NCBI GenBank assembly: GCA_964510945.1
Contig: CAZEED010000002.1
Span: 144,924 to 208,923 of the forward strand
Length of the DNA: 64,000 nt
DNA from: an uncultured Candidatus Saccharibacteria bacterium
GTDB taxonomy: Bacteria > Patescibacteriota > Saccharimonadia > Saccharimonadales > JAGQNJ01
Direction of reading: 5' to 3'
In this document: positions 1 to 64,000 of the stretch, piece by piece
Numbering within the stretch: the first letter of the stretch is position 1
How the letters are laid out: every line of letters begins with the position of its first letter
Made by a program: the position numbers and the translations under genes
Notes under the pieces: model-generated
Told to the model about the DNA's origin: nothing
The model's input: the letters and a program-made list of their open reading frames with translations, nothing else
The model's database searches: none

Positions 1-2293
1 TTACGAAGCTGACGATATTATGGGTACGCTTGCAGTACAGGCAAAAGAAAAAGGCATTGATACGGCACTGGTAACTAGTGATTTAGATCTGTTGCAGGTT
101 ATAAATGGTAATGTTCATGTCTACGCTTTAAAAAAGGGATTATCGAATATTGATTTATTTCATCCAGAAAGCTTTCGGGATAAATACGGTATTGAAGTTA
201 ATCAATTCTTGGATCTTAAGGCGATTAAAGGTGATAGCTCAGATAACATACCGGGCGTACCTGGGATTGGCGAGAAGGGCGCAGTTGAATTACTTAAAGA
301 ATATAAAACCCTTGATGAGGTATACGATAATCTGGATCTTATTAAAGATAGTTTGCGTAAAAAATTAGAGGCTGGAAAAGATTCTGCATATCTAAGTAAA
401 AAGTTGGCGGCGATATGGACTGACGCCCCTATTAAGTTAGATCTGAAAAATCTTGATATTAGCAATTGCGATCCGCGGGCAGTTAAGGATAAGCTAGAAA
501 GCCTGCAATTCAAAAGTCTTGTACGGCAATTACCGGAAGTAATGAAGATAGCCGAATCTGAGGAAAAACAAGAGATTAAAAATCATGGATTAAATATCCC
601 AAAAGTTAAAGTTGTTACAGACTCACTGTATCTTAAAAGTTTTATAAACAAAGACCAGGTATTTATCCTTGCTAAGTTCAATGATATCAATCATGACCAA
701 ATCGATAAGTTATATATGTTGAACGAAAAGAATGAGGAAATATGCACGATTACTTCAGAGATTTTGAACCAAAAAAATATACAGGAAGTGTTAGCGAACA
801 AGAATTATGTCAGTGCCGATATAAAAAAGTTGCTCAAAGGACTTTGGCTAGCCGGAGTAGAGACAAAAAATAGTACAATTTTTGACACCCAGATAGCTGG
901 TTTTTTACTTAACCCATTAATCCGTAGTCAAACAACCGCCGAACTTGCTAGAGAATATCTAGATCTTGAGATAGAAGCGACTGATCTTGAAGATGAAGAA
1001 AGGTTAATTTTAGAACTAACAGTGATTGATAGGCTACATAAATATCTAGTCAAGGAATTTGACAAAGCAAATAATAAAAAACTCAAAGAAGTTTTTAACA
1101 GTATTGAGGCGCCGATTATTCCGGTCTTAGGGCGCATGGAAAATGCTGGGATCAAACTGGACGTACAATATATGGACGTTTTATCGGTTGAGATTGATGA
1201 CAAGATTAGTGATCTAACTCAAGAGATTTATGGTTTTGCCGATAAAGAATTTAACATCTCTAGTCCGTCACAACTTGCCAATATTTTGTTCGATGATCTT
1301 GGACTTTCGACAGATGGTATAAAAAAGGGCAAAACAGGCTATTCGACGGCCGCCAAAGAACTAGATAAATTGCGTGGCCAACATCCAATTATCAATCTCA
1401 TTAGTCAGTACAGGGAAGTGACGAAACTAAAAAATACTTACGTAGATACATTGCCGACGATGGTAGATAAAGATTCTCGCATACATACGACTTTTAATTT
1501 GACTATCGCTCAAACTGGACGGCTGAGCTCAACCGATCCTAATTTGCAGAATATTCCTGTTAGGACTGAGCTAGGCAAACGAATTCGTGAGGCTTTTATT
1601 GCCGAGAAGGGAAATATGCTGGTCAGCGCCGATTATAGTCAGTTTGAGTTGCGCTTAGCTGCGTATTTGTCTGACGACAAAGAGTTAATCCGACAATTCA
1701 ATGAAGACATTGACGTACATCAAGCCACCGCCGCACTAATTTATGGTCGCGAAGTTGAAGATGTAACAAAATCAATGCGTCGTGACGCCAAAGTTGTTAA
1801 TTTTGGGATAATGTATGGACTTGGGCCTCATGGCTTGGTATCGGCAACAGGTATGACATATGGGCAAGCTAAAGAGTTTATTGATAAGTTTTTTGAAGTA
1901 AGGCCAAAGTTACTGCAATATATTGACTCTGTTAAAAAACAGGCCCATGACCTAGGCTATGTAGAGAATATTTTTGGTCGTCGAAGACCAACACCTGATG
2001 TTAAGTCATCTAACTTTATGGTTAGAGAATCCGCCTATAGAGCCGCAGTCAACATGCCATTTCAGGGAAGTGCTGCCGATATCATGAAAAAAGCCATGAT
2101 CGAAATAGATAATAAGTTGGATGATGATTGCAAGATGCTACTCCAGATTCACGACAGTGTGATAGTAGAGTGTCCCGAAAAATCAGCAAAAAAGACCGCA
2201 AAATTAATAAAAGATACAATGGAAAGCGTCATAAAACTACCTATAAAGTTGACCGTTGATACTAGTTTTGGCAAAACCTGGGGCGAACTATGA
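1..2293 (+). CDS. polA: DNA polymerase I (5'-nuclease plus polymerase domains); 5' end cut by the window edge
   Basis: The frame is open from base 2. YEADDIMGTLA precedes the first ATG at 20 and is a 5'-nuclease motif. Polymerase motifs are DYSQFELRLAAYL, RRDAKVVNFGIMYG and QIHDSVIVE. Confidence 0.95.
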   Translation, partial: YEADDIMGTLAVQAKEKGIDTALVTSDLDLLQVINGNVHVYALKKGLSNIDLFHPESFRDKYGIEVNQFLDLKAIKGDSSDNIPGVPGIGEKGAVELLKEYKTLDEVYDNLDLIKDSLRKKLEAGKDSAYLSKKLAAIWTDAPIKLDLKNLDISNCDPRAVKDKLESLQFKSLVRQLPEVMKIAESEEKQEIKNHGLNIPKVKVVTDSLYLKSFINKDQVFILAKFNDINHDQIDKLYMLNEKNEEICTITSEILNQKNIQEVLANKNYVSADIKKLLKGLWLAGVETKNSTIFDTQIAGFLLNPLIRSQTTAELAREYLDLEIEATDLEDEERLILELTVIDRLHKYLVKEFDKANNKKLKEVFNSIEAPIIPVLGRMENAGIKLDVQYMDVLSVEIDDKISDLTQEIYGFADKEFNISSPSQLANILFDDLGLSTDGIKKGKTGYSTAAKELDKLRGQHPIINLISQYREVTKLKNTYVDTLPTMVDKDSRIHTTFNLTIAQTGRLSSTDPNLQNIPVRTELGKRIREAFIAEKGNMLVSADYSQFELRLAAYLSDDKELIRQFNEDIDVHQATAALIYGREVEDVTKSMRRDAKVVNFGIMYGLGPHGLVSATGMTYGQAKEFIDKFFEVRPKLLQYIDSVKKQAHDLGYVENIFGRRRPTPDVKSSNFMVRESAYRAAVNMPFQGSAADIMKKAMIEIDNKLDDDCKMLLQIHDSVIVECPEKSAKKTAKLIKDTMESVIKLPIKLTVDTSFGKTWGEL

Positions 2294-2847
2294 AGAGTCT
2301 GAAAGTTTATGTTGCAGGTAAGGTATCTAAAGAGTCTAGTTTTGGTACGCATTATTGGAGAGATGATTTTTGTAATGAGCTTCAAAAGCTGTCAGGGATA
2401 AAAATTATATGCATAGACCCAACAAAATCTGGTATAGACCAGAACAACAAGGAAATGGTTTTTGGGGGTGATGCATTTATGATAAAGCAGTGTGATGTGT
2501 TTGTTGTTTATCTTTCTGATGATATTAGCATAGGGGGTTCTCAGGAGATACTTATTGCAAAGTATTTTGATAAACCCGTCATTGGGCTAGCCAAAAAGGG
2601 TGGAAAATTTAATGGTAAAAAACGAGTATTTTTTGAACAAGAAATAAAGAATTATAAAGATCCTTTTGTTTACACCACATGTGACGTTGTAGCGGAAGAT
2701 GTTGATGGTGTTGCTCAGGCTCTAAAGAAGATCGATAGAATAAAAATTAAACAGATAAATATCATTGATAGATTATCGAAAGAATTTGAGAATAAACACC
2801 TATTTAGTCATAGCTATATTCAGAGTATCGCGAAGCACGTTGAATAA
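2290..2847 (+). CDS. Nucleoside 2-deoxyribosyltransferase-like / DNPH1-like fold protein (tentative)
   Basis: ATGA overlap with the polA stop suggests translational coupling. N-terminal KVYVAGKV and later GGSQEILIAKY resemble the NDT-family YxAG...E pattern. Assigned by eye only. Confidence 0.4.
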   Translation: MKSLKVYVAGKVSKESSFGTHYWRDDFCNELQKLSGIKIICIDPTKSGIDQNNKEMVFGGDAFMIKQCDVFVVYLSDDISIGGSQEILIAKYFDKPVIGLAKKGGKFNGKKRVFFEQEIKNYKDPFVYTTCDVVAEDVDGVAQALKKIDRIKIKQINIIDRLSKEFENKHLFSHSYIQSIAKHVE

Positions 2848-2895
2848 GTATTTAGGGTTGCTTAACATAGAAAAGTATTGTATTATATGTGAGTA

Positions 2896-3471
2896 ATGAG
2901 ACAGTTTTTGGCAGTTATGGCTTTGGTAGCGTTTGTAATCATTGGTGGACTGATTATATTTGCTATTCCTTGGGGCGGGTCAGATAGCAAGAAACAAGAA
3001 GCCAAACAAACTCAGTTAACTGAATTTGCAAAATCTGGGGCAAGTGCTCAGCTACATATAAGAGGTAGGGTCGTTAGCAATAAAGAACACCAAGAACTCA
3101 CTATAAGCGTTAACAGAGACGAAGTTGTAGCAACATTATTTAAAGGCTATGATTTTACTGAGGTAAAATCTGTAAGAAACTCGAATAATCAACAGGCGTA
3201 CGAAGTCTTTTTATCGGCGTTGTATAACGCGGGATTTACGTTAAGACAAAAACCTAGAAAAGGGGTGAGTATCCCGGGGCTTTGCTCAGGTGGAGAGCTG
3301 TATAACTATAGTCTAGTTAATGTTACGACTGATGGTGCGCCAAAACCAGCATGGGCTACAAGTTGTAGTAAGAAGGATGGGGATTTTGCTGGTTCGATTA
3401 GCGGGGTGAACAAACTTTTTGAAGATCAAGTAGTTGAATACGACGAGCTTACTCTTCGTACTGAATTCTAG
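2896..3471 (+). CDS. Hypothetical membrane-anchored exported protein
   Basis: 191-aa ORF with one N-terminal TM helix (FLAVMALVAFVIIGGLIIFAI). No catalytic motif recognised. Confidence 0.6.
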   Translation: MRQFLAVMALVAFVIIGGLIIFAIPWGGSDSKKQEAKQTQLTEFAKSGASAQLHIRGRVVSNKEHQELTISVNRDEVVATLFKGYDFTEVKSVRNSNNQQAYEVFLSALYNAGFTLRQKPRKGVSIPGLCSGGELYNYSLVNVTTDGAPKPAWATSCSKKDGDFAGSISGVNKLFEDQVVEYDELTLRTEF

Positions 3472-3510
3472 TGTTTGTATAGCGAACGAAAACGCTTAAA
3501 GTAGAGACGT

Positions 3511-4095
3511 ATGATTAAGGCGATAATATTTGATTGTTTTGGAGTGATTTATCCAGATACGCTAACAATGGTTCAGAGTATTTATCTGAAAAATGATAAT
3601 GCCAAGCAACAAAAGATACGAGAAATACGGAAAGTATGCGATCGTGGTGAAATAAGCCGTGATGATTTTTGGGATGAGGTTGCAAGAATTTTCAATATCC
3701 CAAGAGCAGAATTAGACATTGAGCTTGATAAGGTGCGAGGCGCAGATTGGGAATTATTAGACTATATAAAAGATCTTAAGAAAAACTATAAAACCGCCAT
3801 ACTCTCAAATGTGGGCGCTGGGTTTATCGAGAGAATGTTCGATCATGATAGAAAACAGCAGGATTATTTTGATGTGCTGGCGGTAAGCGGAGAAATAGGG
3901 GCGCTCAAGCCAGACCCCAGAGCATATCTATATACCGCAAACAAACTTGGTGTTGAACCCTCGGCTTGTGTATTTATCGATGATAAAAAACGTATGGCAG
4001 AAGGCGCAGAACAGGTCGGGATGCAGGGTATTATGTATACTAGTTTTGATGATTTTAAGAACAGTCTAGAAGAGTTATTGTCCAAAAACGGTTGA
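3511..4095 (+). CDS. HAD-superfamily hydrolase (subfamily IA-like)
   Basis: Motif I-like IIFDCFGVIY near the N-terminus, ILSNVG (motif II) and VFIDDKKRMAEGAEQVGMQGI (motifs III/IV). Confidence 0.8.
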   Translation: MIKAIIFDCFGVIYPDTLTMVQSIYLKNDNAKQQKIREIRKVCDRGEISRDDFWDEVARIFNIPRAELDIELDKVRGADWELLDYIKDLKKNYKTAILSNVGAGFIERMFDHDRKQQDYFDVLAVSGEIGALKPDPRAYLYTANKLGVEPSACVFIDDKKRMAEGAEQVGMQGIMYTSFDDFKNSLEELLSKNG

Positions 4096-4136
4096 CAAAA
4101 AAGAGTATAATAACAGGCGTAAGCAGGATAATAAAA

Positions 4137-4355
4137 ATGCCAGAAGCAAAATCACTATTTATTTTGGAATCACAGGGTCAAGTTCTAGCACACGTTGCAC
4201 AAGTTGGAGGTTTAGCAGTCTTTGGTGTGTCCGATGTATGTAACCCTTATGTTGACGATAGTGGTGGCGAAGGTGGTCCAATAGAAAATAGGGTTGAAGA
4301 TGTGCAAGCTGTCGTAGGGATGCTACTAGAAGCCCAAATGCCAGGCGCTAGCTGA
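4137..4355 (+). CDS. Small hypothetical protein (72 aa from the internal ATG); could instead be a structured RNA
   Basis: AGGA lies 9 nt upstream of the ATG at 4137. No recognisable motif. The 3' end overlaps the convergent gene by 8 nt. Three nested 6-7 bp complementarities are described in findings. Confidence 0.25.
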   Translation: MPEAKSLFILESQGQVLAHVAQVGGLAVFGVSDVCNPYVDDSGGEGGPIENRVEDVQAVVGMLLEAQMPGAS

Positions 4356-4587
4356 CTTGTATTCTTATAGACTTTTTTTTTGGGAGTAAGCCCTGAAGTT
4401 CGTGAATTGATAATTGCAGTTCTCCGGCAAGTGCGGAGCCTTTTACCTTTATAACAATGGTTTTATTTTGTAGTTTTAAATCTACCTTCTCTTGAAACTT
4501 ATCTTGTACAAAATCTCGAATAACTTTAAACTCTTCGGGTTCCTTAAATTGTTTTTTGAATAAAATATCTCGAATGTCGTTAGTCAT
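4348..4587 (-). CDS. DUF721/DciA-like small protein
   Basis: 79 aa. The C-terminal segment TIVIKVKGSALAGELQLSIHELQGLL resembles the DUF721 pattern (L.V.V.SSAWA.EL..L). Confidence 0.5.
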   Translation of the reverse strand: MTNDIRDILFKKQFKEPEEFKVIRDFVQDKFQEKVDLKLQNKTIVIKVKGSALAGELQLSIHELQGLLPKKKSIRIQVS

Positions 4588-4636
4588 TTATTAGATTATA
4601 ACAATTATGTAGGTCAGATATTGATACAATTAACCT

Positions 4637-5518
4637 ATGCCAGAGTTGCCAGAGGTTGAAACAGTTCGGCGTGGGTTATCCAAGTTAATAATTGGCCAGA
4701 AGATTATTGATGTACGGTTTGATTGGCCAAAAGGCTTCCCAAACTCGCCGGGTGATGTTAAAAATTTCTTAATTGGTGCAAAAATTTTATCCGTTAAGCG
4801 CCGAGCAAAGGTTCTGATTATTGATCTTGATTCGAAATACTCTTTAGTTATCCATCTTAAGATGACAGGTCAATTAGTGTATAGGTCAAACGATTCTAAA
4901 ACGCGATACGGGGCAGGGCATCCTAATGATAGTTTGATCGGTAAGCTACCGGATAAATCCACTAGAGTGACTATTGGATTTAAGGATTCAAAATTGTTTT
5001 TTAATGATCAGAGAAAGTTTGGATGGATGCGTTTGCTACCAACAATCGAAGTGCCAAATATTGATTTTTTCAAAAAAGTTGGGCCAGAACCTTTGGAAGA
5101 TGCCTTTAAATTCCCCCAGTTTAAAATTAGATTGTTAAAAAGAAAAAACTCTAACATAAAATCAGTAATTCTCGACCAAACAGTGATAGCTGGTGTAGGG
5201 AATATATATGCCGACGAGTCATTGTTCGCTGCAAAAATTCATCCAAAAACAATTGTTGGAGATATTAGTGAGGCAAAATTACGCAAGCTGTACACCGAGC
5301 TCCGTAGGATAATGAAGCTAAGTATTGAGCTTGGTGGTTCAACGGACAGGAATTATGTGGACGCTGAAGGCAAAAAAGGCAGTTATTTAAAGTTTGCCTT
5401 AGTGTTTCGTAGAGACGGTCAGCCGTGCGTAAAGTGCGGTACAATAATACAAAAGCTAAAGGTGGCAGGTAGGGGGACGCATGTCTGCCCGAGCTGTCAA
5501 AAGATAGAGGAGAGTTAG
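4637..5518 (+). CDS. mutM: Formamidopyrimidine-DNA glycosylase
   Basis: Catalytic N-terminus MPELPEVETVRRGL, an H2TH region, and a C-terminal zinc finger CVKCGTIIQKLKVAGRGTHVCPSCQ. Confidence 0.93.
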   Translation: MPELPEVETVRRGLSKLIIGQKIIDVRFDWPKGFPNSPGDVKNFLIGAKILSVKRRAKVLIIDLDSKYSLVIHLKMTGQLVYRSNDSKTRYGAGHPNDSLIGKLPDKSTRVTIGFKDSKLFFNDQRKFGWMRLLPTIEVPNIDFFKKVGPEPLEDAFKFPQFKIRLLKRKNSNIKSVILDQTVIAGVGNIYADESLFAAKIHPKTIVGDISEAKLRKLYTELRRIMKLSIELGGSTDRNYVDAEGKKGSYLKFALVFRRDGQPCVKCGTIIQKLKVAGRGTHVCPSCQKIEES

Positions 5519-6331
5519 TTGAAGTACATTTGGTCGTTTGGGATTTTACTAAAAAGATTGTTGATTTTTTTGTTTTCGGTTTCGATTGTTTTTTTAATAT
5601 ACACGACGCTTCTACCGGAAGTTTGGAGGCGCGATAACGTACTGATTAGTCTAACCATTCTTTGGCTGGTGACAGCATATTTTGTCTTGCCCCGAATACA
5701 TAGATTGCTGTCTAGGATCTATGTACCTGATAATTTTATCGGCAGGACAAGAACGGTTGACGGACTATTATGCGACCCCGTAAATATGGCTATCAACGGC
5801 AATAAACGTGACCTTATTTACGCAATGGAGGATGCCGGTTGGACACTTGCTGAAAAGCTAACTGTTAGGTCCATATGGCTCATGGTTAAATCGGTGGCAC
5901 TTCGAAAAAGCTACCCCTCGGCGCCTGTAAGCGATGCCATACTATTTGGTAACAAGCAGGATTTTGCTTTTCAGATGGAGGTCGAGAATAATCCCAGAAA
6001 AAGGCATCATATTAGGTTCTGGAAAGCGCCAAAAGGTTGGTATCTGCCGGGTGGGCATAAAGTAGATTGGCTAGGTGCGGCGACATATGATGAGGCGGTA
6101 GGATTATCGTTGTTCACGATGCAGTTTACTCATAGTATCGATTCTAATGTAGATAAAGAACGAGATTTTATTATCAATAGTTTACAGACTGCAGGGCGAA
6201 TATCGAAAGCCAATCGTATTGAGCATTTTTTTAGTGCTTATAAAACCAGGAATGGCTTTGGACACCATTATATTACTGATGGTTCTATGGTGATTGCTGA
6301 ATTAAAGCCATCAAAGAATAGGCAAAAATGA
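5519..6331 (+). CDS. LssY-like C-terminal domain membrane protein
   Basis: TTG start directly after the mutM stop. N-terminal TM helices. HHIRFWKAP...DWLGAATYD resembles the LssY C-terminal domain. Confidence 0.55.
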   Translation: MKYIWSFGILLKRLLIFLFSVSIVFLIYTTLLPEVWRRDNVLISLTILWLVTAYFVLPRIHRLLSRIYVPDNFIGRTRTVDGLLCDPVNMAINGNKRDLIYAMEDAGWTLAEKLTVRSIWLMVKSVALRKSYPSAPVSDAILFGNKQDFAFQMEVENNPRKRHHIRFWKAPKGWYLPGGHKVDWLGAATYDEAVGLSLFTMQFTHSIDSNVDKERDFIINSLQTAGRISKANRIEHFFSAYKTRNGFGHHYITDGSMVIAELKPSKNRQK

Positions 6332-7254
6332 TAACTTCAATTTGCGGTAATAATGCCTACGCCATTAATTCAAGATTATCTGATTTGAAAAATAACTTCA
6401 TCAAAAAATATGGCGCAATAAATCTAGAACAATATGATGGGGAAGAAGATTCTTATGAACAAGTTATTGATTCAGTCACTAATACTTCATTATTTAGTGA
6501 CAAAAAATTAGTTGTAATCGAAAATGTTGATAAAAATAAGGAGTTAACTGATAACATCGAAGATTTTTTGTCCAGATCTGAAGAGTCAGATCTCGTGCTT
6601 GTTATGCGTAACATCGATAAACGCTCAAAGCTGTATAAACTCATAAAAGCTAAAACAGACTTCCTAGAGTTTAATATCGATAATCATATAAGCCTAGATA
6701 AATGGGTAACAAACGAGGTCAAAAACCGTGGTGGTTCAATAGACCAGCAGTCAACGCGACTATTGATAGATAAGACAGGTAATGATCAGATAAAACTAAA
6801 TAACGAGATAGATAAGTTATTGGCATATCAGCCGATTATTACCCAGAGTAATATTGAGTTATTAACAGTAAATTCTCCCCAAAGCACGGTTTTTCAGCTA
6901 CTGGACTCGGCTTTTAGTGGGGATTATTCAAAAACACTGGCAATCTATGAAGAACAGCGTGCGCAAAAAGTTGAGCCAATAGCAATACTGGGGATGATTA
7001 TTTGGCAATTGCACATTTTTGCGATTATCAAATTTTCTGATAATAAAACGCCGTCTGATATTGCAAAACAAGCCAAGCTTAATCCTTATGTAGTAGATAA
7101 ATCACGCCATGTACTTCGTAGAATCAATAAATCGTATCTAAAAAAGTTAATCAATAAAGTTGCAGAGTTAGACGTAAGCTTAAAAAGTGAGTCAATTGAT
7201 AGCGACAATGTATTAAAAAATTTACTTCTTGATATCAGCGAAGCTGTTTCTTAG
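6328..7254 (+). CDS. holA: DNA polymerase III delta subunit
   Basis: 308 aa with ATGA overlap to the upstream gene. Delta-like segments are LFSDKKLVVIENVDK and STVFQLLDSAFSGD. Confidence 0.75.
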   Translation: MITSICGNNAYAINSRLSDLKNNFIKKYGAINLEQYDGEEDSYEQVIDSVTNTSLFSDKKLVVIENVDKNKELTDNIEDFLSRSEESDLVLVMRNIDKRSKLYKLIKAKTDFLEFNIDNHISLDKWVTNEVKNRGGSIDQQSTRLLIDKTGNDQIKLNNEIDKLLAYQPIITQSNIELLTVNSPQSTVFQLLDSAFSGDYSKTLAIYEEQRAQKVEPIAILGMIIWQLHIFAIIKFSDNKTPSDIAKQAKLNPYVVDKSRHVLRRINKSYLKKLINKVAELDVSLKSESIDSDNVLKNLLLDISEAVS

Positions 7255-7622
7255 GACTTTTTTGCTACAGGTTTCTTTTTTGCTACTGGTTTAGCTTTGG
7301 TAGTTGACTTTGTTGGAGCTTTTTTAGGTGCGGTAGTTTTAGCATTGGCCAAAGGTTTTACCCCAACGGCTTTTACTTTGCTTGATAGCTGAGCTTTTTT
7401 ACGGGCAGCTTTGTTCTTGTGTAGGATGTTCTTCTTAACACCTTGGTCGATTGCACTTTGTGCCTCGCTCATGAGTTTTGGAATGTTCTTTTTATCCGAT
7501 TTTTCTATTGCTGTTTGTAGGGCTTTGATTGAATTACGAATAGATTTTCGGGTTCGATTGTTTCTAGCAGTAGCTTTCTCTGCAATTTTAACTCGTTTTT
7601 TGGCTGACTTGATAATTGGCAT
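7251..7622 (-). CDS. rpsT: 30S ribosomal protein S20 with a Lys/Ala/Pro-rich C-terminal extension
   Basis: MPIIKSAKKRVKIAEKATARNNRTRKSIRNSIKAL is canonical S20. It is followed by a ~40-aa KKAP/AKP-rich tail. Confidence 0.9.
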   Translation of the reverse strand: MPIIKSAKKRVKIAEKATARNNRTRKSIRNSIKALQTAIEKSDKKNIPKLMSEAQSAIDQGVKKNILHKNKAARKKAQLSSKVKAVGVKPLANAKTTAPKKAPTKSTTKAKPVAKKKPVAKKS

Positions 7623-7818
7623 GTAAGAATTTGTTCCTCTCTAAAATGAATTCTACTAAATATTCGAGTTTCAACTATACAAAGCTAAAGTGATTTTGTA
7701 AAGAGGGAAACAGAGAAAGATAATTTGTGGCATTAAGCCTAAAGACTTCAATAATAATTGGGTAGACAAAGCATAGTGGTTATGGTAGACTTTTAGGGAA
7801 GATTAAAAAAATAAAAAT

Positions 7819-9402
7819 ATGGATCAAACTTCAAGACAAAGTATCATCGACCGTTTAGGACAAGCTACGAATGTTCTAGTAACAGTTAGCTCTAATCCTT
7901 CTGTAGACCAATTATCGGCGTGTATTGGTATTACTTTGTTTTTGAACAAACTCGGCAAACATGCGACTGCGGTATTTAGTGGGGACGTACCTTCAACGAT
8001 CGAGTTTTTGCAGCCCGATGATACTCTAGAGAAAACTACCGATAGCTTGCGCGATTTTATTATTTCGCTGGATAAGACCAAGGCAGATAAATTACGTTAT
8101 AAAGTAGAAGACAAAGTAGTAAAGATATTTATTACGCCATATAAAACTTCGATTTCTGATAAAGATTTTGACTTTAGTCAGGGTGATTTTAATGTTGATG
8201 TAGTTATCGCGCTTGGAGTACACAATAGGGATGATTTGGATAAAGCTATTGTAGCCCACGGTCGAATTTTGCATGACGCAACTGTCATATCTATATCAAA
8301 TAGCCTTGGAGCACCTCTTGGTACTCTTGATCTACAAGACGATAAGGCCAGTAGCCTGTGTGAAATGCTTGCCGATATTGCAGAGGTCATAAAGCCAAAT
8401 AGTTTTGATGCACAGATGGCTACTGCGTTTTTGACGGGTATAGTCGCCGAAACAAAGAGATTTAGTAATGAAAAAACCTCGCCACTAACTATGGGCCTTA
8501 GTGCGAAGCTTATGGCAGCCGGAGCAAACCAACAATTAGTTGCAACTAATCTTCAGGCAGTGCCGACTAACATTCGTAAAAATCCTAAGCAAAAAGCTGA
8601 TGGAGAGCTAGATATTGATCATAGCCTTGATGAGGCTGAACACGAGATGTTAGAGCACAGAGTTAGCGATCCGACCCCTGTAACTATTCCTCCAGCGCGA
8701 CCTGTGAGTAAATATGTTTCGCCGATTAGGGATGTAAAGCTCGAGAATCATAATTTAGATGGTGCAAATACGTTAAACTCATCTCAAGCACGAGAAGAAG
8801 GTGGATCGGCGCAGTCATATTCAACTCAAGCACCAACCATGGGCGGCACACTAACAGCTAATACTCAGCCCGAATCATTAGACAGCGCCGTTAATCCATT
8901 GAACGAATCACCATCAAGACCTAGTATTAGACCAACTTATTCGACAGCACCTGCACTTAACCCGTTAAGCCCAGATTTGTCCGATAAAACAATAGTTGAT
9001 ATCGAAAAATCAGTGAATAGCCCACATGTTCAGTCTAGCCCGATTCCTAGTACTAGCAGTGTTCCTAGTGCCCCAACAACACTTGGGGCAAAACCAGATC
9101 TCGATGCCGCGAGAAATGCAGTAATGAGTGCTGCAACAGAAACACCGGCACCTGTTCAGTCGCTCGGTGCAACACCAATGCCAATGCCGTCAAATAGTCC
9201 AACTTTACCAAACCCTATAGTCTCTAACCCTGCTCCAGCGCAGAATGCTGTTGATAATCGAGGTCCTAACCCGATGAATCGAGCTGTACAACCACCTTTG
9301 ACACCAGTTGACAGAAGTCAGGCAATGAACCCAGTAAATAGTGTTCCAACAACGCCTACACCACCCCCAGTTCCGCCTCCAATGATGCCACCTACAAGCT
9401 AA
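7819..9402 (+). CDS. DHH/NrnA-like fold protein with degenerate catalytic motifs and a long P/S/T-rich C-terminal region
   Basis: The N-terminal ~330 aa are colinear with NrnA-type DHH proteins, but NPSVDQLSA replaces H..PDGD..GS and ISISNS replaces IDHH. The C-terminal ~250 aa are low complexity, ending PTTPTPPPVPPPMMPP. Confidence 0.6.
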   Translation: MDQTSRQSIIDRLGQATNVLVTVSSNPSVDQLSACIGITLFLNKLGKHATAVFSGDVPSTIEFLQPDDTLEKTTDSLRDFIISLDKTKADKLRYKVEDKVVKIFITPYKTSISDKDFDFSQGDFNVDVVIALGVHNRDDLDKAIVAHGRILHDATVISISNSLGAPLGTLDLQDDKASSLCEMLADIAEVIKPNSFDAQMATAFLTGIVAETKRFSNEKTSPLTMGLSAKLMAAGANQQLVATNLQAVPTNIRKNPKQKADGELDIDHSLDEAEHEMLEHRVSDPTPVTIPPARPVSKYVSPIRDVKLENHNLDGANTLNSSQAREEGGSAQSYSTQAPTMGGTLTANTQPESLDSAVNPLNESPSRPSIRPTYSTAPALNPLSPDLSDKTIVDIEKSVNSPHVQSSPIPSTSSVPSAPTTLGAKPDLDAARNAVMSAATETPAPVQSLGATPMPMPSNSPTLPNPIVSNPAPAQNAVDNRGPNPMNRAVQPPLTPVDRSQAMNPVNSVPTTPTPPPVPPPMMPPTS

Positions 9403-9440
9403 ACTAGGTATTTTATTGACCTATAGCTACAATAACGCGT

Positions 9441-10094
9441 ATGAATGGTGTAATTTTAGTAGATAAGCCTAAGGGGTGGACGAGTTTTGATGTAGTGGCG
9501 AAAATTCGTGGTTTAATCAAGCAAACGACCGGACTAAAACGACCAAAAGTGGGGCATGCCGGTACTTTAGATCCGCTAGCAACTGGTTTATTGATAGTGT
9601 TGGTTGGCGATGAATGCAAGAATCAAGATAAATATATGAAGCTCGATAAAACCTACGAGGTGCAGTTAAAGTTGGGTGAAACCAGTACAACTGACGATGC
9701 CGAGGGTGAAATTAGCAAAATTAGCGATAAGATACCAACCAAAGAAGAGGGTATTAATACAATTGAAAGTTTTATTGGCGAAATAAAACAAGTCCCGCCA
9801 ATATATAGCGCCATAAAGGTGGATGGTAAAAGGGCCTATAAACTAGCCCGGGAGGGTAGCAAGCCAGAGATGAAGCCAAGACTTGTGACGATTCATTCGA
9901 TAACAAATATAGAGTACAAATATCCATATGTCAGTTTCACAACCTTTGTTAGTAGTGGCACTTACATTAGATCATTGGTGCGTGATATAGGCAAAGAATT
10001 AGGCGTGGGCGCTTATATGACAGCCCTACGCCGTACCCAGATTGGTAACAATTCAGTTGATAGCGCGCAATTAATAGACGAAAACGGTATATGA
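9441..10094 (+). CDS. truB: tRNA pseudouridine(55) synthase
   Basis: GVILVDKPKGWTSFDVV and HAGTLDPLATGLL (catalytic Asp motif). Confidence 0.93.
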   Translation: MNGVILVDKPKGWTSFDVVAKIRGLIKQTTGLKRPKVGHAGTLDPLATGLLIVLVGDECKNQDKYMKLDKTYEVQLKLGETSTTDDAEGEISKISDKIPTKEEGINTIESFIGEIKQVPPIYSAIKVDGKRAYKLAREGSKPEMKPRLVTIHSITNIEYKYPYVSFTTFVSSGTYIRSLVRDIGKELGVGAYMTALRRTQIGNNSVDSAQLIDENGI

Positions 10095-10141
10095 CAGAAT
10101 TAACAATTGACAAAACTCTTAAAGTATGCTAATATGATAGT

Positions 10142-10837
10142 ATGAATCCTACTAAACTACTAGATGCTATGACTGATTCAGAGTTAAGAGATATAGCAAC
10201 AACGTTACCGGATATATTTGAGAGAAGAGGTTTAGAGTTACCTGTATTGCTTGGAGCAACTGCAATCACTGAAAGAACAGGCCTAAAGCGAAATAAACGT
10301 TCTTGGGAACAAGGTGTTCCTTCCTGGGAGAGTAGTATTGATACGTTGCCAGACAAATTGCGAGAAACCGCTCAAGCAACAAGAACGGCTTTAGCAGATA
10401 AATATAAAAGACCGGTAACTGATTTTTCTTTAGTGACAACAAATATTAGTAATGGCGATAATGTGGAGGCTAAAACTGTTGTGGTTTTAAGCTCTACAAA
10501 TGGTATTGACCTAGCCAAAACGTCCGACACATATCATGATTTGCGAAAATGGAATCATGTAAACCCAGATATAGATAATCAAGATTTTATGGTGAAAGTT
10601 GAAGGCGTAGAAGCAGACGAGAGGCTCGGTCTTACCCTGGAAGTAATGCAAGTGTTAGCCACACATAATAATATAATTGATGAACGTATTTGGGAAACAG
10701 GGCGCCCCGATCTTTATACTCCCCCTATTGAAGCGCCAATTCTTTATGTTGGAAATGGACAGGTTACGAGAAGCGTTGATTTACCTGGACGTGATAATAT
10801 TGGCATTGTTTACCGACCGGCAGTTATAATAGAGTAA
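10142..10837 (+). CDS. Hypothetical protein (orphan)
   Basis: 231-aa ORF with no TM helix and no recognisable motif. Confidence 0.55.
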   Translation: MNPTKLLDAMTDSELRDIATTLPDIFERRGLELPVLLGATAITERTGLKRNKRSWEQGVPSWESSIDTLPDKLRETAQATRTALADKYKRPVTDFSLVTTNISNGDNVEAKTVVVLSSTNGIDLAKTSDTYHDLRKWNHVNPDIDNQDFMVKVEGVEADERLGLTLEVMQVLATHNNIIDERIWETGRPDLYTPPIEAPILYVGNGQVTRSVDLPGRDNIGIVYRPAVIIE

Positions 10838-10919
10838 TTCAATTTTTCTTGCTAGCACAATGATTTTATCCAGCCGTACATCATTAATAACTTATGAACA
10901 CAAAAAATATTCTTACCCC

Positions 10920-10948
10920 TTGATAAAAGAAGTTAACAATGTTAATAT
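10920..10948 (+). promoter_or_regulatory. Sigma70-type promoter of rpsO (TTGATA-17-TAATAT)
   Basis: TTGATA at 10920-10925, a 17-nt spacer, then TAATAT at 10943-10948. The rpsO ATG at 10958 is only ~10 nt downstream and has no SD. Confidence 0.5.
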
Positions 10949-10957
10949 GGACAGCGA

Positions 10958-11224
10958 ATGATTACAAAAGAAAAGAAGCAGAAGGTGATTTCAGATCTAG
11001 CAAAGAGTAAGACCGACACGGGCAGTAGCGCCGTGCAGGTTGGTATTTTGACAGAGAGAATCAACGAGATTACCGATCATTTAAAGACTAATAAAAAAGA
11101 TCACATGGCTCGACGTGGTTTGCTTCAGATGGTGGGTAAACGAAAACGACTTTTAGCATATATCGCAAAACAGGACTCTAATGAGTACTTAGCACTTATA
11201 AAAAAACTCGGCCTTCGTCGCTAA
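10958..11224 (+). CDS. rpsO: 30S ribosomal protein S15
   Basis: GSSAVQVGILTERINEITDHLKTNKKDHMARRGLLQMVGKRKRLLAY is canonical S15. Confidence 0.95.
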   Translation: MITKEKKQKVISDLAKSKTDTGSSAVQVGILTERINEITDHLKTNKKDHMARRGLLQMVGKRKRLLAYIAKQDSNEYLALIKKLGLRR

Positions 11225-11386
11225 TTTGCATAGACTATAATCTCGAATTTCGAGACAAGCTTGTGCACATTAAAACTATAAAAAGGGTTTCACTATAGTG
11301 CAGCAGTTATGGGTTAAAATCGCACAAGATCACCATATATGCACACTGTAGTGAAGCAAAATCCGAAAGGATAACGAAAGGAAATT

Positions 11387-13516
11387 ATGGGACAAACTAT
11401 AAACCCATTTAAAAAAGACATTATTAAAGTAGAGACAGACTTTTGCGGTAAGAAGCTGAGTTTAGAGATAAATCGCGTGGGCTTTAGGGCTTCTGCATCA
11501 GTCATTGCCAGATATGGCGATACGGTTGTGCTGGGTACAGCCATGGTTGGTAATCGCGAGCTAAAAGGTTTTGATTATTTTCCGCTAAGTATTGATTACG
11601 AAGAAAAAATGTACGCGGCTGGAAAAATTAGCGGATCACGCTTTATTAAACGCGAGGGTCGACCAAGCGACGATGCAATACTAATTGGCCGTTTGATTGA
11701 TCGACCGATTAGACCACTATGGCCAAAAGGCTATCGTCACGAAGCGCAAGGTGTTGCTAGTGTGTTGAGTATGGACCCTGATTTTCGTCCTGATGCAATC
11801 GCAATGATTGCTGTAAGTACGGCTTTTATGCTGACTGGTGCTCCGTTTGAGGGGCCTGTAGCAGGTGTTAGGGTTGGAATTGATAATAACGGCGACTTTA
11901 CGACATTTGGCACTGCAACAGAATTAAACGAAGGTAAGTTAGATTTGTTTGTAGCCGGTACTGATAAGGCAATCATGATGGTTGAGGCTGGCGCTAATGA
12001 AGTCAGTGAGACCGAAGTAACAAAAGCCTTGCAGTTTGCCTTTGACGCTATGCAACCAGCCATTGAGATACAAAAAGAACTAGTTAAAAAAGTTGGCGTA
12101 ACTGATCAGGAATATTCTTTGAGTCTACCTAGTGAAGATATCCAAAAAGAGGTAAATGCCTATCTTGACGGAAAGATGGGTGAAAAGATCAGGACTGATT
12201 ATCCAACCAGACACGAAAAGATGCATGAACTTCGTGAAGCAATGTTGGCTCATTTTGAAGAAAAATTAGGTGACGAATTTGATGAAGTAAAAAGTGATTA
12301 CGAAGAAGCTTTTGCTAGCGCAGCTAATAAAGATGTTAGAAAAGGAATCTTACAGGATGGTTTAAGACCTGATGGTCGTGGTTTTGAGGATATACGGCAA
12401 CTTTCTAGTGAAGTAGGATTTTTACCACGAGCACACGGTTCGAGTTTGTTTACTAGGGGTCTGACACAAGGTATGAACATCGTGACACTCGCACCTCTTA
12501 GTTATTCGCAGATTGTCGATACCATGGAATTTGATAAACAACGGCGTTATTTACACCATTACAATGCACCAGGTTATACAATCGGTGAAGTTAAGAGATT
12601 GATGGGTCCTGGGCGTCGAGAAATTGGCCACGGTTATCTTGCAGAGCGAGCATTGCTACCAGTAATCCCTAGCGAGGAAGAATTCCCATACACTATTCGG
12701 ACTGTAACAGAGATTATGAGCCAACATGGAAGTACTAGTATGGCGGCGACTTGTTCTAGCTGTCTAGCACTAATGGACGCGGGCGTACCAATCAAGAATC
12801 CTGTAAGCGGTATCGCTATGGGACTAATGAAAGAAGACGATAAAGTTGTGATATTAAGTGATATTGCTGATGCCGAAGATTTTGCTGGCGATATGGACTT
12901 TAAGGTAACTGGTACAAAGAACGGAATTACAGCGTTACAGATGGATATGAAAGTACATGGGCTAGGTATTGACGTACTGAGTAAAGCTTTAGAACAGGGC
13001 AAAGTTGGACGCGCCAAGATTCTTGAGCATATGTTGACGACGATTGCCGAGCCTCGTAAAGAGCTAAGTCCACACGCACCACGTATAGATACGATTACGA
13101 TTAATCCAGAACGTATTCGTGATGTGATCGGTAAGGGCGGAGAGACTATCAATAAAATTATTGCTGAAACCGGTGCTGAAATCGACATCAAGGACGACGG
13201 CACAGTCATGATTTCTTCAAGTGACTCAGAGTCGCGAGAAAAAGCAGTGCAGTGGGTTAAGGTATTGACCGAGGATCCTGAAGTCGGAAAGATCTATAAA
13301 GATTGTCGCGTGGTCAGTATTCTAGATTTTGGAATCTTCGTCGAGATTCTACCGGGTCGTGAAGGTCTAGTGCATGTAAGTGAATTGAGTGAAAAACGAG
13401 TAGAAAAAGTCGCTGACTTCATCAAAGAAGGTGAAAAAGTCACTGTTAAATTAGTCGCTATCGACGAAAAAGGCCGACTAAATCTAAGCATCAAGGCTGC
13501 AAAAAAGGAAGGGTAG
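11387..13516 (+). CDS. pnp: Polyribonucleotide nucleotidyltransferase (PNPase)
   Basis: Two RNase PH domains, then KH (IRDVIGKGGETINKI) and S1 (GIFVEILPGREGLVHVSEL) domains. Classic rpsO-pnp order. Confidence 0.97.
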   Translation: MGQTINPFKKDIIKVETDFCGKKLSLEINRVGFRASASVIARYGDTVVLGTAMVGNRELKGFDYFPLSIDYEEKMYAAGKISGSRFIKREGRPSDDAILIGRLIDRPIRPLWPKGYRHEAQGVASVLSMDPDFRPDAIAMIAVSTAFMLTGAPFEGPVAGVRVGIDNNGDFTTFGTATELNEGKLDLFVAGTDKAIMMVEAGANEVSETEVTKALQFAFDAMQPAIEIQKELVKKVGVTDQEYSLSLPSEDIQKEVNAYLDGKMGEKIRTDYPTRHEKMHELREAMLAHFEEKLGDEFDEVKSDYEEAFASAANKDVRKGILQDGLRPDGRGFEDIRQLSSEVGFLPRAHGSSLFTRGLTQGMNIVTLAPLSYSQIVDTMEFDKQRRYLHHYNAPGYTIGEVKRLMGPGRREIGHGYLAERALLPVIPSEEEFPYTIRTVTEIMSQHGSTSMAATCSSCLALMDAGVPIKNPVSGIAMGLMKEDDKVVILSDIADAEDFAGDMDFKVTGTKNGITALQMDMKVHGLGIDVLSKALEQGKVGRAKILEHMLTTIAEPRKELSPHAPRIDTITINPERIRDVIGKGGETINKIIAETGAEIDIKDDGTVMISSSDSESREKAVQWVKVLTEDPEVGKIYKDCRVVSILDFGIFVEILPGREGLVHVSELSEKRVEKVADFIKEGEKVTVKLVAIDEKGRLNLSIKAAKKEG

Positions 13517-13528
13517 ACACTACGACTA

Positions 13529-13747
13529 ATGGCTAGTAAAAATAAAAGATTTAATTCAGACCAATTCCGCACCCCGCAGGCTTATCTGGCTACCGGACTT
13601 GTTATGTGGCTTATTGGGTACGTATTATTTTTACTAGCTACAGATTCTGCCAGTTCTTTGCAGTGGATTGGTTTTTTTGTGGCGGTCGTGTGGGGTGCGA
13701 TTAGAATATGCCAATCAGCAATCTTCTTCTTTCAAAAGAAAAAATAG
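13529..13747 (+). CDS. Small membrane protein (2 TM helices)
   Basis: 72 aa with two hydrophobic helices (LATGLVMWLIGYVLFLL and WIGFFVAVVWGAI). Confidence 0.45.
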   Translation: MASKNKRFNSDQFRTPQAYLATGLVMWLIGYVLFLLATDSASSLQWIGFFVAVVWGAIRICQSAIFFFQKKK

Positions 13748-13749
13748 TT

Positions 13750-14349
13750 ATGACAAATTCAAAAAAACTAGAGATTATCAATCAAAAACTACTGAGTAGT
13801 AGAATTTGTGGTGACCTTGCCGCTACTGCGACACAATTAGTTTTTGGGCATGGTAACCCGCGCGCAAAAATTGTGTTTATTGGCGAAGCACCGGGTAAAA
13901 ACGAGGATCAAAAAGGGCGTCCATTTATTGGTGCGGCAGGTAAATTTTTAGACGAAATGCTCGAGAGTATCGGGCTTTCTAGAGAAGAAGTCTATATAAC
14001 TAATATCGTTAAATACCGGCCGCCAAACAACCGTGATCCTCTGCCAAGTGAAAAAGAGCAATTTTTACCTTATTTGTTGGAAGAGCTAGAAGCAATTAAG
14101 CCAGTTATTGTGGTGACACTTGGTCGTCATAGTATGAATTGCTTCTTGCCGGAAGAACAAATTGGTAAAATACATGGCCAAGTAATCAAAAAGTCAGGAT
14201 ACACTTTTGTCCCGCTTTATCACCCGGCAGCCGCGTTATATAACGGGTCTATGCGTCAAGTGTTAATCGAGGATTTTAACAAAATCCCAGATATTTTAGA
14301 AAATTTTTATTCAACAAGAAAAGATAATAAGGAGAAAATTAAAATATGA
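13750..14349 (+). CDS. Uracil-DNA glycosylase, family 4
   Basis: GHGNPRAKIVFIGEAPGKNEDQKGRPFIGAAGKFLDEML is the family-4 UDG motif. The start is placed at the internal ATG at 13750, after the upstream gene's stop. Confidence 0.85.
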   Translation: MTNSKKLEIINQKLLSSRICGDLAATATQLVFGHGNPRAKIVFIGEAPGKNEDQKGRPFIGAAGKFLDEMLESIGLSREEVYITNIVKYRPPNNRDPLPSEKEQFLPYLLEELEAIKPVIVVTLGRHSMNCFLPEEQIGKIHGQVIKKSGYTFVPLYHPAAALYNGSMRQVLIEDFNKIPDILENFYSTRKDNKEKIKI

Positions 14350-16412
14350 ATAACAAACCAAATCCCAACAAGGGTAATAATCGTCCACCAAGTAGTGGAC
14401 AAAAAAATAACGGTATGAATACATCCCGTGGAGCAGCTATTCGTGCCCAAAAAAGATCGCATGAGGATGCCAGAAAGATCGCTGAACAATACAGCGCCGT
14501 AGGTGATAATCAGCCAAAAAAACGAGCTAATTTAGTTACAGACGACTTCGAGAAAGTTAAAATCTCGTTTCTTGGAGGCTTAGAAGACGTCGGAGAAAAA
14601 AACACAGCAGTTATTGAATACCAAAATAGTGCAATAGTGCTAGATTGTGGAGTTAACCTTGGGGTAGATCTACCTGGGATTAATTACGAAATTGCCGACC
14701 CTACTTATATTGCTCAGATAAAACACAAAATCAAGGCTTACGTTATTACTCATGGACACCTTGATCATATTGGTGGATTGAAACATATTGTTCCACGTTT
14801 TCCGGCGCCAATTTATGGATCACAGTTTACGGTAGGAATTGTTGAAAAAACCTTTGAAGAGCTTCCCCCTGGTGTTGACCCAAGTTATAAGCCCGAGACT
14901 GTGACTATGAGTATGGATAATCACGAAAAACTGAAGATTGGTCCATTTTTTATCGAACTTATCCGGGTAACACACGCAATCCCAGATTCAACAGCGGTGT
15001 GTATTGATACACCAGTCGGTAGGATATTAGCAACTGGGGATTATCGACTAGACCCAGAACCGCTTGATAAGATGCCATCCGATGTCTCACGCCTCCAAGA
15101 AATTGGAAGAGAAGGAGTTATGCTGATGTTGGCTGAAAGTAGCTATGCTGACGTTGAAGGACGCACACCAACAGAGCATACGTTAGAGAAAAGCTTTAAG
15201 GATGTAATTTCTCAGGCTAATGGTCGAATATTTTGCGCAGTTTTTTCTAGTAACATGAATCGTATTCAGATGATTATTAATTCGGCCGTGGAAAACGGCA
15301 GGCGAGTAGCCCTTGATGGTCGTAGCATGATGGCCTATGCCGAGATTGCTGTTAGACAAGGTATTCTAAAAGTTCCTAAAGGTACATTAATGGCTATGCG
15401 TGAAGCAGCTAACTTGCCCGATGAACAGCTTTTAGTAATGTGTACTGGTGGACAGGGCGAGCCAAACGCAGCCTTGCAACGTATGAGTGAAGGACTTCAT
15501 AATCACATTAAACTAAAAGCCGGCGATACAGTTTTGATTAGCTCGTCACCTATTCCTGGTAACGAAATTCGATATGACCAAATCGGCAATAATCTAGCAA
15601 GTTTGGGCGTAAAACAGTATCGGCACCCAACGCACGAGGTTGATGGCTGTGGTCCATTGCATGTTTCTGGTCACGCTAGACGCGATGAGATGAGGGATAT
15701 GTTAAAGATGGTTAATCCAAAGTATTTAATACCGGTTCATGGTGGAATGTTACGCAGAAGGTATCAGGCTGATCTTGCCGTCGAGGAGGGCATGAATCGA
15801 AATAATGCCATGCTTGGATATAACGGCGCAAGTTTCTTGCTCGGTAAAGACAAGTTAGAAAAGATTGAAGATGTCCCAGCCGGTAGCTTACTAGTTGATC
15901 AGACAGGGGCAATTATTAGTAATATTGTGGTTAAAGATCGTATTATGTTGTCCGAAGAAGGCTTAGTTACAGTAGTATTGACCATTGACCGAAAGACTGG
16001 GGCGTTAATGACTAGCCCAGATATTATTACTCGCGGGTTTATATATATTCGTGATAACGAAGAAATTATGAGTGGGCTGAGAACAGAACTAAAAAGGGCA
16101 GTCATGCAAAGGTTCAAACGCATTGATCTCGAGCGTTTTAAGGCCGAGCTTAAAGATCATGTTACTCATTATTTGTACGATCAGACTCAGAGAGCGCCGA
16201 TTGTTATACCGGTAGTTAATGTTGTTGGTGGTGGTTCTTCAAAACAAGGTAGCCAAAAAATAACGCAAAGTCCAACAAAAACTACTCCAGCTAACGCAAA
16301 GTCAGAAGTTACTGAAAAGCCAAAAACTGATATGGATATGGCTGTAGAACAACAGGAGCGTTTTGCCGAGATGCGCAAGCAGTTACTAAACCAAAAAACC
16401 TACGGTGATTAG
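14346..16412 (+). CDS. rnj: Ribonuclease J
   Basis: ATGA overlap with the UDG gene. Metallo-beta-lactamase motif ITHGHLDHIGG plus beta-CASP and C-terminal domains. Basic, disordered N-terminal ~60 aa. Confidence 0.92.
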   Translation: MNNKPNPNKGNNRPPSSGQKNNGMNTSRGAAIRAQKRSHEDARKIAEQYSAVGDNQPKKRANLVTDDFEKVKISFLGGLEDVGEKNTAVIEYQNSAIVLDCGVNLGVDLPGINYEIADPTYIAQIKHKIKAYVITHGHLDHIGGLKHIVPRFPAPIYGSQFTVGIVEKTFEELPPGVDPSYKPETVTMSMDNHEKLKIGPFFIELIRVTHAIPDSTAVCIDTPVGRILATGDYRLDPEPLDKMPSDVSRLQEIGREGVMLMLAESSYADVEGRTPTEHTLEKSFKDVISQANGRIFCAVFSSNMNRIQMIINSAVENGRRVALDGRSMMAYAEIAVRQGILKVPKGTLMAMREAANLPDEQLLVMCTGGQGEPNAALQRMSEGLHNHIKLKAGDTVLISSSPIPGNEIRYDQIGNNLASLGVKQYRHPTHEVDGCGPLHVSGHARRDEMRDMLKMVNPKYLIPVHGGMLRRRYQADLAVEEGMNRNNAMLGYNGASFLLGKDKLEKIEDVPAGSLLVDQTGAIISNIVVKDRIMLSEEGLVTVVLTIDRKTGALMTSPDIITRGFIYIRDNEEIMSGLRTELKRAVMQRFKRIDLERFKAELKDHVTHYLYDQTQRAPIVIPVVNVVGGGSSKQGSQKITQSPTKTTPANAKSEVTEKPKTDMDMAVEQQERFAEMRKQLLNQKTYGD

Positions 16413-16517
16413 ATAGCATTAGCACATTGACTAAAGTTGTAAAAACTGCTACAATAACTAGAGTGAATTATATACTCGACAACAGATATGTAAACTTCTT
16501 ATAATAAGTACAAAGCT

Positions 16518-18716
16518 ATGGCTAAAAAAAGAAAACAAACACGCAAGAAAAAGAATCAACAGCCAGAGGAACAGTCTAATTTTTGGCAGTTATCTGGTGC
16601 TGTAGTAATGATATTACTGGGGTTATTCTTGTTACTCGGTGGTTTCGGGGCTGGCGGGCCGTTGCCGGTGAATATGTTCAGCGGTGTCTATTGGGCTCTC
16701 GGTTGGGCTGCATACATCGCACCATTTTTGCTAGCTTATCTAGGAGCTTTAAAATTTATTAGCGAAGATAAGCAAATTCCGCTAGAAAAGTTTGCTTCAA
16801 GTATTGGTATTTTAGTTTTTAGTTCTAGCTGGTTTTATACAGCCTTTGTGACAATAAGTGATACCGGTGATTATAGCGGTGGTCACGGTGGCTCTGTTGG
16901 CGAGTTAATCGGTGGAGCCTCGCTTAACCTAATATCCAAGTTTCCGGCTTCGATAATGTTTTTTGTACTATCAGGCCTAGCGGTGTTTTTGACTTTTAAC
17001 ATTTCTCCACAAGTAATATTGAAGCTCGGCAATATATTTAAACAAAAAGATAATGGCGATGTTGATTTGGCAAAACTAAAAGGTGACGAGCAGAAAGAAT
17101 TTCAACTCAACGAAGGAGTGCCAGTCGAACATCGTGGCGCAAAACTCTCTTCGCTTAAAAACACTGCCCAAAAATTAACACCGAACGAAAATCACGAAGC
17201 CCTAACGGCCAAAAGTGATCCAACTTGGAAGTTTCCGGGCCTTGAGCTATTAAATCAAAAACAGGATAAAGCTGATGCTGGTGATGTCGAGGGTAATGCC
17301 AAGCAAATAAAAGAGAGCCTGGGCAATTTTAATATCGACGCTACTATGGAAGGTGCGAATATTGGTCCTCGTGTTACACAGTACACGCTTCGACCTCCCA
17401 ACGGTGTTAAATTAACCAAGATTAAAGCCTTAGAAGATAACTTGGCATTAGACCTTGCTGCGCAGACGATTAGAATTGAGGCTCCTATACCCGGCAAAAG
17501 AGCCGTTGGAATCGAAGTCCCTAACGTCAAACAAGCTCACGTGAGGGTTAGCAGTATTTTGCAAACGAACGAATGGCAAAATCGTAAAGGTAATCTAAAT
17601 ATCGCCGTCGGTAAAGATATATCTGGTGCACCTGTAATTGATGATTTGGATAAAATGCCACACATTCTGGTTGCAGGACAGACTGGCTCTGGTAAATCCG
17701 TAATGATTAACACTATTTTGACTAGTCTACTCTATAGAAATACGCCAAGTGATCTTAAGTTAATAATGGTCGACCCGAAACAAGTTGAGCTAAAGCCTTA
17801 TGATGGGATACCTCATTTATTGACGCCTGTCATTACCGAACCCGAGAAATGTATAAGCGCGCTTAAATGGACAGTTGCAGAGATGGAGAGACGCTATAAA
17901 GCGCTATCAGAAGTCCATAAACGTAATATCTTGGAATATAACGAACTAAAAAAAGAAGAGGGTATGCCCTACATCGTTATTGTCATTGATGAGCTTGCAG
18001 ATTTGATGATGATGGCGGCACGGGATGTTGAAGCCTTGATTGTTAGAATTGCTCAAAAAGCCCGAGCCGTGGGAATCCACTTGATCCTAGCTACTCAGCG
18101 TCCAAGTGTTGACGTTATAACTGGCCTGATTAAGGCCAATATCCCAGCGCGCGTGGCATTTACGACAGCAAGTCAGGTTGATTCGCGGACTATTATTGAT
18201 CAGATGGGAGCTGAAAAACTACTTGGCAGAGGCGACATGTTATACCAGACTGCCGAGATGCCAAAGCCAAAACGTATTCAAGGCGCATTAATTACTGATG
18301 AAGAAACAAACAAGATTACAGATTTCATCAGGGCACAAAGAGCACCTAATTATGATGACGAAGTTGTTAGTCAACCAGTCCAATTAAATGGCCGAGGTGG
18401 CGTGGTAGCTGATTATGGTGCCAATGATGCCGATGATGATATGTGGAAGGACGCTATCCAAGTTGTAGTTGATGGAAAAAAAGCGAGTACTAGTTTACTC
18501 CAACGTCGTCTTCGTATCGGTTATGCGCGGGCGGCTAGGCTAATGGAAAGCATGGAAGAGCAGGGGATAATTGGCCCAGCCGATGGTTCTAGACCACGCG
18601 ACGTACTAATTAGTTCTGTCGACGAGGTATTTGGCGATACACATGCTAGCGATGATTCTTTGCAGGCGGATATTAGTGATACTGATTCCAAGCAAGAAGA
18701 TTTGACCGACGTATAG
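16518..18716 (+). CDS. ftsK: DNA translocase FtsK/SpoIIIE
   Basis: N-terminal TM helices, Walker A GQTGSGKSV, IVIDELADLMM, and a C-terminal gamma wHTH (STSLLQRRLRIGYARAARLMESMEEQGIIG). Confidence 0.93.
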   Translation: MAKKRKQTRKKKNQQPEEQSNFWQLSGAVVMILLGLFLLLGGFGAGGPLPVNMFSGVYWALGWAAYIAPFLLAYLGALKFISEDKQIPLEKFASSIGILVFSSSWFYTAFVTISDTGDYSGGHGGSVGELIGGASLNLISKFPASIMFFVLSGLAVFLTFNISPQVILKLGNIFKQKDNGDVDLAKLKGDEQKEFQLNEGVPVEHRGAKLSSLKNTAQKLTPNENHEALTAKSDPTWKFPGLELLNQKQDKADAGDVEGNAKQIKESLGNFNIDATMEGANIGPRVTQYTLRPPNGVKLTKIKALEDNLALDLAAQTIRIEAPIPGKRAVGIEVPNVKQAHVRVSSILQTNEWQNRKGNLNIAVGKDISGAPVIDDLDKMPHILVAGQTGSGKSVMINTILTSLLYRNTPSDLKLIMVDPKQVELKPYDGIPHLLTPVITEPEKCISALKWTVAEMERRYKALSEVHKRNILEYNELKKEEGMPYIVIVIDELADLMMMAARDVEALIVRIAQKARAVGIHLILATQRPSVDVITGLIKANIPARVAFTTASQVDSRTIIDQMGAEKLLGRGDMLYQTAEMPKPKRIQGALITDEETNKITDFIRAQRAPNYDDEVVSQPVQLNGRGGVVADYGANDADDDMWKDAIQVVVDGKKASTSLLQRRLRIGYARAARLMESMEEQGIIGPADGSRPRDVLISSVDEVFGDTHASDDSLQADISDTDSKQEDLTDV

Positions 18717-18807
18717 ATATAATGGTATAGTTGTATCTGTTAATAAAACTTCAGCTTGTTGATTCTTGAGGAGAACAGGCTAAAACCAAAGGAAGGAGAT
18801 AAATTAA

Positions 18808-19194
18808 GTGCAAGATTACGAAATAGCAGTGCTATATGATCCAGGTTTAGAGGTAGACCTGACTAAATCTGAGGACAGATTTAAAAAAATAATTACCGAC
18901 AATAAGGGCAAAATTAAAGATACCGATAACTGGGGTAAACGAAAATTAGCCTACCCAATTGCTAAAAACGAACATGCTATATATGTTTATTATACGGTCG
19001 AGTTAGAGCCAGCTTCTCTCGGTAAAATTGAGAGTACGTTAAATATCACTAACGAGATTATTCGGTATTTAATTGTAAAAATTGACCATAAAGAATTAGC
19101 CAAAGCAGAACTAGCTAGAAAAACACTAGCAGAGAAAGCAAAAAAATCTAAGAGCTCTGACGAGACCAAGTCGGACGACGAAGCAGAGGAGTAG
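18808..19194 (+). CDS. rpsF: 30S ribosomal protein S6
   Basis: GTG start after GGAAGGAG. YEIAVLYDP...WGKRKLAYPI is canonical S6, with an acidic tail. Confidence 0.93.
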   Translation: MQDYEIAVLYDPGLEVDLTKSEDRFKKIITDNKGKIKDTDNWGKRKLAYPIAKNEHAIYVYYTVELEPASLGKIESTLNITNEIIRYLIVKIDHKELAKAELARKTLAEKAKKSKSSDETKSDDEAEE

Positions 19195-19199
19195 ACAAA

Positions 19200-19667
19200 A
19201 TGGCACGAAGCGTAAACCAAGTAACACTGATGGGTAACCTTACTCGCGACCCAGAACTACGCCAAACACCTAATGGACAGAGCGTTTGTAGCTTTAGCCT
19301 AGCTCTAAATCGAAGCTACAAAGGTAGTAATGGCGAGTGGCAAGAGGCTACAGATTACGTTGACATTGTGGCGTGGGCAAATTTAGGAGAGAGAGTTGCA
19401 CAGTACCTTACTAAAGGCCGACGATGCCTAGTTATCGGACGTTTGCAGAGTAGCTCGTGGGAACAAGAAGGCAAAAAACGAAGTAAAGTTGAAGTTATCG
19501 CCAACGACGTGACTTTCCTTGATAGTCGTGGTGCAGATAGTAGTGGTAATGAAACTGGTTCTAGCGATAGTCCAGCCAGTGAAAAACCATCCAGCAAGCC
19601 AGCAAAAGACGAAGTAGTCGAAGACGTCGATGATGAACCAATTAATCTAGACGATATCCCATTTTAA
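19200..19667 (+). CDS. ssb: Single-stranded DNA-binding protein
   Basis: OB fold NQVTLMGNLTRDPELRQTPNG and a C-terminal acidic tip DDIPF. Confidence 0.95.
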   Translation: MARSVNQVTLMGNLTRDPELRQTPNGQSVCSFSLALNRSYKGSNGEWQEATDYVDIVAWANLGERVAQYLTKGRRCLVIGRLQSSSWEQEGKKRSKVEVIANDVTFLDSRGADSSGNETGSSDSPASEKPSSKPAKDEVVEDVDDEPINLDDIPF

Positions 19668-19794
19668 AAAGAAATTAACGATAATGAAAGGAGTAGGGGT
19701 TTAAAGGAAAAAGAGCAGACCGATGAAACGATTCATTCGTTTCCCGGTGTGAAGAGAAAAAACGTAGTTTTGTCTCATAAGCCCCGCGAAAAAA

Positions 19795-19998
19795 ATGGCA
19801 AAAATATTTAGAAAACGAGATGAAGTACCATTTTTTGATTACAAGGATTTTAAATCTTTGCAACGCTACGTAAATGTGTACGGCCAGATAGAATCACGAA
19901 AAAAGACTGGCCTAACAGAGAGTCAACAACGTCATCTATCACGTGCCATAAAACGCGCACGACATTTAGCATTGCTACCATTCGTAGCAAATAACTAG
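19795..19998 (+). CDS. rpsR: 30S ribosomal protein S18
   Basis: YKDFKSLQRYVNVYGQIESRKKTGLTESQQRHLSRAIKRARHLALLPF. rpsF-ssb-rpsR gene order. Confidence 0.93.
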   Translation: MAKIFRKRDEVPFFDYKDFKSLQRYVNVYGQIESRKKTGLTESQQRHLSRAIKRARHLALLPFVANN

Positions 19999-20008
19999 GA
20001 GACAACCA

Positions 20009-20575
20009 ATGGCGTTTGGAATAACAGATCTTAAAAAAGGCACGATTTTCCAGTTTGAGAGCGATCCGTATAAAGTCGTAGAATATTCTCAAAAAGTAAT
20101 GGGGCGAGGCGGTTCAATCGTTAACGTAAAGATTAAGAGTCTAGTTGACGGCAAGGTGCTAGATAAGACTTTTAAGGGCAATGAGCAGCTTGAGCCGGCT
20201 GATGTTACTAATAAATCGGTTCAATATCTTTATAACGATGGAACGAGCTTTCATTTTATGGACCCAGAATCTTTTGAGCAGTTTGAAGTTCCAGCGAGTA
20301 TCATTGCTGAACAGGCTGGATATCTCAAAGAGTCAGATACTGTGACGCTACAGTTTTTTAAAGATCGAATTATCAATGTTGAGTTGCCAAAAAATGTCTA
20401 TCTAAAAGTGACTTATGCTGAGGATGCCGTTAAAGGTGATACCTCTAGCTCGATTACCAAAGATGCCACACTAGAGACCGGTATTAAGGTAAAAGTTCCG
20501 CCATTTATCAAAACTGGTGATGAAATAAGTGTCGATACCGAATCTGGTGCTTATCGCGAGCGTAAAAAAGTCTAA
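20009..20575 (+). CDS. efp: Elongation factor P (Arg at the modification-loop tip)
   Basis: Full-length colinearity with EF-P. The loop reads QKVMGRGGS where E. coli has VKPGKGQA. Confidence 0.95.
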   Translation: MAFGITDLKKGTIFQFESDPYKVVEYSQKVMGRGGSIVNVKIKSLVDGKVLDKTFKGNEQLEPADVTNKSVQYLYNDGTSFHFMDPESFEQFEVPASIIAEQAGYLKESDTVTLQFFKDRIINVELPKNVYLKVTYAEDAVKGDTSSSITKDATLETGIKVKVPPFIKTGDEISVDTESGAYRERKKV

Positions 20576-20590
20576 GGATACTAGGTAACT

Positions 20591-21301
20591 ATGAGAATAG
20601 ATGAATATTTGGCCAAAAAAGGTCTGGTCAGGTCTAGGTCTCATGCTAAAGATCTAGTTAATAGGGGAAAGGTTCGGGTTAATGGTGATATTGTCACAAA
20701 AGCCGGATACCAAATTAAACCTAGTGATAATTTAGTCGTTGATGAAGCGATTCAGCTAGTTTCGCGTGCCGGTGAAAAGTTAGCCTCTATATACAAGAAT
20801 TTTAACTTAGACTTTAATGAAAAAGTTGTACTCGATGTGGGGTCATCAACCGGAGGTTTTACTGATTTTGCCCTACAAAATGGAGCAGAAAAAGTCATTG
20901 CTGTAGATACTGGCACAGAACAGCTGGCTGAAAAACTTCGGATAGATCCAAGAGTAGAGTTGCACGAGAAAACAGATATTAGAGATTTTTCAGCGCAAAA
21001 CGAATCAATAGATTATATTTTGATAGATGTATCATTCATTTCACTTAGAAAAATTCTGCCTACCGTTAAAGAACTCGCGAACAAGAACACTATTATTATT
21101 GCCATGCTAAAACCTCAGTTTGAAGCAACGATACCTCAAAAGAATAAGGGTGTGATCAAAAATTCTCGTGTTAGAAAAGAGATTCTATCTGAATTTGAGT
21201 CTTGGGTAAAAAGGAGTTTTGTCATTTCTGCGTCTATGGATAGTCAACTTAGCGGGAATAAAGGTAATGTCGAACGGTTTTATCGTCTGCAAAAAACATA
21301 A
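20591..21301 (+). CDS. tlyA: TlyA-family rRNA 2'-O-methyltransferase
   Basis: S4 domain MRIDEYLAKKGLVRSRSHAKDLVNRGKVRVNG plus an FtsJ-type SAM motif VLDVGSSTGGFTD. Confidence 0.88.
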   Translation: MRIDEYLAKKGLVRSRSHAKDLVNRGKVRVNGDIVTKAGYQIKPSDNLVVDEAIQLVSRAGEKLASIYKNFNLDFNEKVVLDVGSSTGGFTDFALQNGAEKVIAVDTGTEQLAEKLRIDPRVELHEKTDIRDFSAQNESIDYILIDVSFISLRKILPTVKELANKNTIIIAMLKPQFEATIPQKNKGVIKNSRVRKEILSEFESWVKRSFVISASMDSQLSGNKGNVERFYRLQKT

Positions 21302-21327
21302 GCGTTCTGTTAAACTCATAAACATAA

Positions 21328-21984
21328 ATGTACTACAAAAGCCGCAATGAAGCTGGACAGTTACTAGCAAAAAAATTGGTAGAAAAATATCGATATGAAA
21401 ACTGCGCTGTAGTTGCCTTGTCGGATGGTGGGGTAATAGTCGGTGCCGAAATTGCTAAAGCCCTTCACTGCGTCTTAACTATGCTACTAACCGAAGAAGT
21501 GAAATTACCTGGCGAGACAAAGCCAATTGCCGTAGTTAATCAAGACGGCGGATTCACCTATAATAATTTGTTCTCCACCGGTGAGCTTGAAGGCTTTACA
21601 GCGGAGTTTCATAATTATCTCGAGCAAGAAAAAATGCAAAAATTCCATGCGATTAATCGTTTACTGGGTGAAGGGGGATTGATTAGAAACGATCTTTTGT
21701 ACGGGCGAAATGTGATTCTTGTGTCTGATGGATTAAATAGCGGGATCTCTTTGGATGCGGCTGCTGACTTTTTAAAGCCGATCAGGATAGAGAGAATGAT
21801 TGTCGCGACTCCGCTGGCCACAGTTCAGGCGGTAGATAGAATGCATATTATGGCTGACGAGATACAGTGTCTTAGTGTAGTAGAGAATTACATGAATACT
21901 AACCATTACTATGACGATAATAAAATGCCCGATCGAGATGTAATACTTCGAACTATCGAAACGATAGTTTTAAATTGGAAATAA
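21328..21984 (+). CDS. Phosphoribosyltransferase-family protein
   Basis: VVALSDGGVIVGAEIA and a PRPP-loop-like VILVSDGLNSGISLDAAADFL. Confidence 0.6.
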   Translation: MYYKSRNEAGQLLAKKLVEKYRYENCAVVALSDGGVIVGAEIAKALHCVLTMLLTEEVKLPGETKPIAVVNQDGGFTYNNLFSTGELEGFTAEFHNYLEQEKMQKFHAINRLLGEGGLIRNDLLYGRNVILVSDGLNSGISLDAAADFLKPIRIERMIVATPLATVQAVDRMHIMADEIQCLSVVENYMNTNHYYDDNKMPDRDVILRTIETIVLNWK

Positions 21985-22632
21985 CTAGAGGATTTTCTTT
22001 AACTTTTTGATATCGATGATTGAAATTATCGAATTATTTGTTTCGATTAGTTTATTACGTTCTAGTGCGACAATTTCTCGCCCAGTGGTTTCGCGTGTGG
22101 CATTAACTGAGCTAGCAATGTCAATACGCCTCAGAGGAGCGGATATTATTATTTTAGATCCGGACTCCTCACCAAATCGCTCAGCCATCAGTAGTAAAAA
22201 GGCGACAACTCGTTCTCTGACAGTCCTGTACTCTAAGTTAATTATCCGAAGACTGTGCATACGATACATGGCGATAACTAAATCAATAAACGGCGGTAAC
22301 GCCTCTTTGTTATTCTGAAGGTAATCTAAATACTCATCTCGATCGACTTTCCAGATTTCTACCGGCGACATTGCTTCATAAACGACTAGCCTATCTTCAC
22401 CTGTAACAGACCAGATTAGTGGAAATATTTCTCCAGCTTTTCTGATAATAAGTAGGTTTTCCTCGCCATACTTTGTGATGTCATAAGCTTTGACGAGGCC
22501 CGACTCGATTAAAAAAACACCCGTAGGTGTTTCGTTGGCTCGGATGATTAATTCGCCTTTTTTGTAGGTTAACTTTCGCCCTTTTTCAAACAGGGCTTTG
22601 AAGGACTTGCGTTGTTTATCGTTTGCAAGCAT
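21985..22632 (-). CDS. Crp/Fnr-family transcriptional regulator
   Basis: N-terminal cNMP-binding beta-barrel (GVFLIESGLVKAY...IRKAGEIFPL) and a C-terminal HTH (IASSVNATRETTGREIVALERNKLI). Confidence 0.8.
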   Translation of the reverse strand: MLANDKQRKSFKALFEKGRKLTYKKGELIIRANETPTGVFLIESGLVKAYDITKYGEENLLIIRKAGEIFPLIWSVTGEDRLVVYEAMSPVEIWKVDRDEYLDYLQNNKEALPPFIDLVIAMYRMHSLRIINLEYRTVRERVVAFLLLMAERFGEESGSKIIISAPLRRIDIASSVNATRETTGREIVALERNKLIETNNSIISIIDIKKLKKIL

Positions 22633-22672
22633 AGCTCAATTATCCCACAGATATACAGTTTAGTCACTCGCG

Positions 22673-22699
22673 TGTGATAAAAATCTCATCGATTGAGAT
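22673..22699. promoter_or_regulatory. Candidate Crp/Fnr-type operator in the divergent promoter region
   Basis: TGTGA-taaaaa-TCTCA at 22673-22688 has one mismatch to TGTGA-N6-TCACA. It overlaps the palindrome ATCTCA-tcgat-TGAGAT at 22683-22699. Confidence 0.35.
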
Positions 22700-22773
22700 A
22701 CAAGGTTAACAGACAAGGTAGTGCTATAGGGTTAGAGTATAAATGTACTTCAATTAATAAAGGAGGTGCGGAG

Positions 22774-23370
22774 ATGAGGGACTTAAAAGATATTGAGCGA
22801 GAGCTAATTAGCGTTGGTTCTTATATCCGTTTTGTCGGCAGACCTGCACTGTGTGAACTTCCAAAGATATTAGTAGATGGCGAGCAAATAAAACACTGTC
22901 TCAACATTCGATACGAAGGAGGAATTGCCTTACTTTGTGTTACTAACTTGCGTGTGCTATTGATTGATAAAAAACCATTCTTTCTGATGCTGGAAGACAT
23001 TCGATATGACATGATCATGGAGGTTGATTATGGGTATCAAATGTTTAGCGGTCAGGTAAAGATGATTATGCCAAATAAAAAGTTGACCTTTAGGGCATAT
23101 AAAAAAGACCAACTCAGAAACATGACAAATTATGTTCAGAGCAGAGTACTTACGTATCGACAACAACACGATGCAGAGCATACCGTCGTTAAAGATAACA
23201 GGCTGGCCCCTAACTTAGCTTTTCCGGCCGAACCAGTTCAAGCTCAGACACCAGTTGAGTATTTAAATAAGAATGCCGATGACACTGATGTTCTGATTTC
23301 GGTACCTAAAGCCATTCACCCATACGTTCAATCAACTTTAACTGTTCGAAAACAGTTATCTAGATACTAG
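22774..23370 (+). CDS. Bacterial PH-domain (YokE-like) protein
   Basis: Start chosen at the ATG at 22774, after AAAGGAGG. LPKILVDGEQIKHCLNIRYEGGIALLCVTNLRVLLIDKK fits the bPH pattern. Confidence 0.55.
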   Translation: MRDLKDIERELISVGSYIRFVGRPALCELPKILVDGEQIKHCLNIRYEGGIALLCVTNLRVLLIDKKPFFLMLEDIRYDMIMEVDYGYQMFSGQVKMIMPNKKLTFRAYKKDQLRNMTNYVQSRVLTYRQQHDAEHTVVKDNRLAPNLAFPAEPVQAQTPVEYLNKNADDTDVLISVPKAIHPYVQSTLTVRKQLSRY

Positions 23371-23377
23371 CTAATTA

Positions 23378-24454
23378 TTAAACGTTAAACCTAAAGTCGA
23401 CAACATCGTCGGGTTGCATGATATAGTCTTTACCCTCAGTTCTGACTTTTCCTGCCGAACGAGCATTGGCTATTGATTCTGCGTCTATTAAATCTTGGTA
23501 GCTTACAATTTCGGTTGCGATAAAACCACGTTCAAAGTCACCATGTATTACGCCGGCTGCTTGCGGGGCAGTCGAGCCTTTTTTAATTGTCCAGGATCGG
23601 ACTTCTTTGGGGCCTGCTGTTAGATAGCTTTGTAAACCTAGCACGTCATAAGCTGTATGGATAAGTTTTACTAATCCAGACTGGTGTTGACCATAGCTCT
23701 CTAACAGTTCATTTGCATCATTTTCATCCAGATCTTTTAATTGACTCTCAAGTTCTGCGCACACAAACAAGGCTTGGGCAGGTGCTACTAATTCTGTGAG
23801 TCTGGTTTGTAAATCTTTATCAGAAAGTCCATTTTCATCGATATTAAATAGGTAAATGGTTGGCTTGGCTGTCAGTAGATGAAGGTCTGAAATTAGTTGA
23901 AGATCAATGTCCTCAACAGAGAAAAGAGGTTTGCCTTCGTTGAGTAAATTATGTATGCGATTTAACTCTTCAACTTGAGATTTTAGTTTTGGATTGGCTT
24001 TGGCTTCTTTTTGTAGTTTAGGTAGTCGATTTTCAACAGTTTGCAGATCCGCTAGGACTAACTCGGTATTTATTATCTCAATGTCTTTCTTTGGATCATG
24101 TTTCTCATCCACGTGAACGATATTATCGTTATCAAATGCTCTTACTACGTGGCAAATGGCATTAGTGGATCGAATATGGGATAAAAACTGGTTGCCCAGA
24201 CCTTCGCCCTTACTTGCGCCTGCCACTAATCCGGCGATATCAACAAAATCTACAGAGGAGGGCACAATCTTTTCTGAAGAATAGATTTTTTCTAATTCAA
24301 GTAAGCGTTCATCAGGTACTGCTACCACACCAGTATTCGGCTCAATGGTGGCAAAAGGGTAGTTAGCGGCCAATACATTATTACTAGTCAGTGCGTTAAA
24401 AAGTGTCGATTTGCCAACGTTTGGCAGTCCTACGATTCCGATTGATAAAGACAT
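23378..24454 (-). CDS. ychF: Ribosome-binding ATPase YchF
   Basis: MSLSIGIVGLPNVGKSTLFNALT (G1), a TGS-like C-terminus, and the conserved end DDVVDFRFNV. The internal ATG at 24454 gives the canonical N-terminus. Confidence 0.95.
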   Translation of the reverse strand: MSLSIGIVGLPNVGKSTLFNALTSNNVLAANYPFATIEPNTGVVAVPDERLLELEKIYSSEKIVPSSVDFVDIAGLVAGASKGEGLGNQFLSHIRSTNAICHVVRAFDNDNIVHVDEKHDPKKDIEIINTELVLADLQTVENRLPKLQKEAKANPKLKSQVEELNRIHNLLNEGKPLFSVEDIDLQLISDLHLLTAKPTIYLFNIDENGLSDKDLQTRLTELVAPAQALFVCAELESQLKDLDENDANELLESYGQHQSGLVKLIHTAYDVLGLQSYLTAGPKEVRSWTIKKGSTAPQAAGVIHGDFERGFIATEIVSYQDLIDAESIANARSAGKVRTEGKDYIMQPDDVVDFRFNV

Positions 24455-24535
24455 AAGACATATTCTAACAGAGGTAGCAAAAATTGACAAATAAATATAA
24501 GTATGATATTATGTAAACAGTAAATATTAAGAAAC

Positions 24536-25504
24536 ATGACCCATCTCACAAAAGAAAGAATACTTAGTCCAGGATTTTTTCATGATTCTTGCAGACGCTT
24601 AGGTGGCGTAGCTCTTTCACTATATGTAAATATGGAACTTGATGATCCTGAAGTCGCATTTAGTAGTAAATGGGCTGATCGCATAAATCGACTTGTTGCA
24701 GAGAAGTTGCAGAAATCAAGAAGTCGCGAGATTAACCTAATACCAGAATACAATCCGGATTTGTTAGAAAGAGTTAAATCGGTCTATAGTCATGTACAGT
24801 ATTGGCATGGGACAGGTCGTTATCATCTTGCTCCTGATGGGAATAAAATTGATATTTTAGAAAGTATTGCTTCTAGCGGACAGATTAAACCCAGTACCGA
24901 TGTACTTACTTCTGGTCAAAATCCGATTGAATCAATATCGGTTGCACCATCTCGGATGTACGCACGTTACTATGCAGAAAGGCACTTCCAGCGTGGTAAA
25001 GGTTTGGCAAATGCTTATGGTAATCTTCATTTTTGGCATGGTGTTTTTGGTACAAGTACGGCGATTGAAGTATTTCGGAATATTGAGTTAATAAAAAATG
25101 GAATGTATAAACCCGATTTTTTAATTAGAGATAATGCCCGTGCAACCCGCCGTGAGCACAATGAAATGCGTAGGGTAGCTCGCGGTGTCGAAAGGCCTGG
25201 CAAAGAGCTTGGTTCTACTATTTCGGGCAACTACCCGATGTTGTTTGGCATAAGGGAAGGTGCTATCGAAGAACCTGCCGAAATACTCGAGTTTTTAGCA
25301 AAGCACGAAACTCGTTCGTTAGAACCTATTCCTTTGGAACTACTAACTCACGTTGAAGTGCCGCAAGAACATGTCAATGAAACTCGTGCAGTTCTAGAAG
25401 CTAACCAAGTGGAATTGTCAGTAATTCCTATGGAGTTGGGCGAAGAATACGTATCTCAGTTTCCATTTACCCAGTTAATTTCAGGCGAAAGATTAGTTAC
25501 TTAA
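24536..25504 (+). CDS. Hypothetical protein (orphan, cytoplasmic)
   Basis: 322-aa ORF with no TM helix and no recognisable motif. Confidence 0.55.
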   Translation: MTHLTKERILSPGFFHDSCRRLGGVALSLYVNMELDDPEVAFSSKWADRINRLVAEKLQKSRSREINLIPEYNPDLLERVKSVYSHVQYWHGTGRYHLAPDGNKIDILESIASSGQIKPSTDVLTSGQNPIESISVAPSRMYARYYAERHFQRGKGLANAYGNLHFWHGVFGTSTAIEVFRNIELIKNGMYKPDFLIRDNARATRREHNEMRRVARGVERPGKELGSTISGNYPMLFGIREGAIEEPAEILEFLAKHETRSLEPIPLELLTHVEVPQEHVNETRAVLEANQVELSVIPMELGEEYVSQFPFTQLISGERLVT

Positions 25505-25640
25505 GTTTTACAAGAATCCTTTAGAGTAACTTAGATCTGAATTAGTTTGTTGTATTTTGAAATCCAAAGAATTAAGCATAGTTACGTATTTACTATATCT
25601 GACTCAAGAATAGGCGTGCCTATATTTTCAAAAAATAAGT

Positions 25641-26063
25641 TTATTCTACAGTTATAGTGCCTTTTATATATGGCGCAAGATGATCGTGCATTCTCCACTT
25701 GCCCTTGTTCTTGAAGGTGAATGTCCAACTTTCACCTGGCTTTAGCTCTCTTTTTGGATCAAATTCTGGGTACAAATCATGAGTTGGATGGATATTGGAT
25801 GCTGGCCAGCGATTGCTTCCACTTTTATTGACGAATGTTATAGCTTCACCAGTTTTTAGGGTTACTTCGTTCGGGCTATACCCATCATCATTCATTACTA
25901 TTGTTGCGACAACTTTTCCGTTAGTTGGGGCTGGTTTTTGTGTCTGAATATGCTCGTTATTTTTACGACTAAGCTGAGAGTAACCGATTACGAATAAGAA
26001 AATTAACGCGAAGAAGAGCAGTGAGATTAATAGATGTTTTTTCTTCATCAGATTGCCGTACAA
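25641..26063 (-). CDS. Membrane-anchored cupredoxin-like domain protein
   Basis: N-terminal TM helix. The C-terminal beta-sandwich pattern is VTLKTGEAITFVNKSGSNRWPASNIHPTHDLYPEFD...GESWTFTFKNKGKWRMHDHLAPYIKGTITVE. Confidence 0.6.
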   Translation of the reverse strand: MYGNLMKKKHLLISLLFFALIFLFVIGYSQLSRKNNEHIQTQKPAPTNGKVVATIVMNDDGYSPNEVTLKTGEAITFVNKSGSNRWPASNIHPTHDLYPEFDPKRELKPGESWTFTFKNKGKWRMHDHLAPYIKGTITVE

Positions 26064-27247
26064 TAAGATTTATATTTTGGCTCGAATTTATCACAAAACT
26101 GACTGAGTTTATCGTCACTCTCGATTATATCTTCAGCTCGATCAGAGATTGTAGCGTAACACCTCTTTTTGTAAGCCGTTGACATTAGATTATTGCAGAG
26201 GTCTAGGGCGGTTTCTTGTGTACTCTCATGCCAAAATGAATTTTGTGAAGCACCCTCTATACAAGTTAGTGCCAATTCATTCGACTTCGCATAACTACAG
26301 TTTTTCTCAACCTTTTCTGAGTCACTAGAGAAGGTTGTACCGACATCTCTTCCCATACTTAAGAAACAAGTTGTCTGGTATTTATTTTCAATCTCAGTGC
26401 ATGCGTTCGCTACTTTGTTATATTTAGTTCCAAATATTGCTATCATTCTCGATGTTTGATAGTTATAGCAAGCAAATTTATATTTTTCGTCGATTTTTGA
26501 AGAATTACACGGGAACAAAGGGTCGTCGCTCAGCCATTCACTACTATGGTAATGGCTGTCTTCTTTATGTTTTTTTGCGTCATTAACCGATAGAGCTCCA
26601 ACAACGTTTTCCATAAAGACGCCTGAATAGCAGGATTCCTTACTGTCAAACATTTTCGGCAAGCCGTCACATCCTTTTAATGCTTCGGGGAGGTCGTAAT
26701 CGTTGTAGGCCATTAAACCGTGGCCTATCCCATGAAAGCACTGATGTGCATAAAAATTATTAATCTGATTTTGACAGATCAGGTTAATGCTTTCGGATAG
26801 ATTTTCTGCACCATGCTCTTTAAAAAAGGCTTCTGTTACTCCATGAGTATAGCCGGACATACATTCGCTGTTGTTTACGCTAAATGCCTTTTCGCCTATT
26901 AACTCATAGTTGAGATGGCCTACTTTATGGACGTATTGATGACAGTCAACTGGGGAGGCCTTAATTTTTGCAATAGTCTCGTCTACGCCGTGTTTTTTCA
27001 GGTATTTTTTCAGCATTTTTTCGTCTGAAAAGATTCCACGGTCATCCCTAGTTACTTGATTACCGTGTACTTGGTTGAAAGCCAAGTTATTTAAGATAAA
27101 AAGAACACAAGCAAAAGCCAGCAACATTGCGATGTATGAATAATATCTAATGTATCTATTCTGCCGGTAAAGTAGGGCCAGCTTAGATAAAAAATTTTTA
27201 GATCTTTGACGTATTTTTAATTGATGGGTTTTTCTATTTTTAGTCAT
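26048..27247 (-). CDS. Membrane-anchored Cys/His-repeat protein (repeated C-x2-3-G/Y-x2-H-G motifs)
   Basis: One TM helix. Motifs include CHQYVHKVGH, CMSGYTHGV, CFHGIGHGL and CYSGVFMENV, plus further spaced Cys. A 16-nt overlap with the downstream cupredoxin gene indicates an operon. Confidence 0.6.
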   Translation of the reverse strand: MTKNRKTHQLKIRQRSKNFLSKLALLYRQNRYIRYYSYIAMLLAFACVLFILNNLAFNQVHGNQVTRDDRGIFSDEKMLKKYLKKHGVDETIAKIKASPVDCHQYVHKVGHLNYELIGEKAFSVNNSECMSGYTHGVTEAFFKEHGAENLSESINLICQNQINNFYAHQCFHGIGHGLMAYNDYDLPEALKGCDGLPKMFDSKESCYSGVFMENVVGALSVNDAKKHKEDSHYHSSEWLSDDPLFPCNSSKIDEKYKFACYNYQTSRMIAIFGTKYNKVANACTEIENKYQTTCFLSMGRDVGTTFSSDSEKVEKNCSYAKSNELALTCIEGASQNSFWHESTQETALDLCNNLMSTAYKKRCYATISDRAEDIIESDDKLSQFCDKFEPKYKSYCTAI

Positions 27248-27379
27248 CGATTATATTCTTCAATTATTTTGATTGTGTCGTTACGTAGCATAAAAAATCC
27301 GATTCAAGCATAAGGTAATCATATAATAAGGCTTTTTGATTAACAATCTTTAAACGTAAGCGTATATGGTGTATCATTA

Positions 27380-30300
27380 TTGCAAAATGAGTATCAGAAT
27401 ATGAAAGATGTTAACTTACCATCAAATGACATTGACGCAGACGATTTAAAGGCTTCTTCGTCAAATAAGTCTGAGGTGATATTTGGTAATGTCCAGAAGA
27501 AGTCTTTTTTTAAGAATAAAAAGGTGCTGGGCATATGTTTGTTGATAATCGGTTTACTGGGCTTATCTTACTTAGGTTTCTTGAATTTTTATAAAACCGC
27601 AGAAAAACAAGGCTTTAAAGATATAGTAATTGGCGATACGACAATCACTAAAGCGGATATTGATAGATATGCTCGAAGTGTCGAGAATTATAAGAAAGAT
27701 AATCCTGATCTAAAATTTAATCAGTCAGCAAGCGAGATAGCTATAGATGATTTAGTGATGAACGCGGCGCTAGTTAAAGAAGCAAAAGAGCGCAACAAGT
27801 CATTAACAGAGGCTGAGCTTAGAAAAATTTATAAGATTCCTAAAACTACAACCGATTATCAAGCAACAATTAAATCCTGGAAGTCTTATGATGGGTCAGG
27901 CTATTTTGTCTATACGGGTGAAGAAAACCTACAATTACGCAAGAAACTAACAGAGGATATTTTGGCGAAGAAATCAATATTTCTAACAGCCGTCAATTTT
28001 GATGCACCATTTTTTAGACTAGAAAAAAATGACAACAAGTTACGGGGTTATCATGAGCAAGCTAAAGAAAGACTAACCAAAGAGTTATTGCCGCTATTCC
28101 AGAAAAAACTTAATAAATCAGAAATAGCTAAAAAAGCCGATGTTAACTATGCCGACAACCAAAAAGAACCAAATGACATCTATAAATTATTTATGAAAAA
28201 AATCGTGACTACCGCCGGTTATATGGAGCAGTATTCATCTTCTTACGTTAGTAATCCTAAATTTAATGATATGAAAACAATTGAAGAATCAGGCAAGCTT
28301 AACGAATCATTCTATGATTTAGAGGATGTTGATTACGGTATTTTAATAAATGACCTAAAAAATACTAATCAGGAAATTGATAAGTTAAAAAACGTTGGTG
28401 ATTATACGGGAGTATTTGCTTCAAAGACAGGTAGATATATGATTGCTAGACTCGAGAAAAAGTCTGGTGGTGATTATTCTAACTGGGAAGAATTCTTAAA
28501 TAAATACAAAGAACAATCAATTCCAAAAGAGAACAAAATCTCTAAATCGTCCCAGAGTAATGCTAAAAAGTCGTCTAATCTTTTTTCACAACTGGTGACT
28601 CCACAGACGGTGAAAGCACAGAGTGGTCCTGCTGATGGGTGCGGCAATCATCAGATTACTGCGTCGATTGCATTAGTCTTTCCGAACGGAGCAAGTGCCC
28701 AAGCACTGGTAGCGATTAGTCAGGCAGCCAATGTGTGCCTGCCTGGAGGTGCTAGCGCGTGGGGTGATGGCTATGCATCGATTAGCGGTACCTGTTGGGG
28801 GTCGCCACCTACTTCATCTTACACTTTGCCATCAGGTTATAGAGTGACTGCTGATCTAACAAGTACATGGAGTCCAAGTGACACGAACGCCTATCATGTA
28901 TGGCAAAGGATGGTTTATTTGACAAGAGATTATAACCCGCCTCCACCAAATAATAATCCAGGAAACCCTGGAGGAAACCCTGGAGGAAACCCTGGAAACA
29001 ATCCTGTAGAGCCGACATGTTCAGTAAACGCGACTCTGTCGCAAAATCCTACTACTCTTCAATACAACGTAACTATTTCTTGGGACAGCGATCATAACCA
29101 AAGTCAATCGCTAAGCTGGTCGGGTTCTGGTAAATCTGGTGTAACCGTAGAACAAAATGTGACGAGTTTTCCGCGGACATATACTGGCACATTTACGAAC
29201 GGAAACTTTGATCCGCCTAGATCCGTGACCTGTTCTGACACAGTTAGTTTAACGACACAACCGCCACCACCGCCACAACAGCCAAGCGCACCAATGTTAC
29301 AGCCTTATATGCGTGTTTATGGCAACGACGTGATTGTAGGTAGTGTCTTTAAAAATGACTTAGGAGAGTGTGATACAACTAATCACGGTCAAGGAATAAC
29401 TGGTGTGACAGGATCTGAAATAATCGATAATAAACGAGTATTTACCGGTGCATCTGGACAGTTTGCAGTTTTTGATAATATTCAGGGCAGTGGACCAGAA
29501 AAATATTATGGGGGTATCAAACGATTTTTTAGCGATAATCAGCGATCTAAAGCCTCTGTGGATAACACTGGTACACTCGGCGGGGCTCCATTAGCAAATG
29601 ATTTAACTTTTGGGAACCACTATAGTAGGTATATTCCTAATAATACGGGACATGGAGTGGACAGTAACTATCCGGACTGGTTTAAAATTAATAGCGGCAG
29701 AGTACCAGGCTATGGTGGCGATAGTGGAGTGCTGATGTGTATACCAAATTATTATGGTGACACACAGGAAGCTGGTGTTACACCAGTAAATGGTGGAAGA
29801 CTGAGTGAAATCGCCAATAGTCTAATAAACCCAATACCTAATGGTCAACGAAAGGTACTTCTAGTTAACGGCGATTTATTTATTGATAAAGATATAAAGT
29901 ACGAGAATACATCGTGGAACAGTGTTTCTGCTATCCCTAATGTTACTGTGATCGTAAAAGGCAATATTAGGATAGACAAAGACGTGACGCAACTAGACGG
30001 AATTTATGTGGCTCAACCTAAAAATTCTGACTCTGGTAATAATCCTAGCGATGGTGGACTAATATATACTTGTTCCCTAACAGATGAACCATACCCAATT
30101 AGAGATCTAAGAGATAATTGTGGCAAACAATTAGTTATCAACGGTTCTTTTATATCTAAAAAAGTAATATTCCATAGAACTAAGGGCTCTGTGCGCTGTA
30201 TGGAACTATTGCCAGCTACAGTCCCTTGTACCCCAGCAGAACCTAATGAAGAAGCAAGTTCGGACAATATCGCAGAAGTCTTCAATTTTAGCCCTGAAGC

Positions 30301-30388
30301 CTATCTTACGCCCCTAAGTTCAAAATTAGAGACATCGGCACCATATCAAAAATATGATTATATAACTAGCTTGCCACCAGTACTCTAA
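27380..30388 (+). CDS. Large membrane-anchored surface protein (~1000 aa), multidomain, function unknown
   Basis: TTG at 27380 or the in-frame ATG at 27401. TM helix LGICLLIIGLLGLSYLGFL. A SurA-N-like segment, Cys-containing middle domains, NPG and PPPPPQQP linkers, and a ~370-aa C-terminal domain. Confidence 0.7.
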   Translation: MQNEYQNMKDVNLPSNDIDADDLKASSSNKSEVIFGNVQKKSFFKNKKVLGICLLIIGLLGLSYLGFLNFYKTAEKQGFKDIVIGDTTITKADIDRYARSVENYKKDNPDLKFNQSASEIAIDDLVMNAALVKEAKERNKSLTEAELRKIYKIPKTTTDYQATIKSWKSYDGSGYFVYTGEENLQLRKKLTEDILAKKSIFLTAVNFDAPFFRLEKNDNKLRGYHEQAKERLTKELLPLFQKKLNKSEIAKKADVNYADNQKEPNDIYKLFMKKIVTTAGYMEQYSSSYVSNPKFNDMKTIEESGKLNESFYDLEDVDYGILINDLKNTNQEIDKLKNVGDYTGVFASKTGRYMIARLEKKSGGDYSNWEEFLNKYKEQSIPKENKISKSSQSNAKKSSNLFSQLVTPQTVKAQSGPADGCGNHQITASIALVFPNGASAQALVAISQAANVCLPGGASAWGDGYASISGTCWGSPPTSSYTLPSGYRVTADLTSTWSPSDTNAYHVWQRMVYLTRDYNPPPPNNNPGNPGGNPGGNPGNNPVEPTCSVNATLSQNPTTLQYNVTISWDSDHNQSQSLSWSGSGKSGVTVEQNVTSFPRTYTGTFTNGNFDPPRSVTCSDTVSLTTQPPPPPQQPSAPMLQPYMRVYGNDVIVGSVFKNDLGECDTTNHGQGITGVTGSEIIDNKRVFTGASGQFAVFDNIQGSGPEKYYGGIKRFFSDNQRSKASVDNTGTLGGAPLANDLTFGNHYSRYIPNNTGHGVDSNYPDWFKINSGRVPGYGGDSGVLMCIPNYYGDTQEAGVTPVNGGRLSEIANSLINPIPNGQRKVLLVNGDLFIDKDIKYENTSWNSVSAIPNVTVIVKGNIRIDKDVTQLDGIYVAQPKNSDSGNNPSDGGLIYTCSLTDEPYPIRDLRDNCGKQLVINGSFISKKVIFHRTKGSVRCMELLPATVPCTPAEPNEEASSDNIAEVFNFSPEAYLTPLSSKLETSAPYQKYDYITSLPPVL
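28961..28996 (+). repeat. Perfect 3x tandem 12-bp repeat (ggaaaccctgga) inside the surface-protein gene
   Basis: Three identical in-frame copies encoding GNPG-GNPG-GNPG. Confidence 0.9.
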
Positions 30389-30416
30389 AAACGCTTGCAA
30401 CTAACAGTTACGCTTA

Positions 30417-30425
30417 TGGTATAAT
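30417..30425 (+). promoter_or_regulatory. Extended -10 promoter (TGgTATAAT) upstream of the pil operon
   Basis: tatgGTATAAT, with TG at 30417-30418 and TATAAT at 30420-30425. It lies ~115 nt upstream of pilM. Confidence 0.45.
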
Positions 30426-30537
30426 TCTACCAAGTATGAGTATTAGAATTCTCTTGGTGGGATAAATAATACTCAGATTGGCATAATATGAAAAAATATT
30501 TAATCAAACTAAAAAATGAACATAGGATTTATCAGTA

Positions 30538-31578
30538 ATGGGTTTGCTTAGCGGATCAACAGATTTTTTTGGACTTGATCTTGGTACAACAGCGGCCAGA
30601 ATCGTTCAGTTAAGTGGCTCCGGACCCACTAAACAGTTGGTTAAATATGCTCAGGTACCAATAAATAGTGACGTTGCTTCTAGTGACTCTAATGCAGATC
30701 AGCAAAAAGTTGCCCAAGCCCTAAAAGAGCTAATTTCATCTACTCACATTAATACCAAAGATGTGGCTGTTGGTCTGCCATCCAACAAAGTCTTTACCAC
30801 AGTTGTAGATATCGATAGATTGCCGGTTAACGAGTTGGCTAATGCTATTCATTATCAGGCAGATTCGATCATTCCGACTCCTATATCTGAATCAAAACTA
30901 GATTGGGCAGTAGTGGGCAATTCCCCAAAAGACAAAACAAAACAAGAGATACTATTAACTAGTGTTACGAATGAATTTATTGAAAAACGTCTAGATATGT
31001 TGGAATCGATCGGGCTAAATGTAATTGCTTTTGAGCCGGACAATTTGGCGCTTTCCAGAGCCTTATTGGCTCCAGACGTTGCTAATCCGCAGATGGTTCT
31101 AGACGTTGGACACAAGACCACTGACATTGTAATTGTTATGAATGGCGCGCCTCGGTTAACTCGTTCTATACCTACAGGCGTTGAAGCAATTATTAGGTCT
31201 GCAACCCAAAACCTTAGTATCGACGCAAAACGTGCTGAACAATTTGTATTTAAATTTGGACTTGGCGAAGATAAATTAGAAGGACAGATATACAATGCAA
31301 TAGTTGGAACTGTCGAGATTATCATGAACGATATTCAAAAATCGATTAAGTTTTTTAGCTCTCGTTATAACGGCGCCACACCCGAGAGAATTATTGTTAG
31401 TGGAGCGGCAGTTACTATGCCTGACTTTCCAAAGTATATTGCCAATGTAACGGGTCTAAACGTTGAAATAGGTAATACTTGGCGAAATGTTTCGTATCCG
31501 TCGAATAAGGCAAATGAATTAATGGCTATTTCGAGCAATTTTGGTGTTGCTATTGGCCTTGCGGAGCGTAAAGCATGA
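30538..31578 (+). CDS. pilM: Type IV pilus assembly protein PilM (actin-like ATPase fold)
   Basis: FFGLDLGTTAARIVQL (phosphate-1 motif), the right length, and ATGA coupling to pilN. Confidence 0.85.
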   Translation: MGLLSGSTDFFGLDLGTTAARIVQLSGSGPTKQLVKYAQVPINSDVASSDSNADQQKVAQALKELISSTHINTKDVAVGLPSNKVFTTVVDIDRLPVNELANAIHYQADSIIPTPISESKLDWAVVGNSPKDKTKQEILLTSVTNEFIEKRLDMLESIGLNVIAFEPDNLALSRALLAPDVANPQMVLDVGHKTTDIVIVMNGAPRLTRSIPTGVEAIIRSATQNLSIDAKRAEQFVFKFGLGEDKLEGQIYNAIVGTVEIIMNDIQKSIKFFSSRYNGATPERIIVSGAAVTMPDFPKYIANVTGLNVEIGNTWRNVSYPSNKANELMAISSNFGVAIGLAERKA

Positions 31579-32270
31579 TTCAGTTTAACTTACTACCATC
31601 AGTGAAACTGGATTATATCAAAGCTCGTAGAACTAAGCGTTTAGTAATGTCAATTGCAGTGATTGCTGGCTTGTTTAGCTTTGCGATTTTCACTCTGCTA
31701 TTTGTAAATGTCAATATTTTGCAAAAGGGGCACATGACAAATCTGACAAAAGAAATAAATCAAAACACCAATAAACTAAAAGAAATTGAGGATATCGATA
31801 AAGTCTTAACAGTGCAAAACCAATTAGGTGAACTAACAGCTTTACACGAGAAAAAGCCAGCAGCTGATCGAGCTTTGACTTTTATTAGTCAAGTCACACC
31901 ACAAAAGGCTAGTACTTCACAAGTAAAAGTTGATTTTGAGGCACAAACAATGTCGATTAGTGGTACAACTGACAGTTTAGTAACTGTTAACAAATTTGCA
32001 GACACTCTAAAGTTTACAAAATATGTAGTCGGTAATAGCACCGATGAACAAAATGCTTTCTCGGAGGTGGTGTTAACAAACTTCAGTGTGTCTGGTAATC
32101 AGACTACATATCAGATTGACCTCAAATTTAACCCTGAAATCTTTGATAATACAAAGACCGTCAAATTATCGATTCCAAATATTATTTCGACTAGATCACA
32201 GACCCAAAAACCGAGCGATAATTTGTTCCAGCAACAACCAGACCCCACCAAAGCGAAAGGTAATCAATAA
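31575..32270 (+). CDS. pilN: PilN-like fimbrial assembly protein
   Basis: N-terminal IQFNLLP motif, then a single TM helix and a coiled coil. Confidence 0.65.
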   Translation: MIQFNLLPSVKLDYIKARRTKRLVMSIAVIAGLFSFAIFTLLFVNVNILQKGHMTNLTKEINQNTNKLKEIEDIDKVLTVQNQLGELTALHEKKPAADRALTFISQVTPQKASTSQVKVDFEAQTMSISGTTDSLVTVNKFADTLKFTKYVVGNSTDEQNAFSEVVLTNFSVSGNQTTYQIDLKFNPEIFDNTKTVKLSIPNIISTRSQTQKPSDNLFQQQPDPTKAKGNQ

Positions 32271-32278
32271 GGAAAGCT

Positions 32279-32941
32279 ATGAGTAACAAAAATTCACAAA
32301 AGCATAGTCAGGTCGAGAGATTAAATTCTACAGTTGTCTTAACTGTGGCGATTTCAGCCTTTATTGTCGTTTTCGCGTTAGTGGCATCTCGCGCGTTATG
32401 GACAAAGATGAGCTATCAGAATAGGGTAATTTCTGCTAAGGAGACAGCTAGAGATCAGCTGCGAGATAATCTGGATCAGGTTGATGATCTTGTGATTGCT
32501 TATAAGGCTTTTGCGGAGACGCCTAATAATGTTTTGGGTGGATCATCGTCTGGTAAATCCGAAAATAGCGGAGATAACGCAAAAATTACCCTAGATTCGC
32601 TACCAAGTAAGTATGACTTTCCGGCACTTACAACTAGTGTAGAGAAGTTAGTGAAGAGCACCGGCAGTGTGGTCGGCAGTATTAGTGGAACAGACGACGA
32701 AATTTCTCAGCAGTCTAAGTCAAAAGAAGGCGTTATAGATATGCCGTTTGAGGTGACCGCAAAAGGTAGTTATGATGGTATTTCTGAGCTTATGAAGGTC
32801 TTAAGCCTATCAATCCGACCTATAAGTGTTAAATCAGTTGAATTCTCAGGTACAAACCAAGATTTTAGCGTCTCATTATCCGCAAAATCTTATTATCAGC
32901 CAGCTAAAACTCTGGAAGTTAAAAAGAAGGTGGTGAAATGA
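32279..32941 (+). CDS. pilO: PilO-like pilus assembly protein
   Basis: Bitopic layout (TM helix, coiled coil, C-terminal domain). Assigned by position after pilN. Confidence 0.5.
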   Translation: MSNKNSQKHSQVERLNSTVVLTVAISAFIVVFALVASRALWTKMSYQNRVISAKETARDQLRDNLDQVDDLVIAYKAFAETPNNVLGGSSSGKSENSGDNAKITLDSLPSKYDFPALTTSVEKLVKSTGSVVGSISGTDDEISQQSKSKEGVIDMPFEVTAKGSYDGISELMKVLSLSIRPISVKSVEFSGTNQDFSVSLSAKSYYQPAKTLEVKKKVVK

Positions 32942-33183
32942 AACAAAAAGATATTGCAGTAATAATTCTTGTTATAGGTTTGAGCGGCATCATATCATTC
33001 TTTGTATCTAATCAATTTTTTGCATCACCTCATGATCTAAAAACTGTGGTAGAAGTGGTCGAGCCAATTACTTCTGAATTTCCTGAACTTGATAAACGAT
33101 ACTATAATTCAAAATCAATCAATCCAACGCAAGAGATTGTGATTGGGGATGATAAAAATCAACAGCCATTTCAATCCCAGTAA
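32938..33183 (+). CDS. Small membrane-anchored pilus-cluster protein
   Basis: 81 aa with one TM helix. ATGA overlap with pilO. Confidence 0.5.
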   Translation: MKQKDIAVIILVIGLSGIISFFVSNQFFASPHDLKTVVEVVEPITSEFPELDKRYYNSKSINPTQEIVIGDDKNQQPFQSQ

Positions 33184-33192
33184 GGACGTCGT

Positions 33193-34995
33193 ATGAGCGT
33201 CTTATCAGAAGATATCCAAAATCAAGTTGAAAAATCATTAATTGAACAAGATTTGATATCCCCGGAGCTTGCAAAAAAACTTCGGGCTAAGTCTAAGCAC
33301 GATCAAGTACCATTTATTCAGTTATTGGTTTCAGAAGGCGGGATAACTAACGAAGTCTTAACAAAAACTATAGCCGGTGTCACCAATGTACCCTATGTTA
33401 ACCTAACTAACGCAAAAATTGACCCAGAAATACTTGCATTACTTTCTCAGGATACTGCAGAAACCTATATGACCGTTCCGCTTGGAGAAATGCAACATCG
33501 TCTAGTCGTAGCAATGTTGGATGCTGACAATGTGCAGGCTATCGACTTTTTGGCGAATAAGATTGGGCGTCCATTAAAAGTATATGCTGCCAGTGAAGAG
33601 GGTATTAGACGAGTTCTGAGCCAATATCAGACAAAAATTGATCAATCGGTGGCTCGTGATCTGAAACAAGATGATTTGATTGAATCTCAGTCTGAGGATG
33701 CTCAAGCTAACACCAAATCTCAGCGAGAAATTGAAAGTGTGGTTCAGGATTCTCCAATTAGCAAAGCATTATCAGCGATACTAGAATATGCGGCGAATAA
33801 TAGGGCAAGCGATGTTCATATAGAACCTTTGCAGAATGAAATACGTATTCGAGCAAGAATTGACGGTGTGCTTCGTGAAATTATGCGACTTCCTAAATCA
33901 ACTGAGGCACCGCTAGTTTCGAGAGTAAAAATACTTTCTAGTTTAAAAATTGACGAACATCGAATACCTCAAGACGGCCAGTTTAGCGTGAGTGTTGGTG
34001 GGCGGGATATTGATCTGCGTATTGCAATTAGTCCAGTTGTTTGGGGCGAGCAAGTAGTCATTAGATTGCTCGATAAGTCTGGTACGAGTCTCAAGCTTGA
34101 AGATATGGGTTACATGGGCCGTTCGCTAAGCAGAATTCGCAAATCTCTGAAATACTCAAATGGTATGGTGCTCACATCTGGCCCGACAGGATCTGGTAAA
34201 TCTACCTCTATGTATGCCCTTATCCAAGAAGTCAAAAATGACCAAGTCAATATCGTAACCTTAGAGGACCCGGTTGAATATAAGATTCAAGGGGTTAATC
34301 AAATTCAAGTTAATCCTGATGTTGGTTTAAATTTTGCTGATGGACTGCGCTCTATACTCCGTCAGGACCCTAATATCATAATGGTGGGAGAGATTCGCGA
34401 TAAAGAGACAGCCCAGCTTGCTGTGCAGGCTGCTCTTACTGGGCATTTAGTATTTTCAACACTGCACACCAATTCGGCCGCAGGAATTTTACCAAGACTC
34501 TTGGATATGGGCATCGAACCTTTTCTAATAGCCTCTACGGTCAGGACTGTAATCGGTCAACGATTAGTTAGGCGTATTAGTAGTGTAGAGTCAGAAAGAG
34601 AAGCCTATAAGGCTAGTGAGACGGAGATCGAAGCGATTCACGAGACTCTAGATCCTATACTTCCAGAGAAAAAAGAAGATCTAGCAAAATTAGCTGAAGA
34701 ACTAGGATATAAAAGCTTGCCTGAGAGAGGGCAAAGCGCTTATACTTTATACAAGGGCAAAGATAGTCCTGAAACGCCTGGTGGTTATAAAGGTAGAATG
34801 GGCTTGTACGAGGTTTTTGATATCGACGAAGGTATCCAAAGCCTGATTCTAAAACATTCAACTAGTGCAGAGATACAAAAAGCAGCTCAAGCACAGGGAA
34901 TGATATCGATGAGACAAGACGGTTATCTTAAAGCATTAGCAGGGTACACTACGCTGGACGAGGTAAATCGAGTTGCTGGCGCAGGCGGAGCATAA
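33193..34995 (+). CDS. pilB: Type IV pilus extension ATPase PilB (GspE family)
   Basis: Walker A SGPTGSGKST, Asp box, Walker B IMVGEIRD, His box FSTLHTN, and an N-terminal GSPII-like domain. Confidence 0.93.
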   Translation: MSVLSEDIQNQVEKSLIEQDLISPELAKKLRAKSKHDQVPFIQLLVSEGGITNEVLTKTIAGVTNVPYVNLTNAKIDPEILALLSQDTAETYMTVPLGEMQHRLVVAMLDADNVQAIDFLANKIGRPLKVYAASEEGIRRVLSQYQTKIDQSVARDLKQDDLIESQSEDAQANTKSQREIESVVQDSPISKALSAILEYAANNRASDVHIEPLQNEIRIRARIDGVLREIMRLPKSTEAPLVSRVKILSSLKIDEHRIPQDGQFSVSVGGRDIDLRIAISPVVWGEQVVIRLLDKSGTSLKLEDMGYMGRSLSRIRKSLKYSNGMVLTSGPTGSGKSTSMYALIQEVKNDQVNIVTLEDPVEYKIQGVNQIQVNPDVGLNFADGLRSILRQDPNIIMVGEIRDKETAQLAVQAALTGHLVFSTLHTNSAAGILPRLLDMGIEPFLIASTVRTVIGQRLVRRISSVESEREAYKASETEIEAIHETLDPILPEKKEDLAKLAEELGYKSLPERGQSAYTLYKGKDSPETPGGYKGRMGLYEVFDIDEGIQSLILKHSTSAEIQKAAQAQGMISMRQDGYLKALAGYTTLDEVNRVAGAGGA

Positions 34996-35007
34996 AGGGG
35001 GAAGAAT

Positions 35008-36096
35008 ATGGCAAAACAGACAACATCAGGACAGTTATCTATAAGAATAGAGCCGTTATTAGATGAGGTAGTAAAGAAAAAGGCATCAGATCTGCATCTG
35101 CAAGTTGGCTTACCGCCAATAATTAGGATTGACGGTAAATTAACCCCAGTTACCAGCGCTGATGTATTAACTGAAGAAGCTACCGAAAGTTTGATATTTG
35201 CCATTTTGGATGAAGACCAAAAACAGATACTTCTAAAAGATAAAGAATTCGACTTTAGTTTTGCGTACGGCGACCTAGGACGTTTTCGTGTAAATGCTTT
35301 TCATGAGCGAGGTAATCTGGCGGCAGCCCTTCGATTAATCCCGAATGAAATATTAAGCATTGAACAGCTGGGACTACCTCAAATAGTCAACAAATTCGCG
35401 GACTATCCACGTGGATTAGTGCTAGTTACTGGACCAACGGGTTCAGGTAAGTCTACGACTTTAGCGGCACTTGTCGATAAGATTAACAGCGAGAGGCCAG
35501 AGCATATTGTAACTATTGAAGATCCGGTAGAATTTACGCACAAATCGAAAAAATCTGTTGTTGTGCAGCGTGAAGTTCACTATGATACGTATTCTTTCTC
35601 TGCTGCGCTTCGCTCAAGTCTAAGACAAGATCCAGACGTTGTATTGATCGGAGAAATGCGCGACCTAGAGACAATAGCTGCGGCAATTACAATCGCAGAA
35701 ACAGGGCATCTAGTTTTTGCGACGTTGCACACTAACTCAGCTTCGCAATCTATTGATCGAATGATCGATGTTTTCCCTCCGCATCAGCAACCACAGATTC
35801 GTTCTCAGCTAGCTAATATATTAATGGCGATTTGTTCTCAAAGATTAGTACCAGCCATTGGCGGGGGAAGAATAGCTGCTGCGGAAATCCTTGTAGCCAA
35901 TCCAGCAGTTAGAAACATAATCCGTGAAGGCAAGAGCCATCAGCTCGAGGCTGTTATCCAAACCGGTGCAGAGACTGGTATGCAATCGATGGACAAAACC
36001 CTTGTTGGATTAATTCAAAAGGGCTCAATAACGTATGATGAAGCAAGAAATGTGGCAGTAGATCTAGATGAGCTTGACCGGATGATGAGAGGTTAA
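35008..36096 (+). CDS. pilT: Type IV pilus retraction ATPase PilT
   Basis: ASDLHLQVGLPPIIRIDG, TGPTGSGKSTT, VLIGEMRDLETI, FATLHTNSA and AVRNIIREGK. Confidence 0.95.
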   Translation: MAKQTTSGQLSIRIEPLLDEVVKKKASDLHLQVGLPPIIRIDGKLTPVTSADVLTEEATESLIFAILDEDQKQILLKDKEFDFSFAYGDLGRFRVNAFHERGNLAAALRLIPNEILSIEQLGLPQIVNKFADYPRGLVLVTGPTGSGKSTTLAALVDKINSERPEHIVTIEDPVEFTHKSKKSVVVQREVHYDTYSFSAALRSSLRQDPDVVLIGEMRDLETIAAAITIAETGHLVFATLHTNSASQSIDRMIDVFPPHQQPQIRSQLANILMAICSQRLVPAIGGGRIAAAEILVANPAVRNIIREGKSHQLEAVIQTGAETGMQSMDKTLVGLIQKGSITYDEARNVAVDLDELDRMMRG

Positions 36097-36123
36097 TATG
36101 GCTAAGATTCGCGGGGGCAAAGG

Positions 36124-37338
36124 ATGCTGACTTATAAGTACACAGCAAGGGAGCCGGTTACCGGTAAAAAGATTAGTTCTGAAATTAAGGCAGATAGTGA
36201 GCAGGCGGCTATTAAAGCTATTCAAAAAGACGGCTTATCGCCAATCAATATTATGGCCAAAGACGTCAATGCTAACTATATTGGACGATTCCGAAATCGT
36301 ATCAAAACTAAAGACAAGGTACTCTTTTCTCGGCAACTCTCAACCTTAATTAACGCTGGGTTGCCCCTTGTTCAGAGCCTTCGGAATGTTTCAGGCCAAA
36401 CTCAGAATAAAAACTTACAGAACGTAGTGAATATTGTTATAACAGACGTTGAGTCTGGCAAATCATTTTCTGAGGCCCTAGCAAAACATCCTAGTGTCTT
36501 CGATTCAGTTTTCGTTAATCTAGTCTCCGCTGGTGAGGCCTCTGGTACTCTAGATAAAGCGCTAGAGAGAATAGCAAACCAAAAAGAAAAAGACGCAGAG
36601 ATCATCAGTAAAGTACGTGGGGCGATGGTTTATCCAATTATAGTATTGCTAGTCATGATAGCAGTAGTAATTTTTATGATAGTTAGCGTTTTGCCGGCTG
36701 TGGAAGAGGTCTACAGGGGGATTCCAGGCGCTAAGTTACCTCTAGTAACAGAAGTATTGTTATTTGTGGCTCACTTTACTATTAAATACTGGTGGATAGA
36801 ATTGATTGTTATTGGGATTGTCATATTTTTGACTAGTCGCTGGGCAAGATCGTTGGGCGGTAAAAGGACTATCGATAGATTAAAAATGAGGATGTGGCCG
36901 ATAGGTAAGCTTTTTATGAAAATGTATATGGCGCGGTTTACTAGGGTTGGGTCAACTCTAGTAGCTAGTGGCGTGCCACTTATTCAGATGCTCGACATTA
37001 CCGGAAAGTCAGTGAACAATATTTATATTCAGGAGTCACTGCAAAAAGCTGTAGAGAAAGTAAAGGGTGGAGTAGCCTTGTCCGCCGCCTTAAAAGGTGA
37101 TGAAAATTTCTTAGAGCTAGTGCCTGATATGTTAAGAATTGGCGAACAATCAGGCTCAGTCGAACAAATGTTGTCAAAAACCGCAGACTATTATGAACGA
37201 GAAGTAGATAACGAAATTAGGGCAATATCAACCACTATAGAGCCAGTGTTGATGATAATAATGGGTATAGTTGCAATAACTATTGTTACTGCCATATTAT
37301 TGCCGGTATATAGCCTAGTAGGTAAAGATCTATTATAA
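36124..37338 (+). CDS. pilC: Type IV pilus platform protein PilC (GspF family)
   Basis: Two GspF repeats (FSRQLSTLINAGLPLVQSL and FTRVGSTLVASGVPLIQML) and three TM segments. Confidence 0.92.
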   Translation: MLTYKYTAREPVTGKKISSEIKADSEQAAIKAIQKDGLSPINIMAKDVNANYIGRFRNRIKTKDKVLFSRQLSTLINAGLPLVQSLRNVSGQTQNKNLQNVVNIVITDVESGKSFSEALAKHPSVFDSVFVNLVSAGEASGTLDKALERIANQKEKDAEIISKVRGAMVYPIIVLLVMIAVVIFMIVSVLPAVEEVYRGIPGAKLPLVTEVLLFVAHFTIKYWWIELIVIGIVIFLTSRWARSLGGKRTIDRLKMRMWPIGKLFMKMYMARFTRVGSTLVASGVPLIQMLDITGKSVNNIYIQESLQKAVEKVKGGVALSAALKGDENFLELVPDMLRIGEQSGSVEQMLSKTADYYEREVDNEIRAISTTIEPVLMIIMGIVAITIVTAILLPVYSLVGKDLL

Positions 37339-37417
37339 GAAGTAAATTTTTGTTGCATTTAGAATGTTAAAACAGTAGTATATTAACCATAAGCATAAAT
37401 AAGTATCAAAAAGGGGA

Positions 37418-37906
37418 ATGAAAATGGGCATCAAAGATATAAAAAGTAAAAGGCAAGAAGGTTTCACCATAATTGAGGTGATGATCGTGCTTGTTATAGC
37501 CGCGGTTATCTTATTGATGGTATTTTTGGCAGTACCGGCTTTACAACGTAATTCTAGAAATACCCAACGAAAAAATGATGTAGCAAATGTGCTAGCTGCT
37601 GTTTCTGAATACTCATCAAACAATAATGGACAATTGCCATCCGACCAAACTGAATTTGATAATAAAGTTATGACAAATGTAAAACTAGGATATTATGATG
37701 ACTCTGAAGTGCATTGGAATGATCCAGGGACTCCTTTAACCAGTGGTGCAATTACTAATGGTGAATCTGATTTATATCTTGGGACTGGTAGTAAATGTAA
37801 CGGTAATTCCGTTGATGCTGGTGGGGGATCATCTAGACAATTTCTTGCTACTTTTAATATAGAATCCGCAGGTGGTATAGATCAGGAGCAGTGCCAGGAA
37901 GGTTAG
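37418..37906 (+). CDS. pilA: Major type IV pilin (prepilin)
   Basis: Class III signal KRQEG|FTIIEVMIVLVIAAVILL with Glu at +5. The ATG at 37424 is better spaced from AGGGG. A strong terminator follows. Confidence 0.85.
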   Translation: MKMGIKDIKSKRQEGFTIIEVMIVLVIAAVILLMVFLAVPALQRNSRNTQRKNDVANVLAAVSEYSSNNNGQLPSDQTEFDNKVMTNVKLGYYDDSEVHWNDPGTPLTSGAITNGESDLYLGTGSKCNGNSVDAGGGSSRQFLATFNIESAGGIDQEQCQEG

Positions 37907-37928
37907 TGCCGAATAATTGTTGACTCGT

Positions 37929-37966
37929 AGAAACCCTTCATTAAGTTGAAGGGTTTCTTTTTGTTT
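37929..37966 (+). terminator. Rho-independent terminator after the pilin gene
   Basis: AGAAACCCTTCA-ttaagt-TGAAGGGTTTCT (a perfect 12-bp stem) followed by TTTTGTTTT. Confidence 0.85.
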
Positions 37967-37992
37967 TGTAGCCAAGTAGTATAAGCATAATA

Positions 37993-38808
37993 ATGATTTA
38001 TTTGATTTTAGCTTTACTCGGTTTGTGTTTTGGTAGTTTTGTTAACGCAGTTGTTTGGCGATTGCACGAGCAAGAAACACGAAAGACTAGAGACAAAAGA
38101 TTATCAATATTACGCGGTAGATCGATGTGTCCTTCGTGCAAACACGAACTGAAGGCCATAGATTTGTTACCAATTGTTAGTTGGGCGTCTCTTGGGGGTA
38201 AGTGCCGTTATTGTAAAAAGCCAATCTCTTGGCAATATCCAGTCGTAGAATTACAGACATCGATGATTTTTGTTAGTTCATATATATTCTGGCCCACTAA
38301 TCTTGATACTTTAGGCATGATTCAATTGACTATGTGGCTGATGCTTGTCATAGGTTTTATGGTATTGGCGGTTTACGATCTTCGCTGGATGATTTTGCCC
38401 AACCGAGTTATTTATCCGATGATTGTACTAGGAATCATATATGTAATGATTACTTGTATGATGCTCGGAACGACCGAACCTCTGATACAAGCCTTTTACG
38501 GCATCTTAGTATCCAGCGGTCTATTCTACGGCTTATTCCAGCTGTCTAAAGGCAGATGGATAGGTGGTGGCGACGTTAAGCTTGGCATAGTGATTGGGCT
38601 TATCATCGGTGGTGCTACGCAAGCACTGTTGGTCTTATTCATTGGTTCGCTGTTAGGTAGTCTTGTTTCGATTCCTCTGTTAATGTCTGGAGTTGGGAGG
38701 AAAAAGAAAATCCCGTTTGGGCCATTTTTAATTACTGCAACAATCATTGTGTTTTTATTCGGGGCTAGTATTACCACTTGGTACCAAAATACTTTTTTAG
38801 GACTTTAG
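37993..38808 (+). CDS. pilD: Prepilin peptidase (A24 family)
   Basis: N-terminal Zn-binding CPSC...CRYC, multiple TM helices, and the catalytic-Asp motif GGGDVKLG. Confidence 0.92.
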   Translation: MIYLILALLGLCFGSFVNAVVWRLHEQETRKTRDKRLSILRGRSMCPSCKHELKAIDLLPIVSWASLGGKCRYCKKPISWQYPVVELQTSMIFVSSYIFWPTNLDTLGMIQLTMWLMLVIGFMVLAVYDLRWMILPNRVIYPMIVLGIIYVMITCMMLGTTEPLIQAFYGILVSSGLFYGLFQLSKGRWIGGGDVKLGIVIGLIIGGATQALLVLFIGSLLGSLVSIPLLMSGVGRKKKIPFGPFLITATIIVFLFGASITTWYQNTFLGL

Positions 38809-38853
38809 AATAACTAACAACTGGTCTTAGTGCTTATGCTATACTGATAGTTA

Positions 38854-39687
38854 ATGATTATAGGGGTGAATAGTAATAATTCAGCCACTCATAAACAAAG
38901 TGGCTACACAATTATAGAAACAATGATATTTTTAGTGATATCAGGGGTAATTTTAGCCACCTCTCTTTTATTTTTTAGAGGCCGACAACAACGTATTCAG
39001 TTTACTCAAGGCACAAGAGAAATAGAAGCTGGGTTAAAAACTGTGTTAAACGAAGTTTCTTCAGGCTATTATCCGAATAAAGGCGATTTTAGTTGCACAG
39101 AAGGCACAGAAGGACCGGTGCTTGATTTTGATGTTTCAAGCGATCAAGGATCTAATGAGAACTGCATCTTTCTAGGCAAGATTCTAAAATTTAATACAAA
39201 AGGCTACACTGCCTATACGACAATTGGGTTACGAAAAAATGGCCCAACATTGTCAACTTCTTTAGAAGCTTCAAAACCGATGGTCTCAGAAAATATCACC
39301 GAATCTTACAAATTACCTTGGGGTATAAAGATTACAAAAGTCGTAAGCGTTAAAGACTCATCAAAATCAACTAGAAGTGCAGTTGGTGTTTTGTCGTCTT
39401 TAGGTAATTTTACACCTAATGAGGACGGTACTTCTTTTGATATTGCTTCAGGTTCGCAAACCGCGAGTTTGTTGCCGATCGGGAATAACCTTGATGATTC
39501 TCTTGAAGTATTCAAGGATAATGTTGAAGCGATGAAAGAAAGTGATAGACGGCCCGATAAGGTTGTAATCTGTATGGAGTCTGCCGGTGGCGATAGGCAG
39601 GCGGCGATAATTTTAGGCGGAAACAACAAACAGCTAAATACTGAGTTATTTATTGATTCTAATTTTTCGGAGTGTGAAGATGCGTAG
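38854..39687 (+). CDS. Minor pilin-like protein
   Basis: Prepilin signal KQSG|YTIIETMIFLVISGVIL. Confidence 0.7.
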   Translation: MIIGVNSNNSATHKQSGYTIIETMIFLVISGVILATSLLFFRGRQQRIQFTQGTREIEAGLKTVLNEVSSGYYPNKGDFSCTEGTEGPVLDFDVSSDQGSNENCIFLGKILKFNTKGYTAYTTIGLRKNGPTLSTSLEASKPMVSENITESYKLPWGIKITKVVSVKDSSKSTRSAVGVLSSLGNFTPNEDGTSFDIASGSQTASLLPIGNNLDDSLEVFKDNVEAMKESDRRPDKVVICMESAGGDRQAAIILGGNNKQLNTELFIDSNFSECEDA

Positions 39688-40153
39688 ATTATTTTCAAGC
39701 GAGACGGGAGATACTATCATTGAAGTATTAATTGCCGTTACGGTTATTGGGCTGGCTATTGGATTAGCGTATGGTGTAGCGAATCGTAGTTTGAAATCAG
39801 CTAGACAATCGCAAGAACGTACAGAAGCCGTAAAACTTGCCGAAGGGCAGACCGAACAGTTGAAGGCATTATCATACAGAGACGATGCCAGTGATCATGG
39901 TATCTTTTCAGTTGGCCAGACGTATTGTTTAAAAAACGGCGTTAAAAAAGTCTTGTCAAAAACTATCGGATCATTGGATAGCGACGATCTTAACAATTAT
40001 GGTGAATGTCAATTGCCATACCCTAGTGGATTGTATAAAGTTGCCGTCGTGCCTAAGGCTAATAATAACTTCGAAGTTTACGTCAGGTGGTTTGGTATTG
40101 GTCAGCTTGAAAAAGAAGAGGTAAAAATAACCTATAGGTTGTATACAGAATGA
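39680..40153 (+). CDS. Minor pilin-like protein
   Basis: The ATG at 39680 overlaps the upstream stop. The signal is SETG|DTIIEVLIAVTVIGLA. Confidence 0.65.
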   Translation: MRRLFSSETGDTIIEVLIAVTVIGLAIGLAYGVANRSLKSARQSQERTEAVKLAEGQTEQLKALSYRDDASDHGIFSVGQTYCLKNGVKKVLSKTIGSLDSDDLNNYGECQLPYPSGLYKVAVVPKANNNFEVYVRWFGIGQLEKEEVKITYRLYTE

Positions 40154-40812
40154 AAAAGCTAAATAAAAATGGTTTTACGCTAGTAGAGCTTATGATAGCA
40201 GTTACAGTGTTTTCTGTCTTATTGCTACTGTCGGCTGCTTCATTAACTCAAATTAGTCGGTTGTATTACAAAGGTGTTATTGTTACAAAAACGCATAATG
40301 TTAACAGGAATATTATTGAAGATATATCACAAGCCTTTCAATTTAGTTCTGGCAATGTAGCTACCGGTAGCTCTGGTAGCAATGGTCTAAAGAGCATCTG
40401 CGTTGGTAATGTTAGATACACTTATGTACTAAATAAACAAATCAACTCAACTAATAAACACGGACTATGGAGAGACAAGGTTGCGTCTAGTGGCTCATGC
40501 ACACCGTTAAACTTTTACGATAATGATGAGCTCAAAAATTCTATATTATCCGCAGATGGTGTTGAGCTATTAGAACCAGGGATAAGGCTTAAGGCTATTT
40601 CGATTACTAGCAATGATGATCTTCCTGGTAGTGATGATATCCCTGAAATCAAGAATGTTAATGTCGCGGTTATATATGGTGACGATGATCTGATTAACTT
40701 TAATGATAGTGCAAAGACTCAACCCCTAGATTGCAAAGGCGATGTCACAGGTTCACAGTGGTGTGCGTTTTCACGACTGTATACTCAAGTTTTTTCTAGA
40801 GTTAAAAGCTAG
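40150..40812 (+). CDS. Minor pilin-like protein
   Basis: ATGA overlap with the upstream gene. The signal is NKNG|FTLVELMIAVTVFSVLLL. Confidence 0.75.
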   Translation: MKKLNKNGFTLVELMIAVTVFSVLLLLSAASLTQISRLYYKGVIVTKTHNVNRNIIEDISQAFQFSSGNVATGSSGSNGLKSICVGNVRYTYVLNKQINSTNKHGLWRDKVASSGSCTPLNFYDNDELKNSILSADGVELLEPGIRLKAISITSNDDLPGSDDIPEIKNVNVAVIYGDDDLINFNDSAKTQPLDCKGDVTGSQWCAFSRLYTQVFSRVKS

Positions 40813-40818
40813 TGTACA

Positions 40819-41880
40819 ATGTATATAAATATGAAAAGCATAAGAACTAAACTAAACCAACAAGGTATCGCATCAATCTTGGTCGCCGGTATCTTTGTAG
40901 TCATCATATCTCTGATAGTGACAAGTTTCGCGTTGTTAATGAGAAGAGAGCAAAGACAAGCTCTAGATAAGCAATTGAGCACCCAAGCATATTACGCTGC
41001 TGAATCTGGTGTTAATGCCGCAGTAAAAGCGCTTGATAACAATGCTAGCGTATCAAATTCGGATTGTAGCAAAACAAACGATGTACTAGGATCTAACGAT
41101 CTTGGGGACGGTTTGCAGTATACGTGCGTACTGATTGATAACGACCCGGGCGAATTAGTATATTCACCGGTTTCTACTGAAAAATCTACAATTTTAAAGC
41201 TTAATGCACCAGGGGCTGATACGATAAATATTAGCTGGCAAGATTCGGCAAATAATGAAAATTATGTCACTGCGTCCGATGGTCACCCATTGTCTAATGA
41301 TAGTTCTTTAGGGCCATTGCGTGATGAAGTGTGGCAGTCAGGCGTTCTTCGTGTATCTTTAATGCCTATAACTCAGCCAATTACACGCGAAAAATTAATC
41401 AAAGAGACTCAGACTCTATTCTTATACCCTAACTTAAATACAACTGCTGGAAGAATCGGTACTCATCAATTTTCTGCGTCTCCAGCCGGGCAAGGTGTAT
41501 TTGTAGATGGTGAATGTAACCCTGCAAACGGCGGGACAAATCCTGATATGCCTTATGACTGTAATATGAAAATTACTAATTTACCGGGGGTGGATTCGTA
41601 CTATATTAGGCTAAAATCAATCTTGAGTACACATTCTGTTCAGATTACTGCTAATGGTGATGGCAATCAGATTCAGTTACCTGGTACGCAGGCTGTTATT
41701 GATGCTACCGGTAAGGCCAACGATGTGCTTCGTCGAATTCAAGTACGCGTGCCTTTAAATGCGGATTACAGCTATCCAGAGTTTGGCCTAGAGACAACTA
41801 ATGCAATATGTAAAGATCTAGAACTATACGTACACATTCCAGATCATTTATTTAATATGGATAAAGATAACTGCTCATAA
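40819..41880 (+). CDS. PilX-N-like pilus assembly protein
   Basis: QQGIASILVAGIFVVIISLIVTSFALLMRREQRQALDKQLSTQAYYAAESGVNAA matches the PilX N-terminal pattern (hydrophobic helix ... QA.YAAE.G). Confidence 0.6.
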   Translation: MYINMKSIRTKLNQQGIASILVAGIFVVIISLIVTSFALLMRREQRQALDKQLSTQAYYAAESGVNAAVKALDNNASVSNSDCSKTNDVLGSNDLGDGLQYTCVLIDNDPGELVYSPVSTEKSTILKLNAPGADTINISWQDSANNENYVTASDGHPLSNDSSLGPLRDEVWQSGVLRVSLMPITQPITREKLIKETQTLFLYPNLNTTAGRIGTHQFSASPAGQGVFVDGECNPANGGTNPDMPYDCNMKITNLPGVDSYYIRLKSILSTHSVQITANGDGNQIQLPGTQAVIDATGKANDVLRRIQVRVPLNADYSYPEFGLETTNAICKDLELYVHIPDHLFNMDKDNCS

Positions 41881-41881
41881 T

Positions 41882-42796
41882 CTAACTAGGGTCTCTATGG
41901 AATTGATCGTGGATTTTCTTCAAGTGTGGATCGGTTACATGGGTATAGATCTGTGTAGTTGCTACGTTACTATGGCCTAGCATAGCCTGTACGCTTCGTA
42001 GATCTGCGCCGTTCATAAGTAGATCGGTCGCGAATGAGTGTCGCAAGGTATGCGGAGAGACATGTTTGGTGATTCCCGCTGACTTTGCATATTTTTCGAC
42101 CATTCTTTGTACACTACGTGGCGAAAGTCGTTTGTAGTCTCCACTCAAATTTGCAGAATTTTTACCGCTGTTATTGATAAAGAGTGGTGTTAGTGTGTCA
42201 GTTCGTTTTTCTAGGTATCGTTCTATCCACTCGACCACGTTTTCGCTAATAAAGATTGGTCGATCTTTTTGACCTTTACCTCGCACCATGAATTCACGAC
42301 GTTTGAGGTTGATGTCGTCACGATTTAGCTTTACTAGCTCAGAAACTCTAAGTCCACTAGAAAACAACAATTCTAAGATGGCACGATCACGTAGTCCCGC
42401 AATATTTTCTGTTTTTGGCGCAGAAAATAACCGCGTAAGTTCGTCTTGGTCTAGAAAGGTTACTTGCGGTCTTTTTGTCCTTGCTAGCTCAATTTTATCC
42501 GCAGGGAGCGTGTCGATATCTCTCTTTGCACAAAATTTTAAAAATGATCGGAGAGCTATGAGATGGTAATTTTGAGTAGTTTTTTGTAGTTCGTCAGATG
42601 TATTAGTACCTAATCTGTTTAGCCATAGACGCCATTTTTGCACAAATTCTGGCGTTATGTCGCTAAGTTTAATATCTCCGCCAAAATCTTCTAACCGCGT
42701 TAGGTAATGGTCGTAATTTTGAATAGTTTTTTGTGAACGGTTTTGTTCAATTTCTAGATATTCTAAAAAGTCGGTTTTAGCTTTAGCAAATTGCAT
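41882..42796 (-). CDS. xerC: Tyrosine recombinase, XerC/XerD family
   Basis: An N-terminal SAM-like core-binding domain. Catalytic residues lie in SGLRVSEL, HTLRHSFATDLL and GHSNVATTQIYTHV. Confidence 0.9.
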   Translation of the reverse strand: MQFAKAKTDFLEYLEIEQNRSQKTIQNYDHYLTRLEDFGGDIKLSDITPEFVQKWRLWLNRLGTNTSDELQKTTQNYHLIALRSFLKFCAKRDIDTLPADKIELARTKRPQVTFLDQDELTRLFSAPKTENIAGLRDRAILELLFSSGLRVSELVKLNRDDINLKRREFMVRGKGQKDRPIFISENVVEWIERYLEKRTDTLTPLFINNSGKNSANLSGDYKRLSPRSVQRMVEKYAKSAGITKHVSPHTLRHSFATDLLMNGADLRSVQAMLGHSNVATTQIYTHVTDPHLKKIHDQFHRDPS

Positions 42797-42889
42797 ATAT
42801 TTATCATACGCTACTTACTGTTCATTTTACTCCTCAGTCTGTTACAATAAGCTTTATAGATTGGTTAATATAAATAAGGAGAAGACATT

Positions 42890-43408
42890 TTGGAAAGAAC
42901 ATTAGTTGTGCTTAAACCTGACACAATTCAAAGAGCTATAAATGGCGAAATTATCACTAGATTTGAAAAGGCTGGGCTTAAAATAGTGGGATTAAAAATG
43001 GTGGCGCCAGACGAAAAGCATTTTCACGAACATTATGAAGGAATAAGCAAGTTAATTACTCGTTGGGGTGAGGATATATACAAGGTAACTATCAGTCAGA
43101 TGACTAAAGCGCCAGTGGTGGCGATAGTGCTTGAAGGTGTTGACGCTGTAGCACACGTCAGAAAGATGGTAGGTACCCTTGATCCTAAAGAATCAGCACC
43201 AGGCACTATCCGCGGTGATTTTACCCATGTTTCTAGAGCATTTACGAATGAACGTGGTGGTACACTCCCGAATATCATCCATGCGTCTGGTGATGTAGAC
43301 GAAGCCAAACAAGAAATTGATCTTTGGTTTAATAGTGACGAACTCTATGATTATCAGACCGCACATGAAGAAATTGTAAAAGGGCACGTACCCGATCTTA
43401 AGAAATAG
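42890..43408 (+). CDS. ndk: Nucleoside diphosphate kinase
   Basis: TTG start 8 nt after AAGGAG. ERTLVVLKPD, GTIRGDF, and NIIHASG (active-site His). Confidence 0.92.
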   Translation: MERTLVVLKPDTIQRAINGEIITRFEKAGLKIVGLKMVAPDEKHFHEHYEGISKLITRWGEDIYKVTISQMTKAPVVAIVLEGVDAVAHVRKMVGTLDPKESAPGTIRGDFTHVSRAFTNERGGTLPNIIHASGDVDEAKQEIDLWFNSDELYDYQTAHEEIVKGHVPDLKK

Positions 43409-43437
43409 CCAGATAAATTATAAATCGGGTCGCGCAT

Positions 43438-44013
43438 ATGAATGATTTTGACGAAATTGAATGCAAATACCTAGATATTAATATTTCTTATTTAACGGAT
43501 AAAATCGAGGCGTTAGGTGGCGTAAAAATGTTTAGCCGAACGTTTAGAAGTTATGTTTTTGATTATCCGGATAAGAGTTTAGATACTAAATATGCTTGGC
43601 TACGTCTTCGAGATGAGGGTGATGCTATCAGATTAGCTTATAAACAGCGTCAAGGAGTAAAAGACGGCAAGAATGACGAAGGTATGAAGGAAGTTGAAGT
43701 AGTTGTTGATGATTTTGAAAAAACTGCCAAAATTTTTCGATCCTTGGGCATGGAAGTTAAATTTTATGAAGAAAAAAAGCGAATTCAGTATGAACTTAAT
43801 GGTGTGGAGGTTTGCATTGATCAGTGGCCTCTTATCCCGCCATATGCTGAGATAGAAGGACGTAGCTGGGAAGAAGTAGATACTATGGCCGAGAAACTCG
43901 GCTTTGATCTCAAAAATAAAAAAATCTTCTCTGCCATGCAAGTCTTTGCAAAGTACGGGATAAACGAAAATGATTATTCGGTCTTAACCTTCGACAAACA
44001 GATCAAAAAGTAA
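43438..44013 (+). CDS. CYTH-domain protein (CyaB/ThTPase-like triphosphate tunnel enzyme)
   Basis: The N-terminal EIECKY matches the CYTH ExExK signature. Repeated beta-strand charged pattern over ~190 aa. Confidence 0.8.
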   Translation: MNDFDEIECKYLDINISYLTDKIEALGGVKMFSRTFRSYVFDYPDKSLDTKYAWLRLRDEGDAIRLAYKQRQGVKDGKNDEGMKEVEVVVDDFEKTAKIFRSLGMEVKFYEEKKRIQYELNGVEVCIDQWPLIPPYAEIEGRSWEEVDTMAEKLGFDLKNKKIFSAMQVFAKYGINENDYSVLTFDKQIKK

Positions 44014-44044
44014 ATACTAGTGCCATTGGCGAGTGCTTGAAGGA

Positions 44045-44152
44045 TGGTACCCCGGACAGGATTCGAATTGATTGATCCGCTCGAGAGCTAAAGCATCTCG
44101 CTAGAAATATGTATAACTCAACCAGTCCCCGACTGTTTTCGCCTCGCGGTCC
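44045..44152 (-). repeat. tRNA-3'-tailed conserved element, copy 1 (~108 nt)
   Basis: It aligns with 53969-54079, and the core is ~59/64 identical. It ends (minus strand) in TTCGAATCCTGTCCGGGGTACCA, identical to the last 23 nt of the adjacent tRNA-Arg. Confidence 0.7.
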
Positions 44153-44164
44153 TAATCCAGGCTC

Positions 44165-44209
44165 AGAAATAAGAGTAGTCGATAGGTGACGATGTCACCA
44201 ACCGACTAC
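44165..44209 (-). terminator. Hairpin plus U-rich tract immediately after tRNA-Arg
   Basis: Minus strand: GTAGTCG-gtt-GGTGAC-atc-GTCACC-tat-CGACTAC, followed by TCTTATTTCT. Confidence 0.55.
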
Positions 44210-44286
44210 TGGTACCCCGGACAGGATTCGAACCTGTGACGCCCGCCTTAGGACGGCGGCGCTCTAATCCACTGAGCTACCGGGGC
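44210..44286 (-). tRNA. tRNA-Arg (anticodon CCT), CCA encoded
   Basis: GCCCCGG-TA-GCTC-AGTGGATTA-GAGC-G-CCGCC-GTCCTAA-GGCGG-GCGTC-ACAGG-TTCGAAT-CCTGT-CCGGGGT-A-CCA. Full cloverleaf. Confidence 0.92.
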
Positions 44287-44371
44287 ATGCTCTCAATATA
44301 ATACCCTATAACTCTTGTTGGTAATAAGGGATAGTTTGATATAATAAAAGTGTTCAATAATAAAAATAAAC

Positions 44372-46594
44372 ATGAAAAAACAGATTAAACCGATTTTTAT
44401 AGTAGCTTTTTTTACTATTTCTTCGGTTTTATTATTTATAACTGTTCACAAAAAGACCTTTTCTAATCCTACCGATTTCGGGTCACAGGCAAAAAATTCA
44501 GTTACGAATGTAGGATCTGCTGATTATGAAGGCGCTGTTACTCCTAAAAACGATAATCCTACTAAAAGAACTGAAGTTAATAGGCCTAAAGAATCTGATC
44601 AAACTCTATTAAAGGTCGATAATCAAAGGGATCTAAACTCATTTATTGCTATCAATAAGTTAGAATCATCTGATATCACAAAATCTAAATCTTTGTCTGG
44701 TACTTATATCGTCAAAAAACCAAAAACTGAGTTAAAGGCAGATAATGTTAGCCTATATGAGCGCAAGAAATACTCAGCCCTATATACTTTTTCTACACAA
44801 GACGCATTGTACCCCCAATGGTATACATCAGCTATCCGAGCTGATGATATTTGGGATGAGAACATTGGTAGCGCTTCAACAACTGTCGCTGTTATCGATA
44901 CCGGCTTTGCATTAAATCATGAGGATCTTGTTGGACGATGGGCTGATGGTGGATATGATTTTTACAATAATGATACTGATCCGTCGGCTGGTACAACTAA
45001 TGTAAACGGTTCTGGCGTATCACACGGGACATTAACGGCGGGGTTGGTCGGAGCAACGGGTGATAATGGCGTTGGCGTGGCAAGTGTAAACTGGAAAACT
45101 AAGATTTTACCTCTGCAGGTTCTTAGTGATAGCGGTTCAGGATGGACTGACGATGTCGCGGCAGCCATTAATTATGCAGTTACTCAGGGAGCAGATGTCA
45201 TTAATATGAGTTTGGGCTCGAGTGGATCAGACCTAATATTAGAGCAGGCAATCGATAATGCTGTTGATTCAGGGGTTACAGTTGTGGCGGCTGCAGGCAA
45301 TTGTGGATCTAGTAGTTATGCCTACCAAGGCTGTTCTTACCAAGGAGAAATATTGTATCCTGCAGCGCTACCAGGTGTGATCGCAGTGGGGGCGACAGAT
45401 AGCTCGAATAATCGGTCAGATTTTAGTAGTTACGGGAATGCAGTAGATGTTATGGCGCCTGGACAGGGGTCGATTAAAAGCACAATGTGGACTAAAAATA
45501 ATCAAACTTCCGCCTACAGCAGTTCTCTTGCCGGTACTTCGTTTGCCTCACCCATTGTTGCTGGTGTTGTAGCCTTAAAAATTGGTCAAGAGCCAGCTAT
45601 CACCCCTGCGGAAGTTAGGAGCGAGCTTATTTCTTCTGCAAATAAGGTTAATGTAATGGGAAATAATTTTTTCACTAACTATTATGGTTATGGCTTAATC
45701 GATGCCTATAAATTGTTCCATCAGGCCTCCTGTAATAACACTACAGATTCTCCTAGTGGTAATGGTCAGCAAATTTTATCTGAAAAACACAACGCTAAAA
45801 GTCCTACTACTATGTGGTATGTACAACGAAATAATACGGATTCTCACTGTGAGGAGGCTAGTCGATGGAACTCTAGCTATAGTCAGTGGGAACATACGGC
45901 AGTGACTAATGTACCAACGCTTGATTCGGATAACGAGAAGATGTTATTTGCTGATACTAACGGAGACGGAGCCAGTGAGCTAATAAGAATTAAATATAAT
46001 AACCCTTCTGGAAAAGTAATCTTAAATTTTTGGGATAACACGTTACAATCATGGGCAAAGCAAGTAACAACTAATCTGAATGCGGGCAGTATGGCCTTCG
46101 GTGATATCCAGGCGGCCGATACTAATGGCAATGGCAAGGACGAATTGTTCTTTATCAAATACAATCACAATAGTTCGAATAAAGTCGTATTCTACAGATG
46201 GGACTCTTCAACTTATCAGGCTTGGAACAAAAAAGTTAAATCTAGACTTGGCGAAATTGACAGTTCGAAAGGCACAATTATTCCAGTTGATTTTAATGGG
46301 GATAAAATCGATCGTTTTGTTTTTGTTAAATATAGGGGGACGAAATCAAATAAAGTTGAATTTAGGATTTTTTCAGGAGATTACCAAGAATGGAAACAGC
46401 TCTATACAACTAATTTAAGTACAAGTTTAGCAACAAATGGTTTTGTAATACCGACAGATGCAAATGGGAACCGTAAGGATGAACTGAATTTTGTAAAACG
46501 CCAATCTAGCGAGAACAAAGTTGTTATCTATAGGTGGAAATCTGATTTCCATAGCTGGTCTGTAATAAATACCACTAATCTAGAAGAGTATTAA
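44372..46594 (+). CDS. Secreted subtilisin-like S8 peptidase with four C-terminal FG-GAP/VCBS-like repeats
   Basis: Signal/TM helix. Catalytic triad in VAVIDTGF, HGTLTAG and GTSFASP. C-terminal repeats are DTNGDGASELIRIKYNN, DTNGNGKDELFFIKYNH, DFNGDKIDRFVFVKYRG and DANGNRKDELNFVKRQS. Confidence 0.88.
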   Translation: MKKQIKPIFIVAFFTISSVLLFITVHKKTFSNPTDFGSQAKNSVTNVGSADYEGAVTPKNDNPTKRTEVNRPKESDQTLLKVDNQRDLNSFIAINKLESSDITKSKSLSGTYIVKKPKTELKADNVSLYERKKYSALYTFSTQDALYPQWYTSAIRADDIWDENIGSASTTVAVIDTGFALNHEDLVGRWADGGYDFYNNDTDPSAGTTNVNGSGVSHGTLTAGLVGATGDNGVGVASVNWKTKILPLQVLSDSGSGWTDDVAAAINYAVTQGADVINMSLGSSGSDLILEQAIDNAVDSGVTVVAAAGNCGSSSYAYQGCSYQGEILYPAALPGVIAVGATDSSNNRSDFSSYGNAVDVMAPGQGSIKSTMWTKNNQTSAYSSSLAGTSFASPIVAGVVALKIGQEPAITPAEVRSELISSANKVNVMGNNFFTNYYGYGLIDAYKLFHQASCNNTTDSPSGNGQQILSEKHNAKSPTTMWYVQRNNTDSHCEEASRWNSSYSQWEHTAVTNVPTLDSDNEKMLFADTNGDGASELIRIKYNNPSGKVILNFWDNTLQSWAKQVTTNLNAGSMAFGDIQAADTNGNGKDELFFIKYNHNSSNKVVFYRWDSSTYQAWNKKVKSRLGEIDSSKGTIIPVDFNGDKIDRFVFVKYRGTKSNKVEFRIFSGDYQEWKQLYTTNLSTSLATNGFVIPTDANGNRKDELNFVKRQSSENKVVIYRWKSDFHSWSVINTTNLEEY

Positions 46595-46620
46595 TTTTAG
46601 CGTTAAGGTAGAATACTAAT

Positions 46621-47178
46621 ATGAGTAAAGTATTAAAAGACAAACAAAAAAGCCCAGAGAAACAGTTTGAAGATCAGTTTGATGATGAAGAGGTGTTATA
46701 TGTTTTTCGCAAACATCCGATTGTTATGCGTAAAGGTCTTATTTTTTCTATGCTAGCGATTCTGGCCGGAACTATCCCGTCACTGATAAAACCAGAAATG
46801 TCCTACTTTTTTTTGGGTCTTGCCGGAGGTTTTCTGCTCGGGTTTTTGATATTCATGCCTTATTGGATTTCGTGGTATTACAGTGTCTATATTGTTACAG
46901 ATCAAAGATTGATTCAGATATCACGAAAAGGTTTATTTAGTAAAACCGTAGTTGATATGAGCCTAAACCAGATCCAGTCGATGAATTATTCTGTCAGTGG
47001 ATTACAGGAAACACTGCTTAAGTTTGGTACAATGGTTATACAAACATATATAGGAGATCTAGTAATACACGACGTACATCATCCTGAACACGTACAGAAG
47101 ACTTTAGCCAAGATTTTAAGAGAGCAAGGTATATCGACTAAAAGTTTTGTTCAGGATAGCGAAGAAGAGGAATCATAG
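46621..47178 (+). CDS. Membrane bPH_2 (YdbS/YdbT-like) PH-domain protein
   Basis: VLYVFRKHPIV, then two TM helices, then YIVTDQRLIQISRKGLFSKTVVDMSLNQIQS. Confidence 0.65.
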   Translation: MSKVLKDKQKSPEKQFEDQFDDEEVLYVFRKHPIVMRKGLIFSMLAILAGTIPSLIKPEMSYFFLGLAGGFLLGFLIFMPYWISWYYSVYIVTDQRLIQISRKGLFSKTVVDMSLNQIQSMNYSVSGLQETLLKFGTMVIQTYIGDLVIHDVHHPEHVQKTLAKILREQGISTKSFVQDSEEEES

Positions 47179-47182
47179 AATA

Positions 47183-48247
47183 ATGAAAAAATATTTCAAA
47201 AAAATTAAGAATAAAACTAGTGAGTTCAAAGAAGCGAAGGCTCGTGAGAACGAACCGCCAAAAACAGTCCCAGTTATTTCAAACAAAACTGTCCCAGAGC
47301 ATCGAGACGAAGTACTATCGTCGGCCCGAAAGTTTATTTATCCACTCCAGCATTCTAAACATCGGATAGTAGTGATTACCATCGGAATATTACTATCGGC
47401 AGTTGTTATCTTTTTCTCGTATTGTACTTTGGCGTTGTATTCTTTACAATCAACTTCAACATTTATTTATAAGGTAACGCAGATATTTCCTTTTCCAATT
47501 GCTAGAGTTGGTAGGGATTTTGTCTCTTATGAGAACTATTTGTTTGAATTAAGACGTTATAAACATTACTACGATAGTCAGCAAAAAGTTGACTTCAATT
47601 CAGAGTCCGGTAGACAACAATTAGCGGAGTATCAGAAGAGGGCATTAGACAAAGTTATTGATTTTAGTTACGTAAAAGAACTCGCTAAACAAAACGATGT
47701 AAGTGTTACTGGTAGTGAAGTAGATGAACAAATTAAGCTATTAAAAGAACAAAATAGACTAGGGAATGGCGAACAAGTATTTGAGGATGTTTTAAAGGAT
47801 TATTTTGGCTGGTCAGTCGCAGAATTCAGACGATACCTAGAGCAAGAGATGTTGACTCAAAAAGTTGTAGCAACTCTAGATAAACAAACTCAGGCAAAAG
47901 CTAATAAAGCCTATTCAGAGTTAAAATCGGGAAAAAGCTTCGCCAAAGTAGCGAAAAAGTATTCAGACGATCTGTCGACAAAAAACAATGGTGGCGAAAT
48001 AGGCTTTACTATAAGTAGGCAAAGTAAAGATATAACACCTCAGGCTACCGATGTGCTTTTCCAGTTAAAGAAAGGGCAGTTTTCTAAAGTTATTAATACT
48101 GGTTATAGTTTAGAAATTTTTAAACTTGATAGCAAAAGTGGTGATAAAGTAAATGGTTCACATATTTTGTTCAAGTTTAAAGACATTAATCAGTATATTA
48201 ATGATCTAAAAGAACAGAAACCGGCCAAAAAATACGTAAATCAATAA
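47183..48247 (+). CDS. Membrane-anchored peptidyl-prolyl isomerase (parvulin/PrsA-SurA-like)
   Basis: The ATG at 47183 follows the upstream stop. One TM helix. Parvulin segment FAKVAKKYSDDLSTKNNGGEIGF...GYSLEIFKL. Confidence 0.8.
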   Translation: MKKYFKKIKNKTSEFKEAKARENEPPKTVPVISNKTVPEHRDEVLSSARKFIYPLQHSKHRIVVITIGILLSAVVIFFSYCTLALYSLQSTSTFIYKVTQIFPFPIARVGRDFVSYENYLFELRRYKHYYDSQQKVDFNSESGRQQLAEYQKRALDKVIDFSYVKELAKQNDVSVTGSEVDEQIKLLKEQNRLGNGEQVFEDVLKDYFGWSVAEFRRYLEQEMLTQKVVATLDKQTQAKANKAYSELKSGKSFAKVAKKYSDDLSTKNNGGEIGFTISRQSKDITPQATDVLFQLKKGQFSKVINTGYSLEIFKLDSKSGDKVNGSHILFKFKDINQYINDLKEQKPAKKYVNQ

Positions 48248-48252
48248 TTAAG

Positions 48253-48327
48253 TGGTGCGGGTAGAGAGAATCGAACTCTCCTCTCGACCTTGGGAAGGTC
48301 GCATATTAACCACTATACGATACCCGC
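48253..48327 (-). tRNA. tRNA-Gly (anticodon CCC), CCA encoded
   Basis: Reverse complement: GCGGGTA-TC-GTAT-AGTGGTTA-ATAT-G-CGACC-TTCCCAA-GGTCG-AGAG-GAGAG-TTCGATT-CTCTC-TACCCGC-A-CCA. Confidence 0.9.
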
Positions 48328-48395
48328 GCGGACGTAATTAATTATACATCTACCTCTGTTTTATTCAATTATTTCTGATAAAATATATCAAATAT

Positions 48396-48471
48396 GCCAC
48401 CGTAGCTCAGTTGGTAGAGCAACACATTCGTAACGTGTAGGTCAGCAGTTCAATTCTGCTCGGTGGCTCCA
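48396..48471 (+). tRNA. tRNA-Thr (anticodon CGT), discriminator U, CCA encoded
   Basis: GCCACCG-TA-GCTC-AGTTGGTA-GAGC-A-ACACA-TTCGTAA-CGTGT-AGGTC-AGCAG-TTCAATT-CTGCT-CGGTGGC-T-CCA. There is one A-C mismatch at 31:39. Confidence 0.88.
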
Positions 48472-48533
48472 TGTTGCTGTTAACAGATAAAACTGCTATC
48501 ATTTCACTTGTTCGCTTTTTAGCTATTTCAGGT

Positions 48534-48710
48534 GCATCACACACGTGCATTTGAGCATAATAGCGTTGTTCTTGTCGAGGAAACGGAACAAGACGTACAA
48601 ATGGTACGGCGAAGTGAGTACCGCAGATAAAACAGCGGTAGGATGCCGAAAGTTTAACAGTGATGTTAGCTTGGCTAACATGCAGGTTAAACAGTGCACA
48701 TGTGTGATGC
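48534..48710 (+). ncRNA. Candidate structured RNA (~177 nt) abutting the 5' end of tRNA-Asp
   Basis: GCATCACACACGTGCA (48534-48549) pairs 15/16 with TGCACATGTGTGATGC (48695-48710). The closing helix encloses at least three hairpins, including GTTTAAC-agtg-ATGTTAGC-ttg-GCTAACAT-gcag-GTTAAAC. Confidence 0.4.
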
Positions 48711-48788
48711 GGGCCCGTGGTGTAGCTGGCCTAACACGCCTCCCTGTCACGGAGGAGATCGCCGGTTCGAATCCGGTCGGGCCCGCCA
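48711..48788 (+). tRNA. tRNA-Asp (anticodon GTC), CCA encoded
   Basis: GGGCCCG-TG-GTGT-AGCTGGCCTA-ACAC-G-CCTCC-CTGTCAC-GGAGG-AGATC-GCCGG-TTCGAAT-CCGGT-CGGGCCC-G-CCA. Confidence 0.93.
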
Positions 48789-48789
48789 T

Positions 48790-48822
48790 GAAAAGAGAGT
48801 CACCTTGAGTGGCTCTTTTTTC
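48790..48822 (+). terminator. Rho-independent terminator after tRNA-Asp
   Basis: AAAAGAGAGTCAC-cttga-GTGGCTCTTTT (with G-U pairs) followed by a TTTTTT run. Confidence 0.7.
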
Positions 48823-48879
48823 ATGCTGTGTCTCGATTGAATTCGAATTAGGCGATGTGGATTTGCCTTTGGCAAAGAC

Positions 48880-48966
48880 GCGAATCGTCGGTTCGGTCAT
48901 CAAGCCCGCGCACAGAAGCTTGCTTCGAGCATAGGTGTAGATGTGCGGAGAAGGCCAAGCCCGCCA
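48880..48966 (+). pseudogene. Two degenerate tRNA-Asp 3'-end fragments
   Basis: 48880-48912 (GCGAATCGTCGGTTCGGTCATCAAGCCCGCGCA) aligns to GAGATCGCCGGTTCGAATCCGGTCGGGCCCGCCA of tRNA-Asp. 48953-48966 is GGCCAAGCCCGCCA. Confidence 0.4.
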
Positions 48967-49014
48967 AAATTCTCTAGAATATATTTCGATTGAACGCTAT
49001 AATGGCTCTCAAAT

Positions 49015-49374
49015 ATGGAAATACCAAAAAAATACTTTCATGACCGCGTAATATTGTTTTTGATCAGTTTTAATACGTTTTTTGTACTTTTAACTTCTTT
49101 ACTAAGTTTGCTCCATATTGATAGCAATAGTTCGGATCTGTTTTTAGCTCAGTGTCGATATTGTAGCGAGGACTTTCCGCAACGAATTTATGGCTCTAGT
49201 GCGACATTGTTTTCAATGATTGCGTTTTCATTCATAGTTTTAATTTCTCATGTACTACTTAGCATGAGGATCTATGATGAAAAACGTCGATATGCTGTCA
49301 CAATTTTGGCTCTTGCCTCGCTGTTAATTATTTTTACACTCGTAGTCAGCAATTCTTTATCAATACAAAACTAG
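49015..49374 (+). CDS. Small integral membrane protein (3-4 TM helices)
   Basis: 119 aa, strongly hydrophobic, 4 nt upstream of the GT2 gene. Confidence 0.55.
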   Translation: MEIPKKYFHDRVILFLISFNTFFVLLTSLLSLLHIDSNSSDLFLAQCRYCSEDFPQRIYGSSATLFSMIAFSFIVLISHVLLSMRIYDEKRRYAVTILALASLLIIFTLVVSNSLSIQN

Positions 49375-49378
49375 ACTC

Positions 49379-50962
49379 ATGACAGATATAGAGATACCTC
49401 TGCAGTCCGAGAAAAAACTGCATTATAGGTTGTTTGAAATTTTGCCTGGGGCGTTAACTTGGACTATTCTGACGGCTCCTTTTTGGTTGAGTCTGATAAA
49501 CCCAACAATCACAGCACTAATTATTATCGCGTTTTTTCTGCTCTGGCTGGTTCGTGCGATTGGGTTAAATATTCGTGTTTTGCAGGGTTATCAAATGATG
49601 CAAAAGCAGTTAAAGCTGGATTGGGCAAAAATGCTCGATGATATTACTGATCCAAAAGAATCCTATAAAAGTGAGTTTCCGAAGTGGCATAATGATATCA
49701 AGAAACGATTAGCAAAAAACAAACCGATAATCGCCCCTGATGAAATTATCCACGCGGTATTTATAGCGGCCTATAACGAGGGTGTCGAAGTGTTGGAGCC
49801 CACGATAAAGGCCGTTTTAGCGTCAAATTTTGATTCTAAAAAGATGATTTTGGTAATGGCGTATGAGGGTAGAGATGGGGCTCAATCAAAAACAGCCGTA
49901 CAGACTATGGTTAAAAAATACGCAAATAGGTTTATGGAGGCTCTGGCATATGAACACCCTTTAACAGAGGGGGAAGTGCGTGGAAAGGGCGGTAATATAA
50001 CTTATGCGGGAAGGCAACTACAAAAATATCTAAAATCTAAACAAATTGATCCGCTGAAAGTTATGGTAACCACTCTGGATTCTGATAATCGACCGCATAA
50101 GAGTTATTTTTCTGCTCTTAGCTACGTTGTTGCAGCCACCCCTGATCCCGTTAGAGTTTCGTATCAGCCAATACCGATGTTTACTAACAATATCTGGGAT
50201 GTCCCTGCGCCAATGCGGGTTATTGCGACAGGTAACTCTTTTTGGAACATTGTATTGTCACTAAGACCTCATGTATTAAGAAATTTTGCTTCACATGCTC
50301 AGAGCATGAAGGCGTTGATTGATACTGATTTTTGGAGTACCAGAACTATCGTGGAAGACGGTCATCAATACTGGCGTTCGTATTTTAAGTTTGAGGGAAA
50401 ATACGAGGTTTATCCGCTGTATATTCCTATCTATCAGGACGCAGTACTCTCTAGTAATTACCGAAAAACCTTAAAAGCTCAATTCATACAGTTAAGAAGA
50501 TGGGCTTGGGGTGCATCGGATGTAGCTTATGTTGCCGATAAAGCATTTTTTACCAAAAACAAAATTTCAAAGACAGATAAAATCTTTAAGTTTTTAAGGT
50601 TGCTGGAGGGGCATGTTAGCTGGGCGACGGCTCCAATAATTTTAGCTTTTGCAGCTTTTGTACCACTGTTATTGAATCCCGATAACTATACGGCTAATCA
50701 ATTGCCATTAATCGCTAGTCGTATACAAACCGTAGCCTTGGTAGGCATATTTGTTACCTTCTTTTTGAGTATTAAAACTCTACCACCAAAGCCCAAGCGT
50801 TACAAAGCCCACAAGTCAATTTTTATGGTGTTACAGTGGGTGCTTTTACCGGTAACCACAATAATGTTTAATGCGATGGCAGCGTTGGTGTCACAGACTA
50901 GACTGATGCTTGGTCGATATTTAGACAACTTTGATGTAACCGACAAAGTAGTCAAGAAGTAA
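49379..50962 (+). CDS. Processive family-2 glycosyltransferase (cellulose/chitin-synthase-like membrane synthase)
   Basis: D, D, D, QxxRW signature in AAYNEG, TLDSDN, VEDG and FIQLRRWAWG. TM helices flank the catalytic domain. Confidence 0.8.
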   Translation: MTDIEIPLQSEKKLHYRLFEILPGALTWTILTAPFWLSLINPTITALIIIAFFLLWLVRAIGLNIRVLQGYQMMQKQLKLDWAKMLDDITDPKESYKSEFPKWHNDIKKRLAKNKPIIAPDEIIHAVFIAAYNEGVEVLEPTIKAVLASNFDSKKMILVMAYEGRDGAQSKTAVQTMVKKYANRFMEALAYEHPLTEGEVRGKGGNITYAGRQLQKYLKSKQIDPLKVMVTTLDSDNRPHKSYFSALSYVVAATPDPVRVSYQPIPMFTNNIWDVPAPMRVIATGNSFWNIVLSLRPHVLRNFASHAQSMKALIDTDFWSTRTIVEDGHQYWRSYFKFEGKYEVYPLYIPIYQDAVLSSNYRKTLKAQFIQLRRWAWGASDVAYVADKAFFTKNKISKTDKIFKFLRLLEGHVSWATAPIILAFAAFVPLLLNPDNYTANQLPLIASRIQTVALVGIFVTFFLSIKTLPPKPKRYKAHKSIFMVLQWVLLPVTTIMFNAMAALVSQTRLMLGRYLDNFDVTDKVVKK

Positions 50963-50973
50963 ATAGTGGTGAA

Positions 50974-51375
50974 TTAGCAATAATACGCCTCATAATGGGA
51001 TGCCGAGGCTTTATCGAAATTGGATAATGCCTCAGTTGCTAGTTTTTTAATTGAATTAAGTTCAACGACTGCATTGGAATTTGTCGCAAACATCTTAGTT
51101 ACGATAGTTGTTGTCAGGCTTTCTGCGTCCTTCTCAGGGGTTTTGCGGTGTTTACATGATTCATATATGCTAGAGAATAATTTCTCACGCGAGAAGGGCT
51201 CTAATTGGCTATTAGGCCGTTTGATCATCAACACTTTTGATAAATCAATAGATTCACTGGTAGTGAACAGGGCACCACAGTTTGGACACCTTCGTCTCCG
51301 CCAAACATTATTTTGCTTTTTTTGAAACCGAGAGTTAATTACGCCTAGTTTTTCATGGCAATATATGCAAACCAT
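50974..51375 (-). CDS. nrdR: Transcriptional repressor NrdR
   Basis: Zn ribbon MVCIYCHEKLGVINSR...RRRRCPNCGALFTTSE, then an ATP-cone. AAGGAG RBS. Confidence 0.9.
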   Translation of the reverse strand: MVCIYCHEKLGVINSRFQKKQNNVWRRRRCPNCGALFTTSESIDLSKVLMIKRPNSQLEPFSREKLFSSIYESCKHRKTPEKDAESLTTTIVTKMFATNSNAVVELNSIKKLATEALSNFDKASASHYEAYYC

Positions 51376-51395
51376 GTTAATAACTCCTTAGAACC

Positions 51396-51430
51396 AACAA
51401 TAATGCAGAATTTATTTCTGAATTATTGTT
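51396..51430. promoter_or_regulatory. 35-bp near-perfect palindrome just upstream of the nrdR RBS
   Basis: AACAATAAT-g-CAGAA-tttat-TTCTG-a-ATTATTGTT. Confidence 0.4.
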
Positions 51431-51842
51431 TACATTTAGGGGAGAAAAGCCCCAGTAATTTCCAGATAGCAAATTACTGGGCGCGATAGGAGGGGAATGT
51501 CCCCTCCTATAGAACGAGAGTAACGAGTGATAAACCATGACTACATATTGTCATATGGCAATTAGAATTACCAGTGGAAAAGATTTTGGAATCTGCGGAT
51601 AACTATTTCCGATTTTTGTATGAGCTTAAGATAGGGCATATTGCTACTTTTGTTTAGTCAAAAGTAGCCAAAACCAGCGGGGTGTCCGTTTTTCTTGATA
51701 TGACTTCTGGTTAATGGCTACAACAGGCTGCGGAACTCGCCAATTATAGATTGTCTCAAACAGTCCTCGCCTGGTAGTTGTAGCATTAACGAAGTCATTC
51801 AGGTAAAGCCGGATGCCCAGATCAGCATGGAATTATCTTTTC

Positions 51843-52057
51843 AAATGAAAAACCCCTTCATTTCTCACCTTGAAGGGGTTTTACTCCACGTTTGCTTCTT
51901 AAGTTGCCTTAAGATGCAGCCGCTGTTTTTCGAGTTCGCCTAACCCTGTTGTAACGCTTGGGTTGGGCAGAAAATACTAGCTCTTCGTAAAACAGCTTAA
52001 AATCTTCTAACGAAGATCGTCGCTTTATGGTACTCACACAGAGTGCCTCGTTTAACG
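51843..52057 (-). ncRNA. Candidate sRNA (~215 nt) with its own promoter and terminator
   Basis: On the minus strand, TTGACA (52092-52087), a 17-nt spacer, then TACTAT (52069-52064). The 3' end is the hairpin AAAACCCCTTCA-9nt-TGAAGGGGTTTT (51881-51849) plus TTTTTCATTT. No ORF. Internal GNRA hairpin TCTTAAG-GCAA-CTTAAGA. Confidence 0.4.
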
Positions 52058-52126
52058 TGTCCCATAGTATCAATGTGGGTGATTACTGTCAAGAGCCAGT
52101 GGGTATAATGCTACAATATATAATCA

Positions 52127-53227
52127 ATGCAACCCACGAAATACAACAGCGTAATAAGCATAAAAGATATCAAAAATGGTGTTAGGCAAGGTATCCTCAC
52201 CACAAGATCAGGGGTGGCCAATACTCCGTTATTTATGCCGGTCGGCACTAGAGGGGCGGTGAAATCGTTAACACCAGATCAGGTCAAAACAACAGGCGCA
52301 CAAATAATCCTAGGTAATACTTACCATTTGCATATGCAACCGGGCGAAAAGACCGTCGCACAATTAGGTGGGCTACATACGTTTATGAATTGGAACGGCC
52401 CAATATTGACTGATTCGGGTGGTTTTCAGGTATTCTCGCTTGCCCATATTAGTACGATCACCGAAGAAGGGGTTAAATTTAAGGATCCGACTAATGGTGA
52501 TTTGATTGAGCTAACTCCTGAGAAAGCTATCCAGATTCAGCTTGATCTGGGGTCTGATATTATTATGGCCTTTGATGATGTGGCTGGCCTGAACGGCGTA
52601 TCAAAACAGCGAGGTAAAGAAGCTTACGAACGAACGCATAGATGGCTAGAGCGGTCTCTAAGAGCCTTTAGGGATGGCACAAAAGATTTAGTGATAGGTG
52701 ACCGACCTTTATTCTTTGGCATCGCTCAAGGCGGACTTAATAAAAAACTACGACAAAAAAGTATAGAAACAGTTCAGTCGTTAGACGTAGACGGTCTAGC
52801 TATCGGCGGTTTATCGGTCGGTGAAGCTAGGCCTGATATGTATAAAATGCTAAAGTTCATGGCTCCGATTTATGACGAGAATAAACCGCATTATCTTATG
52901 GGCGTAGGCGATCCTAAAGACATGCGAGTCGCAATAGAGAACGGCATTGACATGTTTGATTGTGTCTTGCCGACTCGGAACGCCCGTCATGGCTCCGCAT
53001 GGGTAACAGGCGATAAGCTGATTCATCTTACTAATGCAAAATACACAAAAGACACAGCTGTTATTGATAAAAACTGTGATTGCTATACTTGTAAAGAAGG
53101 TTTTTCGCGGGGTTTTTTGCGCCATCAGTTTAAAGTAGGCGAATCACTGTCTGGATCATTGGTGTCGATCCATAACATTCGTTACCTCGAGCGGTTGTGT
53201 GAGGAGTATCGAAGTGCTAGTAATTGA
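52127..53227 (+). CDS. tgt: Queuine tRNA-ribosyltransferase
   Basis: TPLFMPVGT, ILTDSGGFQVFSL, MAFDD and LMGVGDP, plus the zinc site CDCYTC...H. Confidence 0.95.
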   Translation: MQPTKYNSVISIKDIKNGVRQGILTTRSGVANTPLFMPVGTRGAVKSLTPDQVKTTGAQIILGNTYHLHMQPGEKTVAQLGGLHTFMNWNGPILTDSGGFQVFSLAHISTITEEGVKFKDPTNGDLIELTPEKAIQIQLDLGSDIIMAFDDVAGLNGVSKQRGKEAYERTHRWLERSLRAFRDGTKDLVIGDRPLFFGIAQGGLNKKLRQKSIETVQSLDVDGLAIGGLSVGEARPDMYKMLKFMAPIYDENKPHYLMGVGDPKDMRVAIENGIDMFDCVLPTRNARHGSAWVTGDKLIHLTNAKYTKDTAVIDKNCDCYTCKEGFSRGFLRHQFKVGESLSGSLVSIHNIRYLERLCEEYRSASN

Positions 53228-53261
53228 CAAATATGCACAAGTATAGGATAATTGTAGTCTT

Positions 53262-53966
53262 ATGAAATTGAGTGAGACTCTAGATCGAGATGCGGCGTCA
53301 CAAGTTTTTACAGGTTGGCTGAAAAGTGAACATGCACGTGTACATACCCTAACCCTTAAAGATCCGAGTATAATGAGCGATCTAAATGCTATGCGCAGTG
53401 CTACGGCTTCTGAATATGATAGTTATGAGAACATCCCGGCCCGTAAAACAGAGCAGCACCTTGTACGGGCCCGTCTACGTTTGGAATCTCTAGAAGATGA
53501 TTATGATCTTGAAATTGCAGGCCGTGGTCTCAGTGATATCTTAAAGTTGGTTGCTGGACAGCAGGTTAAACGAGCACTTGCCATGTCGCGCACTCAAGCT
53601 GAATTTTCATCATTTGCCACTACTATGTATCTGACCACTCCTATCAGTGTGCACAGTGCCTGTGTTATGGACGTAGCTGACCCAACTGAATCCATCACTC
53701 CGGCCCTGGATTTACTAGATTTCAAAGTTGAAGGGTCGCTTCGGGCAATCAACCAATTGTCTCGGGAGGGTAGCGATTGGGGTGAATTGAATTCACCAAT
53801 GACTCAAGCTGCCTGGCTTGGCGAAGTTGCCTGTATTGAGGCTGCCTTTAGCGCCATTGAGTATGTAGCAGCCCGTACCGGAAGTTATGAGGCGGTACCA
53901 CTTCGTCCACCAGCCAAAGATGATCAAGATATTGAGCCTATTTTTCCGTTTCAGGCAGCGGGATAA
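53262..53966 (+). CDS. Hypothetical protein (orphan)
   Basis: 234-aa ORF. Its GC looks slightly higher by eye than neighbouring genes. No recognisable motif. Confidence 0.55.
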   Translation: MKLSETLDRDAASQVFTGWLKSEHARVHTLTLKDPSIMSDLNAMRSATASEYDSYENIPARKTEQHLVRARLRLESLEDDYDLEIAGRGLSDILKLVAGQQVKRALAMSRTQAEFSSFATTMYLTTPISVHSACVMDVADPTESITPALDLLDFKVEGSLRAINQLSREGSDWGELNSPMTQAAWLGEVACIEAAFSAIEYVAARTGSYEAVPLRPPAKDDQDIEPIFPFQAAG

Positions 53967-53968
53967 GA

Positions 53969-54079
53969 TGGTGGGCGGTACAGGATTCGAATTAATTGAT
54001 CCGCTCGAGAGCTAGGGAGCATCTCGCTATAAATATGTATAACCCTAGACAGCTCCCAGCTTTTTTCGCCTCTCGGTTC
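53969..54079 (-). repeat. tRNA-3'-tailed conserved element, copy 2 (~111 nt)
   Basis: It aligns with 44045-44152. It ends (minus strand) in TTCGAATCCTGT-ACCGCCC-A-CCA, a tRNA-like 3' terminus that does not match the adjacent tRNA-Val acceptor. Confidence 0.7.
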
Positions 54080-54094
54080 GAATATGCACAGACC

Positions 54095-54125
54095 AAAATA
54101 AATACCCCATCTGTTGATGAGGCAT
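54095..54125 (-). terminator. Hairpin plus U tract after tRNA-Val
   Basis: Minus strand: ATGCCTCATC-aaca-GATGGGGTAT (10 bp including two G-U pairs) followed by TTATTTT. Confidence 0.55.
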
Positions 54126-54131
54126 ATATTT

Positions 54132-54208
54132 TGGTGGGCTCTAGAGGACTTGAACCTCTGACCTCCTCAACGTCAATGAGGCGCTCTAGCCAACTGAGCT
54201 AAGAGCCC
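54132..54208 (-). tRNA. tRNA-Val (anticodon GAC), CCA encoded
   Basis: Reverse complement: GGGCTCT-TA-GCTC-AGTTGGCTA-GAGC-G-CCTCA-TTGACGT-TGAGG-AGGTC-AGAGG-TTCAAGT-CCTCT-AGAGCCC-A-CCA. Confidence 0.92.
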
Positions 54209-54360
54209 GTGAATAACAGATAACAGAATAGCAAAAACTAATGCAAAAAAATAGTCCACAGAACTTTGTCCAAATAACAACACTAAAGTACTAGTATTAT
54301 GATACTAGCCTATGTATACTTTGTAGCACTGGTGAAGTTTTAGGGGGTGGTTGCATCGCG

Positions 54361-54400
54361 AGCGTCGTGTTTAATTGCGAGAAAACACGACGCTTTTTGT
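54361..54400 (+). terminator. Orphan rho-independent terminator with no upstream + strand CDS
   Basis: AGCGTCGTGTTT-aattgcgaga-AAACACGACGCT (a perfect 12-bp stem) followed by TTTTTG. Confidence 0.65.
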
Positions 54401-54427
54401 TTGGTTCTGTAAATGCAAAACATTAAC

Positions 54428-54635
54428 TGATATAATCATCAGTAGGTGTTGATACGGAGTCACTACCCGTGGAGCCTCGTCGGTGCGGTAGCAGAAGTAC
54501 GATAACTAACGCTACAAGAGTTAAAGTCGAGGTGGAAACGTCCATCAAGGACCCGAGACACGAAACTAGTTAAATATATTTGCGAGAATATTGAACGGTT
54601 TCGTGTTTTTTACTTATATAAAATCAGGAGTCAAG
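54428..54635 (+). promoter_or_regulatory. thrS promoter plus ~190-nt attenuator leader (T-box-like, Thr)
   Basis: Extended -10 TGaTATAAT at 54428-54436. A GAGGTGGAAACGTCC segment (T-box-like GGUGG-N, where UGGA complements the UCCA end of the U73 tRNA-Thr). A possible ACU-A specifier in GATAACTAACGC. Terminator ACACGAAAC...GTTTCGTGT plus T6 (54558-54612) directly before the RBS. Confidence 0.5.
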
Positions 54636-56513
54636 ATGAGCAAACCAGAAAATAATCAAATACAGGTGATGAGACACAGCATGGCGCATGTGATGGCAAC
54701 AGCGTTACAACACCTCTGGCCAGAGGTAAAGTTAGGTGTAGGACCAGCTGTAGAGAATGGCTTTTATTATGATATTGACCTCGGTGAAACAAAACTGACC
54801 GAAGACGACCTTCCTAAAATTGAGGCCGAAATGCAAAAAGTAATTAAGGCTGATCAAAAGTTTGAAAAGCTACACCTAACAATTGATGAAGCGCTGTCTT
54901 GGGCAAAAGAAATGGATCAGCCTTATAAGCACGAACTACTCAATGATCTAAAGCGTGCTGGTACTACTGTAGCGAAGGATTTGAACAAGGATGAGCTAGG
55001 GACGATAACAGATAGTGATAGCAAGGTTGATAAAGTATCGTTTTACAAAAACGGACCATTTACTGATCTTTGTCGAGGACCACATGTTGATAGTACCGGC
55101 AAAGTGGGGGCATTTAAGCTTATGCGCGTGTCAGGAGCATATTGGCGTGGTAAAGAAGACAATCCCCAGATGCAAAGAATCTACGGAGTCGCATTTAATA
55201 CAGAGAAAGAACTTCGCCAACATTCGGCAATGCTAGAGGAAGCCAAAAAACGAGATCACCGTAAACTCGGCCAAGAGCTAGACCTGTTTGTATTTTCTGA
55301 CATGGTTGGCTCGGGGTTGCCAATATTTACCCCTAGAGGGACAGTATTAAGAGAAAAACTAGTAGAATTTTCTAACTCCTTAAGAGAGGCGTATGGTTTT
55401 GAAAAAGTTTGGAGTCCGCATATTACTAAGAAGGATCTCTATGAAGCCTCTGGTCACTGGTCAAAGTTTGGTGACGAGCTATTTCTGGTGAAAAGTCAGG
55501 AAACATCTGATGAGTTAGTAATGAAGCCTATGAATTGTCCTCATCATACTCGCATTTACACTAGTCAGCCACGGAGTTATCGTGACTTGCCTTTACGTTA
55601 CCTAGAAACTACGACAGTATATCGTGACGAAAAGTCTGGCGAGCTAGGTGGGCTTAATCGTGTACGAGCAATTACTCAAGACGATAGCCACGTATTTTGT
55701 AGGCAAGATCAGATAGAAAAGGAAATTGACAACCTTCTGACCTCTGCAGCATCCTTATACGACGTGATGGGCATGAAATTACGGGTTCGTTTATCCTATC
55801 GTGACGACAGTGGATCGTATCTGGGTTCAATGGAACTATGGCAGAGTGCACAGCAACAGTTACAGAATGCTGTTAAGGCAAATAACCTAGAATACTACGA
55901 AGAGACAGGAGAGGCGGCTTTTTATGGTCCAAAGATCGATTTTATGGCCACAGATGCAATTGGACGTGAGCACCAAGTAGCCACTGTGCAATTAGACTTT
56001 GTGCAGCCCGATAGGTTTGAGCTTGAGTATGTAGCGGAAGATGGCGGTAAGCAACAGCCAGTTATGATTCACTGTGCGCTATTGGGATCTATCGAGCGGT
56101 TCTTGAGTGTTTACATTGAGCATACTGCCGGTAAGTTCCCGGTGTGGTTGGCGCCAGAACAGATTAGGATTGTTACAGTTAATCAAGAAGAGCCAACTAC
56201 GAATTTTGCCGAGAAAATTCGTGATCAAGCCAAGGAGTTAGGCCTTAGAGTTTATCTGGACAACGATAACGAATCAGTCGGAAAGAAAATCCGAGAAGCA
56301 GAAATGCAAAAAATCCCATATACGTTAGTGATAGGCGAAAAAGAGATTAGTAGCGGAGAGGTTATGCCTAGAGTGCGTCAGGATATTGAAGTCCAAGAAG
56401 ATAGTAAGCCGATTGCTGTTGAAGAATTCTTGAAAACAGTCGTAAACGAAGCAAAATCTCGGGTAACGCACACCTCTATCCATGCTTATGAAGCCCATAA
56501 AAAATCAGTTTAA
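54636..56513 (+). CDS. thrS: Threonyl-tRNA synthetase (no N-terminal TGS domain)
   Basis: The ATG at 54636 follows AGGAG. The protein starts at the editing-domain motif RHSMAHVMA. Class II motifs are present (FRDE-like YRDEKSGELGGLNRVRAITQDDSHVF), followed by an anticodon-binding domain. Confidence 0.95.
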   Translation: MSKPENNQIQVMRHSMAHVMATALQHLWPEVKLGVGPAVENGFYYDIDLGETKLTEDDLPKIEAEMQKVIKADQKFEKLHLTIDEALSWAKEMDQPYKHELLNDLKRAGTTVAKDLNKDELGTITDSDSKVDKVSFYKNGPFTDLCRGPHVDSTGKVGAFKLMRVSGAYWRGKEDNPQMQRIYGVAFNTEKELRQHSAMLEEAKKRDHRKLGQELDLFVFSDMVGSGLPIFTPRGTVLREKLVEFSNSLREAYGFEKVWSPHITKKDLYEASGHWSKFGDELFLVKSQETSDELVMKPMNCPHHTRIYTSQPRSYRDLPLRYLETTTVYRDEKSGELGGLNRVRAITQDDSHVFCRQDQIEKEIDNLLTSAASLYDVMGMKLRVRLSYRDDSGSYLGSMELWQSAQQQLQNAVKANNLEYYEETGEAAFYGPKIDFMATDAIGREHQVATVQLDFVQPDRFELEYVAEDGGKQQPVMIHCALLGSIERFLSVYIEHTAGKFPVWLAPEQIRIVTVNQEEPTTNFAEKIRDQAKELGLRVYLDNDNESVGKKIREAEMQKIPYTLVIGEKEISSGEVMPRVRQDIEVQEDSKPIAVEEFLKTVVNEAKSRVTHTSIHAYEAHKKSV

Positions 56514-56805
56514 AAAAGATGTTTTAGAGTTAGTAAGGGTAATTCCTAAAGGTAGGGTTATGACTTACGGGCAGATTGCGGCACTTTGTGGCGAACCAAA
56601 TGCAGCCCGAGCAGTAGGGACTATAGCGCACTATGGCCCATCAGAGCTCCCGTGGCAACGTGTGGTGAATAAATCAGGTGGTTTGGCATCAGCTTATACC
56701 TATGGAGGTAGAGGTGGTCAAAAGGCTCAATTAGAAGCTGATGGGGTAATTGTCGGCAAGGATAACAAAATCGATATCGAGAAATACATATGGTGGCCAC
56801 AGTGA
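56482..56805 (+). CDS. Alkyltransferase-like (ATL) / MGMT-family DNA-binding protein lacking the acceptor Cys
   Basis: VMTYGQIAALCGEPNAARAVG and PWQRVVN, where active MGMT has PCHRV. Confidence 0.8.
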   Translation: MLMKPIKNQFKKDVLELVRVIPKGRVMTYGQIAALCGEPNAARAVGTIAHYGPSELPWQRVVNKSGGLASAYTYGGRGGQKAQLEADGVIVGKDNKIDIEKYIWWPQ

Positions 56806-57566
56806 AGCCTCTAATAGTAATTGTTGGTCCTACAGCTAGCGGAAAAAGCGATTTAGCTATGATGTTAGCCAAGAGATTTAATGGCGAGATTATTTGTGCT
56901 GATAGTCAGACTATTTATCGGGGTATGGATATTGGCACAGCCAAGCCTACAAAAACAGACCAAGCCTTAATACCACACCACCTTTTAGATATACGTAATC
57001 CTGATGAATCTTACAGTGTGGCTCAGTTTCAGCGTGACGCTCAAGAGGCAATTGCTGATATTAACACCAGAGGTAAACTGCCAATTATGGTCGGAGGTAG
57101 TGGCTTGTATATAGATTCTGTCATCTATAACTATTCTTTTATTTCGGATGGTCAGCGCGATGATGTTAATCCGCGACATTTAGCTAAAGATGTGGGGCTT
57201 AAAGATAAGGAGCTACGGGACGATACATTAATTATTGGAATTCAGCGCAACCCAGAGGAGTTAGAAGCTCGGATTGTGGAGCGAATCGATAGGATGGTGG
57301 AGGCTGGACTGATTGATGAAGTAAAGAACCTTGTTGCTAAGTACGGCCGTGATGCCGTGGGGCTAAGCAATATTCGATATCAAATCTTTGCAGAATACCT
57401 TGCTGGATTGATAAGTCTCGATGAGGCAATGCAAAAATTTGCACGAAACGATATGTTACTCAGCAAAAAACAAAAGACTTGGTTTAAACGTAACAAAAGT
57501 ATTCACTGGATGAATAACAGAGAGGATGCCGTAGCAATTACAACAACGTTTTTGAACAATTATTAA
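56790..57566 (+). CDS. miaA: tRNA dimethylallyltransferase
   Basis: IVIVGPTASGKSDLAMMLA and ICADSQTIYRGMDIGTAKPT. Confidence 0.9.
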   Translation: MVATVKPLIVIVGPTASGKSDLAMMLAKRFNGEIICADSQTIYRGMDIGTAKPTKTDQALIPHHLLDIRNPDESYSVAQFQRDAQEAIADINTRGKLPIMVGGSGLYIDSVIYNYSFISDGQRDDVNPRHLAKDVGLKDKELRDDTLIIGIQRNPEELEARIVERIDRMVEAGLIDEVKNLVAKYGRDAVGLSNIRYQIFAEYLAGLISLDEAMQKFARNDMLLSKKQKTWFKRNKSIHWMNNREDAVAITTTFLNNY

Positions 57567-57590
57567 ATTGTAAGCTGTTATAATGTATAC

Positions 57591-58187
57591 ATGATTGAAC
57601 AATTGTTTGGGAGCAAGACGAGGGTAAAGTTGCTACAACTTTTTTACGCAAATCCAAATAGGGCATTTTACGTTCGCGAAATTACCCGAAAAATTGATGA
57701 GCAAATTAACTCTGTTAGGCGTGAGCTAGCTAATCTACTCAGTATTGGGATAATTTCGTCAGAGGATAATGCTCATAAGCTATACTATGAAGTCGATCAG
57801 AATTACGATTTTTATAAACCGCTTTCTGAGATTTTCGGAGGAAAGAAAAAAGCTGTTGCTGTAAAAACAGTATCAGCTAGTGGGGATGGCGATAACGACA
57901 AGCTTAAATCAATTGGTAATATAGAGATTGCATTTTTAACCGGTCAGTTTACTAGGGATGAGACTGCTAGCATCGATTTACTGATCGTTGGGGATGTTAA
58001 TCATACAAAATTAGAGAAGTATATTTCTGATCTCGAGAAAACTGAGGGTAAAGAGATACGATATTCGGCAATGACTAAAAAAGACTTTGATTATCGACAA
58101 CAGGTTAAAGATAGATTTATAACGAACGTCCTGCAGAATAAGCGACAAGTATTAATAGATAAACACAAAGTATTAAACGAACTCTAA
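57591..58187 (+). CDS. Winged-helix (ArsR-like) DNA-binding protein with an uncharacterised C-terminal domain
   Basis: FGSKTRVKLLQLFYANPNRAFYVREITRKIDEQINSVRRELANLLSIGII. Confidence 0.55.
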   Translation: MIEQLFGSKTRVKLLQLFYANPNRAFYVREITRKIDEQINSVRRELANLLSIGIISSEDNAHKLYYEVDQNYDFYKPLSEIFGGKKKAVAVKTVSASGDGDNDKLKSIGNIEIAFLTGQFTRDETASIDLLIVGDVNHTKLEKYISDLEKTEGKEIRYSAMTKKDFDYRQQVKDRFITNVLQNKRQVLIDKHKVLNEL

Positions 58188-58201
58188 GAAAGGGATAATA
58201 G

Positions 58202-58837
58202 ATGGAATTACAGTTTTTTGGTGCAAATTGTGTGCGAATCTCAACAAAGAAAGCTAATGTGGTGGTTGACGATAATTTGTCTAGTCTAGGGTTAAAGACG
58301 GCATGCAAACCTGGAGATATCGCATTGTTTACTCATGAGAGTACTGCTGATGCGCAGAAACTAAAAGACCCTAAATTAGTGATTCAGATTCCGGGGGAGT
58401 ACGAAGTTTCGGCTGTATCTGTTAGAGCGATTTCAGTCAGGTCTCATATGGACGAAGAGGGTCAGCAGAGTGCAGTCATGTACAAGATTATTAATAGCGG
58501 GATTAACGTTGCTGTTGTTGGTCATATACACCCTGATTTAACCGAAGAACAATTAGAATCTTTAGGCATGGTTGATGTTCTGTTTGTGCCTGTCGGTGGC
58601 AACGGATATACGCTAGACGCAATCGGTGCGCTAAAAATTATCAAAAAAATTGAGCCAAAAATTATTATTCCGACTCACTACGCTGACAAGGCGATTAAAT
58701 ATGAGGTCCCACAGGCGGATCTTGACGAAGTTATGAAGAATGTGACGTTTGAAATCAAAGAAAAACTACCAAAACTAAAACTAAAAAATACAGATTTGCC
58801 CCTGACACCTGAGTTTATTGTTCTAGAGCGTCAATAA
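58202..58837 (+). CDS. MBL-fold metal-dependent hydrolase (UPF0173-like)
   Basis: Beta-lactamase-fold pattern MELQFFGANCVRIS...VVVDD, VVGHIHPD and IIIPTHY. Confidence 0.65.
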   Translation: MELQFFGANCVRISTKKANVVVDDNLSSLGLKTACKPGDIALFTHESTADAQKLKDPKLVIQIPGEYEVSAVSVRAISVRSHMDEEGQQSAVMYKIINSGINVAVVGHIHPDLTEEQLESLGMVDVLFVPVGGNGYTLDAIGALKIIKKIEPKIIIPTHYADKAIKYEVPQADLDEVMKNVTFEIKEKLPKLKLKNTDLPLTPEFIVLERQ

Positions 58838-58841
58838 ATTA

Positions 58842-59078
58842 TTATTTACTTGTAACTGGGTTTATTTCTTGAGCAGGGTTTTTTGGGTCAACAATTAGGC
58901 CTTTTCGCTTTAGCGTACGAATAGCTTGGGTGCTGATTTTCATTTTTACTTTATGGCCATCAATAACAATAGTTTTCTTTTGAAGATTTGGTTTCCATAC
59001 TTTTTTTGTATGGCGTTGAGAAAAGCTGACATTACTGCCATATTGCTTGCCTTTGCCGGTTAATTCGCATTTTTGCAT
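58842..59078 (-). CDS. rpmB: 50S ribosomal protein L28
   Basis: MQKCELTGKGKQYGSNVSFSQRHTKKVWKPNLQKK. Confidence 0.93.
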   Translation of the reverse strand: MQKCELTGKGKQYGSNVSFSQRHTKKVWKPNLQKKTIVIDGHKVKMKISTQAIRTLKRKGLIVDPKNPAQEINPVTSK

Positions 59079-59201
59079 AACAGAGGAGTATTTTAGCGTC
59101 TAAAGTGGTAGAAGTCAACCAAGAAAGATTAATATTACAGACAGGTATCCTAAAAATTGAAATCTTAAAGTTTTGTAGATGCGCTGGTATACTAAAGCGT
59201 A

Positions 59202-59831
59202 ATGTTCGCAAACCTAACAGGATTAAACTTTGGAATATTCTTTGTCTCGCTACTTTTGGCTGTCTCTATACACGAGGCCATGCATGGTTATGCTGCGCAC
59301 TGGTTGGGCGACGATACAGCGCATCAGGCAGGCCGGCTGACACTCAACCCTCTAAAACACCTTGATTTGGTCACATCTATAATTATGCCTATGTTGTTAT
59401 GGCTACTGGGTTTACCGCCTTTTTTTATAGCAAAGCCAGTACCTTTTAACCCATGGAAAGTCAGGTACGGTGAATACGGTGCTGCAATGATAGGCCTAGC
59501 TGGTCCGTTAACGAATATCGTATTAGCGACTGTCGCTTCTTTGTTGCTGCATATTCTTGGGATCGCAGTCGGCACGCCGATTTATAACGCATTTGTCATT
59601 TTTATGGCTGTGAATGTTGCTATATTCGTGTTTAACATGATTCCTTTTCCGCCACTCGATGGATCTAGGTTACTGTATGCATTCGCACCAGAACCTCTGC
59701 AAAAACTAATGATGCAAATAGAATCGTTAGGGATGAACGCTATATTCATTTTTATGATGATAAGCTTTGTGTTTTTGTCGCCATTTATAATTCGTGCTAA
59801 TGAACTCATATTAAATCTACTGCTTTATTAG
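59202..59831 (+). CDS. Site-2 protease family (M50) membrane metalloprotease
   Basis: HEAMHG (HExxH within a TM helix) and FNMIPFPPLDGSRL (the NxxPxxxLDG motif). Confidence 0.8.
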   Translation: MFANLTGLNFGIFFVSLLLAVSIHEAMHGYAAHWLGDDTAHQAGRLTLNPLKHLDLVTSIIMPMLLWLLGLPPFFIAKPVPFNPWKVRYGEYGAAMIGLAGPLTNIVLATVASLLLHILGIAVGTPIYNAFVIFMAVNVAIFVFNMIPFPPLDGSRLLYAFAPEPLQKLMMQIESLGMNAIFIFMMISFVFLSPFIIRANELILNLLLY

Positions 59832-59848
59832 AATGATATAATTAGTCT

Positions 59849-60150
59849 GCTGGCTAAGAACCTATCCCAACAGTACGTTTTCGGTTATAGCAATTAATAA
59901 TTCGTTATGAACGGGTATACCGCTTCGCAACATATTCTTTAATATGTTTTGTCGCCTGACATCCGTTCATGTCGATTCTTATTTGTATAACAGTTCGAAA
60001 AGTACTGTTGGGGTAGGTTCAATTGCCAAACAATGATTATCTAACAACATATATTCGGGAGCTCAATATCAGATTTTGCCTTTGGCGGATGAATGCGAGC
60101 ACCCACCTGGGTAAAACCAGATTAATCATTGGTAAGTTAGCCAGCTTTTG
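59849..60150 (+). ncRNA. Candidate ~300-nt structured RNA containing a 163-nt 6S-like long hairpin
   Basis: Extended -10 TGaTATAAT at 59834-59842. GCTGGCTAA (59849-59857) pairs with TTAGCCAGC (60137-60145), followed by TTTTGATTTTG. Hairpin A arms are 59858-59883 and 59996-60020 (25 bp, one G-U, one bulge). The apical stem is AACATATT-cttt-AATATGTT. Hairpin B stem is CAATGATTA with TAATCATTG. Confidence 0.4.
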
Positions 60151-60224
60151 ATTTTGTGAATGATATTAGTTATTGATCACAAAACAAAAATAACATTGTG
60201 TAATCTCGGTCATGTTAGTATTAA

Positions 60225-60881
60225 GTGATGCCAAAAGAAGATAAAAAAGAAATACATAAAAGTTATGAGTTTAAGGATTTTGCGGAGTCTATGCGTTTTG
60301 TTCGTCAGGTAGCTGATCTGGCGGAAGTTGCTAATCATCATCCGAGGATACAGATCGATTACAACAAAGTGGAGCTATGGTTTACAACTCATGATAAGGG
60401 AAAAGTAACTGAAAAAGACGAGAAATTAGCCGAGCAAGTTGACGCTTTAATTAACGGTCAACCGTCTGTTGGCCAGTTGCCCTCTGAGCTAAAGTTTTAT
60501 GGCGACGGGGGCTCTCGCGGTAACCCAGGACCAGCCGCTGCTGGGTTTGTTTTGCTAGATATGAATGATCATTTACTAGAGAATGGTGGCGAGTTTATGG
60601 GTGTTACCACTAACAATCAGGCAGAGTATCATTCTTTAGAGATGGGGCTTGAGCGTGCTTTGGAGGCTGGAGTTAAGAAGATCCATGTATATATGGATAG
60701 TCAGCTAGCTATAAGGCAAATAAGTGGCCAATACAAGGTCAGGAGCCTCGAGCTATTGCCCCGGTATAATAACGTTAAGAGTTTGTTAGCTAAATTCGAT
60801 GAAGCTACCTGCACACATGTGCCACGAGAGCTCAACAAGTTGGCTGACGCAGAAGTAAACCGTATTCTAGATTCGCTATAG
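60225..60881 (+). CDS. Fusion protein: pterin-4a-carbinolamine dehydratase (PCD/DCoH)-like domain plus RNase HI-like domain
   Basis: N-terminal YEFKDFAESMRFVRQVADLAEVANHHPRIQIDYNKVELWFTTHD. The C-terminal DEDD pattern is FYGDGGSRGNPGPAA, NNQAEY, VYMDSQL and NKLADAEVN. Confidence 0.75.
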   Translation: MMPKEDKKEIHKSYEFKDFAESMRFVRQVADLAEVANHHPRIQIDYNKVELWFTTHDKGKVTEKDEKLAEQVDALINGQPSVGQLPSELKFYGDGGSRGNPGPAAAGFVLLDMNDHLLENGGEFMGVTTNNQAEYHSLEMGLERALEAGVKKIHVYMDSQLAIRQISGQYKVRSLELLPRYNNVKSLLAKFDEATCTHVPRELNKLADAEVNRILDSL

Positions 60882-60898
60882 TAGTTGTATACTGTTAG

Positions 60899-61230
60899 AG
60901 CCAGATTATTGACTAATCGCTCGCTTTAACGTGGGAGGAAAGTCCGGGCAACGTAGAGAAGGGTAGTTGTTAACGACAACCGGGGGCAACCCTAGGGAAA
61001 GTGCCACAGAAACAAAACGTCCTTTTATAGGTCACGGTGAAAAGAGTGGGGTAAGAGCCCACAGTTTGCGATGGTGACATCGTAAAGAGGTAAACCCTAC
61101 CTGTTGCAAGGAGTATATTCACAAAATGGTTTCTCGCCAGAATATACGATGATCCGCTTGATTCTATCGGCAACGATAGAACTAGATAGATGATTAGTCA
61201 CGACTAAACCCGGCTTATAGATAATCTGGC
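60899..61230 (+). ncRNA. rnpB: RNase P RNA (bacterial type A)
   Basis: P1 pairs GCCAGATTAT with ATAATCTGGC. P4 is GGAGGAAAGTCCGGGC with AAACCCGGCTTATAG. AGTGCCACAGAAA is also present. The antisense ORF 60970-61173 is spurious. Confidence 0.9.
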
Positions 61231-61231
61231 A

Positions 61232-61265
61232 TTAAATAATCCTCAGTAAATTGAGGATTATTTAA
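61232..61265. terminator. Bidirectional terminator between rnpB and rplT
   Basis: TTAAATAATCCTCA-gtaaat-TGAGGATTATTTAA (a perfect 14-bp stem) with A/T-rich flanks on both sides. Confidence 0.8.
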
Positions 61266-61285
61266 TGCCAAGTTTTAAGTAATGT

Positions 61286-61627
61286 TTATTTTACGGCGTT
61301 TACTACCGCTTCGAAGGCTTTTGGTTCGTTAACGGCTAGCTCAGCTAGTATTTTACGATCAATTTTAACGTTGGCTTTTTTCATTGCTGCAATTAATTTG
61401 CTGTAAGTTGTCCCGTGTTCTCGGGCAGCTGCATTGATTCTGATGTTCCAAAGAGCTCTAAAACTACGTTTTTTATTGCGTCTGTCTCTGTAACTGTACT
61501 GTAATGCTTTGATCGTTGCTTGGCGACCACGTCTGACGCTAACTCTATGAGCGTGGGACATTCCCTTGGTGCTTTTTCTTATCTTGTCATGTCGCTTTTT
61601 GGCTGCGACGCCTCTTTTTACTCTCAT
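61286..61627 (-). CDS. rplT: 50S ribosomal protein L20
   Basis: MRVKRGVAAKKRHDKIRKSTKGMSHAHRVSVRRGRQATIKALQYSYRDRRNKKR. Confidence 0.95.
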   Translation of the reverse strand: MRVKRGVAAKKRHDKIRKSTKGMSHAHRVSVRRGRQATIKALQYSYRDRRNKKRSFRALWNIRINAAAREHGTTYSKLIAAMKKANVKIDRKILAELAVNEPKAFEAVVNAVK

Positions 61628-61822
61628 TTATATTCCTAACATTTTCTTAATAGACTTAGCTTTTTTACCAATAATCTCGTCTGTACCTGCAAACTTTCGT
61701 TTTCTTACGGCACTTTTTTTCTCTAAAAAGTGGTTGCCGGTAGCGTGTCGACGCAAAACTTTGCCAGTCTTTGTAATATTAACTCTGTCTTTTGTCCCGC
61801 TGTGGGTTTTGTGCTTTGGCAT
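61628..61822 (-). CDS. rpmI: 50S ribosomal protein L35
   Basis: MPKHKTHSGTKDRVNITKTGKVLRRHATGNHFLEKKS. Confidence 0.93.
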   Translation of the reverse strand: MPKHKTHSGTKDRVNITKTGKVLRRHATGNHFLEKKSAVRKRKFAGTDEIIGKKAKSIKKMLGI

Positions 61823-61824
61823 TG

Positions 61825-62376
61825 TTATGCTCTCCTTATTACGAATATTATCTGTTTGCCGGTCATTTGTGGTGATTGATCAACAGCTATTTTATCATCA
61901 AATCGTTGAATAATCTTCTCTGCTAGCTGGAAACCTAGATCTTTATGGGCTAATTCGCGACCTCGGAAGAATAAAGTGAACTTTACCTTGTGGCCGTCTT
62001 CGAGGAATCCAGAGACTTTTCGAAGTTTCACATCAAGATCGTGAGTATCAATCTTTAAACCCATTCGCATCTGTTTTAAGTCCTGTGCTTTGACTGCTTT
62101 TTTATTTTTTTGCTGTTGTTTAGTCTTTTGGTAGTTATATTTTCCCCAATCAACTATTTTGGCAACAGGCGGGTTAGCGTTTGGCGATATCTCGACCAAG
62201 TCTAACTCCGATTGTTTAGCAAGCTGCAAGGCTTCAGATTTTGACATTACGCCAAGTTGGCTTCCGTCTTCGCCGATAACTCTCAACTCATTAGCCCGAA
62301 TCTGTTCATTCAGGCGGGTGTACTTGCTGATATCTCTCTCCTTATTAAGTACTTGCTTTACTTGCTTGGGATGAAT
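61825..62376 (-). CDS. infC: Translation initiation factor IF-3 (probable AUU start)
   Basis: INEQIRANELRVIGEDGSQLGV and ELDLVEISPNANPPVAKIVDWGKY. The ORF-track ATG at 62457 would overlap comM by 47 nt. The in-frame ATT at 62376-62374 gives a normal-length protein. Confidence 0.85.
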   Translation of the reverse strand: MHPKQVKQVLNKERDISKYTRLNEQIRANELRVIGEDGSQLGVMSKSEALQLAKQSELDLVEISPNANPPVAKIVDWGKYNYQKTKQQQKNKKAVKAQDLKQMRMGLKIDTHDLDVKLRKVSGFLEDGHKVKFTLFFRGRELAHKDLGFQLAEKIIQRFDDKIAVDQSPQMTGKQIIFVIRRA

Positions 62377-62410
62377 TCTAACAGATTGATACCACTGTTT
62401 CAATAGCGAA

Positions 62411-63919
62411 TTATAAATTTGAATTATAAATTGGCCTGTATTGAAGTGCTTCGGCAATATGTTTATCTAAAATCACTTCAGATTCATCTAGGTCAGCGAT
62501 AGTTCGCGAGACTTTCAATGTGCGCATATATGCTCTTGGCGAGAGCTCTAATCTTGATGCTCCTTTGTCCAGCAAGTTTCTTGCCGTATCTGTTAGTTGT
62601 GCGTATTTCTTGACTTCTCGACTATGCATTGTTGAATTGGTACGACCAATTTTAAACCGTTGGGTTTGAATGGCTCGGGCCTTTTCAACTCGCTCTCTAA
62701 CCATACAGCTAGTATCAGTTCCGTGGTTATTTTCTAATAATTTTGCGTGTTCGACGTTTTCTACATTTGCGTACAAGTCTATTCTGTCGATAATCGGCCC
62801 TGATATTTTCTTACGATAACTGTAAATATGATGTGGCGTACAAGTGCATTCTTTGTCTGTGCCGAAATACCCACAAGGGCATGGGTTCGCAGTAGCCAGT
62901 AGTATGAATTTGGCCGGAAAATCTATACTATCTTTTGCTCTGGAGATTGTGATTTTACCATCTTCTAGAGGTTGACGTAAGGATTCGATGGTACTTCGTT
63001 TAAATTCTGGGAATTCATCAAAGAAGAGTACCCCATTATGAGACAAGCTGATTTCGCCAGGCCTAGGGTTCGTTCCTCCTCCGGTAACGGCCGTTTCGCT
63101 AGCGCTATGATGCGGAGATCGAAAAGGGCGGTTATAGCGCACGATTTCGTAGTCTTGGCGTTGTAGGCTATGTAAATGGGTGGTCTCTAGGATTTCTTTG
63201 ATAGTCATCGGAGGCAAGATGGAGACAAAAGCTTTAGCCAGCATGCTTTTTCCTGTCCCTGGAGGTCCATTTAATAGAACATTATGGGCTCCAGCTGCTG
63301 CAATTTCTAAAATCCTTTTTGCCTGAGATTGTCCTACGACGTCTGAAAAATCGTCTTGGATAGTATCGCTGTTATGGGGTGGAGACACTTTATAAGCAGA
63401 GATTGGCTGTATTAAAGTTGCTTTTGCTAGATGTAAATACAGTGATTTCAAATCTTTTACGGGGTATAAGTTTAATCCTTGGACTAATTTTGCTTGTTCT
63501 AGATTGTCTAATGGTAGATATACTTCATGCAAATTATGTTTTTTTGCAGCCAGAAGCTTACCAATTATCCCTCTTATTGCTCTGATATTGCCGTCAAGAC
63601 CAATTTCTCCGAAGAAAACTGACTGTTTATTTATTGGTTGTACGGCTTTAGATGATTGCAAGATAGATGTGGCGATTGCAAGATCGAGTCCTGTTTGGTT
63701 TTTGGGCAAGTCAGCTGGGGCCAGGTTAATAGTTATTCGTTTTTTAGGAAAGGGGATCTGATTGGATGAGAATGCTGCACGAATTCTTTCCTTTGCTTCG
63801 TCAACTGCCTTGCTAGCAAAACCAACGATAATTATTGACGGTAAGCCATTGCTAATTTGGCACTCAACGTCCGCTACTATTCCCTCAAAACCGCTATCAA
63901 CTATCGTTCTAGTTTTCAT
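62411..63919 (-). CDS. comM: Mg-chelatase-like AAA+ protein YifB/ComM
   Basis: N-terminal Lon-protease-like domain, Walker A LNGPPGTGKSMLA, Walker B VLFFDEFPEF, and a Cys cluster CPCGYFG...CTC. Confidence 0.9.
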   Translation of the reverse strand: MKTRTIVDSGFEGIVADVECQISNGLPSIIIVGFASKAVDEAKERIRAAFSSNQIPFPKKRITINLAPADLPKNQTGLDLAIATSILQSSKAVQPINKQSVFFGEIGLDGNIRAIRGIIGKLLAAKKHNLHEVYLPLDNLEQAKLVQGLNLYPVKDLKSLYLHLAKATLIQPISAYKVSPPHNSDTIQDDFSDVVGQSQAKRILEIAAAGAHNVLLNGPPGTGKSMLAKAFVSILPPMTIKEILETTHLHSLQRQDYEIVRYNRPFRSPHHSASETAVTGGGTNPRPGEISLSHNGVLFFDEFPEFKRSTIESLRQPLEDGKITISRAKDSIDFPAKFILLATANPCPCGYFGTDKECTCTPHHIYSYRKKISGPIIDRIDLYANVENVEHAKLLENNHGTDTSCMVRERVEKARAIQTQRFKIGRTNSTMHSREVKKYAQLTDTARNLLDKGASRLELSPRAYMRTLKVSRTIADLDESEVILDKHIAEALQYRPIYNSNL

Positions 63920-64000
63920 AAATGCTTTAGTTTAATCATACACTGATTGGATTAAAAATATATTGGACGATATAAAAACAACACTCAATTTTTAGTAAGT

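Follow-up and report, generated by a model that had tools for sequence, protein, structure and literature searches.

A short conserved non-coding module inserted behind tRNA genes of Saccharibacteria: a candidate miniature integrative element

Our analysis of the window (the whole stretch of 64,000 nucleotides examined here, from a Candidatus Saccharibacteria contig) revealed at two tRNA genes the same non-coding arrangement, in which an intact tRNA gene is followed by a variable hairpin, a conserved module of ~92 nt and a second copy of a tRNA 3' end. As judged by comparison with orthologous loci of relatives, the module is an insertion at tRNA-gene ends. The reading that we prefer, and hold with even confidence, is that the unit is a non-autonomous, att-flanked mini-element with the T-loop-to-CCA segment of tRNA genes as its target, its movement depending on an enzyme supplied in trans.

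The repeated end of tRNA-Arg and the anatomy of the module

The gene for tRNA-Arg(CCT) (44210..44286, minus strand; ARAGORN; Rfam tRNA, 61.7 bits) is found in the gene order Xer-type recombinase, nucleoside diphosphate kinase, CYTH, tRNA-Arg (on the opposite strand), S8 peptidase, and the homologues of the flanking CYTH protein belong to Candidatus Saccharibacteria. The 23-mer TTCGAATCCTGTCCGGGGTACCA, which begins at the first T-loop base of this tRNA and extends to the end of its CCA, has exactly two occurrences, one being the last 23 nt of the gene itself (44232-44210) and the other lying 165 nt downstream (44045..44067, minus strand). The initial annotation had claimed an exact 23-nt duplicate at this distance, and recomputation returned two identical copies. 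None of 100 dinucleotide-preserving shuffles contained a match to the 23-mer, even with up to three mismatches allowed. On the 3' side of the distal copy the native flank begins (TCCTTC...), followed by the end of the CYTH gene, and the distal copy is unchanged in the relatives L011, L013, L025, L032 and L033.

The 142 nt separating the two 23-mers do not contain an RCCCCGG 5' acceptor strand, ARAGORN called no tRNA or tmRNA in them, and an Rfam search of the same segment returned nothing even at E<=10. At the gathering score no family of Rfam 15 matched the module, the best sub-threshold matches overlapping the tRNA itself. Likewise, neither ARAGORN nor the Rfam tRNA model found cloverleaf partners in 44045-44209, where the T-stem 5' strand is missing before the T loop, and for lack of such partners a second tRNA, a pseudo-tRNA, a split tRNA and a tmRNA were all ruled out, in agreement with the earlier statement that the distal copy does not belong to a second tRNA gene. 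The sole open reading frame of the 142-nt segment has 26 aa and is located on the opposite strand, so that the earlier view of this segment as encoding nothing is upheld as well; any coding potential of the insert was rejected, as its open reading frames are short and show no conservation. A D-loop-like match, TGGATTAG, had been thought to hint at decayed tRNA sequence. It is a chance 8-mer and cannot be regarded as a conserved tRNA relic, because the same position reads TGGATTCG in L002 (a contig of the same species), L011 and L013.

Directly after the CCA of tRNA-Arg comes a spacer (44165..44209, minus strand) that holds a hairpin (inverted repeat 44174-44190 / 44194-44210) and a T-rich tract; the arms of this previously annotated hairpin are 17 nt long and 88% complementary. 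Spacers between CCA and module measure 47-54 nt, and each includes a hairpin whose sequence is unrelated between copies. The module proper (44068..44158, minus strand), as delimited by alignments, nhmmer and structure counts, consists of a 5' motif GGATTAGGACCG (44147-44158), a hairpin CAGTC-GGG-GACTG (44123-44135), an A/T-rich stretch (~44101-44113) and an invariant 3' block CTCGAGCGGATCAATCAA (44068-44085) that leads into the 23-mer. The ends of the module form an interrupted inverted repeat of 12 bp (GGATTCGRACCG ... CGG-9 nt-TTCGAATCC), which copies T-arm sequence. No short target-site duplication was found at the module edges, where the 23-nt repeat of the gene end stands instead.

The module, which runs directly into TTCGAATCCTGT, is common to the tRNA-Arg and tRNA-Val loci with ~84% identity, and the flanks of the two copies are unrelated. 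A profile HMM built from the module copies finds exactly two places in the window (nhmmer). The distance between the two tRNA ends is nearly equal in all cases, at 165 nt for tRNA-Arg, 163 nt for tRNA-Val and 169 nt for L011. Of the loci that had been assigned to one spacing class, tRNA-Val (163 nt) belongs there together with its shared module, whereas tRNA-Asp has no module. The latter locus was ruled out as a third copy by alignment and nhmmer: only the 8-mer GCCCGCCA recurs in it, along with scattered tRNA-Asp fragments. A supposed homology of the module to the T-loop insert of a pseudo-tRNA-Asp in L012 was also rejected, as it was not significant relative to shuffles. Partial tRNA fragments are generally frequent around the tRNA genes of this clade.

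Conservation, empty sites and the tRNA-Val copy

The module with its 23-mer is present beside CYTH or tRNA-Arg in L011, L013, L032 and L033 (CYTH identity down to 76%). In L012 (CYTH 64% identical) tRNA-Arg(CCT) directly adjoins CYTH without an insert. In L027 and L029 tRNA-Val(GAC) directly adjoins the homologue of the 234-aa gene of the window, also without an insert; the tRNA-Val gene of L027 is intact and free of the module at the corresponding position. It is these empty orthologous sites in L012, L027 and L029 that identify the module as an insertion. Occupancy, which the initial annotation had proposed to check, is polymorphic across species, but ~20 same-species contigs showed no such variation for the module, and there is accordingly no sign of current activity.

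The module is 85-91% identical between lineages with ~52% identity at third codon positions; for the window versus L011 or L013 the values are 85-88% for the module and only 47-61% for the third codon positions of flanking genes. For example, between the window and L011 the module is 88% and the tRNA promoter 87% identical, as compared to 51-61%, near saturation, for the third codon positions of the four flanking genes; the spacer between CCA and module cannot be aligned in this pair. The last ~68 nt (the block CTCGAGCGGATCAATCAA, the 23-mer and the adjoining bases) are invariant in the lineages with a tRNA-Arg locus, save for one variant in L032. Such conservation, well above the neutral level, means that either purifying selection or recent spread is at work.

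These data bear on one alternative, namely that the arrangement is an inert scar, left over from an island that has decayed or from a tandem duplication of a tRNA, and at present has neither activity nor function. The lack of coding capacity and of a linked mobility gene, the uniform occupancy within the species, the visible decay of the copy in L028 (see below) and the commonness of partial tRNA fragments around tRNA genes of the clade would all fit it. However, two loci of one genome carry the same 92-nt sequence with sharp, identical boundaries, and independent decay cannot yield one sequence twice. Moreover, module and 23-mer are 85-100% conserved where silent sites are near saturation, and the terminal ~68 nt are near-invariant across six lineages, with the one L032 variant. 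An identity of ~88% despite a third-position identity of ~52%, together with assemblies that break within the module, argues that it is not an inert scar and suggests a multi-copy repeat. We therefore disfavour the scar and consider it the least probable of the explanations weighed here, having very little chance of being correct.

The second copy, which is the most informative one, follows a tRNA-Val(GAC) gene of the GGGCTCT-type allele (54132..54208, minus strand; ARAGORN), which is 98.7% identical to the tRNA-Val of L028 and L029. Its spacer (54086..54131, minus strand) contains a terminator-like hairpin at 54125-54102 and a T tract (terminator scan, inverted repeat). The module (53992..54085, minus strand; 84% identical to the tRNA-Arg copy) again comprises a 5' motif, ATATTCGAACCG (54074-54085), a hairpin, AGCT-GGG-AGCT (54051-54061), and the 3' block (53992-54009), and it ends in the terminal 23-mer TTCGAATCCTGTACCGCCCACCA (53969..53991, minus strand). 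At this locus the initial annotation does not hold: the terminal 23-mer was said to repeat the end of the neighbouring tRNA, to which it is only 78% identical (18/23, the last 8 nt being identical). It represents instead the 3' end of a non-neighbouring tRNA-Val allele, matching positions 55-77 of the L027 tRNA-Val in 23/23 bases. On its 3' side the native flank that belongs to the 234-aa gene follows, and L027 has a homologous flank at this place. The exact match to the L027-type allele and this homologous flank indicate that TTCGAATCCTGTACCGCCCACCA is a real tRNA-gene end joined to the module.

The upstream side of the same locus has a different affinity. The adjacent tRNA-Val, its promoter and the ThrRS leader are 94-98% identical to L028/L029, and the stretch from tRNA-Val to the TGT gene is non-homologous among these close relatives (the window and L028/L029). 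In L028 the order is tRNA-Val, a 228-aa gene (49% identical to the 234-aa gene of the window), a decayed 3' half of the module with a decayed tRNA-Val end (TTCAAATCTATACCACCCACCA) and a glycosyltransferase gene unrelated to the gene of the window. These comparisons at tRNA-Val place the module exactly at a junction between a tRNA-gene end and DNA of differing origin, and the L028 gene enclosed between tRNA-Val and the decayed module shows that the module can mark the distal end of cargo-carrying inserts. The adjacent tRNA-Val of the window differs throughout from the L027-type allele, and no 5' fragment of that allele was found at the window locus. Two histories may be envisaged. In the first, an element bearing an L027-type tRNA-Val end would have recombined with the resident tRNA-Val inside the shared 8 nt, GCCCACCA; in the second, a classical T-loop crossover into an L027-type tRNA-Val would have been followed by replacement of the tRNA allele. 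The lack of a 5' fragment of the other allele favours the first history.

Hot-spot behaviour, folding and the candidate mode of spread

The tRNA-Arg site behaves, by the same kind of comparison, as a recombination hot spot. Larger inserts are present at the same tRNA ends: L002, of the same species, has an island whose genes (of the metal-resistance type) include cation-efflux, copper-binding and DsbA-type ones, and this island is joined to tRNA-Arg exactly at the CCA, which is followed by GTAGTCGG (the junction reads CCA followed by GTAGTC), and L011 and L013 hold two extra small genes 3' of the distal 23-mer. Larger islands at the shared tRNA end had been proposed as a check by the initial annotation. 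The L002 island and the cargo insert of L028 use this end, but no larger element bearing the module itself was found with the strict patterns described below. A further copy of the module is likely to be present in the genome. In L025, tRNA-Gln is followed by a hairpin and by the 5' half of the module in diverged form, and this stretch continues into the 3' half known from the tRNA-Arg copy and then into the CYTH flank. In addition, many independent assemblies stop inside the module; the L025 join and these assembly ends suggest at least one additional genomic copy, probably behind tRNA-Gln. The window holds two copies and the genome probably at least three, the third by deduction only, as a search for the native tRNA-Gln locus found no homologue of the partial protein beside the L025 tRNA-Gln.

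The opposite end of tRNA-Arg is also variable. A GIY-YIG cassette of 302 nt, encoding a protein of 79 aa (Pfam E = 9e-14), is found at the 5' end of tRNA-Arg in L001, L003, L030 and L013, its presence or absence varying between strains. Next to it lies a partial copy of tRNA positions 1-22, so that the two sides of the tRNA mirror each other, and the tRNA-Gln of L025 has a 5' partial tRNA copy of the same kind. In L011 and in the window the module occurs but the cassette does not, showing that the two vary independently.

The cassette brings in an alternative explanation, break repair or homing, which we regard as rather improbable. According to it, a nuclease (the candidate being the small GIY-YIG protein at the 5' end of tRNA-Arg) would cut tRNA genes, and repair from a donor allele or illegitimate recombination would bring in foreign DNA, equipped with a tRNA end or an entire tRNA of its own, and leave the displaced 23-nt end behind; homology-facilitated illegitimate recombination of this kind would follow natural transformation. 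The polymorphic cassette with its copy of tRNA positions 1-22 and the similar partial copy at the L025 tRNA-Gln speak for this scheme, as do the type IV pilus and competence-like genes in the window. The composition of the tRNA-Val locus is in fact what co-conversion would be expected to leave, with tRNA-Val and its upstream region of the L028/L029 type (94-98%) and the 23-mer and downstream gene of the L027 type. On the other hand, the independent variation of the cassette (L011 and the window) dissociates the candidate nuclease from the module, and the 79-aa protein presumably lacks a DNA-binding domain of the type carried by I-TevI-type homing enzymes. The requirement of homology on both sides would only shift the origin of the arrangement back to a donor. 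Finally, the identity block begins exactly at the T loop, which is a textbook mark of integrases that cross over in a tRNA loop.

A third explanation makes the module and its 23-mer a structured RNA gene, expressed by read-through from the tRNA promoter or by processing of the tRNA transcript, that would mimic a tRNA 3' end. The 5' end of this RNA would pair with the T-arm copy, and the free acceptor strand with its ACCA tail could serve as a mimic, decoy or guide towards some factor that recognises tRNA 3' ends, the copies spreading via recombination between real and mimic tRNA ends. The consensus fold obtained with RNAalifold indeed contains a closing helix between GGAUUCGGACCG at the 5' end of the module and CGG...UUCGAAUCC (the T-loop/T-stem copy), with the acceptor 3' strand and ACCA left free, and all three variable pairs of this helix (3/3) are maintained by G-U wobbles. 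The internal hairpin, CAGUC-GGG-GACUG at tRNA-Arg and AGCU-GGG-AGCU at tRNA-Val, has two pairs changed on both sides. Over the named structure, 94% of cells pair, as compared to ~40% or less with slid partners, in an alignment of seven sequences of which about four are independent. The RNA reading also draws on the conservation, which is much higher than neutral and on a par with the tRNA promoter, and on the position of the copies: the conserved ones all stand directly behind a tRNA and a hairpin at near-constant distance, and the L028 copy, separated by a gene, is decayed.

Set against this, the predicted folds of the module are no more stable than those of shuffles (z from -0.4 to -1.6), and the third helix (helix 4) is broken without compensation in both L011 and L013. 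With ~4 independent sequences, the two compensatory pairs may represent a single event. No promoter of its own is evident for the module, a terminator-like hairpin stands between it and the tRNA, and Rfam gave no match; the empty sites in relatives indicate that it is dispensable and inserted. A T-box-like reading fails too, since the putative specifier does not follow tRNA identity (the triplet is AGG or CGG for Arg, but GUC is missing for Val and CAA for Gln). Anticodon pairing was likewise rejected: the UUAGGAC match to the tRNA-Arg anticodon loop occurs in the window copy alone, and the other copies do not follow it. The predicted RNA or single-strand structure is suggestive only, and overall we consider an RNA gene unlikely, if the least unlikely of the alternatives to the mini-element.

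The compensatory changes in the hairpin and the helix kept by wobbles are what would be expected of a folded RNA or single strand rather than of a double-stranded protein-binding site, and to this extent they count against the mini-element. A more speculative variant is that of a self-sufficient, protein-free targeting device, a folded RNA or single-stranded DNA in which the T-loop copy would be clamped by the 5' end and the exposed acceptor and CCA tail would, by base pairing, direct an enzyme of the host or of a helper to the matching tRNA-gene end. The variable 7-nt acceptor segment of each copy (CCGGGGT or ACCGCCC) would set which tRNA is hit, and the device may work with the GIY-YIG cassette. 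We give it a small probability, slightly below that of break repair or homing.

The preferred reading, a mini-element mobilised in trans, is drawn from the T-loop-to-CCA repeat, the empty sites, the stacked inserts and the swapped cassettes, which are the usual signs of site-specific integration at tRNA genes. At both of its junctions the insert shows the 3' end of a tRNA as a direct repeat (for tRNA-Arg, as the exact 23-mer). The initial annotation had recognised here the attL/attR signature of integration. The layout, the empty sites and the other inserts bear this out in part, although the tRNA-Asp locus, the supposed repeat of the tRNA-Val neighbour, the Xer gene and the decayed tRNA no longer contribute to it.

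The proposed element would consist, in this order, of the variable terminator-type hairpin (47-54 nt), the ~92-nt module and the 23-nt copy of the tRNA 3' end. Its entry would be a site-specific recombination event between the T loop and the CCA of a tRNA gene. The tRNA gene would remain intact after integration and gain a hairpin terminator, and the partial tRNA copy at the far junction would make the two ends an attL/attR pair. As the element encodes nothing, a recombinase acting in trans would be required. The likeliest candidate is a tyrosine integrase encoded by a phage, plasmid or island that itself integrates at these tRNA ends, and the conserved module may be the arm recognised by this recombinase and accessory factors. 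The crossover would fall, by the tRNA-Val copy, within the last ~8 nt, unless the tRNA-Val allele was replaced later. The type of enzyme, the position of the crossover, the mobilisation in trans and the arm function of the module are inferred. An excised circle would carry the junction ...GGATCAATCAATTCGAATCCTGTCCGGGGTACCA joined to GTAGTCGGTTGG (23-mer to spacer hairpin), and a precise empty site would read tRNA-Arg...GGGGTACCA joined to TCCTTCAAGC. Several observations sit uneasily with such an element, among them the lack of an integrase in or beside the copies, of a larger module-bearing element in the collections searched with strict patterns (see below) and of occupancy polymorphism among the same-species contigs. 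Conservation is seen on only one side of the insert, which counts against it, as classical attP sites have two arms. The tRNA-Val copy, with its adjacent allele different throughout and no old 5' fragment, misfits the simplest model of a T-loop crossover.

The search for a recombinase or a parent element started from the Xer-type gene at 41882-42796, the only tyrosine recombinase in the window, which had been linked to the element as a XerC/D-family gene 1.2 kb away. This link is untenable. Whether or not a relative has the module, the gene is found in synteny there and with an identity of 76-96%; its protein is 94-96% identical in relatives whose CYTH is 76% identical, and it also occurs in L012. 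This high conservation, along with its presence in L012, which lacks the module, marks it as a housekeeping gene independent of the module and rules it out as the integrase of the element. No integrase and no other tyrosine recombinase was found in or beside any module copy, in the window and in all of the loci compared.

A blastn search for the module gave nothing in 50,697 GenBank phage records or 72,556 PLSDB plasmid records, and three module patterns had no match in IMG/VR. The 23-mers matched only unrelated viral tRNA genes, and the hypothesis of a phage or plasmid origin of the module was accordingly left with no support. In 185,579 genomes, each representing one GTDB species, a strict 23-base pattern occurred in one further genome, L013; a looser two-block pattern in JGI metagenomes gave one true match (L025) and two chance matches. 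Overall, strict patterns detected no larger module-bearing element in GTDB representatives, JGI metagenomes, IMG/VR, GenBank phages or PLSDB, and because of this strictness a diverged parent element could have escaped detection.

Significance and comparison with known systems

The genomes of Saccharibacteria, like those of other CPR bacteria, are tiny, few mobile elements have been described from them, and gene exchange among these bacteria is poorly known. The module can serve as a sequence tag with which to locate integration hot spots and swapped cassettes in these genomes, and as a handle on finding its recombinase and helper element. It is also of practical relevance to binning and synteny analysis, as metagenome assemblies break at tRNA loci through it. 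Should the RNA mimic of a tRNA end turn out to be true, it would constitute a new class of small RNA; to our knowledge, almost no regulatory RNAs have been characterised in the phylum. Most likely, however, the module is a small-scale version of a well-known route by which foreign DNA enters bacterial genomes.

Among known systems, tRNA-targeting integrative elements are comparable in their block of identity from the T loop to the tRNA end, empty sites, stacked inserts and variable cargo behind the tRNA. P4-type and T-loop-type integrase sites in tRNA genes were reportedly described by Williams in 2002 (Nucleic Acids Res). The module copies differ from such elements in having no integrase and no full-length parent that we could find, and the tRNA-Val copy ends in another tRNA-Val allele than the one preceding it.

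Homing-endonuclease cassettes of organelle genes bring a replacement gene end and leave the displaced end as a fragment. The succession of an intact gene, an insert and a displaced end is the same here, and at tRNA-Val the intact and the displaced ends differ from each other. In contrast to those cassettes, the 3' insert has no endonuclease gene, and the GIY-YIG cassette, which varies independently of it, stands at the opposite end of the tRNA.

The module also resembles a MITE in being short, non-coding, multi-copy and non-autonomous, with ends able to fold back. Unlike a MITE, it has no short target-site duplication, its end repeat is interrupted and copies the T arm, and its target is a specific gene end. 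The flanking repeat being 23 nt of gene sequence, a recombinase rather than a transposase is indicated.

Partial-tRNA repeats are known to flank integrated elements and their remnants, such as the tycheposons of Prochlorococcus (bioRxiv 10.1101/2020.12.28.424599). Cis-mobilizable elements, or CIMEs, are att-flanked remnants of integrative elements at tRNA 3' ends; they keep attL and attR but have lost all mobility genes (PMC5704250). The insert is like a CIME in being flanked by a tRNA-gene end and its direct repeat, in having no integration or transfer genes, and in occupying a site of accreting elements (L002, L011/L013, L028). It differs in its size (~165 nt, CIMEs being kilobases long), in having no recognisable remnant of a parent element, and in that one short sequence persists behind several tRNA genes and in different lineages. 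The small size, the lack of a parental relic, the maintenance across tRNA genes and lineages, and the near-constant architecture of hairpin, module and tRNA end are all unusual traits. It is the maintenance at several tRNA genes and in several lineages that argues for the module as a family in its own right rather than a one-off deletion product.

Variable occupancy on both sides of tRNA-Arg(CCT)

Comparison of the tRNA-Arg(CCT) locus (44286-44210, minus strand) among strains revealed a 302-nt cassette immediately 5' of the tRNA, whose 79-aa product is a GIY-YIG protein (Pfam E = 9e-14). Its occupancy varies: the cassette is present in the related contigs L001 (3850-4157), L013 (2325-2564), L003 and L030, and the window has an empty site at 44286/44287. 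Around the cassette lies a partial copy of the tRNA, in which tRNA positions 1-11 are followed by a 32-nt hairpin and then by positions 12-22, a mirror of the arrangement on the 3' side of tRNA-Arg (tRNA, hairpin, module, 23-nt repeat of the tRNA end). A partial copy in the same style (but without an ORF) is found 5' of tRNA-Gln(TTG) in another contig, L025 (838-960, minus strand), where a copy of the first 13 nt of the tRNA, a hairpin and a D-arm fragment precede the gene. In this contig a tRNA-Gln-linked module seems to have been joined to the tRNA-Arg copy of the module, by recombination or as a chimera of the assembly.

On the 3' side, the same-species contig L002 carries an island (L002 3403-6200) encoding two cation-efflux proteins along with one copper-binding and one DsbA-like protein. 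The island junction is exact, at ...GTACCA|GTAGTCGG, and falls between the position of tRNA-Arg and the hairpin (equivalent to 44209/44210 in the window).

As a side observation, the viral contig L035 (IMG/VR 3300047994_000202) contains two odd tRNA-like genes (5720-5810 and 6180-6260), neither of which is called by ARAGORN; one of them has the exact 23-nt tRNA-Arg 3' end in common, together with a long extra arm.

Interval replacement at tRNA-Val and the module as a repeat

The whole interval from the TGT gene to tRNA-Val is swapped between close relatives, with flanks 90-98% identical: the window (53218-54131) has a 234-aa gene, while the related contig L028 (1190-2648) has a glycosyltransferase gene and a 228-aa gene, the latter 49% identical to the 234-aa gene. 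In L028, as in the relative L029, the 228-aa gene runs into the tRNA-Val 3' end and has its stop codon there.

Six contigs from independent metagenome assemblies (L006, L008, L031, L032, L033 and L036) break off within the module's conserved 3' block. Since independent assemblies repeatedly stop there, the module behaves at tRNA loci like a repeat that breaks assemblies.

The tRNA-Asp neighbourhood

Fragments of tRNA-Asp, including a T-arm 12-mer, a D-arm 10-mer and the final 8-mer, are scattered downstream of this gene (48789-48966), and in the relative L012 (6695-6845) the real gene is closely preceded by a tRNA-Asp copy with a ∼70-nt insert in the T loop. Neither the downstream region in the window nor the L012 copy with its insert has significant similarity to the tRNA-Arg/tRNA-Val module.

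Between tRNA-Thr and tRNA-Asp lies a spacer of 239 nt (48472-48710, plus strand) that has no match in Rfam and folds far better than its shuffles (z = -3.7; 0 of 200 folding as well), with a long closing helix formed by GCAUCACACACGUGCA and UGCACAUGUGUGAUGC. This spacer may be an undescribed small RNA.

What the first reader, a model, noticed from the sequence alone, without database searches (positions are those of the whole stretch)
48534..48710. Closed, multi-hairpin ~177-nt RNA candidate fused to the 5' end of tRNA-Asp
The 240-nt spacer between tRNA-Thr and tRNA-Asp is not simple filler.
- GCATCACACACGTGCA (48534-48549) is complementary to TGCACATGTGTGATGC (48695-48710) at 15 of 16 positions. 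The 3' strand ends exactly 1 nt before G1 of tRNA-Asp.
- One enclosed hairpin is GCGTTGTTC...GAACAAGACG (48563-48595).
- Two competing hairpins follow: GGTAC-GGCGAAGTGA-GTACC, or TACCGC-AGATAAAACA-GCGGTA.
- A long irregular hairpin, GTTTAAC-AGTG-ATGTTAGC-TTG-GCTAACAT-GCAG-GTTAAAC, spans 48652-48692.

RNase P cleavage of the tRNA-Asp precursor would release this unit with a defined 3' end. I could not find SRP domain IV, tmRNA or 6S hallmark motifs in it. The two ORFs in the track here (48523-48903 on the minus strand and 48545-48808 on the plus strand) run through tRNA-Asp and are spurious.
Basis: seen in the sequence. Interest (0 to 1): 0.55.

Follow-up and report, generated by a model that had tools for sequence, protein, structure and literature searches.

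The report
Mobile folded repeat in tRNA-Asp leader
The tightly folded 177-base stretch in front of tRNA-Asp is real, but it is one copy of a roughly 175-base folded insertion element scattered through the tiny genomes of Saccharibacteria (between genes, inside genes in frame, and against the ends of tRNA and rRNA genes), not a one-off RNA gene.

Summary
Bases 48534-48710 fold far better than shuffles, and the closing helix pairs at 15 of 16 positions and ends 1 nt before tRNA-Asp.

The interpretation needs changing. A covariance model built from this copy finds a second copy in the same genome, in frame inside a dihydrouridine synthase (Dus) gene. It finds 1-20 copies in 20 of 24 genomes of the family and hits in 99 of 151 genomes of the order. 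All three helices covary strongly, although median pairwise identity is only about 47%.

Copies fall into four settings:
- in frame inside housekeeping genes;
- antisense, directly against stop codons;
- sense, against start codons;
- flush with the mature ends of tRNA, 16S, 23S and 5S genes.

The tRNA-Asp site is occupied in five genomes but empty in both same-genus relatives.

This is a Rickettsia-palindromic-element-like insertion element. Here it sits between the tRNA's own promoter and its 5' end, and is most likely removed as leader by RNase P.

This scan has already reported what appears from its descriptions to be the same kind of element in other Saccharibacteria genomes (shared family not confirmed by sequence). 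I found no paper on it.

New here: the element's 3' end, not its 5' end, abuts gene boundaries, and the closing helix pairs through native stop codons.

The parts
48396..48471 (+). tRNA-Thr(CGU), the upstream neighbour; not part of the element
   Evidence: ARAGORN and Rfam tRNA, 65.8 bits
48494..48502 (+). Extended -10 promoter-like motif TGCTATCAT of the tRNA-Asp transcription unit. The -10 hexamer TATCAT lies 37 nt upstream of the element.
   Evidence: Read from the sequence. The same TG-n-TAnnnT motif lies 24-39 nt upstream of all tRNA-linked copies in other genomes. The simple sigma-70 scan did not list it because there is no -35 match, so its function is inferred.
48534..48710 (+). The element: one copy of the ~175-nt three-helix structured repeat family (model R1, 163 bits, full length 1-178)
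   Evidence: Fold z = -6.7. R1 hit G000:C2:193457-193633 corresponds to window 48534-48710. Covariation on 31 aligned copies (A4): 89.6% of cells paired against 61% in shuffles, and 60 of 63 pairs with changes on both sides.
48534..48549 (+). P1 5' strand of the closing helix
   Evidence: Inverted repeat I1, 94% complementary. Helix 1 has 14 of 14 pairs with compensatory changes.
48551..48650 (+). P2, a long irregular arm with conserved internal loops and the apical hairpin CGTAC-AAATG-GTACG (48594-48608)
   Evidence: RNAalifold consensus; helices 2-5; nearly invariant CGTA...TACGG
48652..48692 (+). P3 hairpin: outer stem, conserved AGTG/GCAG internal loop, 8-bp inner stem, triloop
   Evidence: Inverted repeat I2. 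In helices 6 and 7, 15 of 16 pairs have compensatory changes.
48695..48710 (+). P1 3' strand. Its last bases GATGC match the end of the leader in element-free same-genus genomes (...ACGATGC).
   Evidence: The empty allele is also seen in run X4.
48711..48788 (+). tRNA-Asp(GUC) with encoded CCA; its G1 directly follows the element
   Evidence: ARAGORN; Rfam tRNA, 63.7 bits
48787..48825 (+). Terminator-like hairpin (GAGTCAC-CTTGA-GTGGCTC followed by TTTTTT) closing the tRNA-Asp unit
   Evidence: Inverted repeat I3, arms of 17 nt, 88% complementary; sequence. The simple terminator scan did not list it, so its function is inferred.

Best explanation
The 177 nt are a resident copy of a ~175-nt structured insertion element that is widespread in the Saccharibacteria order. 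Its closest known kind is the Rickettsia palindromic elements (RPE).

Architecture of the family:
- A closing helix P1 whose sequence differs from copy to copy.
- A long arm P2 with conserved loops.
- A hairpin P3 with a conserved AGWG/GCAG loop.

This copy lies inside the 5' leader of tRNA-Asp, between the tRNA's own promoter and the mature 5' end. It is therefore transcribed with the tRNA and cut off by RNase P as a long, structured leader (inferred). No role of its own is needed.

Shown: the family, the structure, the covariation, the contexts, and presence/absence between close relatives.

Inferred: co-transcription, RNase P release, lack of a separate function, and translation of the in-frame copies.
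For: 1. Multi-copy family. R1 finds a second full-length copy in the same genome inside a Dus ORF (115 bits). It finds 1-20 copies in 20 of 24 family genomes and hits in 99 of 151 order genomes.

2. The Dus copy is an exact 174-nt (58-codon) in-frame insertion. It is absent in both same-genus genomes and in most relatives.

3. About 15 of 81 copies studied lie in frame inside long ORFs. All lie on the coding strand. In the seven whose frame was checked, six use the same element frame and the seventh (the DinB-like copy) the adjacent one. These seven sit in Dus-, exonuclease III-, LigA-, GltX-, Tgt- and DinB-like genes (my reading of motifs) and one unidentified ORF.

4. At the tRNA-Asp site, both same-genus genomes have tRNA-Thr and tRNA-Asp 53 nt apart with no element. 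A sludge RNA-library contig carries that empty allele.

5. The site is occupied in G000, G014, G012, G006 and G037. All have the tRNA promoter upstream of the element.

6. Structure is conserved and sequence is not. Median pairwise identity is 47.5%, 89.6% of cells are paired, and 60 of 63 pairs show changes on both sides.

7. There is no Rfam match.

8. RPEs are ~150 bp, multi-family, and frequently fused in frame into unrelated genes (PMC10969869).
Against: - Copies are far more diverged from one another (about 47% identity) than in a recently active MITE family.
- No partner enzyme was found: no reverse transcriptase (RT), Y1 transposase or DDE_3 domain in G000, G003 or G013, although G003 has 20 copies and G013 has 16.
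- No terminal inverted repeat of fixed sequence and no target-site duplication were seen.
- Helices keep pairing by compensatory change even among same-site copies in different genera. That suggests either selection on the fold after insertion or an unknown copying bias.
- The tRNA-Asp-linked copies are more alike across genera (60-79% identity) than other same-site sets (46-60%).
- The 3' end sits flush against gene boundaries much more often than the 5' end. Random selfish insertion does not predict this.
Confidence: 0.68

Rival explanations
1. The family is a modular RNA 'boundary' element. Its closing helix, placed exactly at the end of a neighbouring gene, would act in the transcript as an entry site or a block for ribonucleases. 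It would thereby help define or protect mature ends: the 5' ends of tRNA-Asp, 5S and 16S, the 3' end of 23S, and mRNA 3' ends at the stop codon. The tRNA-Asp copy would then be a working processing cassette.
For: - The 3' end is flush (0-4 nt) with the Rfam-defined 5' ends of 16S, 5S and tRNAs. In antisense it is flush with the 23S 3' end.
- Of 22 gene tails within 150 nt facing the 3' end, 19 have the stop codon within -12 to +3 nt of the model's 3' end, and none lies at 4-30 nt. For the 5' end the figure is 3 of 23.
- About 14 sense copies end at a start codon.
- In 11 of 19 stop-adjacent copies P1 pairs through the native stop codon and at least one further base of coding sequence (at least 4 native bases in all). 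At one orthologous site the 5' arm covaries with TGA versus TAG.
- Same-site copies keep the fold by compensatory change.
Against: - Close relatives manage without the element at the same sites.
- In-frame copies inside ORFs have no boundary to define.
- G.U exceeds A.C on the element's own strand even where that strand is antisense to the adjacent gene: 85 against 32. This does not fit folding within that gene's mRNA.
- There are no RNA end data.
Confidence: 0.15
2. The tRNA-Asp-linked copy is a stand-alone small RNA gene. In one variant it is the expressed 'master' copy of the family. It would be released by RNase P with a defined 3' end and act in trans, or serve as the RNA source of new copies.
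For: - It has a dedicated promoter and terminator around element plus tRNA.
- The site is occupied in five genomes of five genera and two families.
- These copies are the best conserved same-site set, at 60-79% identity, with near-invariant P2 loops.
Against: - It is absent in both same-genus genomes and in most family genomes that keep tRNA-Asp.
- No RT was found in G000, G003 or G013.
- The tRNA-Asp copies are not the closest to the family consensus.
- The promoter is the tRNA's own and is present in element-free relatives.
- No transcript evidence was obtained.
Confidence: 0.08
3. It is a cis-regulatory leader (riboswitch-like or T-box-like) controlling tRNA-Asp output.
For: It has a structured leader position and conserved internal loops in the tRNA-Asp-linked copies.
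Against: - The same fold occurs in dozens of unrelated contexts, including inside ORFs and antisense behind genes.
- There is no Rfam riboswitch or T-box match at E <= 10.
- No alternative terminator/antiterminator pairing is evident.
Confidence: 0.03
4. It is an intron-like element that removes itself from transcripts.
For: A closing helix brings the two ends together, and copies sit inside essential genes.
Against: - The in-ORF copies found all keep an open frame on the coding strand. Six of the seven whose frame was checked use the same element frame. Translation requires this; splicing does not.
- No copy was seen splitting a gene out of frame, though this was not searched for systematically.
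- There is no group I or group II match in Rfam.
- Many copies are antisense to their neighbours.
Confidence: 0.02

Closest known systems
Rickettsia palindromic elements (RPE-1 to RPE-10; Ogata et al. 2000/2002 as summarised in PMC10969869)
   Same: - Short (~150-180 nt), strongly folding, dispersed, with no gene of its own and no known mobilising enzyme.
- Many copies are fused in frame into unrelated housekeeping genes, adding a related peptide.
- Found in small, host-dependent genomes.
- Presence/absence differs between close relatives.
   Different: - There is no sequence relation, and the phylum is different (Saccharibacteria).
- The fold is a three-way junction with conserved internal loops rather than a simple palindrome.
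- The closing helix differs at every site.
- Copies are very diverged (about 47% identity).
- There is a marked habit of lying flush, by the 3' end, against stop and start codons and against the mature ends of tRNA and rRNA.
Bacterial MITEs and structured intergenic repeats (ERIC/IRU, Correia/CREE, BOX, RUP, Coxiella QMITE; PMC10969869, PMC5896051)
   Same: Small non-autonomous repeats that fold as RNA. They are co-transcribed with neighbours, can be intragenic, and can alter transcript processing or stability.
   Different: - MITEs are defined by conserved terminal inverted repeats, target-site duplications and a related IS. None of these was found here.
- Here the termini are the least conserved part.
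REP/BIME and REPIN elements with RAYT (HUH Y1) transposases
   Same: Structure-based extragenic palindromes placed just after stop codons. The effects on mRNA 3' ends are recalled from memory.
   Different: - REPs are 20-40 nt and need a RAYT.
- No Y1 transposase domain was found in G000, G003, G013, G006 or G012.
- This element is 175 nt and also sits inside ORFs.
Integron attC sites
   Same: Conserved as a strand-specific folded structure rather than as sequence, and placed directly at or over the stop codon of the adjacent gene in one orientation (from established knowledge).
   Different: There are no cassette arrays, no R-box motifs and no integron integrase context. Copies occur inside genes and in tRNA and rRNA leaders. 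This is an analogy only.
RNase P-defined 3' ends of upstream RNAs (MALAT1/mascRNA; bacterial tRNA-linked small RNAs)
   Same: A tRNA immediately downstream would let RNase P create the exact 3' end of the upstream RNA.
   Different: In those cases the upstream RNA is a dedicated gene with a known function. Here it is a repeat copy, and its release is only inferred.

Membership tests
RPE-like in-frame structured insertion elements | Short (~100-180 nt), dispersed, multi-copy repeat with a strong hairpin-type fold | tested here: met
   Copies are 171-186 nt, with 1-20 per genome in 20 of 24 family genomes and hits in 99 of 151 order genomes. Fold z = -6.7. Covariation.
RPE-like in-frame structured insertion elements | Copies inserted in frame into unrelated conserved genes, adding a related peptide | tested here: met
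   The seven examined copies sit in Dus-, ExoIII-, LigA-, GltX-, Tgt- and DinB-like genes (my reading of motifs) and one unidentified ORF. Six are read in the same element frame, the DinB-like one in the adjacent frame, and the full-length inserts are about 58 aa. The Dus insert is exactly 174 nt against the empty site.
RPE-like in-frame structured insertion elements | Sequence homology to a described RPE family, or occurrence in Rickettsia | tested here: not met
   The host is a different phylum (Saccharibacteria). No direct comparison with RPE sequences was run, and I do not know whether Rfam holds an RPE model (no Rfam family of any kind matched). So it works like an RPE but is not a member of those families.
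RPE-like in-frame structured insertion elements | The inserted peptide is translated and tolerated in the host protein | not testable with these tools
   Only inferred from the open frames. No proteomic data or structure was examined.
MITE (miniature inverted-repeat transposable element) | Conserved terminal inverted repeats shared by all copies | tested here: not met
   The P1 strands are complementary within a copy but differ between copies. All 14 P1 pairs vary on both sides.
MITE (miniature inverted-repeat transposable element) | Target-site duplication | tested here: inconclusive
   No direct repeat is seen at the Dus filled/empty pair. Palindromic CTAG/TA at some stop-codon junctions could mimic a TA duplication, but this is not general.
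MITE (miniature inverted-repeat transposable element) | A related autonomous IS or transposase in the genome | tested here: not met
   No RVT_1, Y1_Tnp or DDE_3 domain was found in G000, G003 or G013. Only RT fragments at contig ends were found in G006 and G012. Other transposase families were not searched.
Known structured RNA genes (6S, SRP RNA, tmRNA, RNase P, riboswitches, ribozymes in Rfam 15) | A match to the family covariance model | tested here: not met
   There is no hit in the spacer at the gathering threshold or at E <= 10. RNase P RNA lies elsewhere in the window, at 60901-61233.
Stand-alone small RNA gene | Single conserved locus with its own discrete transcript | tested here: not met
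   It is multi-copy and context-independent and absent at this locus in the same genus. Whether a transcript exists is not testable here, because the runs are contigs only.

The most novel reading that the evidence does not exclude
The family is more than selfish DNA. It is a structure-defined element whose closing helix is built against, or selected to pair with, the very end of the neighbouring gene: stop codon, start codon, or mature tRNA or rRNA terminus. Either it works in these minimal genomes as a portable RNA end-defining or end-protecting module, or it inserts by a mechanism that reads gene or RNA ends. No such mechanism has been described for bacterial repeats.
Probability: 0.17. Interest if true: 0.75.

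Novelty: new member of a known kind. Interest (0 to 1): 0.4.

Why it matters
- It corrects an attractive but wrong reading: a new RNA gene fused to a tRNA.
- It adds a defined covariance model and about 80 analysed copies to an element family that seems unreported in the literature, although this scan has met it several times.
- The family inserts 58-residue loops into essential enzymes and sits at the ends of every class of stable RNA in ultra-small symbiotic bacteria. It therefore affects gene calling (spurious ORFs, 'extra' protein loops), searches for non-coding RNA in candidate-phyla (CPR) genomes, and ideas on how reduced genomes tolerate mobile DNA.
- The asymmetric, boundary-flush placement, and helices that pair through native stop codons, give a concrete and testable clue to how the element inserts or what it does.

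Tried and rejected
- **Known RNA families.** Rfam at the gathering threshold and at E <= 10 gave nothing in the spacer. The idea that this is the genome's missing 6S, SRP RNA or tmRNA was dropped once the element proved multi-copy. None of those RNAs was found anywhere in G000. No SRP54 or SRP_SPB protein domain was found either, so an SRP RNA is not expected.
- **Expression.** The one run search gave contigs only. X1 (probably DNA, possibly the source sample) covers the whole stretch. The RNA-library contigs X2 and X3 cover only the tRNAs and the downstream flank. X4 carries the element-free allele. There is no evidence either way for a stable ~177-nt RNA.
- **Orientation relative to strand composition.** Flank GC skew follows the orientation of neighbouring genes, not of the element (38 of 81 positive). 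No replication-strand signal is separable here.
- **A promoter carried by the element.** Only the tRNA-linked copies have a consistent extended -10, and that is the tRNA's own.
- **IS630-type TA or CTAG target duplication.** It fits some stop-codon junctions but not the tRNA-Asp or Dus copies, nor L089 or L091. No DDE_3 domain was found.
- **Closing helix made from an inverted copy of the target.** This fits the outer 4-9 bp at stop codons. It does not fit Dus, where both P1 strands lie inside the 174-nt insert. It also does not fit the tRNA-Asp site, where five genomes have different P1 sequences.
- **Inverted copies forming one long processing duplex.** The head-to-head copies in the 23S-5S spacer, and the G003 copy upstream of the unannotated conserved RNA paired with the copy at the 23S 3' end, are only 45-50% identical to each other.
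- **Retro-insertion at RNA 5' ends.** No RT was found in G000, G003 or G013, and stop-codon placement is not an RNA end.

Full report
**1. The observation**

ARAGORN and Rfam place tRNA-Thr(CGU) at 48396-48471 and tRNA-Asp(GUC) at 48711-48788. The 16-nt arms 48534-48549 and 48695-48710 are 15/16 complementary, and the 3' arm ends at tRNA position -1.

The 177 nt fold at -69.6 kcal/mol against -43.8 +/- 3.8 for dinucleotide shuffles (z = -6.7). The opposite strand also folds well (z = -7.4). No Rfam family matches the spacer, even at E <= 10. The two ORFs crossing tRNA-Asp are not genes.

**2. It is not single-copy**

BLAST in the window's own genome (833 kb, 8 contigs, 97% complete) gave one short extra match. 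That match is a diverged second copy lying in frame inside a 391-aa tRNA-dihydrouridine synthase (Dus) ORF.

In relatives, both same-genus genomes have tRNA-Thr and tRNA-Asp only 53 nt apart with no element. Three other genera of the family carry a 76-78% identical element directly upstream of tRNA-Asp.

RNAalifold on those four sequences gave a three-way junction. Of 57 pairs, 26 keep pairing through changes on both sides.

A covariance model (R1: 178 positions, 63 pairs) gave these results:
- exactly two copies in the own genome;
- 1-20 mostly full-length copies in 20 of 24 genomes of the family;
- hits in 99 of 151 sampled genomes of the order.

The counts include G004, an unpublished genome. 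It had no hit, and no specific claim rests on it. Earlier notes of this scan identify the genome as Candidatus Saccharibacteria.

**3. Structure**

The measures below come from 31 copies aligned to the model:

| Measure | Value |
|---|---|
| Pair cells forming standard pairs | 89.6% |
| Same, in column shuffles | 61% |
| Same, with partners slid | 32-39% |
| Pairs with changes on both sides | 60 of 63 |

This alignment is fitted to the model, which favours the structure. The independent MAFFT/RNAalifold result agrees.

Median pairwise identity among 81 copies is only 47.5%. The conserved letters lie mainly in loops:
- TTG after P1;
- CGTA...TACGG at the P2 tip;
- CCAARAG;
- AGWG/GCAG and GGCTCTGCC in P3.

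G.U pairs outnumber A.C mismatches about 2:1 on the strand given, in every context class. So that strand is the one whose fold is kept.

The proposed inner hairpins are replaced by the long arm P2.

**4. Contexts of the 81 copies**

- About 15 copies lie inside long ORFs, all on the coding strand. In the seven whose frame was checked, six are read in the same element frame and the seventh (the DinB-like copy) in the adjacent one. The full-length inserts are about 58 residues. Six of the seven sit in Dus-, exonuclease III-, LigA-, GltX-, Tgt- and DinB-like genes (my reading of motifs); the seventh ORF was not identified.
- The Dus insert is exactly 174 nt relative to the same-genus genes and to about 20 other orthologues.
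- G003 keeps a remnant at the same Dus site. G003 and G013 have a second, independent copy 27 residues further on.
- Nineteen copies lie antisense with their 3' end on the stop codon of the neighbouring gene.
- Four lie antisense with their 3' end on the 23S rRNA 3' end.
- Eleven lie in sense with their 3' end on the 5' end of a stable RNA: tRNA-Asp four times, two other tRNAs, 16S once, and 5S four times. Rfam coordinates overlap the element by 0-4 nt.
- R1 then found a fifth tRNA-Asp-flush copy in G037, a genome of another family.
- About 14 more end at the start codon of a downstream gene.

**5. The asymmetry**

| Gene tails within 150 nt that face... | Stop codon within -12 to +3 nt of the model end | At 4-30 nt |
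|---|---|---|
| the element's 3' end (22 tails) | 19 | 0 |
| the element's 5' end (23 tails) | 3 | 4 |

For a conserved gene ending ...WYYY, the stop codon is at the same place with or without the element. So the stop is native.

Yet in 11 of 19 such copies the perfect outer part of P1 includes at least 4 native bases: the stop codon and up to 6 further bases of coding sequence. Chance pairing of four further bases has a probability of about 0.02 per copy (my estimate, 0.375^4).

At one orthologous site, G015 has TGA and G020 has TAG, and the 5' arm of the element matches each.

In the window's own copy, the last five bases of P1 (GATGC) are also the last bases of the leader in the element-free same-genus genomes. 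I could not explain this pattern. Several mechanisms were tried and did not fit all cases (see Tried and rejected).

**6. This copy**

An extended -10 motif (TGCTATCAT, 48494-48502) lies 37 nt upstream of the element. The equivalent motif precedes every tRNA-linked copy, and also precedes tRNA-Asp in element-free relatives. A hairpin plus a T-run follows the tRNA.

So the unit is promoter, about 30 nt, element, tRNA-Asp, terminator. Co-transcription and removal of the element by RNase P are inferred from this layout. RNase P RNA is present at 60901-61233.

Public runs gave contigs only. One probable DNA run holds the whole stretch, and RNA-library contigs cover only the tRNAs and the flank. 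One sludge contig carries the empty allele with the same-genus type of leader.

**7. What it is**

The best match in kind is the Rickettsia palindromic elements: ~150-bp folding repeats with frequent in-frame fusions into unrelated genes (PMC10969869).

It is not a member of those families. It also fails the MITE definition:
- the termini are not conserved;
- no clear target duplication was found;
- no RT, Y1 or DDE_3 partner was found in G000, G003 or G013.

A full-text search returned no paper on such an element in Saccharibacteria.

This scan has already reported what appears to be the same kind of element in other Saccharibacteria genomes. Those reports describe about 160-180 nt, three arms, intergenic and in-frame copies. 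My results agree with them independently. A search of the scan's earlier notes by shared short words found no look-alike stretch for a related tRNA-Asp-linked copy, and for the window's own copy only a note on this same window. That is expected at about 50% identity, so 'same family' rests on the descriptions.

Two earlier notes differ from what I see:
- One called adjacency to a tRNA a coincidence. Here, flush placement at stable-RNA 5' ends recurs 11 times among the 81 copies, and a twelfth such copy turned up later.
- One reported orientation following strand composition. I could not see this in these data.

**8. Verdict**

Interest is moderate. The kind is known and has been found before by this scan. 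The boundary-flush placement and the pairing through stop codons are unexplained and testable.

Noticed in passing
whole genome G000 (window = C2:144924-208923): No SRP RNA (small or large), no SRP54-type GTPase domain (Ffh/FtsY) and no SRP_SPB M domain were found. No 6S RNA was found by Rfam, and no tmRNA by ARAGORN. The genome is 97% complete, and all controls rang. Either the SRP pathway is missing or its parts are too diverged for these models.
   Followed up: partly
L047:1530-1790, L114:875-1135, and G000:C3:78234-78510 (L150:1501-1777): A conserved ~258-nt non-coding stretch closed by a 17-bp helix with two compensatory changes. It holds a C/A-rich single-stranded core with anti-Shine-Dalgarno-like motifs (CACCUCC, CCACCUC). 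It is 89% identical between two genera and 72% identical to G000, with no Rfam hit. In G020 and G003 an element copy lies flush against its 5' end, as at known stable RNAs. It is a candidate unannotated RNA gene.
   Followed up: partly
G000:C2:834-1009 (minus strand; outside the window): The second copy of the element in this genome: a 174-nt, 58-codon in-frame insert in the Dus gene. It is absent in the same genus. G003 keeps a shortened remnant at the same site, and G003/G013 have another full copy 27 residues downstream.
   Followed up: yes
L115:5627-6842, L116:111-990, L119:88-989 (23S-5S spacers of G013, G003, G011): The 23S-5S spacer holds two element copies head to head. One is antisense and flush with the 23S 3' end. 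The other is in sense and flush with the 5S 5' end. The two copies are only about 50% identical, so they do not form one long duplex.
   Followed up: partly
L004:380-835 and L009:2399-2854: A conserved 151-aa ORF with an HNH-nuclease-like CxxC...HxDGNxxNN...CPNC motif (my reading; no family search was run) lies between the element/tRNA-Asp and tRNA-Thr in G014 and G006. It is not present in G000 or G012, so it is not tied to the element.
   Followed up: no
window 48495-48706 (run X4): A sludge metatranscriptome-library contig joins 48495 to 48706 through 24 nt that match the leader of the element-free same-genus genome G002. Filled and empty alleles of this locus therefore coexist in public environmental (sludge/digester) samples.
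   Followed up: no
window 48880-48966: Short stretches resembling the tRNA-Asp 3' half lie downstream of its terminator (ATCGTCGGTTCG at 48884-48895 against ATCGCCGGTTCG in the tRNA). Another first-stage note on this window flagged the same thing. Not examined here.
   Followed up: no
L128 (G008:C1, after the stop of the ...WYYY gene): G008 has no full element behind this gene, but it keeps the same 11 nt after the stop codon (CGCACTGTGCC) that form the P1 3' arm of the full copy in its sister genome G015. This is either a deletion remnant or the ancestral sequence.
   Followed up: no

Follow-up and report, generated by a model that had tools for sequence, protein, structure and literature searches.

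A repeated 110-nt element behind tRNA genes of Saccharibacteria, best read as an unusually miniature tRNA-end insertion with an att-type partial tRNA copy

Integrated elements are bordered by partial tRNAs, by which their remnants can also be recognized, as described for the tycheposon islands (10.1101/2020.12.28.424599), and the cis-mobilizable elements (CIMEs) keep both attL and attR after the loss of their integration genes (PMC5704250). The element described here occurs twice in the window (the whole stretch of 64,000 nucleotides analysed, from an uncultured Candidatus Saccharibacteria bacterium) and is best read as an unusually miniature kind of tRNA-end insertion with an att-type partial tRNA copy. 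In Saccharibacteria, whose genomes are reduced, few mobile elements have been recognized. Integration sites in tRNA genes have reportedly been sorted by Williams, in Nucleic Acids Res in 2002, into sublocation classes (anticodon loop, T-loop, and 3′ end). RNA can also derive from the sequence behind a tRNA, as in E. coli, where the small RNA 3′ETS-leuZ comes from a tRNA 3′ external transcribed spacer, ends at the operon terminator, and carries no tRNA fragment.

Both copies lie on the minus strand, copy 1 at 44158-44045 and copy 2 at 54083-53969, and are ca. 85% identical. Aligned to copy 1 (44155-44045), copy 2 has 84.7% identity over 98 nt with unrelated flanks, and a 35-nt block (TAGCTCTCGAGCGGATCAATNAATTCGAATCCTGT) and a 26-nt block (GTTATACATATTTNTAGCGAGATGCT) each appear exactly twice in the window, with no such same-block matches in 100 shuffles. 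This confirms that the 110-nt element is real and repeated, a conserved core between unrelated flanks, as the initial annotation of this DNA had claimed.

Copy 2 follows a tRNA-Val(GAC) gene (54132..54208, minus strand; detected by ARAGORN, and with 69.4 bits by the Rfam tRNA model) of the allele GGGCTCT.../...AGAGCCCACCA, which is intact and forms the proximal end of the copy-2 module. Between this gene and the element sits a terminator-like hairpin, ATGCCTCATC-AACA-GATGGGGTAT, followed by TTATTTTGG (54102..54125, minus strand), with a T-run. The element itself, ca. 115 nt long, consists of the conserved core (53992..54083, minus strand, from ATTCGAACCGAGAGGCGAAAA to GAGCGGATCAATTAA), recovered by nhmmer with a core-only model at E=2.5e-27, and the tail TTCGAATCCTGTACCGCCCACCA in which it ends (53969..53991, minus strand). 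The tail comprises a T-loop, the 3′ strand of a T-stem, the 3′ strand of an acceptor stem, and ACCA, and has a single occurrence in the 64-kb window. The order of tRNA-Val, terminator-like hairpin, and element had been described correctly, and the hairpin was found independently by the terminator scan; the reported CGAGA...TCTCG stem is present in both copies, and everything else that had been described is in the sequence where it had been placed.

Copy 1 is built in the same way behind an intact tRNA-Arg(CCT) gene (44210..44286, minus strand; ARAGORN and Rfam), the proximal end of its module. The sequence there has a long hairpin, GTAGTCGGTTGGTGAC-ATC-GTCACCTATCGACTAC, and then a T-rich run (44175..44209, minus strand), the conserved core (44068..44158, minus strand; similarity to copy 2 and nhmmer), and a tail (44045..44067, minus strand) that repeats, directly and without a mismatch, the final 23 nt of the tRNA-Arg(CCT) located 165 nt upstream. 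The tail sequence has two exact matches in the window, against an expectation of 0.

The tail of copy 2 had been described as the element's own, with an acceptor strand non-cognate to the neighbouring tRNA. The mismatch to the resident tRNA-Val stands: 18 of the 23 positions are identical, and the only contiguous shared block is the terminal GCCCACCA. The claim of an own tail has to be amended: all 23 positions match a different tRNA-Val(GAC) allele, GGGCGGT...ACCGCCCACCA (also written GGGCGGTTAGCTCATTTGGC...GACAGGTTCGAATCCTGTACCGCCCACCA). Among the Saccharibacteria loci fetched for comparison (designated by L numbers), this allele is carried by L034, L036, L037, and L038 at a syntenic TGT / tRNA-Val / ThrRS locus, and its T-arm, ACAGG-TTCGAAT-CCTGT, is common to tRNA-Arg(CCT). 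The tRNA-Val(GAC) of the window, which differs from the allele of the tail, is identical in the other fetched strains of the species. Judged by its sequence, the copy-2 tail is therefore of the right isoacceptor and a foreign allele, and not an independently evolved mimic. Because the tRNA-like tail is the exact last 23 bases of a tRNA gene, the module is most likely mobile DNA and less likely a new RNA that imitates a tRNA.

Both copies thus have a repeat of a tRNA 3′ part beside an intact tRNA gene, 23/23 to the resident tRNA-Arg in copy 1 and 23/23 to the allele of the relatives in copy 2. Site-specific integration into a tRNA gene leaves such an architecture, in which the tRNA stays intact at one end and its 3′ part is directly repeated at the other. 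The same tails, being tRNA sequence, might suggest a decayed tandem tRNA duplicate, in which the core would be the remnant of a second gene copy and its TAGCTC..GAGCG the D-arm; indeed, the TAGCTC-TC-GAGCG of the core resembles tRNA positions 8 to 26 with the D-loop deleted. We find this highly improbable, given that the Arg- and Val-linked cores are 85% identical and their tRNAs are not, which excludes a separate origin of each core from its own tRNA, and that identity drops from 23/23 to none at a sharp boundary, unlike what neutral decay produces. The core also escapes both ARAGORN and the Rfam tRNA model.

On balance, we think that the element is probably a non-autonomous, att-bounded integration module resembling a CIME. 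Each copy is the distal part of a gene-less module of ca. 165 bp at a tRNA 3′ end, with the order tRNA 3′ end, hairpin closing the tRNA gene, core of ca. 90 nt, and partial tRNA 3′ copy. The tail would be att-site sequence, the core the element-side arm next to the recombination site, and the hairpin an end of the tRNA gene supplied by the element. At copy 1, the tRNA-like segment of the element would have been identical to its target (Arg-CCT), while at copy 2 the element would have brought a GGGCGGT-type tRNA-Val 3′ end and recombined with the GGGCTCT-type resident inside the shared GCCCACCA. A crossover at that position would leave the resident tRNA-Val intact and the foreign 15 nt beside the core, as observed, so that the exact match of the tail to a foreign Val allele fits an element-borne att arm. 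The maker would be a tyrosine-type recombinase, and the present modules would be its recombinase-free miniature derivatives, persisting in or exchanged among related Saccharibacteria and perhaps mobile even now.

No recombinase gene lies inside or beside either module, the nearest one (41882-42796) being outside the repeats and scoring as XerC/XerD-like. This integrase was discarded as the actor on account of that similarity and because it holds its place beside NDK, in a pilus-gene neighbourhood, in all relatives. The same core was not found beside a recombinase in scans of genomes, metagenomes, and viral contigs, which required exact 17- to 24-mers and would be escaped by diverged relatives, nor by BLAST against phages and plasmids. 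An origin from a phage or plasmid was rejected as well: five viral-contig scans (three with core patterns and two with the exact 23-nt tail) gave nothing relevant, and BLAST gave no match. With nhmmer, 67 loci from two of the core-pattern viral scans had seed-level matches only, and the hits of the exact Arg-tail scan were all unrelated sequences from phages, including a tRNA-Arg(TCT) gene. We also dismissed a dif/Xer site, as only a TGTATA-like centre is present and neither arm matches the dif sequences of E. coli and B. subtilis. The initial annotation had offered two readings, the first being that of integrative elements targeting tRNAs, a family whose att-proximal arm survives in what are now miniature remnants. 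The exact tRNA copies speak for it, as do, set out below, the empty sites, the cargo-bearing relative, and the recurring layout; the full-length element with an integrase that might have accompanied it was not found in these searches.

The layout recurs at other tRNA genes. We searched 31 distinct tRNA-plus-downstream contexts from the fetched Saccharibacteria loci for a repeat of the last 14 nt of the tRNA with ≤3 mismatches, and in 11 of them such a repeat ends 156 to 184 nt downstream. The upstream and reverse-complement controls gave none, their best match always having at least 4 mismatches. Identity blocks of 23 nt begin in the T-loop, those of 18 nt late in that loop, and those of 14 to 16 nt in the T-stem 3′ strand; all of them reach CCA, and a hairpin opens every module. 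A family behind tRNA-Asp, with a core unrelated to that of the Arg and Val modules, is found in the window (48789-48966, with a degenerate tail, GGCCAAGCCCGCCA) and in L010, L020, L030, and L032, and a third unrelated core is located behind tRNA-Val in L037, with an 18-nt repeat. Inside the Asp modules, the tRNA-Asp 3′ end occurs once more, in degenerate form (GGCCGGTTCGGTCATCAAGCCCGCGCA), as expected from serial events at one site. The Asp module of L010, including its hairpin, is nearly identical to that of the distant metagenome-assembled genome (MAG) L030, whereas the window strain, conspecific with L010, differs from it in the hairpin and the 5′ half, which indicates that modules or their parts move between lineages. 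The insertion downstream of tRNA-Thr in the window has two short collinear matches only to the L037 Val module (E=0.018).

Further copies of the Arg/Val type were found in other Saccharibacteria, as the initial annotation had suggested looking for. The MAG L001 has the same tRNA-Arg with another hairpin and an element ending in the Arg tail that is 90% identical to copy 1 (BLAST, tail included), and L106 has the core with a hairpin of the L001 type, so that the copy-1 hairpin is replaced by an unrelated one in both. L020, a divergent strain, has 7 changes in the element (94% identity to copy 1). L004, also 94% identical, has tRNA-Gln upstream together with the Arg tail and CYTH flank of copy 1; it may be a recombinant or an assembly chimera formed through an identical stretch, which begins ca. 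50 nt ahead of the tail and extends across it into the flank, and was used solely as evidence for a further copy behind tRNA-Gln. In L004, nt 1 to 13 of the tRNA-Gln are also duplicated upstream of the gene.

The module is absent from the same sites in other relatives. In L108 and L109, whose S8 peptidase has 90% amino acid identity to that of the window, an identical tRNA-Arg is followed directly by a gene, with neither hairpin, core, nor tail. At the tRNA-Val site of L030, L032, and L108, a tRNA-Val of the window type abuts or overlaps the next gene without a module, and no hairpin like that of copy 2 was seen in these three module-less relatives. The right-hand junctions of occupied and empty sites are not cleanly comparable, as the downstream genes differ, and the right junction of copy 2 has no match to the empty site of L032 or L108. 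Farther along in L108, the order is tRNA-Val, a cargo gene of 225 amino acids, a decayed core with tail, and the rest of the chromosome. The product of this gene is 51% identical to a 234-amino-acid protein of the window, the decayed Val tail (TTCAAATCTATACCACCCACCA) differs from the GGGCGGT-type tail by one deletion and by G-to-A changes at three positions, and the similarity to copy 2 of the core only reaches z=3.7, a value attained by 1 of 2,000 shuffles.

The same footprint could have been left by another maker, namely, nuclease-driven homing, gene conversion, or allele replacement at tRNA genes, whereby incoming DNA with a tRNA copy replaces part of the resident gene and leaves its end behind as a scar. 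Such a maker would account for the missing integrase, and L001, L010, and L014 carry a gene for a 79-amino-acid GIY-YIG nuclease between the promoter flank of tRNA-Arg and tRNA-Arg itself, preceded by a copy of nt 1 to 22 of this tRNA that mirrors the 3′ tail and is itself interrupted by a 31- to 32-nt hairpin. In addition, a 5′ fragment of 35 nt from the window-type tRNA-Gly precedes a different tRNA-Gly allele in L010, and the distribution of tRNA alleles (Gly and Val) and of Asp-module alleles runs counter to how closely the genomes seem to be related. The 5′-side fragments (Arg, Gly, and Gln) imply that tRNA-regenerating insertions occur on both sides in this clade and keep the nuclease or conversion route live. 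Nevertheless, we judge it unlikely to have made the modules. The GIY-YIG cassette and the core module are independent, with the window, L020, and L106 having the core without the nuclease, and the protein is a bare catalytic domain with no recognizable DNA-binding domain. The sharp boundary of 14 to 23 nt of identity at the tRNA 3′ end is the classic signature of an integrase, and the tRNA-Val of copy 2 is not chimeric.

The core is better preserved than its surroundings. Protein identity between the window and L001 is 72% for the S8 peptidase and 57% for NDK, and four-fold degenerate sites in S8 are saturated, at the random level (68 of 232, 29%), while the core is 88% and the tail 100% identical and no alignment is possible in the hairpin region (65%). 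In the six copies with an Arg tail, 17 of 68 columns vary in the 5′ part, 2 of 23 in the junction block, and 0 of 23 in the tail; at the rate of the core, no variable tail column would be expected with P of ca. 0.005. A core better kept than saturated neighbours requires either selection or recent exchange. The divergence between genomes is a mosaic, with nucleotide identity of 76% around copy 1 and 84 to 95% around copy 2, so recent exchange accounts for part of this conservation. The rise of conservation toward the tail fits a recombination site with an adjacent binding arm, and would also fit an RNA with an important 3′ end.

This conservation is one of the points that weigh against the integration module: it exceeds what is expected of a dead relic, and the hairpins keep their pairing. 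A unit of 165 bp is also very small for an excisable circle, and the uniform size of 156 to 184 bp with a common 5′ boundary is unlike the outcome of random internal deletions. The second reading of the initial annotation was a new family of small RNAs whose 3′ end mimics a tRNA 3′ half. In this case, a structured RNA of ca. 110 nt would be produced by read-through from the tRNA or from an unrecognized promoter, and its single-stranded 3′ end would reproduce the T-loop, acceptor strand, and CCA of the tRNA. Enzymes, toxins, or recombinases with an affinity for tRNA 3′ ends might be decoyed or competed with by such an RNA. We regard such an RNA as fairly unlikely. It would explain why the core is better kept than the neighbouring coding DNA and why the tail and junction block are nearly invariant, and read-through is conceivable because the terminator scan passes only the hairpin of copy 2 and fails that of copy 1. 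On the other hand, the promoter scan, run on both strands, detected no candidate site within or ahead of the two copies, and no terminator or structure defines the 3′ end.

A nested structure (RNAalifold and our own model), made up of a closing stem (GGAUUCGRA/UUCGAAUCC), CC-GNNA-GG, a small hairpin, and CGAGA(U)GC-loop-GCUCUCG, pairs in 94.5% of the cells over 8 distinct sequences and 23 pairs. Both partners have changed in three of the pairs, and only on the minus strand does the structure tolerate its several G-U states. The small hairpin that had been reported to change its sequence and keep its pairing does so (CAGTC-GGG-GACTG in copy 1 and AGCT-GGG-AGCT in copy 2), by two adjacent double changes. 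However, all three double changes derive from ca. two events (the small hairpin in the copy-2 lineage and one G-C to A-U in L020), which templated mutation in DNA palindromes could yield. The third hairpin is broken in L001 and L106, the closing stem is a mere palindromic T-loop motif, and the folds of single sequences do not stand out (z-scores, -0.6 and -1.4).

The tRNA-like part argues against an RNA as well. As had been noted, the element strand has no GGGCGGT and no ACAGG 5′ T-stem strand beside the loop; RCCCCGG is also missing, leaving the acceptor and T-stem 3′ strands unpaired, and the 5′ part of the element does not co-vary with the switch from an Arg to a Val tail. The tail of copy 2 fits no tRNA seen in the species (the tRNA-Val of the window and the fetched strains), and the copy in L108 is decaying. 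In Rfam 15, searched with gathering thresholds over the whole window and with E≤10 at both loci, only tRNAs and chance matches were obtained, so that the element matches no RNA family known there; the initial annotation had recognized none either. Taken together, the lack of a promoter, the hairpin between tRNA and element, the unpaired strands, and covariation limited to ca. two events leave the second reading a modest probability, as support for it is lacking.

Other kinds of transcript were considered and rejected. For a tmRNA, two-piece tmRNA, or split or permuted tRNA, a 5′ acceptor partner is lacking on either side, G3:U70 is lacking as well, and ARAGORN is silent. A small RNA on the plus strand, or a 3′-UTR terminator for the converging genes, was discarded because the two genes are unrelated, L001 has no converging gene, and no terminator was called. 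On the plus strand, the small hairpin with its T-run resembles a weak terminator. A small ORF was set aside, its ATG being lost in L001 and its frame differing between copies, and the 165-bp module holds no conserved ORF. A further reading, that these are not scars at all, takes them as RNAs of ca. 100 nt or as actively exchanged cassettes of ca. 165 bp, each ending in a literal tRNA copy (T-loop, acceptor strand, and CCA), kept behind tRNAs as a decoy or a spare 3′ end, countering integrases, nucleases (such as that of the GIY-YIG cassette 5′ of the same tRNA-Arg), or toxins. We consider it quite improbable.

If the integration module is the correct reading, Saccharibacteria carry a family of tiny gene-less att-bounded modules at several tRNA genes, which vary between strains and are common to distant lineages. 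The tRNA 3′ ends would then be the main sites of gene flux, with the variable genes sitting right behind the modules, and the modules would account for breaks in assemblies and for chimeric contigs there. The repeats of ca. 110 nt should not be annotated as tRNA-like RNAs or pseudo-tRNAs. If instead the small-RNA reading were true, the element would be a new class of tRNA-linked RNA in a phylum for which, to our knowledge, almost no small RNAs are known.

Compared with described systems, the element shares its small size, the lack of genes, its repetition, and 9-bp inverted ends (GGATTCGRA and TTCGAATCC) with MITEs and small non-autonomous transposons. A MITE was nevertheless rejected: the inverted ends are a palindromic T-loop motif, no target-site duplication flanks the element, and the copies are found only behind tRNA genes. 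Like 3′ETS-leuZ, it lies directly downstream of a tRNA on the same strand, but it is separated from the tRNA by a hairpin with a T-rich run and carries a tRNA fragment. With tmRNA, viral tRNA-like structures, mascRNA, and YrlA it has in common a T-loop sequence and an NCCA 3′ end, although it lacks the acceptor stem and T-stem, which makes a tRNA-like fold impossible; its tail is a literal gene fragment instead of a separately evolved mimic, and ARAGORN and Rfam are silent on the element.

Closest are the CIMEs and other tRNA-integrating elements. Set against the classes attributed to Williams, the blocks of the modules start in the T-loop or the T-stem 3′ strand, the crossover position being one that we infer, with no integrase to assign. 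The modules differ from CIMEs in their length of ca. 165 bp, uniform over three unrelated core families, in a core conserved across synonymously saturated lineages, and in the tRNA segment of a foreign allele in copy 2, and no parent element or recombinase was identified for them in the scans and the phage and plasmid BLAST. We know of no CIMEs anywhere near as small. In the rest, the likeness is close: the tRNA at one end is intact while its 3′ part recurs exactly at the other, the tRNA gene is made whole and closed by the insertion, no integration genes lie between the repeats, and, as with CIMEs and tycheposon remnants, there are empty sites in relatives, nested or decayed partial tRNAs, and one relative that bears cargo.

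On the two sides of the tRNA cluster, the window was compared with one and the same MAG contig, represented by the fetched loci L001 and L030. Nucleotide identity was ~76% to L001 along window positions 42187-48230 and 84-95% to L030 along 48253-61908, with a sole exception on the latter side, the tRNA-Asp gene together with its module, where it fell to 78%. The different identities on opposite sides of the cluster suggest that tracts of DNA have recombined between the window lineage and that of L001/L030. The bacterial RNase P RNA class A was located at window 60901-61233 (+ strand, 251 bits).

The tRNA-Asp(GTC) module (window 48789-48966, + strand, ~178 bp) lies 3' of its tRNA gene. It holds a terminator hairpin and another, long hairpin, together with an internal, degenerate repeat of the 3' end of tRNA-Asp; its tail (GGCCAAGCCCGCCA) is likewise degenerate. 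Its core is unrelated to the core shared by the repeated elements behind tRNA-Arg(CCT) (copy 1) and tRNA-Val(GAC) (copy 2). The equivalent module of L010, a strain of the same species as the window, differs from it in the hairpin and the 5' half, and is nearly identical to that of the distant MAG L030. L010 does not have ~190-215 nt found in the window between tRNA-Thr and tRNA-Asp. This hairpin-rich stretch (window 48496-48705, + strand), with hairpins including GGTAC-GGCGAAGTGA-GTACC and GTTAGC-TTG-GCTAAC, gave no match in Rfam. Because it shares two short collinear matches (E=0.018) with the tRNA-Val module of another locus, L037, there is a hint that the two may be remotely homologous. Also in L010, a 35-nt 5' piece of a tRNA-Gly(CCC) of the window type remains (L010 15270-15304, - strand), broken off within the anticodon loop, and 24 nt downstream is an intact tRNA-Gly(CCC) belonging to another allele; the fragment is the footprint of a tRNA allele replacement within one species.

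Insertions were also found on the 5' side of tRNA genes. A 79-aa GIY-YIG nuclease gene separates tRNA-Arg from its promoter flank in L001 (2325-2622, - strand), L010 (10850-11151, - strand), and L014, and is preceded by a copy of tRNA-Arg nt 1-22 that is interrupted by a 31- to 32-nt hairpin. This cassette, which the window strain, L020, L106, and L108 lack, looks like a 5'-side insertion that regenerates the tRNA gene. At tRNA-Gln(TTG) of L004 (909-970, - strand), the first 13 nt are repeated upstream of the gene, and the intervening 35 nt hold the hairpin TTCGCC-AGCC-GGCGAA.

The copy-1 repeat breaks assemblies. Two Logan contigs (L011 and L018) end at the identical base within its core, as one would expect if those samples contained further copies with the same core 3' half. 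Within a single Logan contig (L013 3400-7803), tRNA-Arg is missing in front of the copy-1 hairpin, core, and tail, and its place is taken by ...AATTCGTAACTCGCAAGTGTACCA and a cation-efflux, copper-binding, and DsbA gene block; either an island has inserted at the end of tRNA-Arg or the contig is misassembled.

The more distantly related L038 has a large serine recombinase adjoining tRNA-Asp, and genes for ThsB-TIR, a SLATT-domain protein, and a PGDYG-domain protein lie farther from it. This region (L038 2214-6958) looks like a defence islet at a tRNA cluster.
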